In this document: positions 1 to 64,000 of the stretch, piece after piece
Layout of the letters: each line of letters starts with the position of its first letter
How positions within the stretch are numbered: the stretch's first letter is position 1
Assembly (NCBI GenBank): GCA_034440235.1
Contig: JAWXBR010000011.1
Span: 64,787 to 128,786 of the forward strand
From: a bacterium
GTDB lineage: Bacteria; Bacteroidota; Ignavibacteria; Kapaibacteriales; Kapaibacteriaceae
DNA length: 64,000 bases
Direction of reading: 5' to 3'
Program-made: the position numbers and the translations under genes
Notes under the pieces: model-generated
Seen by the model: the letters and a program-made list of their open reading frames with translations, nothing else
Told to the model about the DNA's origin: nothing
Database searches by the model: none

Positions 1-1026
1 CTTGGTGTGGTTGGATGTATCTCGCCGTGGAATCTTCCACTGTATTTGTTTACATGGAAGATTGCACCCGCACTTGCTGCCGGTAATTGCGTTGTTGCAA
101 AGCCATCGGAACTAACACCGATGACAGCGTTTCTGTTTTCGCAGATCTGTCACGAAGTCGGACTTCCCGATGGTGTGTTGAATGTTGTACACGGACTCGG
201 CTCTGAAGTCGGCGCGGCAATTGTCGCACACCGCGATATCAAAGCAATCTCTTTTACAGGGGGCTCTGATACGGGGCGCACCATTGCAGCCACTGCTGCG
301 CCGATGCTAAAAAAACTCTCACTCGAATTAGGTGGCAAAAACCCGACAGTAGTTTTTGATGACGTCGACGTAGAACACGTCGCACGTCACGTCGCACGGG
401 CAGCCTTCACCAATCAGGGCGAAATCTGCCTGTGCGGCTCGCGTATCCTTGTGCAGCGTGGTTTGTACGACGCATTTCGTGACGCCCTTGTAGCGCAAAC
501 AAAAAAAATGACACTCGGCGACCCACTTGTCGAAACAACGCGCATTGGTGCACTCGTTAGTGAAGCCCACATGAACAAGGTGATGGGTTTTATTGAAGGG
601 GCTCGAAGCGAAGGGGGCAACGTACTGTGTGGTGGAGAACGTGTGGTTGTAGAAGGACGTTGTAAGAATGGGTATTTCGTGGCGCCGACTCTTATCGACG
701 GACTCGACCATTCATGCCGTATTAATCAGGAAGAAGTATTTGGTCCGGTCGCCACACTCATCCCCTTTACCGACGAGGCCGAGGCTCTCGCTCTGGCAAA
801 TGATGTGGTGTACGGCCTTGCAGCAAGCGTTTGGACGAATGATCTAGGTCGCGCGCATAGAGTCGCTGCCCGCATCGAAGCAGGCATTGTGTGGGTGAAT
901 TGCTGGCTGGTACGTGATTTGCGGACACCATTCGGCGGCATGAAGCAAAGCGGCGTCGGACGCGAAGGTGGTACCGAGGCGCTGCGCTTTTTTACCGAAG
1001 CAAAGAATGTTTGCTTTCAGACCTGA
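1..1026 (+). CDS. Aldehyde dehydrogenase family protein. The 5' end is truncated at the window edge.
   Basis: The ORF runs off the window start. The ALDH Rossmann region motif is present (ISPWNLPL...AGNCVVAKPSELTP, GGKNP, EICLCGSRI) and the catalytic Cys region is conserved. Confidence 0.8.
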   Translation, partial: LGVVGCISPWNLPLYLFTWKIAPALAAGNCVVAKPSELTPMTAFLFSQICHEVGLPDGVLNVVHGLGSEVGAAIVAHRDIKAISFTGGSDTGRTIAATAAPMLKKLSLELGGKNPTVVFDDVDVEHVARHVARAAFTNQGEICLCGSRILVQRGLYDAFRDALVAQTKKMTLGDPLVETTRIGALVSEAHMNKVMGFIEGARSEGGNVLCGGERVVVEGRCKNGYFVAPTLIDGLDHSCRINQEEVFGPVATLIPFTDEAEALALANDVVYGLAASVWTNDLGRAHRVAARIEAGIVWVNCWLVRDLRTPFGGMKQSGVGREGGTEALRFFTEAKNVCFQT

Positions 1027-1083
1027 TGCAGAGCGCAAAAGAATCTAATGCCTTGTAGAAAATGAATATGAGCACCAGAACAC

Positions 1084-1512
1084 ATGAGTGACGGATTACA
1101 TAACTCAACACGCGCACCCGAACCTGTTGGGGCATATCCGCATGCACGGCGTGTTGGAAACCTACTGTTCCTGAGTGGTGTTGGACCACGTCAGCGAGGC
1201 ACGAAACAGATTCCTGGGGTGACGTTAACTGATGATGATGAAATCGAATCGTATGACATCACGGCGCAGACACTAAGTGTGTTTGCAAACGTGAAGGCAA
1301 TTCTCGAGGATGCAGGATCGACGTGGGAGAGTATTGTAGATGTAACAGTGTTTCTAACTGATATGAAACGTGATTTTAACGTTTTCAACAATCTGTATGC
1401 AGCACATTTCGAGCACGTTCAAGCGTGCCGCACAACCATTGAAGTCGGTGCATTGCCAACGCCTATTGCTGTTGAGCTAAAAGTCATCGCTACGATCGGG
1501 ACCCAACCATGA
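1084..1512 (+). CDS. RidA/YjgF/L-PSP family protein (reactive enamine/imine deaminase)
   Basis: 142 aa with typical RidA signature and length. It sits immediately downstream of the ALDH gene. Its stop overlaps the next start (ATGA). Confidence 0.75.
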   Translation: MSDGLHNSTRAPEPVGAYPHARRVGNLLFLSGVGPRQRGTKQIPGVTLTDDDEIESYDITAQTLSVFANVKAILEDAGSTWESIVDVTVFLTDMKRDFNVFNNLYAAHFEHVQACRTTIEVGALPTPIAVELKVIATIGTQP

Positions 1513-4500
1513 ATAACAATTCGATGACTCGACCTTTCTTGCACACCTCTAAGAATAAAACTTTTTTAGTTGTTGTTTGTGTGGCACTTACGCTTGCTGC
1601 GACAGCAGTGCAAGCGCAGCCCCGTATCAGCTACATCATACCAGATATCGGTACAACGCGATTTGCGACGTATGTAGAGTTTATTGGTCCGTACAATACA
1701 ACCAGCAACTTCGGCACCGACGGATTCTACTCTAACAACCCGTCGGGTAGTGCCGTTCGTGTACGCCCCGCTCGAGTTGCTGACAGCGTATATGTCAAGA
1801 TCGGTCCGTGTGTTGTAAGCTGGAACGGCCGCATGGTCTCGACTCACATATTCGTTACACCTGCAGCTGCGCCGAACTCCGATGTATGGAGTTTATTGAA
1901 TGCGCAGTGGCGCATACCGCTTATCGTAGAAGTGAATGGCGTAGCATCTGCTGCAGACACCTTCTACATTGTACGTCCTTTTGCTTTTGGCGACCGACGT
2001 ACAGACACAAAGCGGATACTTGGTGATGGTCAGCTAGGACTTCGTTCTCGCCGTGGCGCAATGATTGTCGACAGCATGGTCCTTGCAGGCGGAGGATTGT
2101 ACACTGTTTCAACTGCTGACTGCGACCTGGGGACACCTGGTAACCAAGGTTACCTTCCTCTTGTGCTCATTACAGCGAAATCTGTTACAGGTGGTAGCGG
2201 TGCGAAGATTATACTAAGTGGTAATGGTGCTGACGCCGGGCCGGGCGGTGGTGGTGGTGGTGGTGGTTACGCTAACAAACCATTCTTCGGATCTGGCACC
2301 AAACGCGGTACGCCTGGTGGTGCAGGATTCACTGGTGGCGGTCCTGGTGGTTATAATGACAACTCTGGTGACGGTTCGAAACAGGCACCTGGTGCTGGCA
2401 CAGGTGACGTATTGCTGGCCAGCAGTACAAACGTCGACGGTAGCAAATCTCTGAATGGCACTCCAGGTGGCGAGTCTTTCTTCAGAATTTGGGAAAATGC
2501 TGGGGGTGGTACGGGGCATCCTTTTGGTAGATCAGGTATGGGTTGCGCGGGAACCTCATCGTGTGTTCCCATACCCGGACACGGAGGTGGCTCTGGCTAT
2601 CGCAATGGCGATCCGGGTGGTGGAGGTGGTTTCTTTGAAGACGGTGCTGGTGGACCGTTGCGTGGTGGCCTAGCACATGGCAATGATGTACTCGTGCCTC
2701 TTGCGGGGGGCAGCGGTGGCGCTAGTGGCAATCCAAACTCATATGATAACACTTCGGGCTTTGGTGGTGGTGGTGGTGGTGCACTATCATTTCATGCTGC
2801 ACGCATTGTCAATCTTGACATAGAAGCACATGGTGCCACCTCAAACCGAGAAGACACAAAGGGTGGAGGCGGGTCGGGAGGCGGCATTATTATTGGCACG
2901 CGTGTGAACGGTGGCTCGAGCGTGTTTCCACAAACGAATGGATTGGACGATCAGCCAAACTTTAATCGTGGTGGTGGTGGACGCAAACGTTACGATACGC
3001 CAATAAGCTTTACTCCTGCACCTCCGAGAGGTCCGTACTCTGATTCTTTAACAGCAGTTCTTCGCACTTTCTCGATTACAGGTGCAGGTGATGGACGTCC
3101 GATCGAGGTGTGGGTGCGTTCAGAATCGTCAACGTGGACGTTGAATACGACCATCACAGCGTTTTCGCCGAGCAATTCCTTCATCAATGCAACGATAACA
3201 CTGCCTGGTACGGACTCTATTTTCTATGTGATGTATGCGCAGCAAAGTGCTAACCCCTCAGGAGCACAGTATAGTGCAATTCCTTCGCATGTGTTATCAC
3301 AGTCGGCGTGGAATATTCTGCGAATCTTCGGACCGACAATAATTGATGCAGTACAAAATGTGGACCTAGGAGTTCGTAGGTGTCCGAATTCAGTGCTTAC
3401 AAAATCGATTACCATTTACAATAGAGGCGAATCGCCGCTAGAGGTTCGTACACCTACGTGGCTGAACAGTAACGGATTTCGCATCGTTTCGCCAACGGTG
3501 TTCCCCGACACAATTAAAGTGCGTGACTCTACGACCTACGTTATAGAGTATTCGCCTTTGCCTGGAGCTACTGGTGTAATAAATGACGTTCTGGTGCTGA
3601 GTAACAACGATCCTGTTTCTGCGCGCAGTCCGTATCGCATAAATGTGACGGCGACGGTCGAACGTATCGAACTGAACTATACCTATAAAGGTGAGGTGCG
3701 CGATACCATCGATCTTGGCGCGGTGTGTCTGGGAAGTGTAATTTCTGAAATAGTAACTATTACGAATATCGGTACGACGAGTACAACTGTGACCTCTGTG
3801 CGGTCGTTAAACCCAAGCGTAGTGAATGCCACGACGTCTGTTCCGGCATTGTTAGCAGTAGGTGGAACAACGACAATTCAGCTAGGCGGAAGTTTGCGTG
3901 CAGTGGGTGCGTCGATCGTACCAATTGTTGTGCTCGTTGCTGAATGTCCGCAACCAGACACGGTGTACGTGCGGTTTGTTGGTATTGAGCCTAACATGGT
4001 GCTCATTGGCACCACACAGTTTGCTGACGTGCGTGTTGGTCAGACACGTCAGGTTCTTGTCGAAATTAGAAATGACGGTTCGAGCGATTTGCGAATCGAT
4101 GCCCTGCCCCCTGTGGCAGCCCCCTTCAGAATTGTAAGTGCGGTACCTGCCCCACCAATGACACTCAAACCAGGCGCATCGACCATTGTGACATTTGAGT
4201 ATGCACCAACTGCCGTAGGCGATGATTCGGCGACGCTTGAGTTAGTCTCGACTGTTGTAGGTGGAAGTTGTGGTGATACGATTGTGATTGCGCTTGCCGG
4301 ACGAGGCATACAGGAAGCATTAGTGCTCGACAAAAACCAGATTGTCTTCGGAGATGTTCGTTCGTGCGAAACGGTTGTCGATAGTGTTCGCGTAACCAAT
4401 AATGGTACGGCGGACGTAGTTCTGTTGTATCCAGGGTTTTTGAACGGACCCGATGCGGCGTCGTTCAGCATAATTCTACAGCCCTTGGTCGACGACACTT

Positions 4501-6302
4501 TGAAGCCGGGTGAATCTGCGGTCTATGTTGTTCAGTTCAATGGTGGAGTTGCCAACGTTCGTGTGCATACTGCCATCCTGAGTGTTCGAACCTCGAGCAC
4601 TAGGCAGAGTCAGCTCGATGTACCCGTAAGCGCAAGTCGTATATCATTGGGCCTTACAGGTCCGGCTGCTACAGATCTAGGTACAGTCGCCGTCGGCGCA
4701 ACCACCTCGCAGATCGTAACGTTTACGAATACCACAACGACGACGCTTAACATTTCAAATGTCACTTCGGGCATTCCGGTGTTTTCAATCACACCAACCA
4801 CAGGTACGGTGGCTGCTGGTGGAACGATAGATTTTACGATCGTGTTTGCGCCGCAAGGAGAAGGTGCATTTGCCGCAACGATCTGGATTGTCACCGACGC
4901 GCCGTGTCGAGACTCGGTGATGCTCGTAACACGAGGTGTTGGAGCAGCAGGTTCTATTAGCGCACCAAATAGCGTGTATTTTGGCACGCTTACAGATTGT
5001 GAGCAGCGCCTTGACAGTGTTACGTATGTGAACACAAGCGTGGTGCCTGTAGATTTAATCGACGTGAACATTGTCGGTGTAGCCAATCAACTCTTCACAA
5101 TTGTAAATCCTGCAGCAGCCACCAATGTGACGCTACCACCGAGCGGTAGTGCGACGGTTTATATAAACTTCAACCCTCGTTCGTACGCCGATGGTGCACG
5201 CACGGCACAACTTGTTTTACGCGTTCGATTGAATAATCAACCTGTGCCTTTTGTAACAACACTTACCGGCACACGGCGCACATCATTGCCAAGTACGCCT
5301 GTAGAGGTTGCGTTTGGTAGCATCGATATTGGTGCATCGAGTATGCAGCTAGTATCAGTTGTGAATTCGACGGCAACACCGGTGCGCATTACAAATGTGT
5401 TTCTGCGCAACACATCGTTCGGTACGATATCGATTGTACCTGCACCCGTGCCCAAGACACTTGCACCTGGTGAGCGTTTTGATGTACAAGTGACGTATGC
5501 GCCTGTTGCCCAGCAGAACAATGTGGACAGTATTGTCATTGCTTTTGACCAACCATGTCAGGATGAGCGTGTGATTCCCGTTAGTGGCACCGGCCGCCTA
5601 AACGTAGAGATTTCTGTGATTTTGCCAAAACACACCATGGATCCGGCAAGTGATAGTGAGACTCTTCCCGTAAAGGCTAAGGTTGCTGTAGGTAGCATAA
5701 ACCTAACAGGTGGTACGCTTCACATGACGATGCGCTATACGTCTTCTGTGTTTGTTGTTCAGTCGATTTCGCGCGGTACAATTATTCGGAACGAAGTAAT
5801 TGGTGGTCAAACATTCGTAGAAATTGAGATAGCTAATCTCGACGCAACAACCACTGAGAGTGTGATTTTCGAATTGCGTGGACAGGCCACCATCGGTCCG
5901 ATCGATTCTACCGACTTTGTTATTACGGATGCTTTTCTGGATGCAGGTTTCGTGGCGCCGACGGTGCGCCGCGAAGATGGATACTTAAAGCTTGCAGTTT
6001 GTGAGGAAGGGGCTAATCCACGTCTCATCATGCGCGGAACGCCTATGTCAATCCGTGTTTCTCCGAACCCCGTTAGCGACAACCTGAACATCGCGGTTGA
6101 TCTGACGGAAAAGGGGATACATACAGTCGAAGTAATAACGTTGATGGGTGAAGTAGTGAACTCGATGACATTCAAAGCGGACGCCACAGGTGCCGCATTT
6201 GAGCACGATGTTGATACGCGGAACATTCCGGCCGGAGCATATCAGGTGGTTCTGCAGACGCCGACGCGTCGACGCGTAACGACGCTTTCAATCATTCATT
6301 GA
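1509..6302 (+). CDS. Giant secreted cell-surface protein (1597 aa). It has a signal peptide, a Gly-rich low-complexity region, about 8 Ig-like (choice-of-anchor-D/ASH-like) beta-sandwich repeats and a T9SS C-terminal sorting domain.
   Basis: The N-terminal signal peptide ends ...TLAATAVQAQ. A GGGGGGGG/PGG-rich stretch spans about aa 230-480. The repeated motif ...SV.V.N.G...L.I... occurs many times. The C-terminal roughly 80 aa (NIAVDL...GAYQVVLQTP...) match the T9SS CTD pattern. Confidence 0.75.
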   Translation: MNNNSMTRPFLHTSKNKTFLVVVCVALTLAATAVQAQPRISYIIPDIGTTRFATYVEFIGPYNTTSNFGTDGFYSNNPSGSAVRVRPARVADSVYVKIGPCVVSWNGRMVSTHIFVTPAAAPNSDVWSLLNAQWRIPLIVEVNGVASAADTFYIVRPFAFGDRRTDTKRILGDGQLGLRSRRGAMIVDSMVLAGGGLYTVSTADCDLGTPGNQGYLPLVLITAKSVTGGSGAKIILSGNGADAGPGGGGGGGGYANKPFFGSGTKRGTPGGAGFTGGGPGGYNDNSGDGSKQAPGAGTGDVLLASSTNVDGSKSLNGTPGGESFFRIWENAGGGTGHPFGRSGMGCAGTSSCVPIPGHGGGSGYRNGDPGGGGGFFEDGAGGPLRGGLAHGNDVLVPLAGGSGGASGNPNSYDNTSGFGGGGGGALSFHAARIVNLDIEAHGATSNREDTKGGGGSGGGIIIGTRVNGGSSVFPQTNGLDDQPNFNRGGGGRKRYDTPISFTPAPPRGPYSDSLTAVLRTFSITGAGDGRPIEVWVRSESSTWTLNTTITAFSPSNSFINATITLPGTDSIFYVMYAQQSANPSGAQYSAIPSHVLSQSAWNILRIFGPTIIDAVQNVDLGVRRCPNSVLTKSITIYNRGESPLEVRTPTWLNSNGFRIVSPTVFPDTIKVRDSTTYVIEYSPLPGATGVINDVLVLSNNDPVSARSPYRINVTATVERIELNYTYKGEVRDTIDLGAVCLGSVISEIVTITNIGTTSTTVTSVRSLNPSVVNATTSVPALLAVGGTTTIQLGGSLRAVGASIVPIVVLVAECPQPDTVYVRFVGIEPNMVLIGTTQFADVRVGQTRQVLVEIRNDGSSDLRIDALPPVAAPFRIVSAVPAPPMTLKPGASTIVTFEYAPTAVGDDSATLELVSTVVGGSCGDTIVIALAGRGIQEALVLDKNQIVFGDVRSCETVVDSVRVTNNGTADVVLLYPGFLNGPDAASFSIILQPLVDDTLKPGESAVYVVQFNGGVANVRVHTAILSVRTSSTRQSQLDVPVSASRISLGLTGPAATDLGTVAVGATTSQIVTFTNTTTTTLNISNVTSGIPVFSITPTTGTVAAGGTIDFTIVFAPQGEGAFAATIWIVTDAPCRDSVMLVTRGVGAAGSISAPNSVYFGTLTDCEQRLDSVTYVNTSVVPVDLIDVNIVGVANQLFTIVNPAAATNVTLPPSGSATVYINFNPRSYADGARTAQLVLRVRLNNQPVPFVTTLTGTRRTSLPSTPVEVAFGSIDIGASSMQLVSVVNSTATPVRITNVFLRNTSFGTISIVPAPVPKTLAPGERFDVQVTYAPVAQQNNVDSIVIAFDQPCQDERVIPVSGTGRLNVEISVILPKHTMDPASDSETLPVKAKVAVGSINLTGGTLHMTMRYTSSVFVVQSISRGTIIRNEVIGGQTFVEIEIANLDATTTESVIFELRGQATIGPIDSTDFVITDAFLDAGFVAPTVRREDGYLKLAVCEEGANPRLIMRGTPMSIRVSPNPVSDNLNIAVDLTEKGIHTVEVITLMGEVVNSMTFKADATGAAFEHDVDTRNIPAGAYQVVLQTPTRRRVTTLSIIH

Positions 6303-8533
6303 CATACATGCGGCTATACATGCAGAATCGTTGCGTTGCCTTTTCGATAACACGTGGTGTTGTCCTTTCGATAACTCGTTATGTTGTCTTGTTTATAACC
6401 ATAGTTATGATGGCGACCGTGTCATGGGCACAGTCTAGTCGTCTGAATGAGTCGACAGGGCAGCGAGAAGAACTTCGTTTTTTGGTCGGTGGGTACGGAG
6501 CGTTGAGCATTAACCTGCACTCAGCCCCCTTCGGCGCCTTACCGGGCATACCATCATGCTGTCCGGAGTTTAAAGACGCAAGCTCACTTAGCCCTTCGTT
6601 TGGTGCTCTTCTCGAAGTCCCATTAATGTCGAGTCTTCGCGGTCAGATTAGACTTGGATACACGTCAATCGGTGGCAACCTGACCATTGGAGAGGTGATT
6701 GGAAATGAGCCTGTGCTGGATGATGGGCCAGCTCCTACACAAGCACGAAGGGATGTAACCGTCGAGCACTTTCTCGGTGCACCACTTCCGATGATTGCGT
6801 TAGAGCCTACAGTTGGATGGCGTGCACTAGATGTAATCTGGCTGAATTTCGGAGTTCGCGCTGGATACCTGATAGGCAAGAACATGGAGCAGAAAGAAAC
6901 ACTGCTTCTGCCAGAGGGATACACGTTTATCGATGGGACTGCGGTTCGTAACGAGTATGCCGGACCCATACCAGAGGCGAATGCACTGCAGCTACACGCA
7001 GTATTTGCTTTAGGCTACGAGCTTACAACACGAAGCAATCTTTCAATCGTTCCTGAAGTCAGGTACTATCTTCCGCTGACAGCAGTTTCAAGTGTAGACT
7101 GGCGCGTTCAGTCGTTTCAGATTGGTGTTTCTGTGCGTTACGGTGTGTACACACCCATCGACCCTGTCATCATCCGCGACACGGTGTACAAACGCGATAC
7201 GGTTGTTGCGCAGACACCAGGTATTCAACAGGACCGAATTACGCTCAAATCGTCGTCGACAGACGAGAGTACCAGACGTGAAGGCGATGTTGAATATCAA
7301 ACAACGACAATTACCGAAGAGTATCTGCGCGAGACACCAAAACCATTTGTGGCAACAGTAAAAGTGGTTGCACTAGCGCGTGACAAGAACGGGATACTGC
7401 AGCCACTCGACTCAATTAGAATTGAAGAGCTCGACGTAATAGAGAGTTATCCGCTGTTACCACAAATTTTCTTTGCAGAAGGAAGTGCTGAGCTAACAGG
7501 CACAACGCAAGCTCGGTTGCAAGGCAACGAAGCGAACACGTTTAAAATCGCAGACTTAACGCGTGACCAGTTAGATGTGTATCGCAATCTTCTGAACACA
7601 GTTGGCGATCGCATGCGCAAGAATCCGGCCACAGAGCTCAATATTGTTGGCTGCACAAATAACAGTGGAATAGAACAAAGCAACAAAGAGTTGTCGAAGG
7701 CTCGTGCAGAAGCTGTTAAGCAGTATCTCGTGACGAATTTTGGCATCGCAGCATCACGCTTGAATGTCAGCACACGTCAACTTCCATCAAGTCCAGCCAA
7801 TCCTACAACTGCCGATGGCAAGCAGGAAAATCAACGTGTTGAACTTTCAAGTAATGACCTCGCGCTGTTTGAACCTGTTGAGTTTCGTGATCGCGATCTG
7901 AAGGTCACTCCAGCCGAAGTAATATTGCGTTCAACGGTTACAAATGGCGATGACGTTTCGGCGCACTCTGCCTCTGTCGCACAGCGGACAAATGAAATGC
8001 TGAGTGTCGATGGTTCAGGACTCCCAACAGATATTTCATGGCGCACAGATAACGACGCCTCTAGACCACGCCTCGACGCATCAGTAGTAGCAAAGGTTAG
8101 TGTCCGTAACGCACAAGGCCTCAGCTCCGAGGGCAGTGTAACAATGCCTGTCGACTACGCCACGCTAAAGCTCATCAAATCACGTCAGGAAGAAGGCAAA
8201 CTCATCGAGCGCTATTCTCTTATCGTATTCGAATACAACAGCGCCCAGCTCAATGCATCGAATCAGCGGCTGATGAATAAAATCAAGGAGCGTATTCAGC
8301 CCGATTCACGTGTTACGATCACAGGCTACGCAGACCGTCAGGGTATGTCAGACTATAATCGCGAATTGGCCCGTCGCCGATGCGTAGAGGCACAACGTGT
8401 TCTCGGCCTCAAAGACAGTCAGGTGACGCTCGAACCTATCGGAAGCGATCGTCTCATCTTCAATAACGACCTTCCCGAGGGACGCTCCTACTCACGTACT
8501 GTGCAGATTGAGATCCAGACGCCGATCCGCTAA
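6299..8533 (+). CDS. Outer-membrane beta-barrel protein with two C-terminal OmpA-like peptidoglycan-binding domains. The start codon is uncertain.
   Basis: The ORF track start is a TTG overlapping the upstream stop. A signal peptide (...VLFITIVMMATVSWAQS) lies about 30 codons in. The N-terminal half has alternating beta-strands. There are two OmpA-like modules (NIVGCTNNSG...AEAVKQYL and ITGYADRQGMSDYNRELARRRCVEAQRVL). Confidence 0.65.
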   Translation: MTYMRLYMQNRCVAFSITRGVVLSITRYVVLFITIVMMATVSWAQSSRLNESTGQREELRFLVGGYGALSINLHSAPFGALPGIPSCCPEFKDASSLSPSFGALLEVPLMSSLRGQIRLGYTSIGGNLTIGEVIGNEPVLDDGPAPTQARRDVTVEHFLGAPLPMIALEPTVGWRALDVIWLNFGVRAGYLIGKNMEQKETLLLPEGYTFIDGTAVRNEYAGPIPEANALQLHAVFALGYELTTRSNLSIVPEVRYYLPLTAVSSVDWRVQSFQIGVSVRYGVYTPIDPVIIRDTVYKRDTVVAQTPGIQQDRITLKSSSTDESTRREGDVEYQTTTITEEYLRETPKPFVATVKVVALARDKNGILQPLDSIRIEELDVIESYPLLPQIFFAEGSAELTGTTQARLQGNEANTFKIADLTRDQLDVYRNLLNTVGDRMRKNPATELNIVGCTNNSGIEQSNKELSKARAEAVKQYLVTNFGIAASRLNVSTRQLPSSPANPTTADGKQENQRVELSSNDLALFEPVEFRDRDLKVTPAEVILRSTVTNGDDVSAHSASVAQRTNEMLSVDGSGLPTDISWRTDNDASRPRLDASVVAKVSVRNAQGLSSEGSVTMPVDYATLKLIKSRQEEGKLIERYSLIVFEYNSAQLNASNQRLMNKIKERIQPDSRVTITGYADRQGMSDYNRELARRRCVEAQRVLGLKDSQVTLEPIGSDRLIFNNDLPEGRSYSRTVQIEIQTPIR

Positions 8534-9963
8534 AAACGCCTAATTCTGAGAGGCTTCTTTTTTGAGCGTGTAGATCGTATTGCTTGCTCAGACTCAGATG
8601 CAATTGGGAAGTGCTTGCGCAAGGTTTCTATTAGTAAGGGCAAGAGTCCCGTTCCATCACCAACATTGGTTTCACCGATGTTGCTTGCATTGGCTAGGCT
8701 CGCACCGATGTTGCTTGCATTGGCTAGGCTCGCACCGATGTTGCTTGCATTGGCTAGACTCGCACCGATGTGTGCGTTTGGGTTTTGCAGCACCTTCAGG
8801 AACTCGCGTTCTGCACCTGTGAACCGACGTCTGCGCTGTTCAGTTCGAAGAGCACTTCGCACTAGATGAGCGACAATCTTATGGTTACCAGATAAGACAT
8901 TCAGCATGACGGACAACAACGTTGCTTGCGACGTCCATGCTTCGTGCGCCTGACTCAGTTCACTGTCTCCCAAAACGTGACTTACCATTCGTGAAGCTGC
9001 ATCCATTTCACCGTGCGTAACAGCAGCAATAGCATTACGCATAAATGTTGCGACTCTATGACGCGGCAGATGTGTGTGGTGACGAGCAGGCGGCAGCGAT
9101 AGGCCAGCCAAGCGACTTGTGACACCAAGTAATGCTGCTTCGTCAGCAAGGTCAATCAATGCATTGTTGACGTCAGCTCTGTACGCTGCAAGCTTGTCGG
9201 AATGTTCGGCGAGGAGAACAGAAAGCGTGTGGGCTCTAGTAACAAACACATCGGCATCTCGTTCGCAAGCCGCACGCAACAACCCTGCATGAAGCCGACG
9301 TAGTGTTCCTAGCGACGAATGCTCTGAGTGCTCGTGATGTGTTGAACTCTCAGAGTGTTCGTGATGTGCTGCATTGGTAAGGGGCTCGAGAAGGGGCTCG
9401 AAGCGTTCGCACGATGACGCTCGCTGTGTCCATACATCGAGCTCACGTGCGGCGTCGTGATGATGACGCGCAAGCTCCAATGCAAAACGTTCGTCTTCGA
9501 TTAGAGTGTTGAGTAGTCTAGACGTGAGAGGCATTGTACGACGTTGTACTGCACAGAGATCGAGCAAAGCGGACGGCAACTCATTCGAAAGAGCAGATGA
9601 ACGAGCACGGCGTATGCGGCGCTCGGCTGTAGAGTAACATCCGCGCGCCGCAAGAAATTCTATAGCATCTGCCTCTCGCTGTAGCCTCACAACGACGTCG
9701 TCTTGAGGTTGCAGTCGGTCTACGCAGGCAACAAGTTCTTCGAGCAATGCATAACGAAGCTCAGTGAGATTATTCTCTGCGAGTGTTCCCTTGAATGCGC
9801 CTCGAACAACATTTGCGTCGTATACCTTGAGTCGATCGAGCGTCGTGAAAAGGCGCAGGTACTGGGGATTCTTTACATGACGTCGCGCATGCATCGTAAA
9901 CGCTCGCTTCTCAGAAGCGGTTAGTGAATGTACGAGGTGATGTAGTTCGTCAGCGATCTGCAT
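8530..9963 (-). CDS. Hypothetical all-helical cytoplasmic protein with a His-rich patch and a C-terminal 10-aa tandem repeat (NIGASLANAS x3.5)
   Basis: Long ORF with no signal peptide and no recognisable family. HEHSESSTHHEHSEHSS motif. A 30-bp DNA tandem repeat at 8673-8776 encodes the repeat. Confidence 0.45.
   Translation of the reverse strand: MQIADELHHLVHSLTASEKRAFTMHARRHVKNPQYLRLFTTLDRLKVYDANVVRGAFKGTLAENNLTELRYALLEELVACVDRLQPQDDVVVRLQREADAIEFLAARGCYSTAERRIRRARSSALSNELPSALLDLCAVQRRTMPLTSRLLNTLIEDERFALELARHHHDAARELDVWTQRASSCERFEPLLEPLTNAAHHEHSESSTHHEHSEHSSLGTLRRLHAGLLRAACERDADVFVTRAHTLSVLLAEHSDKLAAYRADVNNALIDLADEAALLGVTSRLAGLSLPPARHHTHLPRHRVATFMRNAIAAVTHGEMDAASRMVSHVLGDSELSQAHEAWTSQATLLSVMLNVLSGNHKIVAHLVRSALRTEQRRRRFTGAEREFLKVLQNPNAHIGASLANASNIGASLANASNIGASLANASNIGETNVGDGTGLLPLLIETLRKHFPIASESEQAIRSTRSKKKPLRIRRF
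8673..8776. repeat. 30-bp in-frame tandem repeat of about 3.5 copies (CACCGATGTTGCTTGCATTGGCTAGGCTCG)
   Basis: Perfect or near-perfect direct copies are visible in the sequence, inside CDS 8530-9963. Confidence 0.9.
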
Positions 9964-10012
9964 AGCTAAAACAACAACGCGAATACATTTTTGTTACCGA
10001 GGCTCGCTGCTC

Positions 10013-11794
10013 TTGGTATTTTGCGACATGAACCATCTACTACGAGTAACCGCACTCCTACTGCTTCTATGCGTTGGATGCAAGAAGGAAGGTCGTCCAG
10101 AAGGCAGCCTACGTCCGGCCCAAGGCGGAAAGTATTACGGAGGCATCTTTCGAGTAAACGAAACCGGTGAACTCAGCTCGCTTGATCCTGTCCGCATCAA
10201 TGATGTTACCAGTGCACATATCGCACAGAACATCTATGACAATCTGTTGCAGTTCGACGAGCATCTTAGACTGCAGCCCGATCTGGCGCATCGATGGGAA
10301 GTTTCGGCGGACGGACTCGAGTACACCTATCATCTTCGGAACGATGTGTGGTTCCACGACAATCCGTGTTTCCCCGATGGCAAGGGTCGCAAGTTCACAG
10401 CACATGATGTGAAGTACTCGTTCACGCGTAATTGCGATGCACGTGCGAAGACGAAATCGTACGACTATTTCCGTGGCAAAGTCCAAGGTGTAGATGATTT
10501 CTATGAGGCATCGCGCAAGGTTGATGAAGAAAATCCAATGAAGGTGAAAGAGGTAACCGGCTTTATTGTAGAAAACGATACGACATTCAAAGTCAGATTA
10601 ACAGCCCCCTTTGCCCCTTTTGAAAATTATGTTGGCTTAACGGCAATGGGCATTCATTGTCGCGAAGCGGTTGAGAAGTATGGCGAGGACTACGGACAGA
10701 ATCCGGTGGGGACGGGTCCGTTCTCTTTTGTGCGCTGGCAGCCCGATCGAGATCTCACGCTTACTCGTAATTCGCGTTACTGGAAGTTCGATGAGGTCGG
10801 TAACAGACTGCCATTACTTGATGGCATCCGGTTTTCATTTCTCAAAGATGACAAACTTCAGTTGCTTGAGTTTGCAGCGGGTAACCTCGAAGAATCGTAT
10901 CGCATTGCGAATGAGTTTTTTGGTGACATCGTAGACGAGAATAAGAATCCGAAGGGAGTTTGGGCTAAGTACACACTGTTACACGTGCCCGCCATATCGA
11001 CGCAGTTCTATGGATTTCTCACAACGAGTAAAGAGTTCAACGACAAGCGTGTACGCCAAGCGTTCAACTATGCAGTTGATCGCAAACGCATTATCAAGTA
11101 TGTGTTGCGTGGCCAAGCGTATGGTCCGGCCGAACACGGCCTAGTACCGCCGTCCATGCCCGAATACCCAACGTCAACAGTCAAGGGATACTCGTTCGAT
11201 CCGTTGCTGGCAAAACGCCTGTTGGCGGAAGCAGGGTTTCCGAATGGCAAAGGGTTTCCGACAGTGACGTTGCAATTGAATTCGGGTGGGGGACGCAATG
11301 TCTCTGTCGCCGAAGCAGTACAGAACATGCTTATGGAGCACCTGAACGTGAAGGTTGAACTGCTCCAGGTCGAGTTTGCACAACATCTCGAGGCAATCGA
11401 TCATGGGCGAACTCCATTCTATAGGCTCGGTTGGGTTGGCGACTACCCAGATCCAGAAACCTTTCTAAATCTATACAATGGCAAACTGGTGCCTAAGGAC
11501 GGCGGTATAAGTCCGATCAACGCTGTACGCTACGTCAACCCGCGTTACGACGCAATGCTTCAGCGTGCTCTTGCTGAAACCGATCACACAAAGAGAATGA
11601 ACCTCTATCGTGATGCCGAGCAGATAGCCATCTCTGATGCGCCAATGTTGTTGCTGTTCAATGACGAAGACTACCGGTTCGTACAGCCTTATGTCCGCGA
11701 CTACCGCAACAACTCCATGGACCAGCGTCCGTACCGCTATATCTGGTTCGACCCCGCGGCTATACCTGCATTAAAAAAGGGACAACAGCTTTAG
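10013..11794 (+). CDS. ABC transporter substrate-binding protein, family 5 (peptide/nickel/oligopeptide-binding, OppA/DppA-like). Lipoprotein.
   Basis: Lipoprotein signal (LLLLCVGCKKEG). Family-5 SBP motifs are present (SLDPV..ND, NLL.FD, GTGPF...W) at the expected length of about 590 aa. Confidence 0.75.
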   Translation: MVFCDMNHLLRVTALLLLLCVGCKKEGRPEGSLRPAQGGKYYGGIFRVNETGELSSLDPVRINDVTSAHIAQNIYDNLLQFDEHLRLQPDLAHRWEVSADGLEYTYHLRNDVWFHDNPCFPDGKGRKFTAHDVKYSFTRNCDARAKTKSYDYFRGKVQGVDDFYEASRKVDEENPMKVKEVTGFIVENDTTFKVRLTAPFAPFENYVGLTAMGIHCREAVEKYGEDYGQNPVGTGPFSFVRWQPDRDLTLTRNSRYWKFDEVGNRLPLLDGIRFSFLKDDKLQLLEFAAGNLEESYRIANEFFGDIVDENKNPKGVWAKYTLLHVPAISTQFYGFLTTSKEFNDKRVRQAFNYAVDRKRIIKYVLRGQAYGPAEHGLVPPSMPEYPTSTVKGYSFDPLLAKRLLAEAGFPNGKGFPTVTLQLNSGGGRNVSVAEAVQNMLMEHLNVKVELLQVEFAQHLEAIDHGRTPFYRLGWVGDYPDPETFLNLYNGKLVPKDGGISPINAVRYVNPRYDAMLQRALAETDHTKRMNLYRDAEQIAISDAPMLLLFNDEDYRFVQPYVRDYRNNSMDQRPYRYIWFDPAAIPALKKGQQL

Positions 11795-11810
11795 GCCGTT
11801 GTCCCTTTTG
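11774..11810. terminator. Bidirectional rho-independent terminator hairpin between convergent genes
   Basis: AAGGGACAAC-loop-GTTGTCCCTT stem is flanked by an A-run on one side and a T-run on the other. It overlaps the stop codon of CDS 10013-11794. Confidence 0.6.
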
Positions 11811-11825
11811 ATTGAGTCTCTTATG

Positions 11826-12584
11826 TTAGCGTACGACCTGTAGACGTGTAACCATTACACCTGAGGAATGCAGCATTCGCACCATGTACGTACCGTTTGC
11901 AAGTGCATCGAGTTGTGCCGGCACAATCATTTGTCCCTGAGGCATGCCAGTTGCGAGCGTCGCAACAACATTGCCGTTAAGATCAATGATATCTAGTGAC
12001 GACGATGGATCGTAGGAAGGAACGTCTATCAAGACTTCCGCAACATCCATCGCTGGATTTGGCGCAACAGCTACGTAAGCAGCAACGTTCGGTGAAGTTT
12101 CACCTGCGATTGCTGAACCTTCTGAAGGAATATTGTCTTTTACGCGCACAGAATTCGTTTCACCGCCACCAGAGCAGTTTACCCATACGCAATAATAGAT
12201 GCTACACTTCACAACCTTGCCCGTTGGCAATACGTCGTAAACGTCAATCGTAAAGCAAACTGGGTCCCACCACAAATCCCACCAATCCTTCGCGCCACTT
12301 ACGCTCTGCTTCGGATTTTTGAACGGGTAGGTGTGGGTAGTGCCTTGCTGACCAGATTCGTAAATGCGAATGAAGTTTGTGCCAGGTTTTACGTAGTCAA
12401 ACTTGAAATTCACACGGTACTTTTCACGGCCCTGAGCGTCTTGACCGAGGCACTCAACGTCGTACGTCCCGACGTTAATACACGTTGGCACGCCGCCAGG
12501 CGCTGCTTGCACCGAAGGTACTGTATAGGCAACGAATCCACAGACCAAGAGCAGAGTTATAAAATGTTTCATGACTGTCCTCAA
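11826..12584 (-). CDS. Small secreted Cys-rich protein with T9SS C-terminal sorting domain (paralog family member 1)
   Basis: Signal peptide. Conserved module C..C..KF..VK.GTNFIRIY..G.QG.T.TYPFK...CFTIDVYDVLP.GKVVKCS. The CTD ends ...NGTYMVRMLHSSGVMVTRLQVVR. Confidence 0.7.
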   Translation of the reverse strand: MRTVMKHFITLLLVCGFVAYTVPSVQAAPGGVPTCINVGTYDVECLGQDAQGREKYRVNFKFDYVKPGTNFIRIYESGQQGTTHTYPFKNPKQSVSGAKDWWDLWWDPVCFTIDVYDVLPTGKVVKCSIYYCVWVNCSGGGETNSVRVKDNIPSEGSAIAGETSPNVAAYVAVAPNPAMDVAEVLIDVPSYDPSSSLDIIDLNGNVVATLATGMPQGQMIVPAQLDALANGTYMVRMLHSSGVMVTRLQVVR

Positions 12585-12626
12585 AATTGAAAGAAATTAG
12601 ACGAATCGAGTTAGAGTTCGTAAGGA

Positions 12627-13304
12627 TTATCGAACGATTTGAAGTTGCTGAACGACCATGCCGTCTACGTGGAGCATGCGTACCATGTATACTCCGTTAG
12701 AAAGGTTCGGAAGATCTGCTGGAATAACGGTCGTGCCTGCAGCCATACCAGTAGCAAGTGTTGCAACCATATTGCCCGTCATGTCAACGAGTTCAATCGC
12801 TGAATTAGGGTCATACGATGGCACAGCAACCGAGATGTTCACAACGTCCATTGCCGGATTCGGGGCAAGGGTTAAGGAAGGGGTCGTTGGCATTTCACCT
12901 GCCACAACGTCTTTTGCAAACTCGAAACCACAGAACACAGGAACGCAGACTTCCGACGAACACTTCACAACCTTGCCGTTTGGCAGTACGTCGTAGACAT
13001 CAATGGTAAAGCACTGTGGACCAAAGCCGCCGCTAGAAGAAACAGTCTGCGAAGAAGTCTTAAACGGATAGGTAAATGTTGAACCCTGACTTCGACCCTG
13101 GTAGATTCGAATAAAGTTTGTGCCTGCCTTAACAGCACTGAATTTAAAGTTGACTGCAAATCCACCGTTATAGTAGCAGTCAACGGTGGTAGTCACCTCA
13201 TTAGCCGTTATACAATCGTTAGGTGCTTGACTCCAAGCCGAGGCCTGAACCGAACAGCATAGGCCAATAATTGCGACCGCCAAAAGATTAACGACAAATT
13301 TCAT
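12627..13304 (-). CDS. Small secreted Cys-rich protein with T9SS C-terminal sorting domain (paralog family member 2)
   Basis: It shares near-identical motifs with 11826-12584 (TNFIRIY, TYPFK, CFTIDVYDVLPNGKVVKCS). The CTD ends ...NGVYMVRMLHVDGMVVQQLQIVR. Confidence 0.7.
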   Translation of the reverse strand: MKFVVNLLAVAIIGLCCSVQASAWSQAPNDCITANEVTTTVDCYYNGGFAVNFKFSAVKAGTNFIRIYQGRSQGSTFTYPFKTSSQTVSSSGGFGPQCFTIDVYDVLPNGKVVKCSSEVCVPVFCGFEFAKDVVAGEMPTTPSLTLAPNPAMDVVNISVAVPSYDPNSAIELVDMTGNMVATLATGMAAGTTVIPADLPNLSNGVYMVRMLHVDGMVVQQLQIVR

Positions 13305-13360
13305 AAACGATGCCTTTCTGAGACGTGAGAGAGAGGTTTGAATGGTGCGAACATAAACAA

Positions 13361-13390
13361 AAAGGGTGACCGATTAAGTCACCCCTTTTA
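13361..13390 (-). terminator. Rho-independent terminator hairpin
   Basis: GGGTGAC-CGATTAA-GTCACCC stem-loop is flanked by A-run and T-run. It lies downstream of CDS 13453-14661 on the minus strand. Confidence 0.55.
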
Positions 13391-13452
13391 CGTAATCCAC
13401 AGGCTGTGTTTTTGAGCCTAGCACACGGTGTGTTAAGGCCACGTTTTTGAGC

Positions 13453-14661
13453 CTAGCGCACGATGCGTATCGGCTCGCTTATCAGGCCACCCGTATGGCG
13501 AAGGCGCAACATGTATGTGCCAGAGGCCATTCCGTGAAGGTTTGCGTTAACGGTCGTCTGACCGGCCTTGAGTCCTGAAGCAATTGTCGCAACAACCTGC
13601 CCGTTTAGATCGACGATGTCAACCGATGCATTGGCATCGTCGTATGGCATCGAGAGAATAACGTCAGTTTCGTCTGTTGCAGGATTCGGCACCGAAACAA
13701 CACTTGCAGCGGTTAGAATTACTGCTTCGTTGAGCGTGTTTGTATTGTCCGTACTGCCCGCGTTTCCTAGGTTGATACCTTGGTTCGGACCACCAGTACG
13801 GCACTTGCGGATGATGCGATAGCAGATGACGGTATCACAGCGCAGCTCTGGACAAATCAGTACTGTGTATTTCACGCAGAACTTGATTGTATCAGTACAT
13901 TCTATAACACGACTCGATGTGCTGACCGTCGGACATGCTGGAGGAAGATTGATAAGGATTTCGAATCCACGCTTTGGATTAAAACGAACACATGGATCGA
14001 ATTTCCAGAGAGCAATATTGCCTTCGATGTGAGGTCCGTCTACACCCTTAATAGCAGCACGAGAGATTTCTGTACGAATCGGTTGCCATGCAGACCTTTC
14101 GGTGTTTGAACAAACGCGACGATGACTTGCATCGACAACTTCCATTTGAACTGCACCAACACCGAACGGAGAAAATCCTAGTGCGCCCGAGAGTATGATG
14201 TCTTCACCATTTGAAGCGAGGTGCGGACGTGCTTCGATAGACTTGCGCACGTCACTGCATTTTGGAGCACAACGTGGCAATTCAATACATTTTTCAACGC
14301 GACAAAGTTTGCGTCTTCCGTCTTCTGTCATGTTATAAACTGTAAATGTAAAGCAAGCCTTGAGTGAGTTGCCTACATGTACATAACGAAACACTTGTTC
14401 TTCATTTTCGAGTGGAAGTTTGTAGGTGGTCGTTCCTACATGTCCAGTTTCCGACGATATATAGAGTACATCGCCTTCTTTGTTAATGTCTGTTGCATGA
14501 AACTTGATGACATACCGAGGTCTGCCATCAGCGTTAAAACCCGCACACTCCGCAGTAATCGAGCGGAGACTGATGCAAGGCTGGTCTTCTTGTGCTTTGA
14601 CTGCCGCCGACATCGCGACGGCAAGACTACACAGTAACAGGGTTTTCACAACACGATTCAT
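13453..14661 (-). CDS. Secreted Cys-rich protein with T9SS C-terminal sorting domain (larger relative of the two small paralogs)
   Basis: Signal peptide. The N-terminal module has the same Cys spacing (C..C...Y.IKF...CFTFTVYN....C....C). There is an extra Cys-pair-rich middle region. The CTD ends ...SGTYMLRLRHTGGLISEPIRIVR. Confidence 0.65.
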   Translation of the reverse strand: MNRVVKTLLLCSLAVAMSAAVKAQEDQPCISLRSITAECAGFNADGRPRYVIKFHATDINKEGDVLYISSETGHVGTTTYKLPLENEEQVFRYVHVGNSLKACFTFTVYNMTEDGRRKLCRVEKCIELPRCAPKCSDVRKSIEARPHLASNGEDIILSGALGFSPFGVGAVQMEVVDASHRRVCSNTERSAWQPIRTEISRAAIKGVDGPHIEGNIALWKFDPCVRFNPKRGFEILINLPPACPTVSTSSRVIECTDTIKFCVKYTVLICPELRCDTVICYRIIRKCRTGGPNQGINLGNAGSTDNTNTLNEAVILTAASVVSVPNPATDETDVILSMPYDDANASVDIVDLNGQVVATIASGLKAGQTTVNANLHGMASGTYMLRLRHTGGLISEPIRIVR

Positions 14662-14870
14662 GAGCGTCGTCCTTACGAAAAGAGGAAAAAAGGTCCGTTG
14701 TGCCCGGCCATGGAGTGTGTGTGCGTTGAGGTCGGCCGATTCAACGTGGCGAAGAATCCACGCTGTGCAGAAAGCGTTACAGCTTCTCTACGAATTCAAC
14801 ATTAAGATTCGTCAACATCAACACCGATCGTCTAAAATGAGACTTAGTGTCACCAGAAATTTGGTGTCGA

Positions 14871-16151
14871 TTACGAGTCGTCGTCTAAATTGAGGTCGGG
14901 AATATGATTGAACGCAATGCGCAACGGCGCACTGTTCAACGCGTCATGGGCCGACCCCACATACAATGTGTTCTTGCCGTATTTCTTGTTTATGGCGTCG
15001 AGGCCAGTATTTAACTGCTCTCTGGCGGGACCAGTATTCTTGAACATGGGAAGGGGCGTAGAACCAAGGGGCTCGACCTTGTTGAGCGCCATGCTGACTT
15101 TTATTGGCTTTGCATTTGTTGGTGGAACAGCATTCAGAAGGGCCACGAGAGCGCTCGTAAGTTGTACGGTGTCTTGTGTAACGGTAAGATTCATGTCAGC
15201 CTTCCAACGTGAACCGTCTACATAACGAATACTTATATAAAGATTTCCAGTAAGAAGCTCGTAGGAACGCAGACGCATGGCGGCTTTTTGCATAAGCCTA
15301 TGAAGCACACCACAAGCCCCTTCCCAACTTCTTAAAGTTGGTTCGAGTACATGCGAATGTCCGACCGTACTTTTATGCGTCACCATCGGCGCAAGTTCTT
15401 CGCCGCGCAACCGTTGCCACATGCGTTCGCCTTCTATTCCGCCCCACACCTCGCGTAGCTGTTGTTTCGAGGCCGAGCATAACATCTCAACAGTGTAGAT
15501 GCCGTGTTTGTACAAGCGCTTGTACATGTTGCGACCAATGCCACATAATTCCTGAAGCTCGAGAGGAAAGAGAACACCCGGCAAGTCCTCCTGATGGATT
15601 ACAACCAGTCCATCTGGCTTCTGCATATCCGTTGCCGTCTTAGCAAGAAAGTCGTTCGGAGCAATACCAATCGAACACTTCATTTCGGTGCCGACGTTCT
15701 CGTAGATGGCACGCTTTACATCGCGGGCAATCTCGCGAGCACGATCTTCATTGCGCATCGAGCCTATGAGCTCGCATGCCATTTCATCGATGGACATCAC
15801 CTTCTTGACGTGGATAACGCTTTCGACCACTTCCACCAGACGATGGTGATACTCGATGTAGCTGACGTGTCCGGCTTGGACGAGAATGAGACCCGGACAC
15901 ATCCGTTTTGCATCTGCGACGAGCGTCCCCGTCTTCACTCCAAATCGTTTAGCCTCGTACGATGCGGCAATTGCACTGGTCGTATCGGTCATCACGGGCA
16001 CAACAGCTATAGGCTTTCCGCGCAACTCTGGATGCACCTGTTGCTCGACAGATGCGAAGTAGCTATTGAAGTCTATGAAGAGGGAGCGGAGCACGTTCGA
16101 AATTATACAATGCGTAGAGAATACTACAGCGTTGCGAGAAAGAACGCTCAT
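14871..16151 (-). CDS. dinB: Y-family DNA polymerase IV (DinB-like). The true start may be an internal GTG near 16091.
   Basis: LFIDFNSYFASVEQ aligns to the DinB MDCFFAAVE catalytic motif, and a downstream Y-family fold is present. The ORF track start at 16163 probably over-extends the N-terminus. Confidence 0.7.
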   Translation of the reverse strand: MSVLSRNAVVFSTHCIISNVLRSLFIDFNSYFASVEQQVHPELRGKPIAVVPVMTDTTSAIAASYEAKRFGVKTGTLVADAKRMCPGLILVQAGHVSYIEYHHRLVEVVESVIHVKKVMSIDEMACELIGSMRNEDRAREIARDVKRAIYENVGTEMKCSIGIAPNDFLAKTATDMQKPDGLVVIHQEDLPGVLFPLELQELCGIGRNMYKRLYKHGIYTVEMLCSASKQQLREVWGGIEGERMWQRLRGEELAPMVTHKSTVGHSHVLEPTLRSWEGACGVLHRLMQKAAMRLRSYELLTGNLYISIRYVDGSRWKADMNLTVTQDTVQLTSALVALLNAVPPTNAKPIKVSMALNKVEPLGSTPLPMFKNTGPAREQLNTGLDAINKKYGKNTLYVGSAHDALNSAPLRIAFNHIPDLNLDDDS

Positions 16152-16245
16152 TCCTAAAAACAACGCTCATTCCGGGAGCGAAGCGAAAAGCGACGCGAGA
16201 TGCGGGGAATTCATCATCATAGCGGTTTGTGGAGCCGCTTTCTTA

Positions 16246-16263
16246 ATTTGGACTAAATCCAAA
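16246..16263. promoter_or_regulatory. 18-bp perfect palindrome ATTTGGA-CTAAA-TCCAAA abutting the feoA start codon. A second copy lies at 18534-18552.
   Basis: Seen directly in the sequence. It overlaps the translation initiation region of feoA. Confidence 0.55.
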
Positions 16264-16264
16264 C

Positions 16265-16582
16265 ATGAAAACTCCAGCTCCTATACCCATCCAACATGTA
16301 CCCGTCGGCAGTTCCGTTCAGATCGTCTCTGTTTCTGGAGGGGTCGGCGCGGCGCGCAGGGCGCTTGAGCTTGGTATTATCGCCGGTATGATTTGCCGAA
16401 TCGTCCGTAAAGCCCCTTTCGGCGGCCCCTTAGAAATTGAAGTTGGGAAAACACGCATCGGAATTCGTCCGGCCGTCGACCTTGTCGTGCTCGTTCGCCT
16501 GCTCGTCACCGATGCAGAATTAGTCGTGGCCAAGGGCAAGGCAGAATCGTCCATAAGTCAAACAGATGCAATTGCAGCATAG
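16265..16582 (+). CDS. feoA: Ferrous iron transport protein A (FeoA, SH3-like)
   Basis: FeoA core motifs ([10 protein letters not shown]...[47 protein letters not shown]). It overlaps the feoB start. Confidence 0.8.
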
Positions 16583-18464
16583 CCAACGGTCTATCGCTGT
16601 GGTCGGCGTTCCGAATGTCGGCAAGTCTACACTCTTTAATGCGCTGACTGGACTCCAACAACGCGTCGGAAATTTTCCAGGCGTGACAATCGAGCCCATG
16701 GTTGGCTCGATTAATGAACGCGGTGAAAGCGTAACACTCATCGACCTGCCTGGGATTTATTCGCTCGATGCATCGAGCGAAGACGAGGTGCTTAGCGTCG
16801 ATGTCTTGCGTGGCGTGCATCGCAGCATACCAAAACCAGATGCCGTGCTACTTGTGATGAATGCAAGCAATCCGGACAAATGCCTTGCGCTGCATGCAGC
16901 ACTTACGACACTAAACATTCCTATGATCATCGCGGTTACGATGATCGACGATGTGAAAGCCTCGGGCGGCGTATTCGACGACATCGCGCTTTTTCATGAA
17001 CTGGGCGTGCGTGTCATGCCGGTGGTTGGACGCAAAGGCCTTGGCGTTGCAGATCTGAAGAGTGCACTGGTCGATCCATCAGCAGCCTTGATACCTCGTG
17101 CAGTGGATCTCGCACAAACTACAGGAGCACAGCCCTCCACAGGGTCTACAGAAGCACGAGTTGCATGGGCTGCACAACTCGTAGGGCGTGTTGTTATTCA
17201 TGGTAAGCGGAGTCGCCTCACCGAAAAACTCGATAACATTCTACTACACCCAGTGTTCGGCACACTTGCATTTGTCGTAGTGATGGCGCTGTTTTTTCAA
17301 GCGATTTTTTCGTGGTCAGAACCACTTATGAATCTTATTGAGAGCGGCATCTACGTGTTACGCGCCAACGCAGATGCGAACATTACGCACGATGTCCTAC
17401 GAAGCTTTGTGAGTAAGGGTCTTCTGGCAGGGGTCGGCGCCGTTATTGTTTTCCTACCGCAGATCCTTATACTAAACATTCTTATAACTGTGCTCGAAGA
17501 GTGTGGATACATGGCGCGAGCTGCGTTTTTGGTTGATAGGTTTATGGGACTGTTCGGACTTCAGGGACGCTCCTTTATTCCGTTGCTCGGTTCGTTTGCG
17601 TGCGCTGTGCCGGGCATTATGTCCGCTCGTATCATCCCATCCTACAAAGACCGCATAGCAACGATCATGGCTGCACCGCTCATGACTTGTTCAGCGCGCC
17701 TTCCGGTGTACACGTTGCTCATTGGTGCACTCATTCCATCTGCGGCAGTGTTTGGCATCTTCTCGTTACAAAGTATTGTGATGGCATCGCTGTTTGTTGC
17801 AGGTGCGCTAAGCGGACTTCTTATCGCGCTCGTGTTGAAGCGCACAATGTTCAAAGGCGACGTCGTGCCGTTCCTCATCGAATTTCCGCCGTACCGAGCC
17901 CCTTCACTACACAGTCTTTACGTTACAGTAGTTAATCGCACCAAAGACTTTCTTACAACAGCAGGCACTGTCATTCTTGCATTTAGCATTGCACTGTGGA
18001 TTCTTACAGAATTACCACGAACGAATGTTGGCAGCACCAGCGGTAACACGGCTGCTCTGCGTCTAGAGACAGAACGCACACAACTCGACTCTTCGTATGC
18101 AGCTTCGATAGGTAGAGCGGTGCAGCCCGTCTTCGCACCATTGGGATTCGATTGGCGCATTACGCTTGGCGTACTTGGGTCGTATGCTGCGCGCGAGACA
18201 TTTGTTAGTGTGATGGGTCAGGTCTACGCAGCCGACGTCAGCGCGAGCGACGTGCCGCTTCGCGAGGTCATTCACCGTGAACTTCCGTTGCCGGTCGGAC
18301 TGTCCCTTCTTGCCTACTACGTCTACGCCCTACAGTGTGTGAGCACCATGGCCGTAATGAAACGCGAAACGGGCACCTGGAAATGGCCCGCTCTTTCCTT
18401 CGCCATCACATTTGTTTTAGCCTACGCTGCTGCCTGGCTGACATTCATAATTGCCTCTAGCTAA
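16566..18464 (+). CDS. feoB: Ferrous iron transporter B (FeoB), with an N-terminal G-protein domain and a polytopic permease
   Basis: GTPase motifs ([24 protein letters not shown]) are followed by FeoB transmembrane Gate motifs. Confidence 0.9.
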
Positions 18465-18533
18465 CTGTTCGAAACGTTAAGGGGCCTGATATGGGGCTTT
18501 TTAAGGGGCATTTTGCGGTGTTTTCCAATCTTT

Positions 18534-18552
18534 ATTTGGACTAAATCCAAAT
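18534..18552. promoter_or_regulatory. Second copy of the palindrome ATTTGGACTAAATCCAAAT, about 40 bp upstream of CDS 18593
   Basis: Identical to the feoA operator-like palindrome. Confidence 0.55.
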
Positions 18553-18592
18553 AGAGCTTAGATTCGTCGCATACTCATTCAGGATTCAAGAC

Positions 18593-19726
18593 ATGTGTAG
18601 TGAAAACCTCGTTGCTCGTCAGGCTCTTCAGATTGGCCTACTAGTTCTCGTTGTCGGCGTCTTGTCCTCGTGCTCGGAAAGCACGACCCCCAACGATACT
18701 TTTACAATTCCAGCATACTATGACACCACGTCATGGCGGGCAAATGCGCAAGACGAACTTCTATATCTCGATCAGATAGGTGATTTGCTTACGTATTTGA
18801 AGAGTGCAAGAACGCAAGGTGTGAAGCTTATTCCAGTCGAGGTTGGTTTAAAGACTCTTGCTCTGTATCGTCTTTTCACGCCCGATGGTATCAATTTAAT
18901 CGAACAGAGAACCCAGAAAACTGTCGCGGCGAGCGGAAGTACCATGGATCCTATGAAGGACCCTGCCTACAACGGTACAGGTGGCGTATTCGTAAAGTAC
19001 CTTTTCGATCAGCATGGTACAGACGTTACCGAACAGGTAGAAAAGATGCTCTTCTCCGTCGCATTGCATAGGGCTGCAATGTCGGCCTTAGATACAGCTA
19101 CACCTACCACACGCAACGTCGATCGCGCGCTTGCTCTTTTCGGAGCTACCCCCGCATTCGCAAACTCTGACAAAGCGATTAAAAATGCAGACCGCTATTG
19201 CGCCGCTTATGCTGCGCGTCGCGATAAGAATGACGGTACGGGCTTCTATACAAATATTCGTGAAGCGTTTAAGAAGGCGCGCGCTGCCGCTGTTGACGCG
19301 AAGTATGACAAAGAATATCGCGAGGCTGTGCTTGCAATTCGTACAAACTGGGAGCGTTCGCAGATGGCTACCGCCATTAACTACTGCTATGCAACTAGTA
19401 CTGCATTGAGTGCGACGAACGTCAGCGACGACGCACGAGCTTCAGGTATGCACTCGTTCGGTGAAGCACTAGGCTTTCTCCTCGGCGCGAAGGCCACCGA
19501 TGTAGCATATCGTTCAATTACTGATGTGCAGCTTGGTGAAATCCTGACGCTTGCGCGTACATACACATTCAAGTCTCCCACCTACTATGAATTCTGGCAG
19601 ATGCCTGCCACGACGCTTGGTGACCTCAACACTATCACAGAACAACTTCAAGCGATCTATGGCTTCACCGAATCAGAAATGCAAGACTTCAATCAAAACT
19701 GGGTAACAGTGCAAACCCGCCAATAG
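18593..19726 (+). CDS. Lipoprotein of unknown function. Possibly iron-regulon associated and possibly DUF4856/imelysin-neighbourhood-like.
   Basis: Lipoprotein signal (...VLSSCSE). No catalytic motifs recognised. It shares the upstream palindrome with feoA. Confidence 0.4.
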   Translation: MCSENLVARQALQIGLLVLVVGVLSSCSESTTPNDTFTIPAYYDTTSWRANAQDELLYLDQIGDLLTYLKSARTQGVKLIPVEVGLKTLALYRLFTPDGINLIEQRTQKTVAASGSTMDPMKDPAYNGTGGVFVKYLFDQHGTDVTEQVEKMLFSVALHRAAMSALDTATPTTRNVDRALALFGATPAFANSDKAIKNADRYCAAYAARRDKNDGTGFYTNIREAFKKARAAAVDAKYDKEYREAVLAIRTNWERSQMATAINYCYATSTALSATNVSDDARASGMHSFGEALGFLLGAKATDVAYRSITDVQLGEILTLARTYTFKSPTYYEFWQMPATTLGDLNTITEQLQAIYGFTESEMQDFNQNWVTVQTRQ

Positions 19727-19750
19727 GGCAATCAAGAGCAGTTTTCCTTC

Positions 19751-21130
19751 CTAAAGCAAGATGCCTTTTAACAGCAGCGTCGCAATCGAGAAGTAGATCA
19801 CAATGCCCGTAACGTCGGCAAATGTTGCTACGAACGGCGCTGACGATGCGGCGGGGTCGAAGCCGAGGCGCTTCATGATGAGCGGCAGCATCGAGCCGGC
19901 AATTGTACCCGAGACGACAATGCCGATGAGTGAGATACCCACAACAGTCGAGATAACAGGTGTGATGATGGGATCGTAATCGCCGCTGATAATATCGCCG
20001 AAAAACAGACGACAAAAACCTAAGACGCCGAGCAGCGTGCCGAGACATAAGCCAACGGTTATTTCACGTTGCATAATGCGCCACCAATCGGCGAGGCCAA
20101 CTTCGCCGAGGGCGAGGGCACGGACGATGAGCGTCGCCGCTTGTGAACCAGAGTTTCCGCCACTCGAAATGATGAGCGGGAGAAACAATGCCAGCACTAC
20201 GGCGCGGTCTATCGTGCTTTGGAAGTACGACATCGCATTGGCCGTTAGGAATCCTCCAACAAACAGCACAACAAGCCAGGTTGCTCGCTTGCGAACGAGC
20301 TCGAACAGGGGGACAGAGATGTATGGCTCGTCTAGCGCCTGAACGCCCCCGAACTTCTGCATTTCTTCTGTGGCTTGTTCATCGGCGATGTCAAGAACAT
20401 CGTCAACTGTTATAATACCAAGAAGTTTACGGTCTTTATCAACGACGGGTAATGCGTAGCGGTCGAGCTGACGGAACAGCTCGACCGCTTTTTCTTGCGG
20501 ATCGGTTACAAGGAGTGCTTCGGCCTTGTAATCCATGAGGTCTTCGATTTTCGATTCGGGAGATGCTAGCAGGATTTCACGTATGTGAATTTCATCGACG
20601 AGTGTACCATGCTCCGTAACGTATAACACATTGAGCGTTTCCGAATTCTTTCCGAATGCACGAATATGATCGAGTGCATGCTGTATTGTCCAATGCGCTT
20701 TCACAATCACGTAGTCGGGCGTCATAATCCGACCGACAGAGTCCTCGGGATAATTCAACAGCGACAACGCAATTGCACGCTCTTCGGCCGACAAGTGGTT
20801 GATAAGCTCTTGCACAACGTTGGCTGGCAGGTCTTCGAAGAGTTGCGTTCTATCGTCCGCGGACATTTCGTTCAGGATAGACGCCACCTGTTCACGCGCC
20901 ATGTCGTGCAACAAGTCTTCCTGCGTTTCGAGTTCACAATACGCAAACGTTTCAGCGGCGAGGTCTTTATGCAGCAGCCGAAAAATAATGACGCGACTTT
21001 CTGCAGATAAATCGGCAACCAGTAGCGCTAAATCAATTGGCGACCAGTCCTCAAACACCTCGCGGATTGTAGCGAAATCTCTCGCTGCAATCAGCTCTTC
21101 TATCTCAGGTGCTATGAGGGTTGCGTACAT
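19751..21130 (-). CDS. mgtE: Magnesium transporter MgtE
   Basis: MgtE N-domain, tandem CBS domains, and a C-terminal MgtE membrane domain with conserved acidic residues. 459 aa. Confidence 0.85.
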   Translation of the reverse strand: MYATLIAPEIEELIAARDFATIREVFEDWSPIDLALLVADLSAESRVIIFRLLHKDLAAETFAYCELETQEDLLHDMAREQVASILNEMSADDRTQLFEDLPANVVQELINHLSAEERAIALSLLNYPEDSVGRIMTPDYVIVKAHWTIQHALDHIRAFGKNSETLNVLYVTEHGTLVDEIHIREILLASPESKIEDLMDYKAEALLVTDPQEKAVELFRQLDRYALPVVDKDRKLLGIITVDDVLDIADEQATEEMQKFGGVQALDEPYISVPLFELVRKRATWLVVLFVGGFLTANAMSYFQSTIDRAVVLALFLPLIISSGGNSGSQAATLIVRALALGEVGLADWWRIMQREITVGLCLGTLLGVLGFCRLFFGDIISGDYDPIITPVISTVVGISLIGIVVSGTIAGSMLPLIMKRLGFDPAASSAPFVATFADVTGIVIYFSIATLLLKGILL

Positions 21131-21152
21131 CCTCGCAAAGGTACGCGTCCGA

Positions 21153-21250
21153 TGCTATTTGTCGGACTATGCTATTCGTACAGCTCGGCGATTCGTAGCA
21201 CTTGGCTATTCGTCGGCCACAGCTATTCGTCGGCCACAGCTATTCGTATC
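21153..21250. repeat. Direct-repeat cluster of GCTATTCGT-type units, including two perfect tandem copies of GCTATTCGTCGGCCACA
   Basis: Seen in the sequence. It lies intergenic between the permease stop (21240) and the mgtE start, overlapping the permease stop codon. Confidence 0.8.
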
Positions 21251-22487
21251 GGAGTGCTTCGATCGGGTCGAGCGAGGCGGCCTTGTATGCAGGGTAGATG
21301 CCTGAGACGAGGCCTATGACGGTGCATGAAAGCATGCTGAAGACAATGGCGAACCACGGTAGGTCGTAGGGGAGCGATTGAACGCCCGAAGATTTGATGA
21401 CGAACGTAATGATAAGGGTTGCAATGCAGCCAAGAATTACGCCAGCTATGGCGCCGAACTGACCTATTGCAATTCCTTCGATGAGGAATTGCTGTAGAAT
21501 CCATGAGCGGCGTGCACCTAACGCCTTACGGACACCAATCTCGCGCGTTCGCTCTTTTACGCTAACGAGCATCATGTTCATAATGCCAATGCCTGCAACA
21601 AGCAGAGCAATGAGTCCACTCAACCAAGCAAGCGCAGCGATGGCCATCGTAAGATTTCCGAATTGCGCAGAGAGCGCCTCGTTGGTGTCGAGCTCGAAGT
21701 TGTTCTCTTCCCACGGCTTTGCATTACGTAGCATTCGCATGATGCCTATTGCTTCGTCGACTGTGGCAGGTAGGGCATCGCGACTAAATGCTTTTACACT
21801 TACATCTACACTTACGTCCCACCACATGGTGTAGTATTTCACAAAGACGCTGATGGGAATAAGCACGCGGTTGTCCTGACTCTGTCCGAGTAGCCCACCC
21901 TTTTTTTCGAGCACACCAACAACGGTGAATTGCTGATTCTTAATGGTAAGGGTCTTGCCCAAGGGGTCTACGTTCGGAAATAGTTTTACAACGATGTCAT
22001 TTCCGATGATGGCACCGCTGCCGTTCAAAAGCACGTCCTGTTCAGTGAACGGACGTCCCGAGGAAATACCAACGGCGTTCACCGTGAAGTACAATTCGTC
22101 GACACCAATAAGCGACACGTCGGGGTCAGTCGATTGCTCGCCAGCTTTAATGATGAGTCCCGGTGAAGTATTACTAATCGAAATCAGATTCGTGAGTGTC
22201 ATCTTATCACGGAACTCAAGCGACTGTGGATAGGAGATTGGTTTGCGCTTGGCATACTTGCGCCAATTATGTCCGAAGTCTATCGATGGTGTTCGCTGAA
22301 TCAAGAACGAGTGTTCACCAAGGTCTGCTAATTGTGAGCCGAGCGCAGTGTTCAAGACACCAGTAATGCCACTCGATGCAACGATTGCAAACACACCAAT
22401 CGAAACACTTAGCAGTGTGAACACGCTGCGCAGTTTGTGAGCACGCACGGAGTCCCAGGCCATGGTTATCGACTCTGCAATGTTCAT
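21240..22487 (-). CDS. ABC transporter permease, FtsX-like/MacB-type (permease 2)
   Basis: An N-terminal TM helix, a large periplasmic MacB_PCD-like domain, and a C-terminal FtsX 3-TM bundle (...GIAIGQFGAIAG...). Confidence 0.8.
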   Translation of the reverse strand: MNIAESITMAWDSVRAHKLRSVFTLLSVSIGVFAIVASSGITGVLNTALGSQLADLGEHSFLIQRTPSIDFGHNWRKYAKRKPISYPQSLEFRDKMTLTNLISISNTSPGLIIKAGEQSTDPDVSLIGVDELYFTVNAVGISSGRPFTEQDVLLNGSGAIIGNDIVVKLFPNVDPLGKTLTIKNQQFTVVGVLEKKGGLLGQSQDNRVLIPISVFVKYYTMWWDVSVDVSVKAFSRDALPATVDEAIGIMRMLRNAKPWEENNFELDTNEALSAQFGNLTMAIAALAWLSGLIALLVAGIGIMNMMLVSVKERTREIGVRKALGARRSWILQQFLIEGIAIGQFGAIAGVILGCIATLIITFVIKSSGVQSLPYDLPWFAIVFSMLSCTVIGLVSGIYPAYKAASLDPIEALRYE

Positions 22488-23713
22488 TCGGCCCTCAGTG
22501 CTTCTACAGGATCGAGATTCGATGCGCGTATCGCTGGGATGAGTCCGGCCATGAGCCCAACAACCGTTGCAATGGCAATAGCTAGCATAAGAAGATCTAC
22601 CGGAATGAGAGCACTTACAACTGCCAGAACATCAGCGGGCAACATACTACCCGCAACGATATGAAGAATCCATGTCACGAATTGAGAGACAGGTAATGCG
22701 AGCACGGCGGCGGTAACACAAAGCAAGGTCGATTCCATCAGAAATTGCAGACGGATGGAGCCGCGTTTGGCGCCGATGGCCTTACGGACACCAATTTCTT
22801 TGGTACGTTCAGATACGCTAACAAACATGATGTTCGTAAGGTTAATAGAACCTACAATGAACGCAAGCACGGTAAGGCCGAGACCTGCGGCCCAGATCCA
22901 GAAGCGAATTTTTTTCACTTCGTCGTCAAACGCTTTCATCTCGTTTATCGAAAAATCGTTCTCTTTATGTGGAGGTACATTGCGAATGCCACGCATCACA
23001 CCAATTGCTTCTTCTCTCACAATATTCATCATGCGTTCGTTGCCCGCCTTGATGGCAACAGAGAAACTTCGATTGTTAAAACCATAGGCGCTACGAAAGG
23101 CGTAGAGCGGAATGTACACTTGGTTGTCAACAAAGTCCATGAACAACACGCCACGTTTTTCTACAACACCAATCACACGAAATGGTATTCCCTGAATCTT
23201 GAGATTCTTACCGACTGCCGTTTCGGTCGGAAACAACGCTTTCTTGATACCGTGACCAATTACAATAACGTTTGCGGCCTGCTGCTCTTCTATTGGCGTG
23301 AAAAACCTTCCATCCTCTGTTATACCAGCAGGCGTCATTCCGTACGTAGCAGCCGTTCCCATAACTGCAGTTCGCAAAACCTTGTTGCCATAACTAACCG
23401 AACCGCCCCACTTACGTGCAAGGGGAATGACGTATTCGGGAGATTCCATTCTGTAGCGCAGAGACTCGACCTGCTCTAACGAAAGGTCTTTGCGCGCCTC
23501 GGTCTTTCGCCAGTTGCCGCCGCCTGCCCAGTCCCATTTATCGACATACATCATGTCCTTGCCGATAATCGAAATGGTCTGTTCCCAGATGGCATCGAGC
23601 CCCTTAATGGCCCAACCCATTGTAACGACTGCAACAACACCAACAATCATGCTGCCCGTAGTAAGTATAGAACGCAGCATGTTCGATCGCACAGATTCGA
23701 AGGCGAAGCGCAA
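22484..23713 (-). CDS. ABC transporter permease, FtsX-like/MacB-type (permease 1)
   Basis: Same architecture as 21240-22487. Stop and start codons overlap. Confidence 0.8.
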   Translation of the reverse strand: MRFAFESVRSNMLRSILTTGSMIVGVVAVVTMGWAIKGLDAIWEQTISIIGKDMMYVDKWDWAGGGNWRKTEARKDLSLEQVESLRYRMESPEYVIPLARKWGGSVSYGNKVLRTAVMGTAATYGMTPAGITEDGRFFTPIEEQQAANVIVIGHGIKKALFPTETAVGKNLKIQGIPFRVIGVVEKRGVLFMDFVDNQVYIPLYAFRSAYGFNNRSFSVAIKAGNERMMNIVREEAIGVMRGIRNVPPHKENDFSINEMKAFDDEVKKIRFWIWAAGLGLTVLAFIVGSINLTNIMFVSVSERTKEIGVRKAIGAKRGSIRLQFLMESTLLCVTAAVLALPVSQFVTWILHIVAGSMLPADVLAVVSALIPVDLLMLAIAIATVVGLMAGLIPAIRASNLDPVEALRAE

Positions 23714-23736
23714 CGACTCTATGATAGACGTGCGGT

Positions 23737-24486
23737 TCAGGGTACAAGACCGGATTGGTCGCTTGGTGCTAAGCGCAAGAGGTCGGTTGGTACGAGACCC
23801 GCGTGTTCGTTTGGTGTATCGCTTTCGATGAGTCCGTCACGCAATCGGATAATGCGATGGGTGTGTCGGGCGACGTCTTCTTCGTGTGTAACGATGATGA
23901 CGGTATTGCCGCTCTGCCACAACTCGCGAAAGAGTTGCATGATCTCTTGTCCCGTCTTCGAGTCGAGATTTCCCGTTGGCTCATCTGCAAGAATAATCGA
24001 TGGCTTCGTTACCAATGCGCGGGCGATGGCAACGCGCTGACGTTGTCCGCCAGAAAGTTCGTTCGGCTTATGTGTAACTCTATCTGCAAGCCCAACACTG
24101 CGCAACGCCTCTTGTGCACGCTCCTTGCGTACAGAGCTGCTTACGCCTGCGTACACGAGCGGAAGCTCGACATTTTTTAGCGCCGTTGCTCGCGGTAGAA
24201 GATTAAACGTCTGAAATACAAAACCGATTTCCTTGTTACGGATTTCAGCCAGGTCGTCGTCCTTCATCTCGCTTACATTGTTGCCACTAAAAAAATACTC
24301 GCCGCTTGTGGGTGTATCGAGGCAGCCGATCATGTTCATGAGGGTTGATTTTCCGGAACCGGACGGACCCATCAAGGCGACGTATTCATTTTGACCGATG
24401 GTGAGAGAAACGTTGCGCAATGCATGCACGGTTTCCTCGCCCATTACATAGGTCTTCGCAAGATTGCGGATGTCAATAATCGTCAC
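23737..24486 (-). CDS. ABC transporter ATP-binding protein (MacB/LolD-type ATPase)
   Basis: Walker A ([12 protein letters not shown]), the ABC signature ([15 protein letters not shown]) and Walker B ([12 protein letters not shown]) are all present. Confidence 0.9.
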
Positions 24487-25793
24487 GGTGTTGCCCGCAT
24501 CTTGTTAAATCGGTCGCGACGATTCTTTTGGTCTTCGATACGTATGACAGAACCGTTCTGAAGGCTCTTGCTTACAGCATTAAACGGAGCCGTAACAATA
24601 GACTCGCCCCCTTTTAGCCCCTTAACAATTTCTATGTAGCCTTGGTCGCTTATGCCTGTTTCTACGGTGCGCGACTGAACCTTCGTGCCGTTTACAATCC
24701 ACACAATCGACGGTGGCCGTTTGCTCTCTTCATCCTTGCGTTGCTCGGCCTTGCGACGGTCTTTTGGTTCCGATTCCGATGGGTTGAGGGTCTCGGTTTG
24801 CATAACATCCTGACGTACCGTTACTGCTTGAATAGGAACAGAAAGCACATCTGATTTTGTTTCGGTTTCGATGTCTACGTCGCAGGACATACCCGGACGC
24901 ATGCGAAAGTCTTTGTCGATCATGCGAATGCGAACCTGAAAGTTCACGACTTCTTCTTGCGAGCCTTGTCCACTTATCCGGGGCGAATGACTCACTTCGT
25001 AAACTATTCCACGAAATGATTTATCGCGCAATGCATCGATATGAATGCGTGCTGTATCGCCAACCTGTATAACAGCGACATCGTTTTCGTCGACGTCAAC
25101 CCATGCATTCATGGTATTCAGATCGGAGATGCGCAAGAGTTCGGTGCCTTGCATCTGTGCTGTTCCAACAACTTTCTCACCGCTTTCGACAGCGAGGTAT
25201 GTAACAACGCCACTAATCGGAGAAAAAATTGTCGAGCGACTTGCCTGTTGTTGCGACTGCTGCAGACCACCAATCGATCGTTGATAGTCGGCCTGTGCTT
25301 GAGCCTGACGTGATACTGCTGTTAAGTAGGCTGCGTTTGCTCGATCGTACTCTTCGCGTGTGGCAAAGTCTTTCTTCACGAGTTCATTCACGCGCGATAA
25401 GTCGGCCTTTGTCCTATCAACTTCAGCTCTGTACATAGTAATGGCCTGACGTGCCGATTCTGCGGCGCTGCGAGACTGTCCGACCTGCGATTCGAGCAGG
25501 TCTGGCTGTATACGCACCAGTAGCTGTCCCTTGCGCACTGTATCGCCGTCACGCACACCTAAATGAATGATTTCGCCCGAGGCTTCAGAGGAAACTTTCA
25601 CCATGAATTCTGGCTGAAGCTTGCCTATGGCGCTTACGGTCTGCGTAATCGTGCGGCGTTCGACGTTGTCTACGCTCACGAGTAACGGACCTTCCTTGCT
25701 GAGCATGACAAACCATGCAACTGCCGACACAACAAGTGCGGCAACAACAAGCAATACGATAATGAGTACGCGTCTAGATTTTTTCTTTGCCAT
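24483..25793 (-). CDS. Periplasmic adaptor subunit of the ABC efflux system (HlyD/MacA family)
   Basis: An N-terminal TM anchor, a coiled-coil hairpin and a beta-barrel/MP domain typical of the membrane fusion protein family. Confidence 0.8.
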
Positions 25794-25797
25794 GATT

Positions 25798-27150
25798 TCA
25801 GAGCTCCGTTAACGTTCCGAGAGTTGCGTCTACAACAGTGCGGGCTTCGAGGTACGTATAGATTGCAGTTACGCGATTAATGCGCGCCGTTACGAGTTGG
25901 TTGTTAGCTGCTTGAACGTCGAGTAGTGTTGCACTGCCCACATTAAATCGTTCTTGCGTGGCTTCAGCGTTTATCTGTGCAGTCTTTAGCGCATACTGCG
26001 CGATTTCGGTTCCACGTTCAGCGTACTCGAGCTGCACGTATGCGGTGCGCATGTCACGACGCAGTTGCTGCTTCAGTCGCTCTACGTCGACGAGTGCTTG
26101 CGTGCGATTAAGGATTTGATTTTCGATTGCAAGGTTTGTGCGAAACTGATCGAACAAGGGAATGTTGAGGTTCAGGCCAGCATAAATGCGGCCTCGTGTA
26201 TCGAAATCGCGTACCTCGACATTATTCCATGCGTATGCGACCGTGCCAGACAGTCTTGGATAGTAGGCACTACGTGCAGCACGTATAGACGCTTCTGTAG
26301 ATTTCACGCGCAAATCGGCTGAGCGTAGGTCAGGCCTTACGTCGAATGCGCGCACGAGTGCTTGTTCTTCTGTGCCGATGCGTTGACGATAAAGGTCGAT
26401 TTCTGCTGTCGTCACCGATGATGCAACAGAACTCTCTGCAAACTCAGCATCGATGCTTGCATCTTCGCCGATGGTTGATAGCAGTTGCGACTTCGTGCGA
26501 ACAACATCCATTTGCGCCTGCAGAATGCTCACCTCCATGTTCGCAAGCTCTGTCTCTTGCGAATACTTCGCTGTAATTGGTGAACGTCCTGCATCGTACT
26601 GTGCGACAACGCGTGCGAGTGTTGCCTTCGATAGATCCGCAGCTTCACGTCGTGTTTTCACAATCTGTTGCGCCTGGAGCACGGCGAAGTATTGCCTCGA
26701 TACAGTCGAGACCACGTTCAAGCGTGCTGTGCGTAGATCGCGATCGGAGACGTCGACACCAAGACGCGCTTCGTCGTAATTGGCTTCTCGGCGAAAACCA
26801 TCGAACAGAAGCCAATTAATTCCGGCGGACAACTGATACGAGTTTGGCTGGGGCTCACCTTCGATGAGCGTTCCGTTCACAAACACAAACTGCGACTGAA
26901 GATTTGTGAGCTGGCGTTGATACCCAGCGTTAATCTCCGCCGAAGGCAGGTAGCTGCCAAAGGCTGCTGTGAGGCCTGCAGCCGAGGCCCGAGCTCGCGC
27001 ATTGGCAAGGCGAACATCGAGATTTTTCTCTAGTGCAATTCTAATGCACTCTTCTAACGTGTACAGCGTAACGGGTCCGCGTTTTTGCGCAACCATAGGC
27101 ATACACAGCACAACAAGTAAAACGAGGGGTAGGTAACGTCGCATGATCAT
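25798..27150 (-). CDS. TolC-family outer membrane efflux protein
   Basis: Signal peptide plus the duplicated OEP helix/strand repeat architecture. 450 aa. Confidence 0.8.
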   Translation of the reverse strand: MIMRRYLPLVLLVVLCMPMVAQKRGPVTLYTLEECIRIALEKNLDVRLANARARASAAGLTAAFGSYLPSAEINAGYQRQLTNLQSQFVFVNGTLIEGEPQPNSYQLSAGINWLLFDGFRREANYDEARLGVDVSDRDLRTARLNVVSTVSRQYFAVLQAQQIVKTRREAADLSKATLARVVAQYDAGRSPITAKYSQETELANMEVSILQAQMDVVRTKSQLLSTIGEDASIDAEFAESSVASSVTTAEIDLYRQRIGTEEQALVRAFDVRPDLRSADLRVKSTEASIRAARSAYYPRLSGTVAYAWNNVEVRDFDTRGRIYAGLNLNIPLFDQFRTNLAIENQILNRTQALVDVERLKQQLRRDMRTAYVQLEYAERGTEIAQYALKTAQINAEATQERFNVGSATLLDVQAANNQLVTARINRVTAIYTYLEARTVVDATLGTLTEL

Positions 27151-27158
27151 CCGAAAAA

Positions 27159-28076
27159 CTAGTTGTGTCGGCGAGCTAACAGGAAACGACGTGCTGGATT
27201 CGCCGATCGCAATTCAAGCAATTGCGCATCAACTGCTGTCTTTTGGGTCGCATCACGTTTGATCCCATTCTTAGTTTCAATTTCCAACTTGTTTTCTGTT
27301 GTTGCAAAAACATGGTACGGCACGCTCACCAGATCGTCGAACGAAAGCTTACCGTAGGCGTTGATTGTTGCATACGTCACCATGGACATCCCATCCGTAG
27401 CCACCTTGTGGCTGCCCCTTGCCGTCATCGAATACTGTAACTGACGAAATGCACGTCCGACGGTGTCCACCTTATCGAGTACTCTCCAGAGAGTGAGGTG
27501 ACCAATGACGGCTGGCGGTATGCCGTTTTCTGTCAGTTCAACCGTGTCTTCGGCTATCCAGCTCTGATTCTGTCGCCCGCAAGACTCTCCTAAAGGGGGC
27601 AGAAGAAAGGGGCTGAACGGACCTCCTGGGTGTATGGCAATGACATCTGGGAGTGTTACAGCTGCGTATGAGCGCTTGCCCACAGTGTCCATTACAAACG
27701 TCACCACACGGTCGACCCAAGGATGTGTTGGCCGCTCGACCGTTGTATCAACGGTGCCCTGACGTTCAACCGACGACGTCATAATCTGACGAAGCCAGAA
27801 TGTCGAAGTCGTTGCACTATCGCATATCACAAGTACTCTCGACTTACGAAGTTTGAGAATACGTCCCTGACCCTGCACCCATAAACTGTCGCGCGCATCG
27901 ATATCATAAACAAGTGTATCACCTGTTTCGAACTTATAGGCAAAACACAAGGTGTCCTTCCCGAGTGGGGCAGGTTGATAACCTTCTTGAAGTTGAATCT
28001 GTGCACTAACAGGTACACAGAGGAGCAGAGCCATCCAGAGTACTGCGGTGCGTGCAATAGCCTGAGGCTGAGTCAT
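27159..28076 (-). CDS. Secreted protein of unknown function (305 aa) inside the efflux operon
   Basis: Signal peptide (...LLLCVPVSAQ). No recognisable family. It overlaps the upstream ORF by 1 nt. Confidence 0.5.
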   Translation of the reverse strand: MTQPQAIARTAVLWMALLLCVPVSAQIQLQEGYQPAPLGKDTLCFAYKFETGDTLVYDIDARDSLWVQGQGRILKLRKSRVLVICDSATTSTFWLRQIMTSSVERQGTVDTTVERPTHPWVDRVVTFVMDTVGKRSYAAVTLPDVIAIHPGGPFSPFLLPPLGESCGRQNQSWIAEDTVELTENGIPPAVIGHLTLWRVLDKVDTVGRAFRQLQYSMTARGSHKVATDGMSMVTYATINAYGKLSFDDLVSVPYHVFATTENKLEIETKNGIKRDATQKTAVDAQLLELRSANPARRFLLARRHN

Positions 28077-30793
28077 CAGGGGATACGATTGTATGTTGTA
28101 CGTACTTCGGTGCGAGACGGAATGACGTTCTGCTCAGGACCCTGCAGCGTAATGCGCATGTTCATAATTGTCTTGATATCTGCAGACAATGGCATACCAG
28201 TCTGCGCATCAACAAGGTATGTGCCTTCGAGTGTACCAGAACCCGAGAGGTCGATAGGGCTGCCGTGTTTGCGCATCTCGCCATTCAGCGACACGTCTGG
28301 TGATGCTACGGTAAGTCGCACAAGTTTACGGTTGTTTGAGTCGAGCGATTCTGCATACGTACAGTTCATGGTCAACGTTGTAATAAGAATGCCTTTTTTC
28401 AAATCGAGGTCTTGCGTATCGCGAATCTCCGATGTCCAAGTATCACCCTTCGATGTTTTACCTACGTCGTATGGCGGAAATAAGAGCCTCAAGCCATTGA
28501 TAACGCCACCACTCATGCTCGTGGTTAGCGAGCCTGAGTTGGTACTTGCATCGTCGTAAAGACGTTCTGTTCCCAGTATGGCGCCCGTCGACGTCATTGT
28601 AAGCCTGTCCTTTGTTGAGATGAGGTCGGTCGTAGGAATGGCATTGGTTTCGATCATAGCCTCGTCAACACCATTCGAAGACATGTGCATATAAGCAGTG
28701 TCGTACGAAACGTCAAGCGTATACTGCTTAAGCACAGCTTCTTTTACCTTGACATGTGTGATAGTTCTGAAGTTGGATGTTGTCGCAATCTCTTTGTTCA
28801 TCGCCGTTATCTTCTGCATCACACGAGTGTTTGTTGCATAGTCATACGTCGTGGCGGGCTTCAGTCGGTACTGAAGTTGTCCGTGGGCTGACATCGACAC
28901 AACGGCCATTAAAAAAGGCACAAGCAGAGCAATGATTGTACGAACGGGTGACGCATCTGCGGCTTCACGTTTTTTGGCGCGCTGACGCATTGTCGAGTCG
29001 AGAATTTTTTTGCGTAAACGAATATTGAGCGGTGTGACTTCGAGCAGTTCATCGTCTTCGAGGAACTCTATGCTTTGTTCGAGCGACAACTGACGTGGTG
29101 TATCGAGTTTTACAATACCGTCAGACCCCGAAGCACGCATGTTTGTGAGCGCCTTCATCCTGCAAGCATTTACGCTCAGATCGTCCTCGCGCGCATTTTC
29201 ACCGATAATCATGCCTTCATAGATAGCAATGCCGGGTCCGACAAACAACGAGCCCCGCTCCTGCACCATTTCAAGTGCGTACGGTGTCGACGTGCCGGTT
29301 TCCATAGACACAAGAGCGCCCTTGGCGCGACCACCGATTGGACCCTTGTATTTTTCCCATGCGTGGAATGTGTGGTGCAGGACACCCGTACCGCGCGTTG
29401 ATGTAAGGAACTCTGTACGGAAACCAATGAGACCACGAGCAGGGACAAGGAATTCGCAACGGATGACGTCGAGCGATGGGTTCATCGCAGTCATTTCGCC
29501 CTTGCGCTTCCCAAGGTTCTCAATAACGGTACCAACATTGGCCTCGGGCACGTCGATGGTAACGTGTTCGATAGGCTCGAGCAGTTTGCCATCAGCATCG
29601 CGACGGAAGAGAACTTCCGGACGTGATACAGCGAACTCAAAACCTTCACGACGCATGGTTTCAATAAGAATAGCAAGCTGCAACTCGCCACGTCCAGAGA
29701 CCTTGAACACGTCTGCAGAATCGGTGTCCTCTACGCGCAGCGATACGTTCATGCGTAGCTCGCGATAGAGGCGCTCACGAAGCTTTGGTGTCGTAACAAA
29801 CTTGCCTTCACGTCCAGCCAGCGGCGAAGTATTCACAAGGAAGTACATCGCAATCGTAGGCTCTTCGATATCTACGTACATCAACGGTTCGGTGATGGAC
29901 GTGTCGCAGATCGTTTCGCCGATGTACACGTTTTCAAATCCAGAAAGGGCAATGATGTCGCCCGCCCCTGCCTGTGGTGTCTCGATGCGTGCAATGCCTT
30001 CGTACACATACATCTTTGTAACGCGAGCCGTTTCGCGCTTCCCGTCCGGCTTAATCAGAGCAACGTTGTCGCCAACCTTGAGCTGTCCGGTCTGAATGCG
30101 GCCAACAGCAATACGACCAACGTAATCGCTCCACTCCAACGCGCTAATCACCATCGCAAACGGAGCATCATCGTCCACCGTCGGTGGAGGTATAAATTTC
30201 ATTACTGCATCGAGCAAGGGCTCGAGTGTTTCGGAAGGGTCGTCAAGGGTCTTCTTTGCAATGCCGAGTTTTCCGATTGCATAGATAATCGGAAAGTCGA
30301 GCTGCTCGTACGTTGCACCGAGACCGATAAACAATTCCATGATTTCGTCGAGCACTTCTGCCGGACGTGCATCGCTACGATCGATCTTGTTAATCACCAC
30401 AATTGGTGCAAGCCCCATCTCCAGCGCCTTACGCAACACAAAGCGTGTTTGAGGCAACGGACCTTCGGCGGCGTCGACCAACAGCAATACCCCGTCGACC
30501 ATCGAGAGCACCCGCTCTACCTCGCCACCAAAGTCAGAGTGACCAGGTGTGTCGAGGATGTTGATCTTAGTGTCGCGCCAATGAACGGAAGCGTTCTTGG
30601 CCATGATCGTAATGCCTTTTTCTCTTTCGAGATCGTTCGAATCCATCACACGTTCGGCAACAACTTGGTTGTCGCGGAACGTTCCACTTTGGCGCAGCAT
30701 GTGATCTACAAGCGTTGTTTTGCCGTGATCCACATGCGCAATGATTGCAATGTTTCGGATGTCAGTTCTTGTTCTGGATGCCATAGCCGACAA
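28076..30793 (-). CDS. typA: Translational GTPase TypA/BipA (aa 1-610) continuing in-frame without a stop into a 295-aa domain. That domain starts with a Met-less signal-peptide-like segment and has unknown function.
   Basis: The TypA portion has G1-G5 motifs ([19 protein letters not shown]) and ends ...[27 protein letters not shown] at about 28964. Downstream, the same frame encodes ...[23 protein letters not shown] plus a roughly 270-aa hydrophilic domain. There is no in-frame ATG before the hydrophobic segment. Confidence 0.7.
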
Positions 30794-30891
30794 AGATACG
30801 GAAGCGGCGCCGGAGGGGGTGCTGGAGGACTCGAATTGTTAGTATATTCATGCTCTAGCATTCATTGTTACCATACTATTACGGAGGTCGC

Positions 30892-31440
30892 ATGAGACTC
30901 TGGTCTAAATACTCCTTGATTGCCCTTTTAACGGTAATCAGCTCTAGCGCAGGTATTGCAGGCGAGTGGCACGCAAGTGTCACAGGTAAATCTCAGGGGA
31001 AGTTTCCTGGTGCTGCAAAAGGATCGCCCCACGCAGGAAAAATTCCTGTACTCACTTTCGATTATGAACTCAAGGCGCCCCGTGATATTGCTACTGGTCA
31101 AACTACAGGCAAGCGTCAGCATAAGCCAATCCGTATCATCAAGGAATGGGATGCTACAACGCCAATGTTTCTAACTGGTATTGTGAACGGTGAGACCTTG
31201 ACCGAGGTTGTTCTGGAGTACTGGGAAGAGGATGATTCTGGTGAAAAGGTTATGACGTTCAAAATCACATTAACCGACTGTCTAGTAACGACCGCTGCAC
31301 AAGGAGATCCTGTTCATGGTGTCGATGTAAAACTCGGCGCCAAGATGCAGGAGATCATTGAAATGACATACAGCACATTAGATTTCGAGCACTTGCAATC
31401 AAAGAAGACAATTCGTGACGCATGGCCTACGGGAAGGTGA
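30892..31440 (+). CDS. Hcp1-family (T6SS tube protein-like) fold protein with an N-terminal Sec signal peptide
   Basis: Signal peptide (MRLWSKYSLIALLTVISSSAGIAGE). After it, the sequence aligns motif-by-motif with Hcp: HAGKIPVLTFDY, GKRQHKPIRIIKEWDATTPMFLTGIVNGE, VMTFKITLTDCLVTT. Confidence 0.6.
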   Translation: MRLWSKYSLIALLTVISSSAGIAGEWHASVTGKSQGKFPGAAKGSPHAGKIPVLTFDYELKAPRDIATGQTTGKRQHKPIRIIKEWDATTPMFLTGIVNGETLTEVVLEYWEEDDSGEKVMTFKITLTDCLVTTAAQGDPVHGVDVKLGAKMQEIIEMTYSTLDFEHLQSKKTIRDAWPTGR

Positions 31441-31444
31441 TATC

Positions 31445-32215
31445 ATGAAAACACTTCTGACAAAACTCGTTGCAGTCGCTTTCGTCTTAATTGTTTCGAT
31501 TCCTGCTGCGGCCCAAGACTCGCTTGATGTGATTGTTCTGCAAGGTGTCTTAATGACTGCCAATGGTACGCCACGTCCCGATGGCAATTACTCAATCTCA
31601 GTCAGCCTGTTTGACGTACCAAACGGCGGATCGCCGATTAGTACGGTCACGAACGTTTCCGTCAAACAAGAGTTCGGCGCCTTTGCGGCCGAACTAAGCA
31701 GAGCTATTGTGTGGCCGCATATGCATCAACTAGGCAAGAGAACAATCGATCCGAAAATGTCTCTATGGTGGAGTGTCTCAATTGACGGCGCAGAACTGAA
31801 GCCGCGATTGCGCATTGCAGCTGTACCGTTGGCATCAACGGCCCGCTACGCCGAAAAAAGTGCTGGTGAGATTCCAGTTGGTAGCATCATACCTTTCGCG
31901 GGTGATACATCAGCTATGCCGAGCGGATGGCTAGTGTGCGATGGAAATCTTGTGAGCGCTGTTGAGTATCCGAGTCTCGCCATGGTCATCGGAACTCGCT
32001 ATAATGACGATGGTGGCGAAGCCGCAGAGATGTTTCGGCTGCCCGATTTACGTGGAATGGTTGTAGTCGGAATGGGCACAAATAGACTAGGTGATCCGGT
32101 TGTTCTCGATGCGCCTAGTTTACCCGCTCAAGGTAATGCGAGCAGAGCAAGCCAGCGCAACGTAAATGCTGGGCTTCCTCAGATCGAATTGCTCTACATC
32201 ATTCGTGCGTGGTAA
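31445..32215 (+). CDS. Phage tail-collar fibre domain protein (MdpB / microcystin-dependent-protein-like) with a signal peptide
   Basis: Signal peptide, then the canonical tail-collar motif GSIIPFAGDTSAMPSGWLVCDGNLVSAVEYPSLAMVIGTRYNDDGG...FRLPDLRGMVVVGMG. The start lies 4 nt after the stop of the Hcp-like gene. Confidence 0.7.
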   Translation: MKTLLTKLVAVAFVLIVSIPAAAQDSLDVIVLQGVLMTANGTPRPDGNYSISVSLFDVPNGGSPISTVTNVSVKQEFGAFAAELSRAIVWPHMHQLGKRTIDPKMSLWWSVSIDGAELKPRLRIAAVPLASTARYAEKSAGEIPVGSIIPFAGDTSAMPSGWLVCDGNLVSAVEYPSLAMVIGTRYNDDGGEAAEMFRLPDLRGMVVVGMGTNRLGDPVVLDAPSLPAQGNASRASQRNVNAGLPQIELLYIIRAW

Positions 32216-32217
32216 AC

Positions 32218-32703
32218 ATGCGTTACCTACTGCTCCTACTCCTGGTTACAAGCACATCCGTTTCCGTTTGCGCTCAATCTGCGGCGAGGCTCGGTCACGC
32301 ATCTACAGATTCGCTCATGGCAGCGGGCGAAATGCGTGCGCGCATCGTAGTCAGTGGCTCCGTGACTGGGCTGCGAACAAGTGAGTCGACAGCCTGGTTT
32401 GGCTTTCTTCCTCTCGGTGGCTTTACGCCTGCTTCGGTATTCGAAGAAGCGTTGTCGTTGCAACTCCATGCAACTCCTACTCCAGCCACCGATGTGTTGC
32501 GAATTACGCTGCCCACAGTGTTGCAAAGTCAGTCTACCAGATGGCGGCTTCTCGATGTAAAAGGACTCGAAGTGCTACGGTCAGATGCGCTGATTACAAA
32601 CGATTTTACGATCGATGTTACTGCGTTGGCAACTGGAACGTACAGTTTGGTCGTTGAATGTCGTGGATTGCGAGCATTCGCACGAGTGGTCGTGCTTCAC
32701 TAG
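32218..32703 (+). CDS. Small secreted protein with T9SS C-terminal sorting domain (about 160 aa)
   Basis: Signal peptide (MRYLLLLLLVTSTSVSVCAQS). The C-terminal roughly 75 aa fit the T9SS CTD pattern (...RLLDVKGLEVLR...LATGTYSLVVE...ARVVVLH). The start overlaps the upstream stop. Confidence 0.55.
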   Translation: MRYLLLLLLVTSTSVSVCAQSAARLGHASTDSLMAAGEMRARIVVSGSVTGLRTSESTAWFGFLPLGGFTPASVFEEALSLQLHATPTPATDVLRITLPTVLQSQSTRWRLLDVKGLEVLRSDALITNDFTIDVTALATGTYSLVVECRGLRAFARVVVLH

Positions 32704-32732
32704 CGGTTCTCGTCATTCGTTAACAGAATTTA

Positions 32733-34682
32733 CTATCGGTATAGCGCGTCCTCTCGAACGCTTATCCCGATCTGACTCAGCAGCACAGGGTTGCAACGGC
32801 GTACCCAGTCGCCGTGCAGCTCTGTGGCTATGGTGTCCTTGCTGCTCAAACTAATCTGAAGCAGTGCAAAGTGACTTCGTATGTCGCACGGATCGATCGC
32901 AATGGCCCTCGAGTAATTCGCAATCGCGGTGTCGATGTTCTTTCGAGCCATTGCGATGTCGGCAATAAACTGGTAGGGCTGAGCAATATTCGTTGGACCG
33001 TCAGCAGCCATGGTTCTGAACATTTCTTCGGCTTTGCCCTGCGTCGCAGATGCATCAACCAACGTCAATGCCTTTGGATACGTTAGAAGCGCCTGTATCT
33101 GCAACGCCGTTAGACTGGTGCGCTGCTGAGGCGAACGCTTTAACACCGCATCGGGTTTACGCCTGAACATCGATTGCAGATTGTTCGTGCCTGACAGGTT
33201 GTAGTAAAACACGTAGTAATCGACATACATCTGCCGTGCCCACAATGCACGCTCGGCAAAAGCACTTGGTTTTATTCCGGTCGAAAACACGATAAAGTCA
33301 GGTTTGCGCGAGAGCACATAGTCTGCATTGTATTTGCGCTCTTTCCACGTCACACTTGAATCGTTACTTACTTCTGGAATGGAAAGGGGCTGCGTTGCTA
33401 TTGTTCTGTCCGTTAGCCCAAGCATGTCAACTACCGTCTGCTTCGAAAAATACTTCAGTGCCCCAATGGTTGTTGCGGCGATGGTATACGTTCGTTCATT
33501 GAGCGCTGCACTTCGCTTCAGCCATTCGCCAGTGCGTTTCATTTTAGAAACGAGCTCCTGCTCGAATTTCGAAGTCGTTGCAATTGCATCTCGCTCTGTA
33601 GTGAACGCAAATGCGCAAGTCACGATAGTAAACAAAGCAACAAAGAGCATGCGCTGTCTGAGAACAAGGTAACTGCCCACGGGCAGCAACACTGACAGAA
33701 TAAGCTGCACTGGAATCAAGAAGCGTTGATGACGCAATACGTCGCCACCTAACACTACAACAGCACACGTCCATAACGCAGCAAGCAACACCACCAGCAG
33801 CACCTCGCGATTGCGCACATACCATGCAGCGGCAACAATCGGCACAAATGCAACGCCCCAGAGCCACACGTTTGTGATGTGTGAGGCGAGGTATTCGAGT
33901 CCGGACCCAATCTGATCGTAAACAAATCCGGTTTTCGCAGCGAAGGTGTTTGGGAGCAGGGCGTCGTACGAAAACCATCGCCAAGCAGTTAGAGCGAGCA
34001 ACGTGCCCCCTAACAACGCCCCTTGCAGGAGAAGCTGTCGGGTAAGGGTCGTACGAGAAAGGGGCTGTTCGTCTACTGAATCTTTGTTGCGGAGTGTGAC
34101 GAGCAGACGGGCTGCGAATAAGATGCCAACGACGAGCATGGCTTCTGGACGTGTGAGAAGCAAGAGCATGCCAAGTGCAACCCACCTGTACGATTGTGGT
34201 GCAACAAGGAAGGCTTCGAGTGTGAGTGCTACGAGGAGCCAGAAGAACGGCGCTTCCATGGCAGAGGCAGACCAGTACTGCACTGCCGCAGTCGAAGCGA
34301 AGAAGAGTGGGGCGAGGAGAGCGAGCCAGGGGACAACGGTTTCGGCGGTGCCTGCGTGACGCAGCATGCGTTGCGCGATGCGAAAGAGTGGTACCAGCGT
34401 GAGCATGGTGCACGCTATTCCGACTATCTGAAGCGCTGTTGCGACGTCGCGAATGCCAATCGAAATTAGTAGTGCTGAGAGCAGCGTCCATGTCAGCGAT
34501 GTAAAACCTTCGACATGTTCACCGATGTTGAACACCAGACCGTGTCCGTCGACCAGGTTGCGTGCATACGTAAGCGTGATGTACGCATCGTCCTGCACAA
34601 AACGCATCGACCATGCACACGCAGCGAACGCAATGCATATACAAGCAAGCACAGCATACGGAAGAGTCCGAATAAGTGTCAT
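32733..34682 (-). CDS. Polytopic membrane protein, putative GT-C fold glycosyltransferase (ArnT/PMT-like) with C-terminal TPR repeats
   Basis: At least 10 N-terminal TM helices with a DDAYI motif in the first loop. A C-terminal soluble domain carries TPR-like repeats (AIANYSRAIAIDP...). Confidence 0.45.
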   Translation of the reverse strand: MTLIRTLPYAVLACICIAFAACAWSMRFVQDDAYITLTYARNLVDGHGLVFNIGEHVEGFTSLTWTLLSALLISIGIRDVATALQIVGIACTMLTLVPLFRIAQRMLRHAGTAETVVPWLALLAPLFFASTAAVQYWSASAMEAPFFWLLVALTLEAFLVAPQSYRWVALGMLLLLTRPEAMLVVGILFAARLLVTLRNKDSVDEQPLSRTTLTRQLLLQGALLGGTLLALTAWRWFSYDALLPNTFAAKTGFVYDQIGSGLEYLASHITNVWLWGVAFVPIVAAAWYVRNREVLLVVLLAALWTCAVVVLGGDVLRHQRFLIPVQLILSVLLPVGSYLVLRQRMLFVALFTIVTCAFAFTTERDAIATTSKFEQELVSKMKRTGEWLKRSAALNERTYTIAATTIGALKYFSKQTVVDMLGLTDRTIATQPLSIPEVSNDSSVTWKERKYNADYVLSRKPDFIVFSTGIKPSAFAERALWARQMYVDYYVFYYNLSGTNNLQSMFRRKPDAVLKRSPQQRTSLTALQIQALLTYPKALTLVDASATQGKAEEMFRTMAADGPTNIAQPYQFIADIAMARKNIDTAIANYSRAIAIDPCDIRSHFALLQISLSSKDTIATELHGDWVRRCNPVLLSQIGISVREDALYR

Positions 34683-34730
34683 CTAGAGAAGCGTCCGGTA
34701 TCGTGCGTGATTGGCAAATCGACTCGTCTG

Positions 34731-35246
34731 TTAGAAGAAGTTCGACTCGTCGCGCCAGCGGACGATTTTCCAGACGTCTGTAGAGGTGGGACGTTCGATA
34801 CGGAGGCTGACGCGGCCTTGTGCGCGAATAACATCAGAGGCAGAGAAAGTAATCGTGAGATTGAAGCCGCGCGAAATGTTTTGAACTAACGAGTCGCCAT
34901 CGGCAACAACAACATCGTTCCAGAGAAGTTCGAGGTTTTGCGAGGCGTTAAAGAGTCCTTGCGTAGCGTACATGTCCTCGTCGCGCCCCCACGTCACATC
35001 GAGCGGCGGTGACTTGTCGTAGTTGCGATACACAAAGGTGAACGTTCTATCAAGAAGTTTACCATACGTGAGTGTGTCCCTGAATACATACGCAAATCGA
35101 AAATTCTGAAACACACCATCGATTGTCCGCTGGTCTCCCAGAATTGGTACCGATGCATCGCGTTCGGCTTTTGCCGGTGCAAACGGATTTGTGCAGGACT
35201 GCAGTATGCAAACGAGACACGCTATCGTTAGAAGTTTGCTGAACAT
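34731..35246 (-). CDS. Lipoprotein of unknown function
   Basis: Lipobox (LVCILQSCTN). No known motifs. Confidence 0.45.
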   Translation of the reverse strand: MFSKLLTIACLVCILQSCTNPFAPAKAERDASVPILGDQRTIDGVFQNFRFAYVFRDTLTYGKLLDRTFTFVYRNYDKSPPLDVTWGRDEDMYATQGLFNASQNLELLWNDVVVADGDSLVQNISRGFNLTITFSASDVIRAQGRVSLRIERPTSTDVWKIVRWRDESNFF

Positions 35247-35277
35247 TACTCATCGCAGTATCATTATTGCAGCAATC

Positions 35278-35580
35278 TCATCGTAGGAACATCTGCAGAA
35301 TTCCAAGAAAGGTCAGGAAGCCAGCGATGAATACAGTGATGCCCGAATAGGCTAGAATCGCTGCGTTATTGGGTCCGTGAACACTCGTGCCCATCGCTCC
35401 CATCGTAGCACCAACGGCACCACAAATACAAGAACATGCGGCCCAGTGCCAGCCCAAGACATAGTGCAGCGATAAGATTGCCGCTGCAATGCCAATTCCG
35501 ATGCAGATGCCTAAAAAGCGCGTAATGAGCGTGTCATTAACGCGGCCATGGTCTTCGGTTGAGTGTGCGTGTGTTTCCAT
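35278..35580 (-). CDS. Small membrane protein (2-3 TM helices) of unknown function
   Basis: A hydrophobic Gly/Ala-rich 100-aa ORF in a gene-dense context. Confidence 0.35.
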   Translation of the reverse strand: METHAHSTEDHGRVNDTLITRFLGICIGIGIAAAILSLHYVLGWHWAACSCICGAVGATMGAMGTSVHGPNNAAILAYSGITVFIAGFLTFLGILQMFLR

Positions 35581-35643
35581 GACGCCAAAATACTGAGGAT
35601 TTTGAACGTAGCGGTGTTATTACGGTCGTAGTGCAATCCCGAC

Positions 35644-36060
35644 TTACGGCATTCCCTTGGAAATGGTATGCACAACGTAAATGCAAGCGTTGTCTACATA
35701 CACGACGCCAGCGGCGTCGCACTTTTCACGTCCGTGGTTGCTCGTAATACCCGACTGCAGCCACACACACGCTATATCGCCCTGTTTCTGCTTTCGCGCA
35801 AGTGCTTCGTCGATGATGGCGTCGGTTTTTTCGGACGGACGGAATACGTCCAGGATGTCGATATGCTCCTCAACATCCGCAAGCGTTGCATAGCAGCGCA
35901 TACCGTCGACGTCATCCGTAAACGGATTCACACCAACAACGGTATATCCAGCATCGCGCAAATAATGCGGAATGTCATGCGCCGGCTTTCCACTCTTACG
36001 AGAAAGCCCGTGCACGCAAATCACTTTTGCGCTGCGCAGCATTTCGACATCCTTTGTCAT
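35644..36060 (-). CDS. CoA-binding domain protein (YccU/YneT-like)
   Basis: KVICVHGLSRKSGKPAHDIPHYLRDAGYTVVGVNP matches the CoA-binding Rossmann-like fold. 138 aa. Confidence 0.7.
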   Translation of the reverse strand: MTKDVEMLRSAKVICVHGLSRKSGKPAHDIPHYLRDAGYTVVGVNPFTDDVDGMRCYATLADVEEHIDILDVFRPSEKTDAIIDEALARKQKQGDIACVWLQSGITSNHGREKCDAAGVVYVDNACIYVVHTISKGMP

Positions 36061-36094
36061 CGAACATCCTTTGTCATCGAAGATCCTTTGTCAT
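36044..36094 (-). repeat. Triplicated 17-nt translation-start region creating two 6-codon upstream ORFs (MTKDLR*, MTKDVR*) in ATGA overlap with the next start
   Basis: On the mRNA strand: ATGACAAAGGATCTTCG ATGACAAAGGATGTTCG ATGACAAAGGATGTCGAAATG... Each copy carries ATG ACA AAG GAT. The first two copies terminate at a TGA that overlaps the next ATG. Confidence 0.85.
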
Positions 36095-36123
36095 CACATT
36101 TAACTCACATAATCATTGCGAAA

Positions 36124-36597
36124 TCACTGACCCTTAAACTTTGCATATACCACACCAGTGTTTGCCGTCGAGACAAATCGCACCGAGTCTACTGTTGATG
36201 CAAGTGTTGTTGTACGATTCCATGTCGCTGTGTCGGTGGTGACGGTGTATTCAGCAAGCACTCCCGCACCTTTTAGCAGCGTCACAAGAACAGTGCCCTT
36301 GCTTATCGAGTCAGCCTGGAGTGTAAAGTCAGTTGTTGTTACCGTCGATGGGTCGCTATATGTCGACAACGCATACCGCGTCGTTGCATTCGTATTCCGA
36401 ACCCAACACGTGGCGTTGTTAAATCCGCCGCCAACCGAAGTCGATTTACCAAATGTGGTACCGTCGGTGACAGGTGGAACGATGATATCGTCTTTATCTG
36501 TATCACACGACATGAGAGTAATACTTAAAACAAGAGCAAGGGTGACTAATAGGCGCATGGGGTGAGTATTCTTGGGGTGGTGAGGGCAATTTCTCAA
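36124..36597 (-). CDS. Lipoprotein of unknown function
   Basis: Lipobox (LSITLMSCDTD). 157 aa. Confidence 0.45.
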   Translation of the reverse strand: MRNCPHHPKNTHPMRLLVTLALVLSITLMSCDTDKDDIIVPPVTDGTTFGKSTSVGGGFNNATCWVRNTNATTRYALSTYSDPSTVTTTDFTLQADSISKGTVLVTLLKGAGVLAEYTVTTDTATWNRTTTLASTVDSVRFVSTANTGVVYAKFKGQ

Positions 36598-36680
36598 GTA
36601 AGGAATTCAAGATACGACTAATAGAAGCCGTAGTGGATTGAATCGCGAAGAGCGTAGTGGTTCGATGCGCTATATGCGCA

Positions 36681-37319
36681 TCAATTCGACAATTGTGCTT
36701 TAAGTACCGACCACGTTGCTTCCGATGTGTCGGCAGCGCCTTTTGCATCGCTCCATCGCGAGATGCTCCAAAGTCCGCTAGGTTCTGGTGTAATTGTCAG
36801 GACCATGGTGCCGGTGAGGGTTGTGGAGACGCCAGTTAGCTCTATTGGTGCAGTTAAGGTGTAGTCAGAAACAAACACAATCGAGTCGGGCGATGTAAAC
36901 GCAACGTTGCTGTTCAGGTACTCGAGCAACGGATTTTCTTCAGTCGACAAGCGTGAGACGAAGGAGAGAAATGCTTGACGCTCTTTTTGGACGGACCATG
37001 TATTAAAGAGCGCAGAAAATCGCGAGCCTATTTCCGCCGATGGCTGAAACACATACGCGAAATTGCTACGCGTCGGAAAGTCAGCCAGACACAGCATAAA
37101 ATTCTCTGTGTTCTTCTCAATCACCGCATTCCGAAAATTATCAATCACAACCGATGCACTCGTCGGAGGTGTGAACAAGCCTCTTGCTGCTGTTGGGTTC
37201 TCGGGTGTGCGCGTCTGACATCCATTTAATATTAACCCTGCAATGACACCAGCAGCAAGTATCGCAGTAATCAGTATCAGCAGCCAGAGGCGTCGTGGTC
37301 TTGGTGTATGTGTAATCAT
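36681..37319 (-). CDS. Membrane-anchored or secreted protein of unknown function. A 16-bp tandem repeat lies at its 5' end.
   Basis: An N-terminal signal/anchor (LWLLILITAILAAGVIAGLIL). The start is probably the ATG at 37319, because the ORF track extension to 37349 runs through a tandem repeat (TGATTGCACATACCAA x2). Confidence 0.45.
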   Translation of the reverse strand: MITHTPRPRRLWLLILITAILAAGVIAGLILNGCQTRTPENPTAARGLFTPPTSASVVIDNFRNAVIEKNTENFMLCLADFPTRSNFAYVFQPSAEIGSRFSALFNTWSVQKERQAFLSFVSRLSTEENPLLEYLNSNVAFTSPDSIVFVSDYTLTAPIELTGVSTTLTGTMVLTITPEPSGLWSISRWSDAKGAADTSEATWSVLKAQLSN

Positions 37320-37349
37320 TTGGTATGTGCAATCACTTGGTATGTGCAA

Positions 37350-38138
37350 TCATGTGCGACGTGCAATCAGAATTGTACGCGGACTCTGCTCTGCATCGAA
37401 TGTTGCACCGTTGTAGTCGCCCAGAGTCTGCTCCACGACAAGTCGGGCCTCGGCAAACATCTTTACCAGCTCTGCGTGCTCGTACAACCACACACGTTCG
37501 TGAAATACAGTTTCATAGCTGCATGGGTCGCTAACAGTAATGGTTTTAGCAACAAACGGTTCGACAATGGCACGTTCCTGAATTAACGTCACATCGTCAA
37601 TCATCGACACAGTTTCGGCAACGAGCTCGCGGCGCACAACACGCGAGTTAAAGAAATCCATAATAAACACACCGCCATCAACAAGCGCATCATGCACGGC
37701 ATGTAACACCTTCATGTTCTCATCGTGCGAATCGAAATATCCAAAGCTTGTAAAAAAGTTGATAATCGCATCGTAAGGGGCTCCCGAAAAGGGTCCGCGC
37801 ATGTCCGCTACTTCGTAGCGCACATTCGCATGCGGATACACTTCACGAGCACGGTCTATTAAAAACCGCGATTGATCAATTCCCACAACGTTGTACCCGA
37901 TCTGCGCAAGTGCCAGTGCATGACGTCCGTACCCACAACACAAATCCAGCACGTGCGCCCCATTCGGAATGCGTGCATGTTTCGTAACAATCTCTGTTGC
38001 TTCTACAGCCTCGACGTCCGTGCGATGTCGGTAGAGGCGCATGTACCAGGGCGACTCGAACCACGTGGCGTACCACTCGGGCGTACTTGACCCTTGAGGC
38101 TTCAGTGGTGCGGCATTATCGTTTTGATGGGACTTCAT
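37350..38138 (-). CDS. Class I SAM-dependent methyltransferase
   Basis: SAM-binding motif I (VLDLCCGYGRHALALAQIGYNVVGIDQS) and the post-I acidic residue. Confidence 0.75.
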   Translation of the reverse strand: MKSHQNDNAAPLKPQGSSTPEWYATWFESPWYMRLYRHRTDVEAVEATEIVTKHARIPNGAHVLDLCCGYGRHALALAQIGYNVVGIDQSRFLIDRAREVYPHANVRYEVADMRGPFSGAPYDAIINFFTSFGYFDSHDENMKVLHAVHDALVDGGVFIMDFFNSRVVRRELVAETVSMIDDVTLIQERAIVEPFVAKTITVSDPCSYETVFHERVWLYEHAELVKMFAEARLVVEQTLGDYNGATFDAEQSPRTILIARRT

Positions 38139-38767
38139 ACGTCCGTCCGTCCTTCAAAAGCCCGTGCAAGTGTTGCATCGTCCGCAAACTCTAGGTCTGC
38201 ACCTACAGGTACTCCGCGTGCAATGCGCGTAATACGCACGCCGAGGGGCGAGGCCATCTTGGCAATGTATTGTGTGGTTACCTCGCCTTCGACGTTGGGG
38301 TTGAGGGCAAGAATTACTTCATGAACGTCGGCTCCGAGGCGGGCAATGAGTTCGCGTAGGCGAATGTCGGTCGGACCCACTCCGTCCAACGGATTGAGAG
38401 CCCCATGTAGCACATGATACAGCCCCCTATACTCATTCGTGCGTTCGACTGCGAACACATCACTTGGTTCTTCGACCACGCAGATAACAGTGCGGTCGCG
38501 CTTCTGAGAAGCACAGATGCCGCACATTTCGGCATCGGTGAACGTGTGACACGTGTTGCACTCGCGCACGTGGGTTCGCATGTGTACGAGGGCGTTGGCG
38601 AAGGCCTGCACGGTTTCTTCGGGTTGACGTAATAGATGAAATGCCAGACGGCGTGCGGTTTTTTTGCCAATGGTGGGCAGAGCTGCGAAGTACTCTACCA
38701 CCTGCTCGATGCTGTTTGAAGGAACCATACCGCAAATTACCCCTTTCGTCAGGCAACTAAGTTTCAC
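38135..38767 (-). CDS. recR: Recombination protein RecR
   Basis: HhH motif, C4 zinc finger (CNTCHTFTDAEMCGIC) and a Toprim domain (VICVVEEPSDVFAVE). 210 aa. Confidence 0.9.
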   Translation of the reverse strand: MKLSCLTKGVICGMVPSNSIEQVVEYFAALPTIGKKTARRLAFHLLRQPEETVQAFANALVHMRTHVRECNTCHTFTDAEMCGICASQKRDRTVICVVEEPSDVFAVERTNEYRGLYHVLHGALNPLDGVGPTDIRLRELIARLGADVHEVILALNPNVEGEVTTQYIAKMASPLGVRITRIARGVPVGADLEFADDATLARAFEGRTDV

Positions 38768-38809
38768 TAGCTTCGTCCCACGCCGCCCTCACTAATCAGG
38801 ACCTCTAGT

Positions 38810-39493
38810 ATGTCGCTATTCAGTCGCATTTCAGACATCTTTAAGTCGAACGTCAACGACGCCTTGGACAAAGCCGAAGACCCCGAGAAAATGCTCAAGC
38901 AGATGGTCATCGAGATGGAAGAATCCGTCAACAAGACCACCATGGCCGTTGCCAATTCGATAGCGAACGAAAAGTCGCTCGAACGTCGCATCGCCAAAGA
39001 AACACAGATGAGCAACGACTGGCAGGCAAAGGCGGTTGCTGCTCTTAAGTCGCAACGCGAGGACCTTGCACGTGCGGCGCTCGAAAAGAAAGCCGTAAAC
39101 GATCGCAACGTTGCCGATTTGGGTCCGGTGTTCACACAAGCCAAATCCACCAGCGTCAAAATGCGCGAGCAACTCGACGCATTAAAGAACAAGCTCGAAG
39201 AAGCACGTTCGCGTCAGAGCACACTCATTGCACGTTCGCAAGCAGCCAAGGCTCAGAAGCAAGTCGCACAATCGTTCTCAGGCGTTGGCAGCGATGCCTT
39301 CAGCAAATTCGACAAATACGAAGGCAAGATCGAGAAGCTCGAAGCCGAAGCAGAGGCGTACGAACAACTCGGCGGTGGTGACACAAACCTCGACCAGGAA
39401 TTCAAGCAACTTGCCGTAGAGGGCGAAGTCGACCAGCAGCTCCTCGAACTCAAACGACAGATGCGTCTGCTTCCAGAAGGAGGCAAGTCATGA
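38810..39493 (+). CDS. pspA: PspA/IM30 (phage shock protein A / Vipp1) family protein
   Basis: N-terminus MSLFSRISDIFKSNVNDALDKAEDPEKMLKQMVIEMEE is canonical PspA, followed by coiled coil. 227 aa. Confidence 0.85.
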   Translation: MSLFSRISDIFKSNVNDALDKAEDPEKMLKQMVIEMEESVNKTTMAVANSIANEKSLERRIAKETQMSNDWQAKAVAALKSQREDLARAALEKKAVNDRNVADLGPVFTQAKSTSVKMREQLDALKNKLEEARSRQSTLIARSQAAKAQKQVAQSFSGVGSDAFSKFDKYEGKIEKLEAEAEAYEQLGGGDTNLDQEFKQLAVEGEVDQQLLELKRQMRLLPEGGKS

Positions 39494-39933
39494 GCGCTAC
39501 CGACACCCCTCAAAACCTAATCGACGAAGCACGCGCAAAAATCAAGGCCGTGCTCGAAGTCAAATACCCATCCTCTGTCGACTTCGGCGACGGCTCTTTT
39601 GCTGTCCCATATGGCTCTTCGAGCGTAGCCATTGTTGTCCGCGAATACACCAAGACCGACACCATGGTCGAACTCATGGCGCAAGTCGTCTCGGGCGGCA
39701 CCATCGACGCAGAAGTAACCAAGTGGCTGCTTCGCAAAAACGCAGAACTTCACTTCGGCGCCTTCGGACTCCTCTTCGACGACACCATCATCTTCACGTA
39801 CTCGCTACCCGGCACCTGCCTCGAATCGCAAGAGCTCGAGTCCGCCATCAACAGCGTGTCCATCATCGCCGACTACTACGACGACGAACTCATCAAGATG
39901 GTAGGGGGCAAAAGGGTCGCAGATCTGGCGTAG
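39490..39933 (+). CDS. Hypothetical protein, possibly YbjN-like (putative sensory transduction regulator fold). It is co-transcribed with pspA.
   Basis: 147 aa with start overlapping the pspA stop. Assignment rests on pattern resemblance only. Confidence 0.35.
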   Translation: MSATDTPQNLIDEARAKIKAVLEVKYPSSVDFGDGSFAVPYGSSSVAIVVREYTKTDTMVELMAQVVSGGTIDAEVTKWLLRKNAELHFGAFGLLFDDTIIFTYSLPGTCLESQELESAINSVSIIADYYDDELIKMVGGKRVADLA

Positions 39934-40273
39934 TACTCTCACCAAATAGAAATGAACATACGTGCAAGAGCGCCTGTAGCTCCCTCCGGAGCGGCTTCAT
40001 GTTACTATTCCGTCGCAGACCGTTACTTTTTTGGTGTTGTGTGGTTAAGTAATCTCAAGGCTGATTGCTCACATGCAGTAATGTATTTCTCACGTTGGCT
40101 TACCGAGAATCGTCCAAAAGAGACCTTTCATAGTTACTCTGATGTTTTGTGTTTTCATCGTCACCCAGGCATCTGAAGTCAGTGCTCAGTGTATCGCCAC
40201 GTTTAGCACGATAACACCCTAGCTCCGACTTAAGGACGCCAACAATGCTTGCATTGCATGTAATGCACCTGCG

Positions 40274-41260
40274 GTGCAGTTGCATTTACTCAACAGCGGT
40301 CAACCGACCATAATGCTTACAAACAATTTTGGCACGGGGTCATGTATCACTGATGTAAACGGCACATTAAGCCTTTACGAGGGTACTGCTCGGTATTCAG
40401 CCCAAGAGGTACCTTACGACTTCTCGTTAGTTGCACATGCAACGGCCGGTAATCTATTACTAAGTACACGTAATTACGATAAGGCCATCCAGTTCGCTAC
40501 AACGCCAACAATCGGAGCAGACGACATCGTACGCTTGATCATAAAACCGTCGGGCTATGTTGGCATCAATCAATCTGACCCAAAGGAGCTACTTCAGATC
40601 GGCCATCTAATGACGTTTAATGAATATGGGTTCATGGGATTCAATGCCTATTGGGATGGGTCAAACATGAAGAACATGTACGCAAATAGGGCATCAGTAA
40701 CGATGGGTCTCGGAGATGCTCGCGTTGGTATACCAGAGCTGTTTGTAATAAATGTCGATGAACAGTCTACAAGTAATGCAACAATATTCGGCACGTTTAA
40801 AGGTATGTGTATCAGTACAGTGGGTGACATGGGTGTTGGCACACTAGCGCCAAAAAGTAAACTTCACGTATTTGGGGATGTTACTATTGGAGTAGATCGG
40901 TGTACAGCTTCTGTTTCTTCGGGTATTAACTATCGCTTGAGCGTTGATGGTGCAATCTTTGCAAAAGAAATTTGGGTTAAAGTATCCGATTGGGCCGACT
41001 ACGTCTTTGATCCTAACTACAACCTGATGCCATTGGCCGATCTGCAGGATTTCGTTAATGAGAATCGACATCTTCCTGGCGTGCCAAACGCAGAAGAAGT
41101 AGCGAAAGATGGGATTTCTGTGAGTGAGGTGCAGAAGAATCTGTTGTTGAAGGTCGAGGAGTTGACACTGTATATACTTCAGTTGTCAAAACAAAATGAA
41201 ACTCTTCAACAGGAGTTTGCGGCGATCAAAAAGCAGTTATCTGCGCAATCGTCCAAGTAG
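40274..41260 (+). CDS. Tail-fibre-like domain protein, of the Bacteroidota cell-surface tail fiber domain-containing type. It may be N-terminally truncated.
   Basis: Repeats GYVGINQSDPKELLQI / GVGTLAPKSKLHVFGDVTI. Conserved C-terminal module ...AKEIWVKVSDWADYVFDPNYNLMPLADLQDFVNENRHLPGVPNAEEV...KVEELTLYILQL plus a coiled coil. No signal peptide at the annotated start. Confidence 0.5.
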   Translation: MQLHLLNSGQPTIMLTNNFGTGSCITDVNGTLSLYEGTARYSAQEVPYDFSLVAHATAGNLLLSTRNYDKAIQFATTPTIGADDIVRLIIKPSGYVGINQSDPKELLQIGHLMTFNEYGFMGFNAYWDGSNMKNMYANRASVTMGLGDARVGIPELFVINVDEQSTSNATIFGTFKGMCISTVGDMGVGTLAPKSKLHVFGDVTIGVDRCTASVSSGINYRLSVDGAIFAKEIWVKVSDWADYVFDPNYNLMPLADLQDFVNENRHLPGVPNAEEVAKDGISVSEVQKNLLLKVEELTLYILQLSKQNETLQQEFAAIKKQLSAQSSK

Positions 41261-41323
41261 TTGCACTGCCGCAGTAAGACTTCACCTCAGCGATTATTGT
41301 GTTCCAACCGACGGAGTCGAATT

Positions 41324-41800
41324 ATGCTAAACAAGTGTCTTACTGCTCTGATTGTGTTCGGAGTAATCATCTTCTGCCTCGAAGCATGCAGCCCTCCATT
41401 TGCACCAGAAATCGATGGGGTAGTCTCTATCCAGTATGTCTCAGCATCACCGCAGTTCGGATCCCAGACATTAACGGTGGACAGCAGTAGTATTCGATAC
41501 ATCAAATACGTTCCGAATTACCCTCCATTTTCGAGGGACACAGTTGTTCAGGACTCAGTGTTTCTGGTGGCAACTTTGACGAAAGTTAATATGGTATTAA
41601 TACTGCTTCAAAACGATGCGGTCGACCCAGGCGTATTGCGACTCGACGGTGGATATAGCATCATGACGATAATTTATCGGCGAAAATCGGATTTACAGGA
41701 GACGACAAAGATTGTTAAATACACAGATCCTCCGCCATCCAGTCTACTCATACTTGATCATGCGATGGTCGAGAAATTGATTCAAATTCATGACAATTAA
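41324..41800 (+). CDS. Lipoprotein of unknown function
   Basis: Signal peptide plus lipobox (VIIFCLEACSPP). The ORF track start at 41261 probably over-extends. Confidence 0.4.
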   Translation: MLNKCLTALIVFGVIIFCLEACSPPFAPEIDGVVSIQYVSASPQFGSQTLTVDSSSIRYIKYVPNYPPFSRDTVVQDSVFLVATLTKVNMVLILLQNDAVDPGVLRLDGGYSIMTIIYRRKSDLQETTKIVKYTDPPPSSLLILDHAMVEKLIQIHDN

Positions 41801-41804
41801 CTAG

Positions 41805-42195
41805 GTGGAGATCAACATGTGTAAATCGAGTGGTCGTTCCGCGCGTAGACTGTACATTATTATCGCATGCTTATTGATTGCGAGTTGGTCAGGACGTGCA
41901 TTGGCAATTTCTGCAAGTCCACTTGACACACTCTTCATAAGCACATCAGTTACTTCGCGATCGGTTGACACAGTTCTTTCGGCAGGGATCTACGCCCAGC
42001 TTGACACCGCGAAACACATCTCTCACCATCTACGACCAACTTGGCCGCATTGTAGAAACGCTGTTTGATGAAGAGTTGGAGGCAGGTAGGTATGAGTTCA
42101 ACTATGCAGTTAGTAGCCTGTCTGCAGGCTTATGCTTCTGTGTTTTAGAAGCTAGTGGCTCGATGGTATCGAAACAATTGATCGTAGTCCACTAA
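41805..42195 (+). pseudogene. Frameshifted mini-gene consisting of a signal peptide followed directly by a T9SS C-terminal sorting domain and nothing else
   Basis: Frame A (41805-42068) gives the signal peptide plus the CTD start (ISASPLDTLFISTSVTSRSVDTVLS...). Frame B (41965-42195) gives the rest of the CTD (SLTIYDQLGRIVETLFDEELEAGRYEFNYAVSSLSAGLCFCVLEASGSMVSKQLIVVH). A single indel near 41985-42000 would restore one roughly 125-aa ORF. Confidence 0.5.
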
Positions 42196-42360
42196 AAACA
42201 CGGTAAGGCATTAGCGATGCCATATTTCCGTACAAAATGGCATTGCCATTGCCATATCTCCTTTCATAATGGCATTAGAGTTACCAAATTTACTTGCAAA
42301 ATGGCATTTGAGTTGCCAAATTTACTTGCAAAATGGCATTAGCGTTGCCATATTTGCGGT
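42196..42360 (+). promoter_or_regulatory. Array of five tandem sigma54-like -24/-12 motifs (TGGCAT-N5-TTGCC, which are also TGGCA-N7-TGCCA palindromes), spaced about 35-40 bp, ending 10 bp before the ATG of the AAA+ ATPase gene
   Basis: GGCATTAGCGATGCC; TGGCATTGCCATTGCCA; TGGCATTAGAGTTACCA; TGGCATTTGAGTTGCCA; TGGCATTAGCGTTGCCA. Each is followed by (A/T)ATTT...CAAAA. Confidence 0.5.
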
Positions 42361-43497
42361 ATGGATCACTCTAGACATAGACTGTTAACTCCGCCTAAGG
42401 GCCATTTTTTCCTGTTGGGACCTAGGGGAACGGGCAAAACGTTATGGACACAGCAGGTTTTTCTGGATGCTCTGCGGATAGATTTACTCGATCCGGAGAC
42501 ATTTCGTGTGTTCGCTGCGGGTACTGAGAGATTGAGGGACGTAATAGCTGCACATCCTGAAGTAAAAACGGTTGTCATCGACGAGATTCAGAAGCTTCCG
42601 ACGCTTCTGGAAGGTGTTCATCTATTGATTTCAGAACAGGTGAAGTACCAGTTTGTGCTTACTGGTTCTAGTGCCAGAAAACTTCGACATGGAAATGTTA
42701 ACCTACTGGGCGGACGTGCGGTGATGCGGACAATGCATCCGTATGTAGCCAAAGAACTTGGTGCCGATTTCGACCTCGATGAACATTTAAAAACGGGACT
42801 TGTGCCTGTTGTAGTGGAGTCGCAAAACCGACACGACACGTTACGTGCATACAACGCGCTGTACATACGCGAAGAAGTCTTTGCGGAAGGACTTGTTCGC
42901 AACATGGAACAGTTCGCACGATTCCTCGAGGCGATAAGCTTCTCACAAGGGTCGATGCTAAACGTCACGAACGTTGCGAGCGATTCTTATGTCAAACGGA
43001 AAACAGTTGAGAACTACATTGAAATTCTCGAAGACTTGATGCTTGCGTTTCGTCTGACTCCGTTTACGAAGCATGCAAAACGTCAACTGGTGTCGCACCC
43101 TAAGTTCTATTTCTTCGATGTCGGTGTATACCGCGCTAACCGTCCATCGGGAAGACTCGATGACGCAGGATCTGTCGAAGGCATCGCTCTTGAAACGATC
43201 GTTGCGCAGCACCTAAAAGCTCGATCCGACATAGCTCGTGACAATAGTAAACTCTATTACTGGCGAACAAGATCGGGTGTTGAAGTCGATTTTGTTGTGT
43301 ACGGTAATGACATCTTCGAGGCCATTGAGGTGAAGAATAGTAGTAGGGTACGTCCAGAAGATTTGAGGGGGCTTCGAACGTTTATCGAAGACTACCCGCA
43401 GGCTAAAGCCACTTTGTTGTATCGAGGAAAAGAGAGCCTGATGCAGCACGGTATACTCATCATGCCCATCGATGAATGGTTGCCGACGTGTTACTAA
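42361..43497 (+). CDS. AAA+ ATPase with C-terminal DUF4143-type domain (ATP-binding protein)
   Basis: Walker A (LLGPRGTGKT) and Walker B (VVIDEIQK). The C-terminal region is typical of DUF4143 (...YYWRTRSGVEVDFVV...IEVK). Confidence 0.75.
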   Translation: MDHSRHRLLTPPKGHFFLLGPRGTGKTLWTQQVFLDALRIDLLDPETFRVFAAGTERLRDVIAAHPEVKTVVIDEIQKLPTLLEGVHLLISEQVKYQFVLTGSSARKLRHGNVNLLGGRAVMRTMHPYVAKELGADFDLDEHLKTGLVPVVVESQNRHDTLRAYNALYIREEVFAEGLVRNMEQFARFLEAISFSQGSMLNVTNVASDSYVKRKTVENYIEILEDLMLAFRLTPFTKHAKRQLVSHPKFYFFDVGVYRANRPSGRLDDAGSVEGIALETIVAQHLKARSDIARDNSKLYYWRTRSGVEVDFVVYGNDIFEAIEVKNSSRVRPEDLRGLRTFIEDYPQAKATLLYRGKESLMQHGILIMPIDEWLPTCY

Positions 43498-43531
43498 AGA
43501 CCTACGAACGCATGTTTTGTAAGTCCAATTA

Positions 43532-45655
43532 CTAGGGCGTCCGCGCCGTTATCCGAATGCTTCTGTTCAAGAAGCGACCTTGTGGCGTTAGGTCGGCGAA
43601 GCGCGAGCCTGTGGTCGAGGTCTCGATAGTAAACGTGTTTCCTACCAGCGAACGGATGAAGGCTTCGGTGACGCGTGCGCGTTGCTCGGAGAGTTCTTTG
43701 TTGCGTGTGTCGGTGCCGAGGATGTCGGTGCTGCCGAAGACGGTCAGGGCGGAGCCGGAGGGGAGGCGCTCGGTGAGCTGACGTAGCAGAGAACGGACGT
43801 CTTCGTTGAGCTCTGAGGAGTTGTAGTCGAAGCGCAGAATGGCTTCGAAGTCTGTCGTCTTGAGGTCGATGCGACGTCGTGGAAGCTTCGAGGCGTCGAC
43901 ATCTGCGAAACGTTCTGCAAATGCGCTGCCGGCTTCGGCTGTTACACGCACACGTGCCGATGTTGCATCGGCGGGAAGTGCAGCGCGGAAGGGAACGTTG
44001 ACGTTGCTGGACTTGATTGCAACGGTTGTGTCGGTGTTGCCAACGTGCACACGCATGGTGCTGCCCACGACGTTAATGCCTGCGGCCTTGACGTTCATGG
44101 TGCCACGCACTTCTGAGAATTGCTGCACGGTGACCCATTCTTGAAGTGGAGCGTTGGTAACAACGAGGTCGACGCGACGGTTTTCTTCGCGTCCTGCTGG
44201 AAATTCCTGGTTCGAAGAAATGCGCGGTGCAAGTAACGCACGCGTTTGTATGCGCGATGCTTCTACGCCTAGGTCGACAAGCACTTGTTTTACACTTTGT
44301 GCGCGACGCTCTGAGAGTGCTGTGCCTTGTGCTTCGTCCGCGCCGCTCGTAGCCCCTTCGAGCACGACCCTTCCCTGAGGATTACGCTTCAGGATGTCTG
44401 CAATACGCACGAGTACCCACGAGTGCGCTTGTATTGGGTCGGAAGACGGAATGCTGCCATCGTTCGAACGGCGATAGGTTGTGGGAATAGTCGACGCAGT
44501 ACTGTCGAAGAACACCGCATTGATGATCGGTGCCGTTGCAAGAAGTTCGTCGCCCGTTACAACTTCGGCCGATACGAGCGTGGGTTGGTCGAGTGCGATG
44601 GTGGGCGGACGTGTGTCGATTGCAATTGGCGGTGGCGGTGGAATTGGGTCGGGCTTCTTTGGGGTAGGGGGCTCCTCGGCTTTCGATTTAAAGCCGAAGC
44701 GTATGCCCACCTCTGCGCGAATGCCGAGGAGTTTCCAGTCGGCATCGGTGAGCATAGAGTTGAAGAAGTAGTCGAACGATAGTTGTGGGACGATTGCAAT
44801 TGTATTGGAAACAGTTATAAAAGATTCCAATGATGCACTTGCGCCAAACATTGCACTTGCACGCGTAGAAAACACACCCGATGCAATCGGCCGCTGCAGT
44901 GAGCTTTGTCCGTTCACCAAGAACGTTGCGTTGCCCTGGTCGGAAATTGATTCGATTTGCTCGAAGCGGCTGGAGAGGGGAAGAGCGATACGCGGACCAA
45001 TCACGAGTCCGAGCGATCGCGATTCATAAGAACCAAGAAGTGCGATGCGCACATCGGGTTGAATTTCTAGAAACGAGAGACTTGGTTGTAGCTCGACGGT
45101 TGTTGTGAGTTCTAAATCGGTGTTTGTTGCTGTGTCGCGAACCGGATAAACGTTTGTGCGCTTGAATTGTCCGGAGCGTCCCGAAAAGCCAAGTCCGATG
45201 CCAAAACCCCAAGTGTCGGCGGCACGCAATTCGAGAATTGCGTTAAAAGACGGACCCGCCCCGTTACCGAATTCGAACTGACCACAATCGATTACATCGA
45301 GTGAACTGCTGAACGATGCGCTATACGTTGTGAGAGCAATGCCCCCTTGCACACGCATGGCAAACGATTCACGCTGTGCGGATGCCGTCGTTAGGGCAAG
45401 CAACACACATACGGAGCTTAAAAAGCCCCTTACCAGAAAGGCACTAAAAGAGCCCCTTACCGAAAAGGCGTTAAAAGAGCCCCTTACCGAAAAGGCGTTA
45501 AAAGAGCCCCTTACCGAAAAGGCGTTAAAAGAGCCCATTACAAGCATTGTTCGAACGTTGGGTCGTGTCATGGCCGACAAAGATAGCTGGCGTAATGTCA
45601 CGGGAATGTTACGACGCCAAGACGAGTGGCGAACGGCATCACGGCAGGGCGACAT
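43532..45655 (-). CDS. Outer-membrane beta-barrel protein with a Pro-rich linker and two OmpA-like domains, a paralog of 6299-8533. The N-terminal region carries a 10-aa tandem repeat (GSFNAFSVRG x4).
   Basis: Signal peptide (...LSSVCVLLALTTASAQ) is preceded by the repeat. A beta-barrel region is homologous to 6299-8533. Linker PPTPKKPDPIPPPPPIAIDTRPP. OmpA modules (VVLEGATSGADEAQG...RRAQSV; LTVFGSTDILGTDTRNKELSEQRARV). The start codon is uncertain. Confidence 0.65.
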   Translation of the reverse strand: MSPCRDAVRHSSWRRNIPVTLRQLSLSAMTRPNVRTMLVMGSFNAFSVRGSFNAFSVRGSFNAFSVRGSFSAFLVRGFLSSVCVLLALTTASAQRESFAMRVQGGIALTTYSASFSSSLDVIDCGQFEFGNGAGPSFNAILELRAADTWGFGIGLGFSGRSGQFKRTNVYPVRDTATNTDLELTTTVELQPSLSFLEIQPDVRIALLGSYESRSLGLVIGPRIALPLSSRFEQIESISDQGNATFLVNGQSSLQRPIASGVFSTRASAMFGASASLESFITVSNTIAIVPQLSFDYFFNSMLTDADWKLLGIRAEVGIRFGFKSKAEEPPTPKKPDPIPPPPPIAIDTRPPTIALDQPTLVSAEVVTGDELLATAPIINAVFFDSTASTIPTTYRRSNDGSIPSSDPIQAHSWVLVRIADILKRNPQGRVVLEGATSGADEAQGTALSERRAQSVKQVLVDLGVEASRIQTRALLAPRISSNQEFPAGREENRRVDLVVTNAPLQEWVTVQQFSEVRGTMNVKAAGINVVGSTMRVHVGNTDTTVAIKSSNVNVPFRAALPADATSARVRVTAEAGSAFAERFADVDASKLPRRRIDLKTTDFEAILRFDYNSSELNEDVRSLLRQLTERLPSGSALTVFGSTDILGTDTRNKELSEQRARVTEAFIRSLVGNTFTIETSTTGSRFADLTPQGRFLNRSIRITARTP
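45418..45545. repeat. 30-bp tandem repeat of about 4 copies (AAAAGAGCCCCTTACCGAAAAGGCGTTA) in the 5' coding region of the OmpA-like gene
   Basis: Seen in the sequence. In-frame, encoding GSFNAFSVRG repeats located before the signal-peptide hydrophobic core. Confidence 0.9.
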
Positions 45656-46127
45656 TTAGCTTGAGTGCTAGGAGCTGGGTGCGGGTCGGACCCAGCCCGA
45701 GCGAGACGTCTTCGTCGACGTCGAAGTCGTAGAGGTGCGCACCAACGTAGGAGTCGACTGCTGCCAGGGCGTAGGTGACGATGAAGATTAGTCCAGCAAG
45801 GTCGCGATTGTCACGATACACTTCACGCGTCGTAAGCAGGCGTCCCTCCGAAAAATCACCACTTGCCTTTGCCGCTTCGTATTGCGCATCGGCTTCGTTG
45901 AACTTCGCATTGTTCGAAAAAAACAGCCATACCGACACTGCGGCAGTGCCAGTAAAGATTGGAATTTTCCAATACGCTTCGTTGTTGAATTGTCCGAGGC
46001 CCGGGCATGCGAGTGACATCAGCACCGACGTGGTCGGACTCTTCGTTAACGTAAGTGTGTCTTCGGCGCGAGCGCATGCAAAAGTGAGAATGATCAGTGC
46101 AAAAGTTGCAAGCACTATGCGAATCAT
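45639..46127 (-). CDS. Secreted or membrane protein, DUF5683-like
   Basis: Signal peptide. The motif SLACPGLGQFNNEAYWKIPIF resembles the conserved PGLGQ.YN..YWK.PI core of Bacteroidota DUF5683 proteins. Confidence 0.45.
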   Translation of the reverse strand: MIRIVLATFALIILTFACARAEDTLTLTKSPTTSVLMSLACPGLGQFNNEAYWKIPIFTGTAAVSVWLFFSNNAKFNEADAQYEAAKASGDFSEGRLLTTREVYRDNRDLAGLIFIVTYALAAVDSYVGAHLYDFDVDEDVSLGLGPTRTQLLALKLNVALP

Positions 46128-46179
46128 GCAACACCTTTACATGCATCATCATGAGATACAAGAATTTCGATGGCGATAT

Positions 46180-46572
46180 TTAGTCGATGCACGCGATAAC
46201 CTCTATTTCAACAAGTGCATCTTTCGGAAGGCGCGATACTTCGACAGCAGAACGTGCGGGCTTGTGATGTCCGAATGCATCGGAGTAACAGGCATTCATC
46301 TCTGCAAAAGAATTCATGTCTGCAAGGAACACTGTTGCTTTCACAACATTGTCGAGCGTTGCGCCCTGTGTCTTGAGAATGGTGCGAATGTTGTGAAACA
46401 CTTGCGTTGATTGTTCTGCGACTGTTGTGCCAATCATTGCACCTTCACTCGAGAGCGCAATTTGTCCGCTTAGGAACACCATACGTCCGGTGCACACAAC
46501 GCCATGCGAATACGGACCAATTGCGGGGGCTGCATGTTCTGCGATGAATGGAGATATTGTTTTGGGTTGCAT
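46180..46572 (-). CDS. RidA/YjgF/L-PSP family protein (second copy in this window)
   Basis: 130 aa with the canonical RidA fold motifs (...GPYSHGV...VFLSGQIAL...VKATVFLADMNSFAEMNACY...PARSAVEVSRLPKDALVEIEVIA). Confidence 0.8.
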   Translation of the reverse strand: MQPKTISPFIAEHAAPAIGPYSHGVVCTGRMVFLSGQIALSSEGAMIGTTVAEQSTQVFHNIRTILKTQGATLDNVVKATVFLADMNSFAEMNACYSDAFGHHKPARSAVEVSRLPKDALVEIEVIACID

Positions 46573-46597
46573 GGGGCTCTAGGAATAAGGGGCTAAT

Positions 46598-47578
46598 CTA
46601 CGGAGTACGGTTTTCGTTCTCGCTAATCGCGCGACGTGCTAGAAAAGCTGCACCGATGATGCCAGCTTGGTTGCCAAAGGTGGCCTTGCGAACGTCGAGG
46701 TGGTCTGCAATCGAGGGCAATGCGCGTTCGAGCAAGCGTGTGCGAATGAGAGGGAGTAGCGGGGGATAGGCTTCGACGATTCCGCCGCCTACGATGAGCG
46801 TAGACATACCTAGAACAGCGAGTGCTGATGCGAAGCCCGCGGCGAGATACGACGCCAACATTTCGAATGTGGCCGCTGCATGTCTGTCGCCTGCTGTGAG
46901 TCTCCGGACAAGTTCCGAGATCGATGCAGTTTCTTCTGTTAGATTACGATAGTAACTAATTCTACCATCGCGTCCGGCGAACTCTTCGACCGTACCAGCA
47001 CGCCAAGCGTAACCTGTAGAGGACGATTTGCTGTTGATGTCGACAATGATGTGACCAATCTCGCCGGCGCCCCCTGTCGGACCCCTATAGATTTTACGAT
47101 TGATGATCACACATCCACCTACACCAGTGCCAAGCGTTGCATACAGAAAGTCGCTCACGTCACGTCCGGCGCCACCATCTGCCTCTGCAATGGCCGCCGC
47201 ATTGGCGTCGTTTTCAACGACGATGTGTTTGTGCAGACGTTCTTCGAGTAGCGCTTTCACATGAACCGAAGTCCACGACTTCAGATTGGGTGGATGATGC
47301 ACAACACCGTCGGCATCAACGACTCCCGGAAAGCCAATGCCTATGGCATCTATGTCGCCCGTTGTTGCAAACAAGTTTACAGTAGTAACAATGGTCTCAA
47401 GGATAGCATCGGGTCCGCCCTCGGCGGGCGTCTCGACCGTCGTTGCATCATGCACAACGCCGCTCTCATCAACGCGGCCTGCCTTGATGTTTGTGCCACC
47501 GACGTCGATGCCGAGAACCGTCATTCCGGGAGATAATGATTCCCGGGATGACCGTTGTAAGTCGTTGATTGTCAACAA
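46598..47578 (-). CDS. ROK family sugar kinase (glucokinase-like)
   Basis: N-terminal ATPase motif LGIDVGGTNIKAG and the ROK signature region. Confidence 0.75.
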   Translation of the reverse strand: MLTINDLQRSSRESLSPGMTVLGIDVGGTNIKAGRVDESGVVHDATTVETPAEGGPDAILETIVTTVNLFATTGDIDAIGIGFPGVVDADGVVHHPPNLKSWTSVHVKALLEERLHKHIVVENDANAAAIAEADGGAGRDVSDFLYATLGTGVGGCVIINRKIYRGPTGGAGEIGHIIVDINSKSSSTGYAWRAGTVEEFAGRDGRISYYRNLTEETASISELVRRLTAGDRHAAATFEMLASYLAAGFASALAVLGMSTLIVGGGIVEAYPPLLPLIRTRLLERALPSIADHLDVRKATFGNQAGIIGAAFLARRAISENENRTP

Positions 47579-47582
47579 AACC

Positions 47583-47906
47583 TCATTCCGCTGTATCCCG
47601 CCTTATGATATACACCTCTTCGCCCGGACGTATGTATCCGTAGCGCTCACGCGCAAGACGCTCAATTTCCAGCGTGTCGTTCTGCAAGCGCTTTACGACT
47701 GCGCGTGTAGAGTCTGCAATGTGTCTTGCCTCTGCAACCTGATGTTGCAGTGCCGTGTGTTCAGACTCCAGCCTCAGTCGAGTAAGAATGCCATACGGCG
47801 AGAGCAACACAAACACAACAACCACACCCGATAGCAGTGCTATCACGAGCAATCGCTTGCGCGTCATGAGCTTCTTCTGTACTGCTACGCCGGGTTTCTT
47901 TGCCAT
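47583..47906 (-). CDS. ftsB: Septum formation initiator family protein (FtsB/DivIC-like)
   Basis: A single TM helix plus a coiled coil and a conserved C-terminal ...RYGYIRPGEEVY motif. 107 aa. Confidence 0.7.
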   Translation of the reverse strand: MAKKPGVAVQKKLMTRKRLLVIALLSGVVVVFVLLSPYGILTRLRLESEHTALQHQVAEARHIADSTRAVVKRLQNDTLEIERLARERYGYIRPGEEVYIIRRDTAE

Positions 47907-47945
47907 TGCGCGTATGCTTTCGTGTCCGTCTGAACGGACACCTAC

Positions 47946-48413
47946 CTAATCGTTAACGAAGGGCTCTACTGGAATTCCAAGTAATGTGCGGCACTCAGCT
48001 TCTGGAGTTGTAGACGGGTCGTCGATGTAAAGCTCAATGAATGGAGCCTCGACAATTGTTTTGTCGTGATGACTGACCATTGCTCGGAGCTTGTTAAACG
48101 ATTCTTTAATGCCTTCGTACGAACCGACGTGTGTTAGCTGTGCATACTCGAGCTCGGGGAACTCACGCACCTGCACGCGATCATCACCCTCTGTGCCGTA
48201 GGGCACTTGCACCGCAACATCGTAGCGCAATGCATCGGAAGAAACAGTTGCGGGATTGTCATACGAGAATCCCATCATGACTTCGGGGGCAAGCTCGCGC
48301 TCGGTAGCCCAGGCCCAGAGTTCGCCGAAGATTGGACCGGCGTTTGTGTACGGACCCACATGGCGGATGCATGCGACGTTGTACGGACCCAATGGGTCGA
48401 CTTGAATATCCAT
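47946..48413 (-). CDS. GyrI-like small-molecule-binding domain protein
   Basis: About 155 aa with a duplicated beta-alpha-beta-beta fold pattern typical of GyrI-like/AraC effector-binding domains. Start and stop codons overlap with gcvP. Confidence 0.5.
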   Translation of the reverse strand: MDIQVDPLGPYNVACIRHVGPYTNAGPIFGELWAWATERELAPEVMMGFSYDNPATVSSDALRYDVAVQVPYGTEGDDRVQVREFPELEYAQLTHVGSYEGIKESFNKLRAMVSHHDKTIVEAPFIELYIDDPSTTPEAECRTLLGIPVEPFVND

Positions 48414-51346
48414 TATGCGTACTCCTCGATACTAGGGCATGTACAAATAAGCACACGGTCGCCGTATGCATTGTCTACACGGCCAATGCTTGGCCAGAAT
48501 TTTCTATCGCGTACCCATGAGAGCGGATACACAGCCTGCTTGCGCGTGTACGGATGTGTCCATTCGTCCGCCGTTGCCACATACTGCGTATGCGGAGCGT
48601 TTTTAAGCACGTTGTCTTTAGCATCGACAACACTTAGGCACACATCTTCAATTTCTTTACGAATGGAAAGTAACGCGTCGCAGAACCTGTCGATCTCGGC
48701 CTTGCTTTCGCTTTCCGTTGGCTCAATCATAATTGTTCCGGGAACAGGGAAGCTTAGCGTCGGAGCGTGAAAACCATAATCCATAAGGCGTTTTGCGATG
48801 TCCTCTGCTTCGAGTCCACCACGTTGCTTGAATTCGCGTAGGTCGACAATCATCTCGTGCGCAACGCGACCCTTCGCACCCTTGAACAAAATGCTGTAGT
48901 GGCCTTCGAGGCGCTTCGCAATGTAATTGGCATTAAGAATCGCAACGCGCGTTGCATCGGTGAGCCCCTTACTGCCCATCATGGCGATGTATGCGTAGCT
49001 GATAAGCAGAATAGATGCTGAGCCCCAAGGTGCGGCAGAGACGGCGCCTGCTGCAGGAACGCCATTGCCGACAACATGTACGCCATTGCCGACAACAGGA
49101 ACGCCATGGCCGACAACATGTGCGCCGGTTTGTGACCTAGTGGGGGAAATAACGGGGTGACCAGGGAGGTAGGGGGCTAGCTCGGTGGTAACGCAGATCG
49201 GACCCATACCGGGACCGCCACCGCCGTGCGGAATGCAGAATGTTTTGTGAAGATTAAGGTGACATACGTCGGCACCTATGGTGCGCGGACTTGTTAAGCC
49301 CACTTGCGCATTCATGTTTGCGCCGTCCATGTACACACGTCCGCCGTGCTCGTGAATAATCGAGCAGACTTCCTTAATCGATTCTTCGAACACACCGTGT
49401 GTTGAAGGGTACGTTACCATTAATGCAGCAAGATCTTTTGCATGTGCATCGGCCTTCGCACGCAAGTCGTCCATATCGACGTGTCCGTCGGCGTCTGCCT
49501 TCACAACCACAACCTTCATGCCTGCCATGACAGCCGACGCAGGGTTTGTGCCGTGTGCGCTGCTCGGTATGAGCACAATATTTCTATGCGACTGTTTGTT
49601 TGCGATGTGCAGAGAGCGAATTGCAAGGAGTCCGGCATACTCGCCCTGCGCACCTGCATTCGGCTGAAGCGAACACGCATCGAAGCCAGTGATTTCGCAC
49701 AACCAGTGCTCGAGCTCGTGAAAGATTTGTGTGTAGCCAGCAGTTTGTTCGCGTGGCACAAACGGATGAATTGCGTTGAACTCGGGCCACGTGAGCGGAA
49801 TCATCTCGGCCGTTGCATTCAACTTCATTGTGCACGAACCAAGCGAGATCATGCTATGTGTAAGCGAGAGGTCTTTGTTTTCGAGGCGTTTCAAATACCG
49901 CAACATTTCGTGTTCGGTGCGGTGCTCATGAAATGTCGAATGAGTTAGATAGTTCGATGTACGATGAAGAGATGTGGGGAGTCCGGCATTCTTCGTTAGA
50001 CGTGCACCACTCGTTGGCGACACATCATACTTCGAAGATGCAACTACATCAAAACACGCTAATACATCGGCAAGGTCTGCTGCTGTTGTTGTTTCGTCGA
50101 ACGATATGCCAACAGTTTGTTTTGCGTCGTTATATGCAAAGTTTATTGCTTTAGAAGTTGCAATTGCTCGCACTGCGTTTGTATCGGCAGCAACAGTAAC
50201 AGTGTCGAACCAAGCGCCGTTCACGATGGTGTGTCCTGCGGCAATCAGAGCTTCGACTAGTGCATTCGAAAGCGCGTGTACCTGGTGCGCAATGTTGCGA
50301 AGTCCGTCGGGACCATGATACACCGCATACATCGCAGCAACATTCGCAAGCAATGCTTGTGCTGTGCAGATGTTCGATGTTGCTTTGTCGCGACGAATAT
50401 GTTGCTCGCGTGTCTGCAATGCCATCCGATAAGCGAGATCGCCTTGTGCGTCTATGCTCACCCCAATGATACGTCCGGGCATAAGGCGCTTGTACTGCTC
50501 ACGCGTGGCCATGAAGGCCGCATGAGGTCCGCCATAACCGAGTGGCACACCAAACCGCTGCGTCGACCCAACAGCAACGTCGGCACCAAACTCGCCCGGA
50601 GGCACAAGCAATGTTAATGCAAGCAGGTCGGTACCAACCGTTACAAGTGCTCCGCCTTCGTGTGCGGCATCGCAGAATGTTTTGTAGTCGTGGATGTCAC
50701 CATCAAGTGTCGGGTACTGCACGTACGCACCGAACACAGTGCCATCGAATGTTGCACTGCGCCAATCACCAACTTGAATGTTAATGCCTAGTGGCTCGGC
50801 ACGAGTTTTCAACACGTCGAGTGTTTGTGGAAACACATTTGTGTCGACAAACAATGTCAGTGCATCTTTCGCATTCGCACCACGCGCAGCATACATCAAA
50901 TGCATTGCTTCTGCCGCAGCAGTTGCTTCATCGAGAAGTGACGCATTTGTGATCTCGAGTTTTGTGAGATCGATAATCATCGTCTGAAAATTCAACAACG
51001 ATTCGAGACGACCCTGCGAAATCTCGGCCTGGTATGGCGTGTACTGTGTGTACCATCCCGGATTCTCTACAACGTTGCGCAGAATTACAGCAGGAGTAAT
51101 CGTGTCGTAGTAACCCATGCCGATGTACGTGCGCCAATTTTTGTTGCGCGCACCAACAGCACGCAAATGTTTTAGCAATTGCGTTTCCGTTAGGGCAGGG
51201 GGCAGGTCGAGGGACTTCTTCAGCCGTATGTCGGCAGGAATTGTCTCGTCGATCAGCGCATCGAGTGTGGATGCACCCACAACACCGAGCATGGAAGAAA
51301 GATCGTCTTGTGAACGTCCGAGGTGACGTGAAGCAAAGTCAGTCAT
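48413..51346 (-). CDS. gcvP: Glycine dehydrogenase (decarboxylating), glycine cleavage system P protein. It contains an in-frame tandem-repeat insertion.
   Basis: Full-length single-chain GcvP (977 aa) with the PLP-lysine region. An extra roughly 25-aa loop, [26 protein letters not shown], is encoded by a 21-bp x3 DNA repeat. Confidence 0.9.
49059..49121. repeat. 21-bp in-frame tandem repeat x3 (ACGCCATTGCCGACAACATGT) inside gcvP
   Basis: Seen in the sequence. It encodes HVVGNGV-like heptads. Confidence 0.9.
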
Positions 51347-51396
51347 GTGGCAGTATGTCGCAGTATGTCAATGATCAATGGTTAATTTTCTTGTAC

Positions 51397-52728
51397 ATGA
51401 TAAAAACCCTTGCTCTTCCTTTGTGTCTCGTCGTCGTGACACTTGCCTGTTCGTATGACAAAGTCTCGGCGCAGGATTTTCTGCAACGAAAATACGCCAC
51501 ACGTGTCGAGCGCGACATCGTCTACGGAACCGCCACCGGCTTTGCGGGCAAGTTGGATACCCTGAGATTGAATTATTGGAAGCCCCACGCCGACGGTAAT
51601 CCGAGGCGGCCCCTTATCATTTTTGTGCATGGAGGGGGCTTTACAGGGGGCTCTAGGACTGACTTCGACGTGTTATGCGAGGGATACGCACAGCGCGGAT
51701 ATGCGGCCGCAACCATAAGTTATCGGTTAGGCTTTCATCCGCCTCCTCTCATGGCGAACCCTTACGCCTACGACACTGCCGAGGTCGTACGTGCGGCCTA
51801 CAGAGCGTCGCAGGACCTGTTCGGAGCTGCAAGATTTCTTGTCAAACGTGCATCGTTAGACTCGGTGAGCGTGTCGTCAATGATTATCGGCGGCGCCAGC
51901 GCCGGAGGCATTACTGTATTGCAGGCCGCATACATTTCAGAGAATGAACGCTACGGTTGTACACGAGCGTTTGCAGATGTGCCGGGCATTGGGGTTGCCG
52001 GAAAACGTCCGGACCTAGGCCCAACCACAGGCACCCTTCACGCCGATGCGGCAACTCCACGCATCCTTGCCGTCGTAAATCTGTTCGGCGCAATTCCGGA
52101 CACGTCGTTTATTGAACGCGCGGACGATCCTGCGATGTATCAGTATCACCAGACAGGCGACCCCGTCGTGTCATGCGTGTACGCAAAGGGCTTATGGAGT
52201 TATCCGTTCGGCATTCCGGACAACTATTACTTTGTGCACGGCTCCTGCAACATAAAAAAGCGTCTCGATAACCTCGGCTACACATCTGCACGGCATCGCT
52301 CTTGGATTTTTAATGGTAGTGTGCATGGCTTTCACGGCGCAGCAGCAGTCGAAATAGATATCGCAGATTTTTTAGCACCACTTACGCGTGACGCGCTCAC
52401 ATCGGTCGACGATGATGCCTTCGAAAGCGAGCGCAACGATTCATCGAAGGATCGCACTAATAACGACCTAACTAGTAAAGACCTAACGAATAAAGACCGA
52501 ACTAATAAAGACCGAACTAATAAAGACCGAACTAATACTGTGATGTCCGATGGAGCGACAGTAGTTGTTATGGACCTAGCTGGACGTCTAGTCTTTCAGG
52601 GCACCGATGCTCATCCCTCAGGTGCTCATTTCCCTAGTGCTCATCTCACAAGAATGCTGAACCTGCCCATTGGGGCTTACATCATGAAAATTGGTGTTGA
52701 AACACGGTTATTTCTAGTTCTTCGTTAA
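51397..52728 (+). CDS. Secreted alpha/beta-hydrolase (esterase/lipase family) with a tandem-repeat linker and T9SS C-terminal sorting domain
   Basis: Signal peptide (MIKTLALPLCLVVVTLACS). HGGGF oxyanion motif and the GGASAGG nucleophile elbow. Linker (NDLTSKDLTNKDRTNKDRTNKDRTN). CTD (...VVVMDLAGRLVFQG...GAYIMKIGVETRLFLVLR). Confidence 0.7.
   Translation: MIKTLALPLCLVVVTLACSYDKVSAQDFLQRKYATRVERDIVYGTATGFAGKLDTLRLNYWKPHADGNPRRPLIIFVHGGGFTGGSRTDFDVLCEGYAQRGYAAATISYRLGFHPPPLMANPYAYDTAEVVRAAYRASQDLFGAARFLVKRASLDSVSVSSMIIGGASAGGITVLQAAYISENERYGCTRAFADVPGIGVAGKRPDLGPTTGTLHADAATPRILAVVNLFGAIPDTSFIERADDPAMYQYHQTGDPVVSCVYAKGLWSYPFGIPDNYYFVHGSCNIKKRLDNLGYTSARHRSWIFNGSVHGFHGAAAVEIDIADFLAPLTRDALTSVDDDAFESERNDSSKDRTNNDLTSKDLTNKDRTNKDRTNKDRTNTVMSDGATVVVMDLAGRLVFQGTDAHPSGAHFPSAHLTRMLNLPIGAYIMKIGVETRLFLVLR
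52450..52537. repeat. 15-bp in-frame tandem repeat (AATAAAGACCGAACT x3 plus degenerate copies) in the esterase linker
   Basis: Seen in the sequence. Confidence 0.85.
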
Positions 52729-52737
52729 CCCCGCACT

Positions 52738-53856
52738 ATGACACGAAAACGCATTGTTCGCTGGACGATAATTATTGCTGTGCTCATTGCTGCCATCGTA
52801 GTGCTGAGGCTGGTTACGAGCAACAAGGACGGTGCCCAAGGTGGCGCGGGCGGCGCTTCAAAAGGACCTCCTGGGGGAGGCCCTTCTGGAGGAGGACCTT
52901 CAGGCGCACCACTGAAAGTTTCTGCAGTGGTTATCACCCCAAGCCCTTTTTCCGAGACCCTTTCCCTAACAGGATCGATAATGGCGAATGAGCGCATCGA
53001 GGTACGGAGCGAAGTGGGCGGACGTATTACGCGCATCGGATTTCAGGAAGGGGCGCGAGTACGCAAGGGGCAAGTGCTTATACAGATGGACGATGCGGAA
53101 TTGCGCGCGCGGTTCTCAAAACTCGGACGTCAGCTTGTGCTCGATACAGACAAACAGAAACGTTATGAGGCGTTAAAAAAAATCGACGGGGTGAGTCAGG
53201 AAGAACTCGATGTAATTGACGCGCAGGTCGACATCCGCCGCGCAGAAATCGAAGAGCTGCAGGCGCAAATGGCGAAGACATTAATACGTGCTGCGTTTTC
53301 GGGTCGCGCCGGACTTCGTGAAGTGAGTGTAGGCGCAGTGATAACACAATCGACGCTCATTACGACACTTGCCGACGACAACACATTAAAACTCGAGTAC
53401 ACAATTCCTGAGCGGTATGCAGCAGGCATTCGTGTTGGTGATAGGGTTACGTTTACTGTACGCGGACGTGGTGTAGACGAGCAACAAGTGGCAACGATCT
53501 ACGCTCTCGAACCCGGTGTCGACGCTGCATCACGCGCAGTACGCGTGCGTGCGCGCATTGCACACGGAAAGTCGGATGCTGCAATGATTCCGGGAATGTT
53601 TGCCGACGTAAAACTTACACTGTCGAATGTCAACGATGCACTCATGGTGCCTGCAGAAGCAGTGGTGCAGGACATGGAAGGAGCATCGGTACTTATTGTG
53701 CGCAACGGAAAGGTGCAGCCAACCAAGATTGAATTGGGCGGACGCACTCCGTCGCATGTGCGCGTTACAAGTGGCGTACATGCTGGCGACACCGTGCTTA
53801 CAAGCGGCTTGTTGATGGTCAAGAAAAACATGCCGGTGAATGCGGAGGTCCGTTGA
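52738..53856 (+). CDS. Efflux RND transporter periplasmic adaptor subunit (AcrA/MexA family)
   Basis: A TM anchor, a Gly/Pro-rich spacer, and the lipoyl, beta-barrel and MP domains of RND membrane fusion proteins. Confidence 0.8.
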   Translation: MTRKRIVRWTIIIAVLIAAIVVLRLVTSNKDGAQGGAGGASKGPPGGGPSGGGPSGAPLKVSAVVITPSPFSETLSLTGSIMANERIEVRSEVGGRITRIGFQEGARVRKGQVLIQMDDAELRARFSKLGRQLVLDTDKQKRYEALKKIDGVSQEELDVIDAQVDIRRAEIEELQAQMAKTLIRAAFSGRAGLREVSVGAVITQSTLITTLADDNTLKLEYTIPERYAAGIRVGDRVTFTVRGRGVDEQQVATIYALEPGVDAASRAVRVRARIAHGKSDAAMIPGMFADVKLTLSNVNDALMVPAEAVVQDMEGASVLIVRNGKVQPTKIELGGRTPSHVRVTSGVHAGDTVLTSGLLMVKKNMPVNAEVR

Positions 53857-56800
53857 ACCTCAGCACCCTCACCATCCACCGTCCCGTACTCAGCATCGTG
53901 CTGAGTACGCTTATCGTTCTGCTCGGTGTTGTTGGCTATCTGTTTCTCGGCGTTCGACAATTCCCGAACGTCGACCCGCCGAATATTTCCGTTACTACTA
54001 CCTACCCGGGTGCAAACGCAGACGTTATAGAGTCGCAGATAACACTTGTGCTCGAAGAATCGATTAACGGCATCGATGGTATTCGTTCGCTCACGTCGCA
54101 GTCATCGGACGGACGTTCTACTATAACAGTTGAATTTCAACTAGGTGAAGATCTAGAAGCCGCAGCGAACGATGTACGCGACCGCGTAGAACGTTCGAAA
54201 CGTAATCTGCCTCCTGATGTAGACCCGCCTGTAGTTGCGAAGGCCGATGCAAACAGCTTTATCATCGTAATGACTGTGCAGAGCGATGTGCGTCCGTTAA
54301 ACGCTCTCAGCGACTTCGCTGCAAACGTCCTGAAGGACCGCATGCAGACCATTGAAGGTGTAGGCAACATCATGATCTGGGGTGAACGCAAGTATGCCAT
54401 GCGCCTCGTGCTCGACCCGTCGAAGCTTGCGTCGTACCGCCTCACCACGACCGATGTGCGTCAGTCTTTACAACGCGAGAACGTCGATCTGCCAGCGGGA
54501 CGCCTCGAGGGCACGTCCACAGAGCTTTCCGTCCGAACGATCGGACGCATGTCGTCCGTCGAGGAATTCTCGAACCTCATCCTCCGCTCTGGCGCTGGCT
54601 CGACCGTGCGTGTACGCGACGTCGCACGTGTGTATCTCGGCGCAGAAAACGAACGCACCATTCTTAAACGCGATGGTGTTGCAATGGCCGGACTTGCCGT
54701 CACACCGCAACCCGGCGCAAATCAGGTTGACATTGCAGATGAATTCTATCGTCGGTACGAAGCGTTAAAGCAAACAGCACCCAAGGACATCACACTCGAC
54801 ATAGCGTTCGATAACACAAAGTTTATTCGTCGCGCAATTCTCGAAGTCGAAGAGACTCTTGCCATTGCGTTTGGACTTGTTGTCCTCATCATCTTCCTCT
54901 TTCTTCGATCGTGGCGCGCAACCATCATTCCCGTTGTTGCAATTCCTGTCTCGTTAATCTCCACGTTCTTCTTCATGTGGGTGTGTGGCTTCTCGATTAA
55001 CATTCTTACGCTGCTGGGCATTGTGCTAGCTACCGGACTTGTTGTAGACGATGCCATTGTTGTAATGGAAAACATTTTCCGTCGCATCGAAGAAGGCGAG
55101 TCACCCATGGAAGCGGGCGAGAAGGGGGCTTCGGAGATTTACTTCGCCGTTATCTCTACAACCATTACGCTTGCAGTTGTGTTTATTCCGGTGATTTTTC
55201 TGCCAGGTCTGACTGGACGTCTCTTCAGAGAATTTGGCGTTGTTGTAGCAACATCGGTTCTTGTATCTGCATTCGTTTCGTTAACACTCACTCCCATGAT
55301 GAGTGTTAAGCTACTGCGTCACACAGAAAAACAATCGTGGCTCATGCGAGTTACAGAACCCTTTTTCGTGTGGATGAACAGCACATACGCACGCACGCTT
55401 TCGTCGCTCATAAAGCGCCCCATCATTGCAGTACTTGCAATGGTCGCTTCGATTGTGCTTACGATTGTTATTGGCTCGCAACTAAAAAGCGAACTCGCTC
55501 CACTCGAAGACCGCAGCCTTTTGACAATTAATCTTACGGCACCAGAGGGCACGGGCTTCAATCGCATGGATGTCATCATTGACACGATGCAGGCACGCGT
55601 CTCGCGTGCTGTACCCGAGAAGGCATTGCTTCTGACCGTTACGTCACCTTCGTTCCAATCGAATGCGAGCAACACTGGCTTCGGACGCCTCGCACTTGTA
55701 GACCCAGACCAGCGCACACGCACACAAACGCAGATTGCACAAGCCATTGGCAAGGTAATGTCCACCAACACCGATGTACGTACGGCAATCATTCCCGAGC
55801 AAACGGTATCGACGGGCGGACGTGCGGGACAGCCCGTGCAGTTTGTGATTATGGCGAGTCAGCTTTCAGAGTTACGCGAAGTGTTGCCTGCCTTTATGGA
55901 TCGTGCCATGAAGCACTCGTCACTTGCAATGGCAGACGTCAATCTGAAATTCACAAAACCAGAACTCACTGTTAGTATCGATCGTGCACGTGCGCGCGAA
56001 CTCGGAGTTTCGGTGCTTGACATTGCAGATGCCATGCAGGCTGGACTTGCCGGACAGCGTTATGGATTTTTTGTCCGTGCAGGAAAACAATACCAGGTCA
56101 TCGGCGAATTCCAACGTGACTTGCGAAACACCCCAGACCGGTTGCGCGACCTACAAGTGCGCTCACAAGACGGCAGTATGATTTCGCTTGGTAGTCTTGT
56201 TACGCTCAAAGAACAAAGCACACCTCCGCAGTTATTCCGATTTAATCGCTCGGTTGCGGCTACGGTGTCCGCCGGACTTCCTCCGGGCAAAACCATTGGT
56301 GATGGTGTAAAGGCTATGCAAGAAATCGCAGCAGAGACATTGCCTTCGCACTACACTACTGCACTTACGGGCCCAGCCCGCGACTTCTCCGAAAGCTCCT
56401 CAAGCCTCGTCTACGCCTTCCTCATTGCACTTGCATTTGTGTACCTCATCCTTGCCGCACAATTCGAAAGTTTTGTAGATCCGTTTACAATCATGTTCAC
56501 CGTGCCCCTTGCGCTAGCCGGTGGAGTGCTCTCGTTATGGATCGGCGGCGAGACCCTTAACATCTTCTCGGAGATTGGTGCAATTGTGTTAATCGGACTC
56601 GTCACGAAAAACGGAATTCTTATTGTCGAGTTTGCGAACCAGAGGCGCGAAGCCGGACTCTCTGTCGTCGACGCTGCGCTCGACTCCGCATCAACCCGAT
56701 TTCGTCCGATCCTCATGACCTCCCTCGCCATGATCCTCGGCGCCTTACCCATCGCACTCTCCCTCGGCGCAGCATCTGGCAGTCGTGTCGGGTTAGGGGT

Positions 56801-58271
56801 CGTAATTGTAGGGGGCTTGCTTCTGGCTACATTCCTAACGCTGTACGTCATCCCCACGGTGTATGTGCTCATGTCGAAGCTCAAGCGCAAGAAAACACAC
56901 ACCCACGAATCAGCGGCAACAACACCAGATCCTGGTACACCAGGTGTTTCAGATTCTGCAATCAGTCGTGCAATAATAATTTTAGTTACAATAGGTGCTT
57001 TGCTGTTCGCGCCTACTTCGAGTGCGCAAGAAATTCTCAGTATGGATGATGCCGTTGGCATATCGATACAGCGCAACTACAGCATCCGCACGGCACGGCT
57101 AGACTCTTCGTCCGCCGCTCTCATGCAGGGTTCGCAGTACGCTCCATTTCTGCCAACGCTCAACCTAAATGCAACGGGTGCCCGTGGAAGCAACGACCTC
57201 TCGCAAAAGACTGTGTCGGGTGTTAATACAGAGCGCACAGGCGTTGGCTTTACGAACTTTAATGCAAATGCAACGCTGTCATGGACCGTTTTCGATGGCC
57301 TGAGCATGTTCGCCGAGAGAGACAGAGTAAACAGTCAGTCGCGTGCCGAATACGAACGTGTCCGTAGCAGAATGTCCTTCACCGTCGCCGACGTCATCAG
57401 TTCCTACGGCGCAATCGTCGCTACTCGCAGATCTATCGAACGCGCAACCACCACGCTCGACATCGCAGAACGTCGGTTCCAAATTCTTTCGCGCAGTCGC
57501 GATGCGGGTGCTGTTGCCGGCACCGACGTGTCGCAAGCAGAGATCGACCGCAACACCATACAAGCAATGCTCGTGCGCTCGCGTACCGACCTTGCAACAA
57601 CGTCGACATCCCTTAACGCAATGCTCGGAAGACAGTCCAGGCAGCCCCTTGCCATAGACACTGCGTTCGTTGTTCCCTCATTGCCATTGCTCGATTCACT
57701 CGAACGTGCTGCAGATGCACGCAACCCCGAAGTGCTCGCTGCAGAGCGTGACATCGAAGTTGCATCGGCATCGGTCCGTATGGCAGATGCTGCCTACATG
57801 CCCCGCGTAGCACTTAATGGTCAGTACCAATACACCAACAACAACACCGACGCCGGCTTCATTCTCGAGAACCGCACAAACGGTTGGAATGTAGGCTTCA
57901 CCGGAACGTGGAATTTGTTTAACGGCTTTTCAGACAAGTATCGTTCAGACGTTGCACGCGTCGACCTCGAAAGCAAACGCCTAACACTCGACGACATGCG
58001 TCTGCAAACACGCGCACGGTTAAGTCAGGCATACGCACGTTACGAGCAAGGCATAACACTGCAAACCCTCGAACGTGCCTCATTTATAGCCGCACAACGC
58101 AACGCAGAGGTCGCGCTCGAGAAACTTCGTCTTGGCACCATCCGCGACATCGAAGTACGTCAGACCCAGCTCACATTATTCGAAATAGGGGAGCGCCTCG
58201 CGCGCATCGAATACGAAACCCTCGTCGCAGCCACAGAAGCCATGCGATTGAGCGGGGCATTAGTTAGGTAA
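53853..58271 (+). CDS. RND efflux permease (AcrB/HAE1-like, about aa 1-1030) continuing in-frame, without a stop, into a TolC-like outer-membrane factor domain of about 430 aa preceded by a Met-less signal-peptide-like segment
   Basis: AcrB N-terminus (MNLSTLTIHRPVLSIVLS...) with 12 TM helices and two porter domains. After ...LMSKLKRKKTHTHESAATTPDPGTPGVSDSAIS comes RAIIILVTIGALLFAPTSSAQE, then OMF-type helix/strand repeats to the end. Confidence 0.7.
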   Translation: MNLSTLTIHRPVLSIVLSTLIVLLGVVGYLFLGVRQFPNVDPPNISVTTTYPGANADVIESQITLVLEESINGIDGIRSLTSQSSDGRSTITVEFQLGEDLEAAANDVRDRVERSKRNLPPDVDPPVVAKADANSFIIVMTVQSDVRPLNALSDFAANVLKDRMQTIEGVGNIMIWGERKYAMRLVLDPSKLASYRLTTTDVRQSLQRENVDLPAGRLEGTSTELSVRTIGRMSSVEEFSNLILRSGAGSTVRVRDVARVYLGAENERTILKRDGVAMAGLAVTPQPGANQVDIADEFYRRYEALKQTAPKDITLDIAFDNTKFIRRAILEVEETLAIAFGLVVLIIFLFLRSWRATIIPVVAIPVSLISTFFFMWVCGFSINILTLLGIVLATGLVVDDAIVVMENIFRRIEEGESPMEAGEKGASEIYFAVISTTITLAVVFIPVIFLPGLTGRLFREFGVVVATSVLVSAFVSLTLTPMMSVKLLRHTEKQSWLMRVTEPFFVWMNSTYARTLSSLIKRPIIAVLAMVASIVLTIVIGSQLKSELAPLEDRSLLTINLTAPEGTGFNRMDVIIDTMQARVSRAVPEKALLLTVTSPSFQSNASNTGFGRLALVDPDQRTRTQTQIAQAIGKVMSTNTDVRTAIIPEQTVSTGGRAGQPVQFVIMASQLSELREVLPAFMDRAMKHSSLAMADVNLKFTKPELTVSIDRARARELGVSVLDIADAMQAGLAGQRYGFFVRAGKQYQVIGEFQRDLRNTPDRLRDLQVRSQDGSMISLGSLVTLKEQSTPPQLFRFNRSVAATVSAGLPPGKTIGDGVKAMQEIAAETLPSHYTTALTGPARDFSESSSSLVYAFLIALAFVYLILAAQFESFVDPFTIMFTVPLALAGGVLSLWIGGETLNIFSEIGAIVLIGLVTKNGILIVEFANQRREAGLSVVDAALDSASTRFRPILMTSLAMILGALPIALSLGAASGSRVGLGVVIVGGLLLATFLTLYVIPTVYVLMSKLKRKKTHTHESAATTPDPGTPGVSDSAISRAIIILVTIGALLFAPTSSAQEILSMDDAVGISIQRNYSIRTARLDSSSAALMQGSQYAPFLPTLNLNATGARGSNDLSQKTVSGVNTERTGVGFTNFNANATLSWTVFDGLSMFAERDRVNSQSRAEYERVRSRMSFTVADVISSYGAIVATRRSIERATTTLDIAERRFQILSRSRDAGAVAGTDVSQAEIDRNTIQAMLVRSRTDLATTSTSLNAMLGRQSRQPLAIDTAFVVPSLPLLDSLERAADARNPEVLAAERDIEVASASVRMADAAYMPRVALNGQYQYTNNNTDAGFILENRTNGWNVGFTGTWNLFNGFSDKYRSDVARVDLESKRLTLDDMRLQTRARLSQAYARYEQGITLQTLERASFIAAQRNAEVALEKLRLGTIRDIEVRQTQLTLFEIGERLARIEYETLVAATEAMRLSGALVR

Positions 58272-58395
58272 TGTCACTCGACCGCTGAGTTATGACAGCA
58301 AGATTAATCCTGGTCACAACGGCCACGTTCTGTCTCTATGAAACATGATGCAGCGCTTCGGAGTTGTCGGTCTTTCCTAAAAACGATTGACCGAT

Positions 58396-59247
58396 ATGAA
58401 ATGGTTAGGCAGGCGCGGCAGTTCAAACGTTGACGACCGCAGAGGTCTGTCGGGTGGCGGCCTAGCGGCTGGTGGAGGTGTCGTAGGTGTGATTGTGTAC
58501 CTGCTGTTCAGTCTACTTGGCGGAGGAGATATTGATCCTTCGCAGCTTCCCAACCTTACACAGCAAAGTCAGGTTCAACTTTCGCCCGCGGAAAAAGCGG
58601 AAGATGACAAACGGGCGGAATTTGTGAAGGTGGTGCTGGCGGAGACAGAAGATGTTTGGAAAGCAATCTTCTCACAGAATGGGCAGCGTTATGAAGAGCC
58701 CGTACTTGTGTTGTATCGCGAGAGCGTTCGGTCGGGGTGTGGTGGTGCGAGTTCGGCAACGGGACCCTTCTATTGCCCCTTAGATCATAAACTTTACATA
58801 GATCTGTCGTTTTATCAGGAACTACAAGATAAGTACAGGGCACCGGGAGATTTTGCGATGGCGTATGTCGTTGCACACGAGGTCGGACACCATGTGCAGC
58901 AACTTCTGGGCACTGCGGAAAAGGTCCAGCGGATGCGCCAACAAGTCTCAGAAAAAGAGTATAATCGTTACTCAGTAATGCTCGAACTTCAGGCGGACTT
59001 CTTCGCCGGCCTGTGGGCGCATCACACGCAGAAGCGCACACAAATTCTCGAGCCGGGCGATGTCGAAGAAGCGCTGAACGCAGCCAGTGCCATCGGTGAT
59101 GACAGGTTGCAGCGTCAGTCAACAGGCAGAGTAACGCCCGATGCCTTTACACACGGCACTTCAGCACAACGCATGTACTGGTTCAAACGCGGATGGGAAA
59201 CCGGAGACGTGAAGCAGGGAGATACGTTCAAGTCTGCCAATCTTTGA
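58396..59247 (+). CDS. Neutral zinc metallopeptidase family protein (YpfJ-like)
   Basis: The N-terminus MKWLGRRGSSNVDDRRG is the canonical YpfJ start. HEVGHHVQ zinc-binding motif. A single TM helix. Confidence 0.75.
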   Translation: MKWLGRRGSSNVDDRRGLSGGGLAAGGGVVGVIVYLLFSLLGGGDIDPSQLPNLTQQSQVQLSPAEKAEDDKRAEFVKVVLAETEDVWKAIFSQNGQRYEEPVLVLYRESVRSGCGGASSATGPFYCPLDHKLYIDLSFYQELQDKYRAPGDFAMAYVVAHEVGHHVQQLLGTAEKVQRMRQQVSEKEYNRYSVMLELQADFFAGLWAHHTQKRTQILEPGDVEEALNAASAIGDDRLQRQSTGRVTPDAFTHGTSAQRMYWFKRGWETGDVKQGDTFKSANL

Positions 59248-59312
59248 AGCTCGAAGTGTCTCGAATGCACGAAGCTTCCTGTATGCTTAAAGCGTTCCGT
59301 ACGCTCAACGCA

Positions 59313-59720
59313 CTATTCAAAAAACTGCTCCAGCTCTGGATCGTTCATCAACTCTGTAAACGTTTTTATACCAGTCGGCTTTTCGATGTATCGTGCGACC
59401 ATGGGATAGGTGTGCGATTTTTTTACATCAGCAGCATCGATCGATGACGAAATAATAACGACACGCACATTGCTAAACATTTGGATGCACTTAAGGCAAT
59501 CGAGAAATTCCCATCCGTTCATGATGGGCATATTCAAATCGAGTAGTACTAGGATGTTGCGCGTAGGATTATCGCGAAGGAGATGACGAAGCGCATCACG
59601 CCCGTTAACAACCTTCGTTATGAGTGCATGTGAGCCCGTAATCTGCAGAAAGCGTTCACACACCATCAAACAAATCTCATCGTCGTCGACAAGCAAGATT
59701 TCGTAATCTGTTGTACCCAT
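59313..59720 (-). CDS. Single-domain response regulator (CheY-like receiver)
   Basis: ILLVDDDE ... conserved Asp (LLDLNMP) and Lys motifs. 135 aa. Confidence 0.8.
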   Translation of the reverse strand: MGTTDYEILLVDDDEICLMVCERFLQITGSHALITKVVNGRDALRHLLRDNPTRNILVLLDLNMPIMNGWEFLDCLKCIQMFSNVRVVIISSSIDAADVKKSHTYPMVARYIEKPTGIKTFTELMNDPELEQFFE

Positions 59721-59724
59721 AATC

Positions 59725-60777
59725 CTAACCTAAGGATTTGTCCACACAGTTCTTATGTCCGTCGGTAATCTCGTTTGTGCGCTCTACAATAGTACGAATG
59801 ACGGCATCGAGTTCAATTCCCGATGCTGTCAGTTCCTGCATATAGACCATGTCAGGATACTGCGTGGGATATTCTGCGCCAATGAGTTCAACAAGGGTCA
59901 TCATGCGCGCAAGAGGAGCGCGGACAACGTGCGACTGCATCCATGTGATGTCGCGCAGCGCCTGGTTCTGTCTCTCTACTGTGTCGATGTACTTCGTACG
60001 CTCGGTGATGTCAGTTGCAGCAATGAGCGCACAGGGCTCTTTATTAAAGACAATCTGTCTCGCTCGAGCCTCCACAACCATGATCGTACCGTCTTTTCGA
60101 GTGTGACGATAGATACCATCGAGTGGTACGTCTCCGAGTGCCTTCATTTTTGCAATGGCATTCTCAAGGACAGATAATTCTTCCGGACGTCTAATGTCCC
60201 TAGCCGTCAGTGCAAGAAATTCTTCACGACTATAGCCATAGGTGTCAAGAGCAGCTTGGTTCACGTCGACCATGCGCAGGCTGTCTAGTTCACTTACCCA
60301 CATCGGAATCGGGCTAAAGTCGAACATATCCTGGTATTGCTTTCGCGACTTCTCAAGTCGATCAAGAGATTTCACGCTGTCTGTGATGTCGTGTACCACG
60401 CCATACACTCCGACCGGTTTGCCAGTGCTATCAAACTCAAAGTTCGTGAGACAATGAACATGCCGAATCGTGCCGTCTTTTCGCAAAACTCTGTGCCGAA
60501 AATCAGCGTCAGCCATCGTTGCATTTGCAGCAGCAACCTCTTCAAGAACACAGTCTAGATCGTCTGGATGTATAAATGACTTCCAGAATTCGAACGTATG
60601 CTGGTCATCTTCGATGTTTAGGCCGTAAATGCGGCACGTTTCATCCGACCAGTGAGCTAACCCCGTAGCAAAATTTAGTTCCCAGTTTCCAAAGTGGGCA
60701 AGGGCTTGCGCCTGATTATGCCTATGGGCAAAATTCTCAAGTGAACGTACTTCGTACGCTGGCGTACTGTGAAGCAT
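59725..60777 (-). CDS. PAS-domain sensor protein with a histidine-kinase DHp-like segment but no obvious HATPase_c domain
   Basis: Two PAS-like modules plus a C-terminal ...SHVVRAPLARM... resembling an H-box. About 350 aa, too short for a catalytic domain. Confidence 0.55.
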   Translation of the reverse strand: MLHSTPAYEVRSLENFAHRHNQAQALAHFGNWELNFATGLAHWSDETCRIYGLNIEDDQHTFEFWKSFIHPDDLDCVLEEVAAANATMADADFRHRVLRKDGTIRHVHCLTNFEFDSTGKPVGVYGVVHDITDSVKSLDRLEKSRKQYQDMFDFSPIPMWVSELDSLRMVDVNQAALDTYGYSREEFLALTARDIRRPEELSVLENAIAKMKALGDVPLDGIYRHTRKDGTIMVVEARARQIVFNKEPCALIAATDITERTKYIDTVERQNQALRDITWMQSHVVRAPLARMMTLVELIGAEYPTQYPDMVYMQELTASGIELDAVIRTIVERTNEITDGHKNCVDKSLG

Positions 60778-60935
60778 GGTGTTCCTTCTGCGTAGAATCT
60801 ACCTCAGAATTGCGTTTGGGTACTGACGTACCATTGTCAGCGTCCAATATACATCCTGGTGTGTCAGGTGGTACGCAAGCCGTCAACTGGGAACAAACTC
60901 CGATGTTCCTGATAGGTTCCTTATGCAAAGGGGCG

Positions 60936-60954
60936 CCGCGCTAATGGCGCGGCA
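60936..60954 (-). terminator. GC-rich hairpin (GCCGCGC-TAATG-GCGCGGC) downstream of CDS 60979-62880. Putative terminator.
   Basis: A perfect 7-bp inverted repeat. Only a weak U-tract follows. Confidence 0.35.
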
Positions 60955-60978
60955 AGGGGGATATGATGGCAGTCTAGG

Positions 60979-62880
60979 CTACCACACCACACTGGTTGAA
61001 TCACCCAACTTCAAAACGTATAAACCCTCAGCAATAAACGGCAGCGGTATGGTGAGTGTTAATGACCCCGACACGTCCGCCGCATACACCCGGCGTCCGA
61101 GCATATCAAACAACTCAACGGTCTGTGTTTGTTTGATCATCGACTTGTCGATCGCAATGTTGAGTGTCTGCTTATCACGATCGATGTACGCTGAGATGGT
61201 GGATGAATGATTATTGTTTGCAGTTGCATCTCCCGAATTCGCGTCGTCGGCGTTTGCATCTCCCGAATTCGCGTCGTCGGCGACATCTGTCGGACCTGCC
61301 AGGAGGTCTTGCACGGCGTGCATTTTGTAGTTGCGGTAGGGTTTGGTGTAATCGTCGGTTAGGCCCCAGCAGCCGTAGCGATTATAGCCGGAGACGAGGG
61401 TGAAGTACATGGCGAGGCCACCGTCGAGGGCTTGCCAGCCTTCGCGGTAGTTGTATGTGACGACGTCGCGCATGCGCTCTGTGCGGTGCGATGAAATCTG
61501 GGCCGAGAGGTTGGCGTTGAGTCCGAACGGGACGTGTGCGCCCCCTTCGTACGAAGTACAGCCCCCTACGAGATTCCACTGTTTTGCTTTGTTGGTGTGG
61601 TTGCGCCGATAGGTCGATAGCGATGTATTTGTTAGCTGCGCAGTAATGTCTTCAATCATGCCTTCGTTAATCTGTAACGGGTCTGGGTTGTCGGCCCGCG
61701 TAGAGCCGTGGTAGAGGGCCGTGCTTGTTGCGTAGATGAAGTTGCGGGGCAAACCAAATACGCGGTCTATGTAACGAAGGTGATTATCACTTCTTCCATG
61801 ATATGCATGTTGTCCGGCCAGAACAACACGAATACGTTTATTAACTGCGTTTGCACCAAACACCATTCCGAACCACTGCGACAGTTGCACCGTGCGATGT
61901 GCGTATTGTTCGTCGAACGTTATGCCGCGGGCGGCAGAGGCGGCGGCGTTGTAGGGTCCGTGTGTTAGCTGCGTCGGACTCCATACTTCGTTGCTGTTTT
62001 CGACATAAATGTTAATTGACGGGTCTAGCGAATCCTGCAGCATTCTCGCGAGACTCGTTACATAACCCGAGTCGCACGACATGTGAATGTTAATCCAGAT
62101 GTCCTTCTTCAGAATGTTTGCAAGCTCTACAATGATGTCCCAGCTCCACCCTTCGCCTCGACCTTGAAGGCTGGCCAGTGGCACTTGCGAAGCGGACGCT
62201 CTGGTCTTGCGCATCGACCACTGCATCACTGTCGGGTACGTTGGCTCGCCGCTCCAGATGTTCTGCACATTGTAATATCTGTAACACGTAAAGTCAGCGG
62301 CCTTGCATAGAGCGAGGTAAGCGTCGGTAAACGTCTGCGTGGCAAATCGGTCGTAACCCGGACGATGTACAACCAAATTGGTAATACCCGAGTTTGCAGC
62401 ACCAGCGGGAAGTGCCTTCGTATTCGAGAATTGCAAAAACACGAGGCCGTGATTTGCACTGTTCGCAGCACCAACAACAAGGTCGAACGTAGAAATATTC
62501 GAGACTGCGTTGTACTGCATGTTTTCGACCGAAACAGCAGTGCCCGTTGCGACCACATCTGCACTACCGGTGAAGTGCGCCAGATATCGTCCGCTGTAAT
62601 CGACCCGGTACACTTCTGGGTCGTCGATCGTCTGCGTCCATTCCGTCGCGGGACGTCCGTCGAACAGCACAAGCGAAAAGTCGCTCTGCGGCCAGCCATT
62701 GGCATCAAACGACGTCGCACCCGAATACCTGTTTGTGTGCTTTACCACATCCACAAACGCACCCTGTGCGTCTAGATTCACTCCGAGATTGACAGGGGGC
62801 TGCGCAAGCGCAGAAGGGGCAACTGACAGCACGAAGAGGACGATGGCTACTATGCGAACTGACTTCATACATAACTCCAA
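60979..62880 (-). CDS. Secreted protein with T9SS C-terminal sorting domain and a tandem-repeat linker. Possibly a TIM-barrel glycoside-hydrolase-like enzyme.
   Basis: Signal peptide (...VAPSALAQ). Linker DDANSGDANADDANSGDATANNN. CTD ...VELFDMLGRRVYAADVSGSLTLTIPLPFIAEGLYVLKLGDSTSVVW. An ENSNEVW motif is reminiscent of a GH catalytic NE(P) motif. This last point is speculative. Confidence 0.55.
   Translation of the reverse strand: MELCMKSVRIVAIVLFVLSVAPSALAQPPVNLGVNLDAQGAFVDVVKHTNRYSGATSFDANGWPQSDFSLVLFDGRPATEWTQTIDDPEVYRVDYSGRYLAHFTGSADVVATGTAVSVENMQYNAVSNISTFDLVVGAANSANHGLVFLQFSNTKALPAGAANSGITNLVVHRPGYDRFATQTFTDAYLALCKAADFTCYRYYNVQNIWSGEPTYPTVMQWSMRKTRASASQVPLASLQGRGEGWSWDIIVELANILKKDIWINIHMSCDSGYVTSLARMLQDSLDPSINIYVENSNEVWSPTQLTHGPYNAAASAARGITFDEQYAHRTVQLSQWFGMVFGANAVNKRIRVVLAGQHAYHGRSDNHLRYIDRVFGLPRNFIYATSTALYHGSTRADNPDPLQINEGMIEDITAQLTNTSLSTYRRNHTNKAKQWNLVGGCTSYEGGAHVPFGLNANLSAQISSHRTERMRDVVTYNYREGWQALDGGLAMYFTLVSGYNRYGCWGLTDDYTKPYRNYKMHAVQDLLAGPTDVADDANSGDANADDANSGDATANNNHSSTISAYIDRDKQTLNIAIDKSMIKQTQTVELFDMLGRRVYAADVSGSLTLTIPLPFIAEGLYVLKLGDSTSVVW
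61216..61275. repeat. 30-bp in-frame tandem repeat x2 (GCATCTCCCGAATTCGCGTCGTCGGCG..)
   Basis: Seen in the sequence, inside the linker of CDS 60979-62880. Confidence 0.85.
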
Positions 62881-63020
62881 TCTTCGGTTAATGCGTCAAA
62901 TTATGAACCCATGGCACACCAAAACAGAACGCACAAATCGAATCTTCTCGCGGCACCATCGCGAGTAGGATTGTTATACTTTCGCATTGCGTTCGTACCC
63001 ACCTCCACGCGTATCTGATT

Positions 63021-63365
63021 ATGGCTTACAACGAAGACCTTGCACAGCGCATTCGCAAGCGGCTGCTCGACCTACCCAACATCGAAGAGAAACGTATGAT
63101 GGGTGGACTCACTTTTATGTACAACGACAAAATGTGTGTTGGTGTGCTCAAGGATGAGTTGATGTGTCGCATCGACCCAGAGAAGCACGACGAATCAATC
63201 GCACGCACCGGTTGCCGCACTATGGACTTCACAAAACGTCCGATGCCCGGTTATGTGCTCATCGAAGACACAGGCATGAAGAGCGACAAAGATTTCAACT
63301 ATTGGATTGAACTCGCAATCAGCTTCAACGCTAGGGCGAAGTCGTCGAAGAAGAAGAAAGCGTAG
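63021..63365 (+). CDS. TfoX/Sxy N-terminal domain protein
   Basis: RMMGGLTFMYNDKMCVGVLKDELMCRID matches the TfoX_N core (MFGG..F..NGKMF..V.DDEL..R.D). 114 aa. Confidence 0.6.
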   Translation: MAYNEDLAQRIRKRLLDLPNIEEKRMMGGLTFMYNDKMCVGVLKDELMCRIDPEKHDESIARTGCRTMDFTKRPMPGYVLIEDTGMKSDKDFNYWIELAISFNARAKSSKKKKA

Positions 63366-63378
63366 GGAACCAATAAGA

Positions 63379-63918
63379 GTGTACGCCTTTGACTTCACAA
63401 TCGTAGAGCACTTAAGTGCCGAGCATGTGTTGAGAATCGCTCAGCTCAACCACACTTCATTCGTCAAAGCACACGCCCATGTGTTATCTGACGAAGCTCT
63501 TTCAAAGTGTACTGTAGCGGCATTCGAGGAAGGATGGAGCAAATACCCAAATCCAAAAGCCAAATACGGATTTGCTTACAATGATCAAGATGAGCTGTTG
63601 GGCTTTGCTGTCGTATCGCAATGCAGACACGCTGGACTCGAATCGTATGGGGAGCTTCGATCGCTCTACGTACACCCGTCACACCAGCGCAAGGGGATAG
63701 GTAATGCGCTGCTGAAGTGGTCGATGGATGCAATGCGAGCTACGGCAAATGGACGCATGTACGTTGTCGTCGTCGCTGCTAATGCTTCGCGTGAATTCTA
63801 CATAAGGACGGGCGCCGTCCCGGTTACAGCACTCAAGCGAGATGTCTTTGGCGACATGCTGGATATGGACGTTCTATGCTATGAGTCTAGGGAATTGTTA
63901 GTCATTGCTGAACCTTGA
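63379..63918 (+). CDS. GNAT family N-acetyltransferase. A GTG start is proposed.
   Basis: Acetyl-CoA binding motif A (VHPSHQRKGIGNALLKW). The ORF track ATG at 63307 overlaps the TfoX gene by 59 nt, so the GTG at 63379 gives a typical GNAT length. Confidence 0.65.
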   Translation: MYAFDFTIVEHLSAEHVLRIAQLNHTSFVKAHAHVLSDEALSKCTVAAFEEGWSKYPNPKAKYGFAYNDQDELLGFAVVSQCRHAGLESYGELRSLYVHPSHQRKGIGNALLKWSMDAMRATANGRMYVVVVAANASREFYIRTGAVPVTALKRDVFGDMLDMDVLCYESRELLVIAEP

Positions 63919-64000
63919 TCATTGGCCAGGACCGGACTGCTTGTCCTTGATCGAACACAAGTAGGTATATACCGGCGGGTTCCGTTGACAACGATGTGTG

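Follow-up and report, generated by a model that had tools for sequence, protein, structure and literature searches.

A conserved fusion of an RND permease with a TolC-like channel, probably separated at an internal signal peptide

In descriptions of tripartite efflux pumps, the three components are separate polypeptides. No natural permease-channel fusion is mentioned in the accessible part of a major review of tripartite RND pumps, and no description of natural RND-OMF (outer-membrane factor) fusions was found in the searchable literature. We know of few prokaryotic precedents for a single chain that serves two membranes and is split by an internal signal peptide, and the nearest mechanistic precedent, to our knowledge, is the FbcH cytochrome b-c1 polyprotein of Bradyrhizobium japonicum, reportedly the work of Thony-Meyer et al. 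in 1989/1991. FbcH is reported to comprise a polytopic protein of the inner membrane whose C-terminus is cytoplasmic, followed in the same chain by an internal signal peptide, and cleavage of the latter frees the subsequent subunit to the periplasmic side. The fusion of adjacent genes of one machine is also found within the RND superfamily, in the SecDF of Thermus (cited in PMC8277102).

The window analysed here is a stretch of 64,000 nucleotides, in which a pump operon is composed of a membrane fusion protein (MFP) gene, followed by an RND-OMF fusion. The features of this operon are as follows:

52738..53856, + strand: adaptor (membrane fusion protein) gene, first in the pump operon (TIGR01730 RND_mfp, E 1e-61; Pfam HlyD_D23 and HlyD_3)
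53844..53848, + strand: GGAGG Shine-Dalgarno-like motif, 4 nt 5' of the RND TTG start (sequence read, motif scan)
53853..56876, + strand: RND permease (HAE1, AcrB/MexB-type), aa 1-1008, with TM12 ending in ...TLYVIPTVYVLMS (Pfam ACR_tran)
56877..56969, + strand: predicted cytoplasmic linker, K1009-R1039, free of ATG, GTG, and TTG (codon listing)
56970..57008, + strand: hydrophobic core (A1040-F1052, AIIILVTIGALLF, 13 residues) of the putative internal signal peptide, the "13th helix"
57009..57029, + strand: c-region, including a predicted site for signal peptidase I, APTSSA↓Q (the arrow marks the predicted cut)
57027..58271, + strand: OMF (TolC-like, without a lipobox), Q1059-R1472, plus the stop codon (Pfam OEP twice, TIGR01844)

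The adaptor gene adjoins the RND gene and overlaps its start, with the TGA stop of the former and the TTG start of the latter sharing bases (TTGA). From this TTG, a single ORF (53853..58271, + strand) extends over 1472 aa, and its translation bears out the original prediction that no stop codon separates the RND permease from the OMF, with a junction sequence, ...YVLMSKLKRKKTHTHESAATTPDPGTPGVSDSAISRAIIILVTIGALLFAPTSSAQEILSMDD, that matches the one quoted there exactly. Rather than closing as a free-standing polypeptide of approximately 1000-1050 aa with a short cytoplasmic tail, the RND frame runs on for 464 codons into the OMF domain. Scanning the window for Rfam families and tRNAs recovered no matches.

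Both halves of this ORF look functional, judging from their sequences and, for the OMF, from a structural model. The ACR_tran domain (PF00873) covers aa 4-1007, aligned with model positions 2-1020 of 1021 (949 bits, E 3e-285), and the RND moiety can be aligned over its full length with the solved pumps 7wlv, MexB, CmeB, and AcrB (E 1e-149 to 1e-174), including the VVDDAIVV and TKNGILIVEF proton-relay motifs. The segments GLVVDDAIVV, LVTKNGILIVEF, and RFRPILMTS match the corresponding motifs of 7wlv, that is, the TM4/TM10 proton relay, whose residues we take to be those numbered D407/D408 and K940 in AcrB, and the RxRPILMT motif of TM11. The score for the NCBIfam model "multidrug efflux RND transporter permease subunit" (NF033617) is 1053 bits, below the cut-off of 1250, and that for TIGR00915 is 752 bits, against a cut-off of 940; by its scores, the RND moiety is a diverged HAE1-type member rather than a close equivalog.

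In the OMF moiety, two OEP repeats (PF02321, E 1e-42) reach aa 1468, and the NCBIfam TolC family (TIGR01844) spans aa 1063-1470. An AlphaFold2 model of this part (pLDDT 88.8) contains strands at 44-61, 67-90, 260-275, and 279-294, and its comparison by Foldseek gave a TM score of 0.86 with the Escherichia coli TolC (1ek9), over approximately 419 columns, and of 0.82 with OprM (7akz), within a range of 0.80-0.86 for the TolC/OprM fold. As modelled, the OMF moiety is thus a complete TolC fold, with four beta-strands and long helical hairpins, which upholds the identification of a TolC-like domain from the ORF alone. This domain has neither a gene of its own nor an N-terminal signal peptide initiated by a start codon. 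No lipobox cysteine, the mark of the NodT/OprM lipoprotein subfamily, is present at the junction, where the site is SSA↓Q, and the domain is therefore classed as TolC-like, and not as a lipoprotein.

The fusion is found well beyond this contig. Two proteins from independent JGI metagenomes are identical to it at 1471/1472 and 1468/1472 positions, and have the same junction. Full-length fusions account for 72 of the best 120 database matches, with 44-100% identity, and many of them are present on several contigs, while about a dozen more full-length fused representatives were recovered among the best 150 matches at 50% clustering. The source genomes of the fused matches are labelled Ignavibacteria, Bacteroidota, or Cryomorphaceae, and all the fused examples found were derived from metagenome-assembled genomes, with none from a cultured strain. 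The fused ORFs are annotated simply as "RND permease". Clusters that include members labelled Fibrobacter or Acidobacteriota contain more distant, separate fusions. In one of these clusters (P0230), which has 10 members, the named ones being labelled Acidobacteriota/Bryobacteraceae, a lipobox (LSG↓C) precedes a NodT-type channel, and a single-member cluster (P0173) has a similar arrangement, with the lipobox FSG↓C before a NodT-type channel.

The scanning of metagenomes and genomes with the OMF alignment returned mostly unfused, distant relatives, with at least nine fused loci among the matches listed; additional fused DNA was obtained through five look-ups of exact proteins. Orthologous loci are mixed, rather than uniformly composed of two genes, and 63 of the 77 members of the closest clade are fused in a neighbor-joining (NJ) tree. 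The possibility that the fusion is confined to one clade was discarded, given that the tree contains one large, mostly fused clade and at least five separate fused lineages. That the fusion recurs across independent assemblies and numerous diverged homologues confirms that it is genuine, and on these comparisons the RND-OMF fusion is conserved, with repeated origins among related bacteria.

In the main clade, the junction has undergone at least 30 changes of length, all of them in frame and without a stop, versus three splits. Against a neutral expectation of 1/3, this bias has a binomial P of approximately 8e-12, which is a rough figure, and the event counts are themselves approximate because the junction lengths were obtained by regular expression and the tree is a simple NJ one. 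Within these approximate counts, the pattern suggests, roughly, selection for a continuous frame in the main clade.

The unfused relatives (n = 137) have the order MFP-RND-OMF, with a median gap of 8 nt between the RND stop and the OMF ATG, and many pairs overlap by 1-17 nt. The two genes are so tightly coupled that a single indel would fuse them, and the fusion probably originated from a coupled or overlapping rnd-omf pair of this type, through the loss of the stop or a change of frame. Syntenic unfused orthologues are found in genomes of the Kapabacteria and the Chlorobi group, GCA_018882895.1 (L163) and CP129493.1 (L161/L162), where the neighborhood is the same, with gcvP ... MFP-RND-OMF, and fumarase lies downstream in these relatives. 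Their RND part is 66-69% identical to that of the fused protein, and their channel has the same kind of signal peptide, ending in A↓Q or G↓A. Unlike the fusion, however, these loci contain two genes in different frames, in which the RND stop and the OMF ATG overlap by 4-8 nt (8 nt in L163, 4 nt in L161), and a GGAGG motif precedes the OMF ATG in L163.

The junction of the fused protein is a signal peptide in all respects but the initiator Met, as far as can be read from its sequence. The linker comprises the basic KLKRKK tail of the pump, a low-complexity stretch rich in Thr, Pro, Gly, and Ser, and R1039, which provides the charge of the n-region; the linkers of the 72 fused homologues are 2-50 aa long. 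The predicted cut lies between A1058 (57024-57026) and Q1059 (57027-57029), with S1056 at position -3, A1058 at -1, and Gln at +1. The original prediction that this region resembles a signal peptide stands up to comparison with the ATG-initiated N-termini of the unfused orthologues: the core has a median length of 11.5 aa in the fused junctions versus 12 aa in the unfused signal peptides, the maximum hydrophobicity is 3.02 versus 3.01, the preceding net charge is +2 in both, and a site of the small-x-small↓Q type lies just after the core in 67 of the 72 fused proteins (93%) and 130 of the 137 unfused ones (95%). The other five fused junctions have sites of the AxA↓D type. Signal peptides that end in A↓Q were also found in four other exported proteins of the window, and a Q-rule, with Gln at position +1 of the signal peptidase site, has been described for the Bacteroidetes and Ignavibacterium (PMC5837995). 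The signal peptide of the fusion is not N-terminal, but begins at residue 1039-1040 of a 1472-residue ORF.

The absence of an in-frame ATG, GTG, or TTG ahead of the core, as originally proposed, holds for the 42 codons from S1008 to A1049, although canonical codons lie close by on both sides, with GTG (V1005) and ATG (M1007) inside TM12, and TTG (L1050) inside the hydrophobic core. These three codons are absent between the end of TM12 and the core in nine of the 15 fused loci for which DNA is available, and a Met is found there in only six of the 72 fused homologues. The motif scan of the window found no Shine-Dalgarno-like motif in the 60 nt 5' of the core. The comparison of such motifs over the fused loci is informative only for the window and L166, as most lineages have no consistent motif at the RND start. 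The +1 frame of GCAATAATAATT does contain the TAA TAA noted previously; nothing requires a programmed frameshift onto it, and the ATAATAATT run is not conserved among the homologues.

The channel precursor might also be initiated at a separate start inside the RND frame, either at a near-cognate ATC/ATA/ATT at 56961-56980, or at the GTG/ATG of V1005/M1007, with the continuous frame being incidental. This is considered improbable. Read from the ATC of I1037, followed by SRAIIILV..., the region would be a textbook signal peptide, a non-ATG start (TTG) is used by this organism at the coupled MFP-RND junction, and a plausible GTG, TTG, or ATG is retained in six of the 15 fused loci (L003, L004, L084, L063, L164, and L165). 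However, there is no counterpart before the core of the GGAGG found at the RND start, and the near-cognate codons are not conserved: the linker of a protein that is 84% identical (P0004) reads KRTKAAA, in which I, M, V, and L are all missing, five fused proteins contain neither M nor V nor L in this region, and at three loci (L166, L167, and L081) the region lacks canonical codons. The frame has also survived the length changes of the main clade, although this argument does not distinguish a start embedded in TM12 from read-through. An internal start would leave the fused precursor in place because the RND frame has no stop; the non-canonical start raised in the original prediction may thus supply additional OMF, adding to the polyprotein route rather than replacing it.

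The reading favored here, and held to be probable, is that of a natural polyprotein, in which the internal signal peptide serves as helix 13 and the channel is released by a predicted signal peptidase I cut at A1058↓Q1059. There is no stop, and no canonical start, between TM12 and the core, and every ribosome that makes the pump would therefore continue into the channel; as the fusion is conserved and has arisen repeatedly, the likeliest course is that the two parts are synthesised in a single chain, which is then divided during export. The C-terminus of AcrB is cytoplasmic, and the end-to-end alignment of the RND part with pumps of this topology supports the proposal of a 13th helix in the N-in/C-out orientation. 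In such a pathway, TM12 would place the basic tail of the pump in the cytoplasm, the core (A1040-F1052) would enter the Sec translocon N-in/C-out, and the TolC-like domain would be threaded into the periplasm, where signal peptidase I would cut at SSA↓Q, its substrate being a signal peptide that lies internally, after 12 transmembrane helices. The freed channel, probably with a pyroglutamate N-terminus, would then pass to the outer membrane, trimerise, and dock via the adaptor onto the pump, while the linker and the signal-peptide helix would stay on the pump as a C-terminal appendage. The working pump presumably has the 3:6:3 assembly of the known tripartite pumps, and the fusion would guarantee 1:1 synthesis of permease and channel without a second initiation event.

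The same stretch may, alternatively, be left uncleaved, as a signal-anchor that forms a permanent 13th transmembrane helix and tethers the TolC-like domain to the pump in the periplasm, a very doubtful arrangement. Cleavage is a prediction, and the stretch is hydrophobic enough for insertion into the membrane, but the core has the length of a signal peptide (13 residues here), rather than the approximately 20 residues of a stable anchor, and the peptidase site is as conserved as in the free-standing orthologues. The OMF domain also begins where the mature TolC does, the retention of a lipobox in the independent fusions makes sense only if they are processed, and the known geometry of TolC indicates that a tether as short as the stretch from the membrane to this N-terminus would keep the barrel from reaching the outer membrane.

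An indel introduced in sequencing or assembly, or a recent inactivating mutation, that merged two genes into a non-functional ORF is scarcely credible, for while one indel in the stop/start overlap of the unfused orthologues would give such a fusion, and some fused forms are singletons that retain the old ATG (L063 and P0173, for example), the sequencing error once offered as an alternative is excluded by the agreement of three independent assemblies, which have an identical junction, and of the 72 fused homologues, the fused clade has diverged to approximately 54% identity, losing start codons and keeping peptidase sites, and both domains are intact and conserved.

Taken more broadly, the polyprotein reading probably represents an obligate, repeatedly evolved, and hitherto undescribed mode of biogenesis of a two-membrane machine, in which the channel of this lineage would be produced solely as the C-terminal portion of the pump and released at a Met-less internal signal peptide, by signal peptidase I in the present case, and by Lgt/LspA in the lipobox-bearing fusions labelled Acidobacteriota. 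If so, bacteria can encode the proteins of two membranes in one chain, separated by an internal signal peptide, with the stoichiometry fixed at 1:1 and export in the same place, which bears on how pump and channel meet, and the pump is predicted to carry an extra C-terminal helix. Exported proteins of this class would be invisible to signal-peptide prediction based on the N-terminus, and the channel would be missed. The occurrence of fused and unfused forms at the same syntenic locus also provides a natural experiment on the costs and benefits of translational coupling versus fusion.

The MexAB-OprM-type mfp-rnd-omf operons (AcrAB-TolC proteins) have the same three components and gene order as this locus, and differ in that the permease and channel of the fusion share one frame, with the signal peptide of the channel being internal. 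The basic n-region, the 13-residue core (against approximately 7-15 residues expected), the S-x-A at -3/-1, and the Gln at +1 are those of the Q-rule Sec/SPI signal peptides, although the signal peptide of the fusion would stay covalently attached to the pump, rather than being released and degraded. In SecDF and other same-membrane fusions, by contrast, the parts remain together in one membrane, with no processing. FbcH belongs to unrelated families, and both of its products reportedly stay in one inner-membrane complex, whereas the channel of the RND-OMF fusion must leave for the outer membrane.

Two genes make up the pump operon, the second of which encodes an AcrB/MexB-type RND permease and a TolC-like outer-membrane channel (OMF) in one frame.

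52738-53856, plus strand: periplasmic adaptor gene (MFP), directly upstream of the permease (TIGR01730, E 1e-61)
53853-58271, plus strand: RND-OMF fusion, a single ORF of 1472 aa with a TTG start

The adaptor TGA overlaps this TTG (TTGA), which lies 4 nt behind a GGAGG, and the translation of the fused ORF contains no stop codon. Pfam assigns aa 4-1007 to ACR_tran (E 3e-285) and finds a pair of OEP repeats that runs to aa 1468; the NCBIfam TolC model covers aa 1063-1470. NCBI lists the protein (MDZ4744909.1) only as "efflux RND transporter permease subunit". Each of the two halves looks functional. Over its whole length the permease part aligns with solved HAE1 pumps (7wlv, E 3e-174; MexB, CmeB, and AcrB), including the relay motifs VVDDAIVV and TKNGILIVEF. 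The OMF part was modelled with AlphaFold2 from 16 sequences (pLDDT 88.8), and because the model matches both E. coli TolC (1ek9; TM 0.86, about 419 columns) and OprM (TM 0.80-0.82), it is predicted to be a complete protomer, beginning at the same point as mature TolC. The adaptor carries a Gly/Pro/Ser-rich low-complexity stretch, GAQGGAGGASKGPPGGGPSGGGPSGAP, after its membrane anchor, similar in composition to the linkers at some RND-OMF junctions, such as that of the homologous protein P0003.

A search for the same fusion in related genomes, as proposed with the original prediction, found 72 of the 120 best database matches to be fused full-length (1419-1499 aa, both Pfam domains, 44-100% identity). 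All 72 share one layout, in which the end of TM12 (...YVLLSRLKR) is followed by a linker of 2-50 residues, frequently rich in Thr, Ser, Pro, Gly, or His, a hydrophobic core, a small-x-small site, and a conserved, LTLDEAV-like start of the mature channel.

Fused junctions compared with the signal peptides of unfused orthologues
Median core length: fused 11.5 aa; unfused 12 aa
Best 9-residue hydrophobicity: fused 3.02; unfused 3.01
Net charge of the 10 residues before the core: fused +2; unfused +2
Small-x-small site followed by Q after the core: fused 67/72; unfused 130/137

In the remaining five fused proteins the site is of the AxA↓D type. In the fused ORF, cleavage is predicted at S1056-S1057-A1058↓Q1059, between nucleotides 57026 and 57027. 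The pattern is the Bacteroidetes "Q-rule" of signal peptidase I substrates, for which mean Q-values of 71% in Bacteroidetes and 77% in Ignavibacterium album have been reported (PMC5837995). Signal peptides ending in A↓Q are also found elsewhere in the window, in a free-standing OMF, two T9SS cargo proteins, and an OmpA-family protein.

The junction sequence originally quoted agrees with the translation and codon listing, and the TAA TAA described in the +1 frame is present. The claim that no ATG, GTG, or TTG precedes the core holds for S1008-A1049, the nearest being GTG (V1005) and ATG (M1007), both within TM12; a TTG (L1050) already lies within the core. Separate translation of the channel from an internal start is not the main route, even though 6 of the 15 fused loci with DNA keep one of these codons between TM12 and the core, since the other nine (the window, L001, L002, L081, L082, L083, L166, L167, and L168) have none, only 6/72 fused proteins have a Met there, and five lack M, V, and L altogether. 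The RND start in the window has its GGAGG, whereas the 60 nt preceding the core contain no SD-like motif. An internal start could, moreover, only supply extra channel and would not avoid the fusion, as the RND frame has no stop and each pump chain therefore ends in the channel domain.

It is quite likely that the fused ORF is best explained as a polyprotein with a cleavable internal signal peptide, the cleavage being predicted from sequence. In established structures the C-terminus of AcrB is cytoplasmic, so the basic tail KLKRKK...R1039 would stay inside, and the 13-residue core would enter the Sec translocon N-in/C-out. The channel domain would then be translocated, cut by signal peptidase I between A1058 and Q1059, and released to the outer membrane, probably with an N-terminal pyroglutamate, with the linker and core remaining on the pump as a 13th helix. 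Permanent tethering of the channel to the pump is unlikely, as the core has the length of a signal peptide, not an anchor, and the peptidase site is kept as strongly as in the free-standing orthologues. In the known TolC structure the N-terminus lies far from the inner membrane, and too few residues follow the core to span this distance. A lipobox, which is meaningful only when processed by Lgt and LspA, is also retained in two fusions of independent origin, preceding a NodT/OprM-type lipoprotein channel in each. One is the P0230 cluster (...LAALTLSG↓CMMGPNYK; locus L165, ENA ERZ27296184 contig k141_705657), with 10 members from several assemblies, the named ones labelled Acidobacteriota/Bryobacteraceae, annotated at JGI as "HAE1 family protein/NodT family efflux transporter outer..."; the other is P0173 (...AAIFFSG↓CTQGPNYK; locus L164, GCA_964477075.1), a single-member cluster.

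The fused ORF is almost certainly real. Two further copies, 1471/1472 and 1468/1472 identical, were recovered from independent JGI metagenomes with an identical junction, and together with the 72 fused homologues they rule out a sequencing error. The MAGs that supplied these 72 are labelled Ignavibacteria, Bacteroidota, and Cryomorphaceae, and many of the proteins occur on several contigs. The best 150 matches of an exhaustive HMMER search (query aa 800-1472) of 1.84 billion 50%-identity representatives included about twelve fused representatives of full length, along with several spanning fragments, down to 27% identity. Among them are the P0230 cluster and a cluster of 17 members, the sole named one labelled Fibrobacter sp.

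Scanning species-representative genomes and metagenomes with the OMF-domain alignment returned at least 160 loci. Among the matches listed, 148/160 have the C-terminal end of an RND protein encoded immediately before the OMF, in the same orientation and usually with an adaptor gene ahead of it; nine of these 148 are fused. In 137 unfused loci, the signal peptide of the OMF starts with an ATG, whose median distance from the RND stop is 8 nt (range -17 to +180, with many overlaps). In the unfused, syntenic Kapabacteria locus L163 (gcvP - HMA - MFP - RND - OMF - fumarase), the RND end, ...GGAHA*, shares 8 nt with ATGCGTAG, and a GGAGG stands ahead of the ATG; in the syntenic unfused orthologues L161 and L162 the overlap is ATGA. 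The fused L166 and L167 lie among the same genes as these orthologues, and a single indel near the overlap would therefore suffice for fusion. In an NJ tree of 236 RND domains, the window protein's clade has 77 sequences, 63 of them fused, with three nested unfused groups, and at least five other fused lineages lie among unfused Bacteroidota relatives. An unfused root with nine state changes is reconstructed by Fitch parsimony. The main clade has at least 30 junction length changes, all in frame and stop-free, versus three splits (rough binomial P 8e-12 against a neutral expectation of 1/3). This frame retention shows that continuity has been selected for, at least from the end of TM12 onward, which fits read-through and a start inside TM12 alike.

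The window has another tripartite efflux operon, a MacAB-type one (21240-27150, minus strand), so that an ordinary unfused OMF is encoded in the same genome too.

25798-27150, minus strand: free-standing OMF, 450 aa, ATG start, signal peptide ...LCMPMVA↓QK
24483-25793, minus strand: adaptor
23737-24486, minus strand: ABC ATPase
22484-23713 and 21240-22487, minus strand: two MacB_PCD/FtsX permeases

A BipA/TypA translational GTPase (28076-30793, minus; 905 aa, about 300 residues above usual) may be another unusual fusion, its extra C-terminal part having a weak DUF6263 match (E 1e-4, under the Pfam cut-off). Large secreted proteins at 1509-6302 (plus) and 60979-62880 (minus), with A↓Q signal-peptide ends and Por_Secre_tail (the type IX secretion C-terminal sorting domain), suggest that the organism has a T9SS and is a member of the Bacteroidota/Ignavibacteria/Kapabacteria group. 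Beginning an OmpA/beta-barrel ORF (43532-45655, minus) at its 5' end, a 27-nt tandem repeat (45418-45541; 4.6 copies, 92% matches) encodes repeated SFNAFSVRG units immediately past the putative start. Directly upstream of ORF 42361-43497 is a 32-nt repeat (42207-42355; 4.7 copies). A 15-nt repeat (52456-52537; 5.5 copies) falls in the 3' part of the alpha/beta-hydrolase ORF that immediately precedes the pump operon; several more 17-30-nt tandem arrays are present. This hydrolase ORF (51241-52728, plus; 495 aa as listed) overlaps the end of gcvP (48413-51346, minus) by ~100 nt, and translation probably begins at the internal MIKTLALPLCLVVVTLAC..., which resembles the signal peptide of a lipoprotein. 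No tRNA genes and no Rfam families at gathering score were found in the 64 kb window.

The fusion is conserved, recurrent, and apparently undescribed. The part consulted of a 2021 review of tripartite systems (PMC8277102) covers SecDF and other fusions and does not mention a permease-channel fusion, and no description of a natural RND-OMF fusion was found in the searchable full-text literature. Proteins combining ACR_tran and OEP are probably present in domain-architecture databases. The nearest mechanistic precedent known to us for the internal cleaved signal peptide is FbcH of Bradyrhizobium japonicum, a cytochrome b-c1 polyprotein. Compared with MFP-RND-OMF tripartite pumps, the function is ordinary, whereas the architecture of the biogenesis is new.
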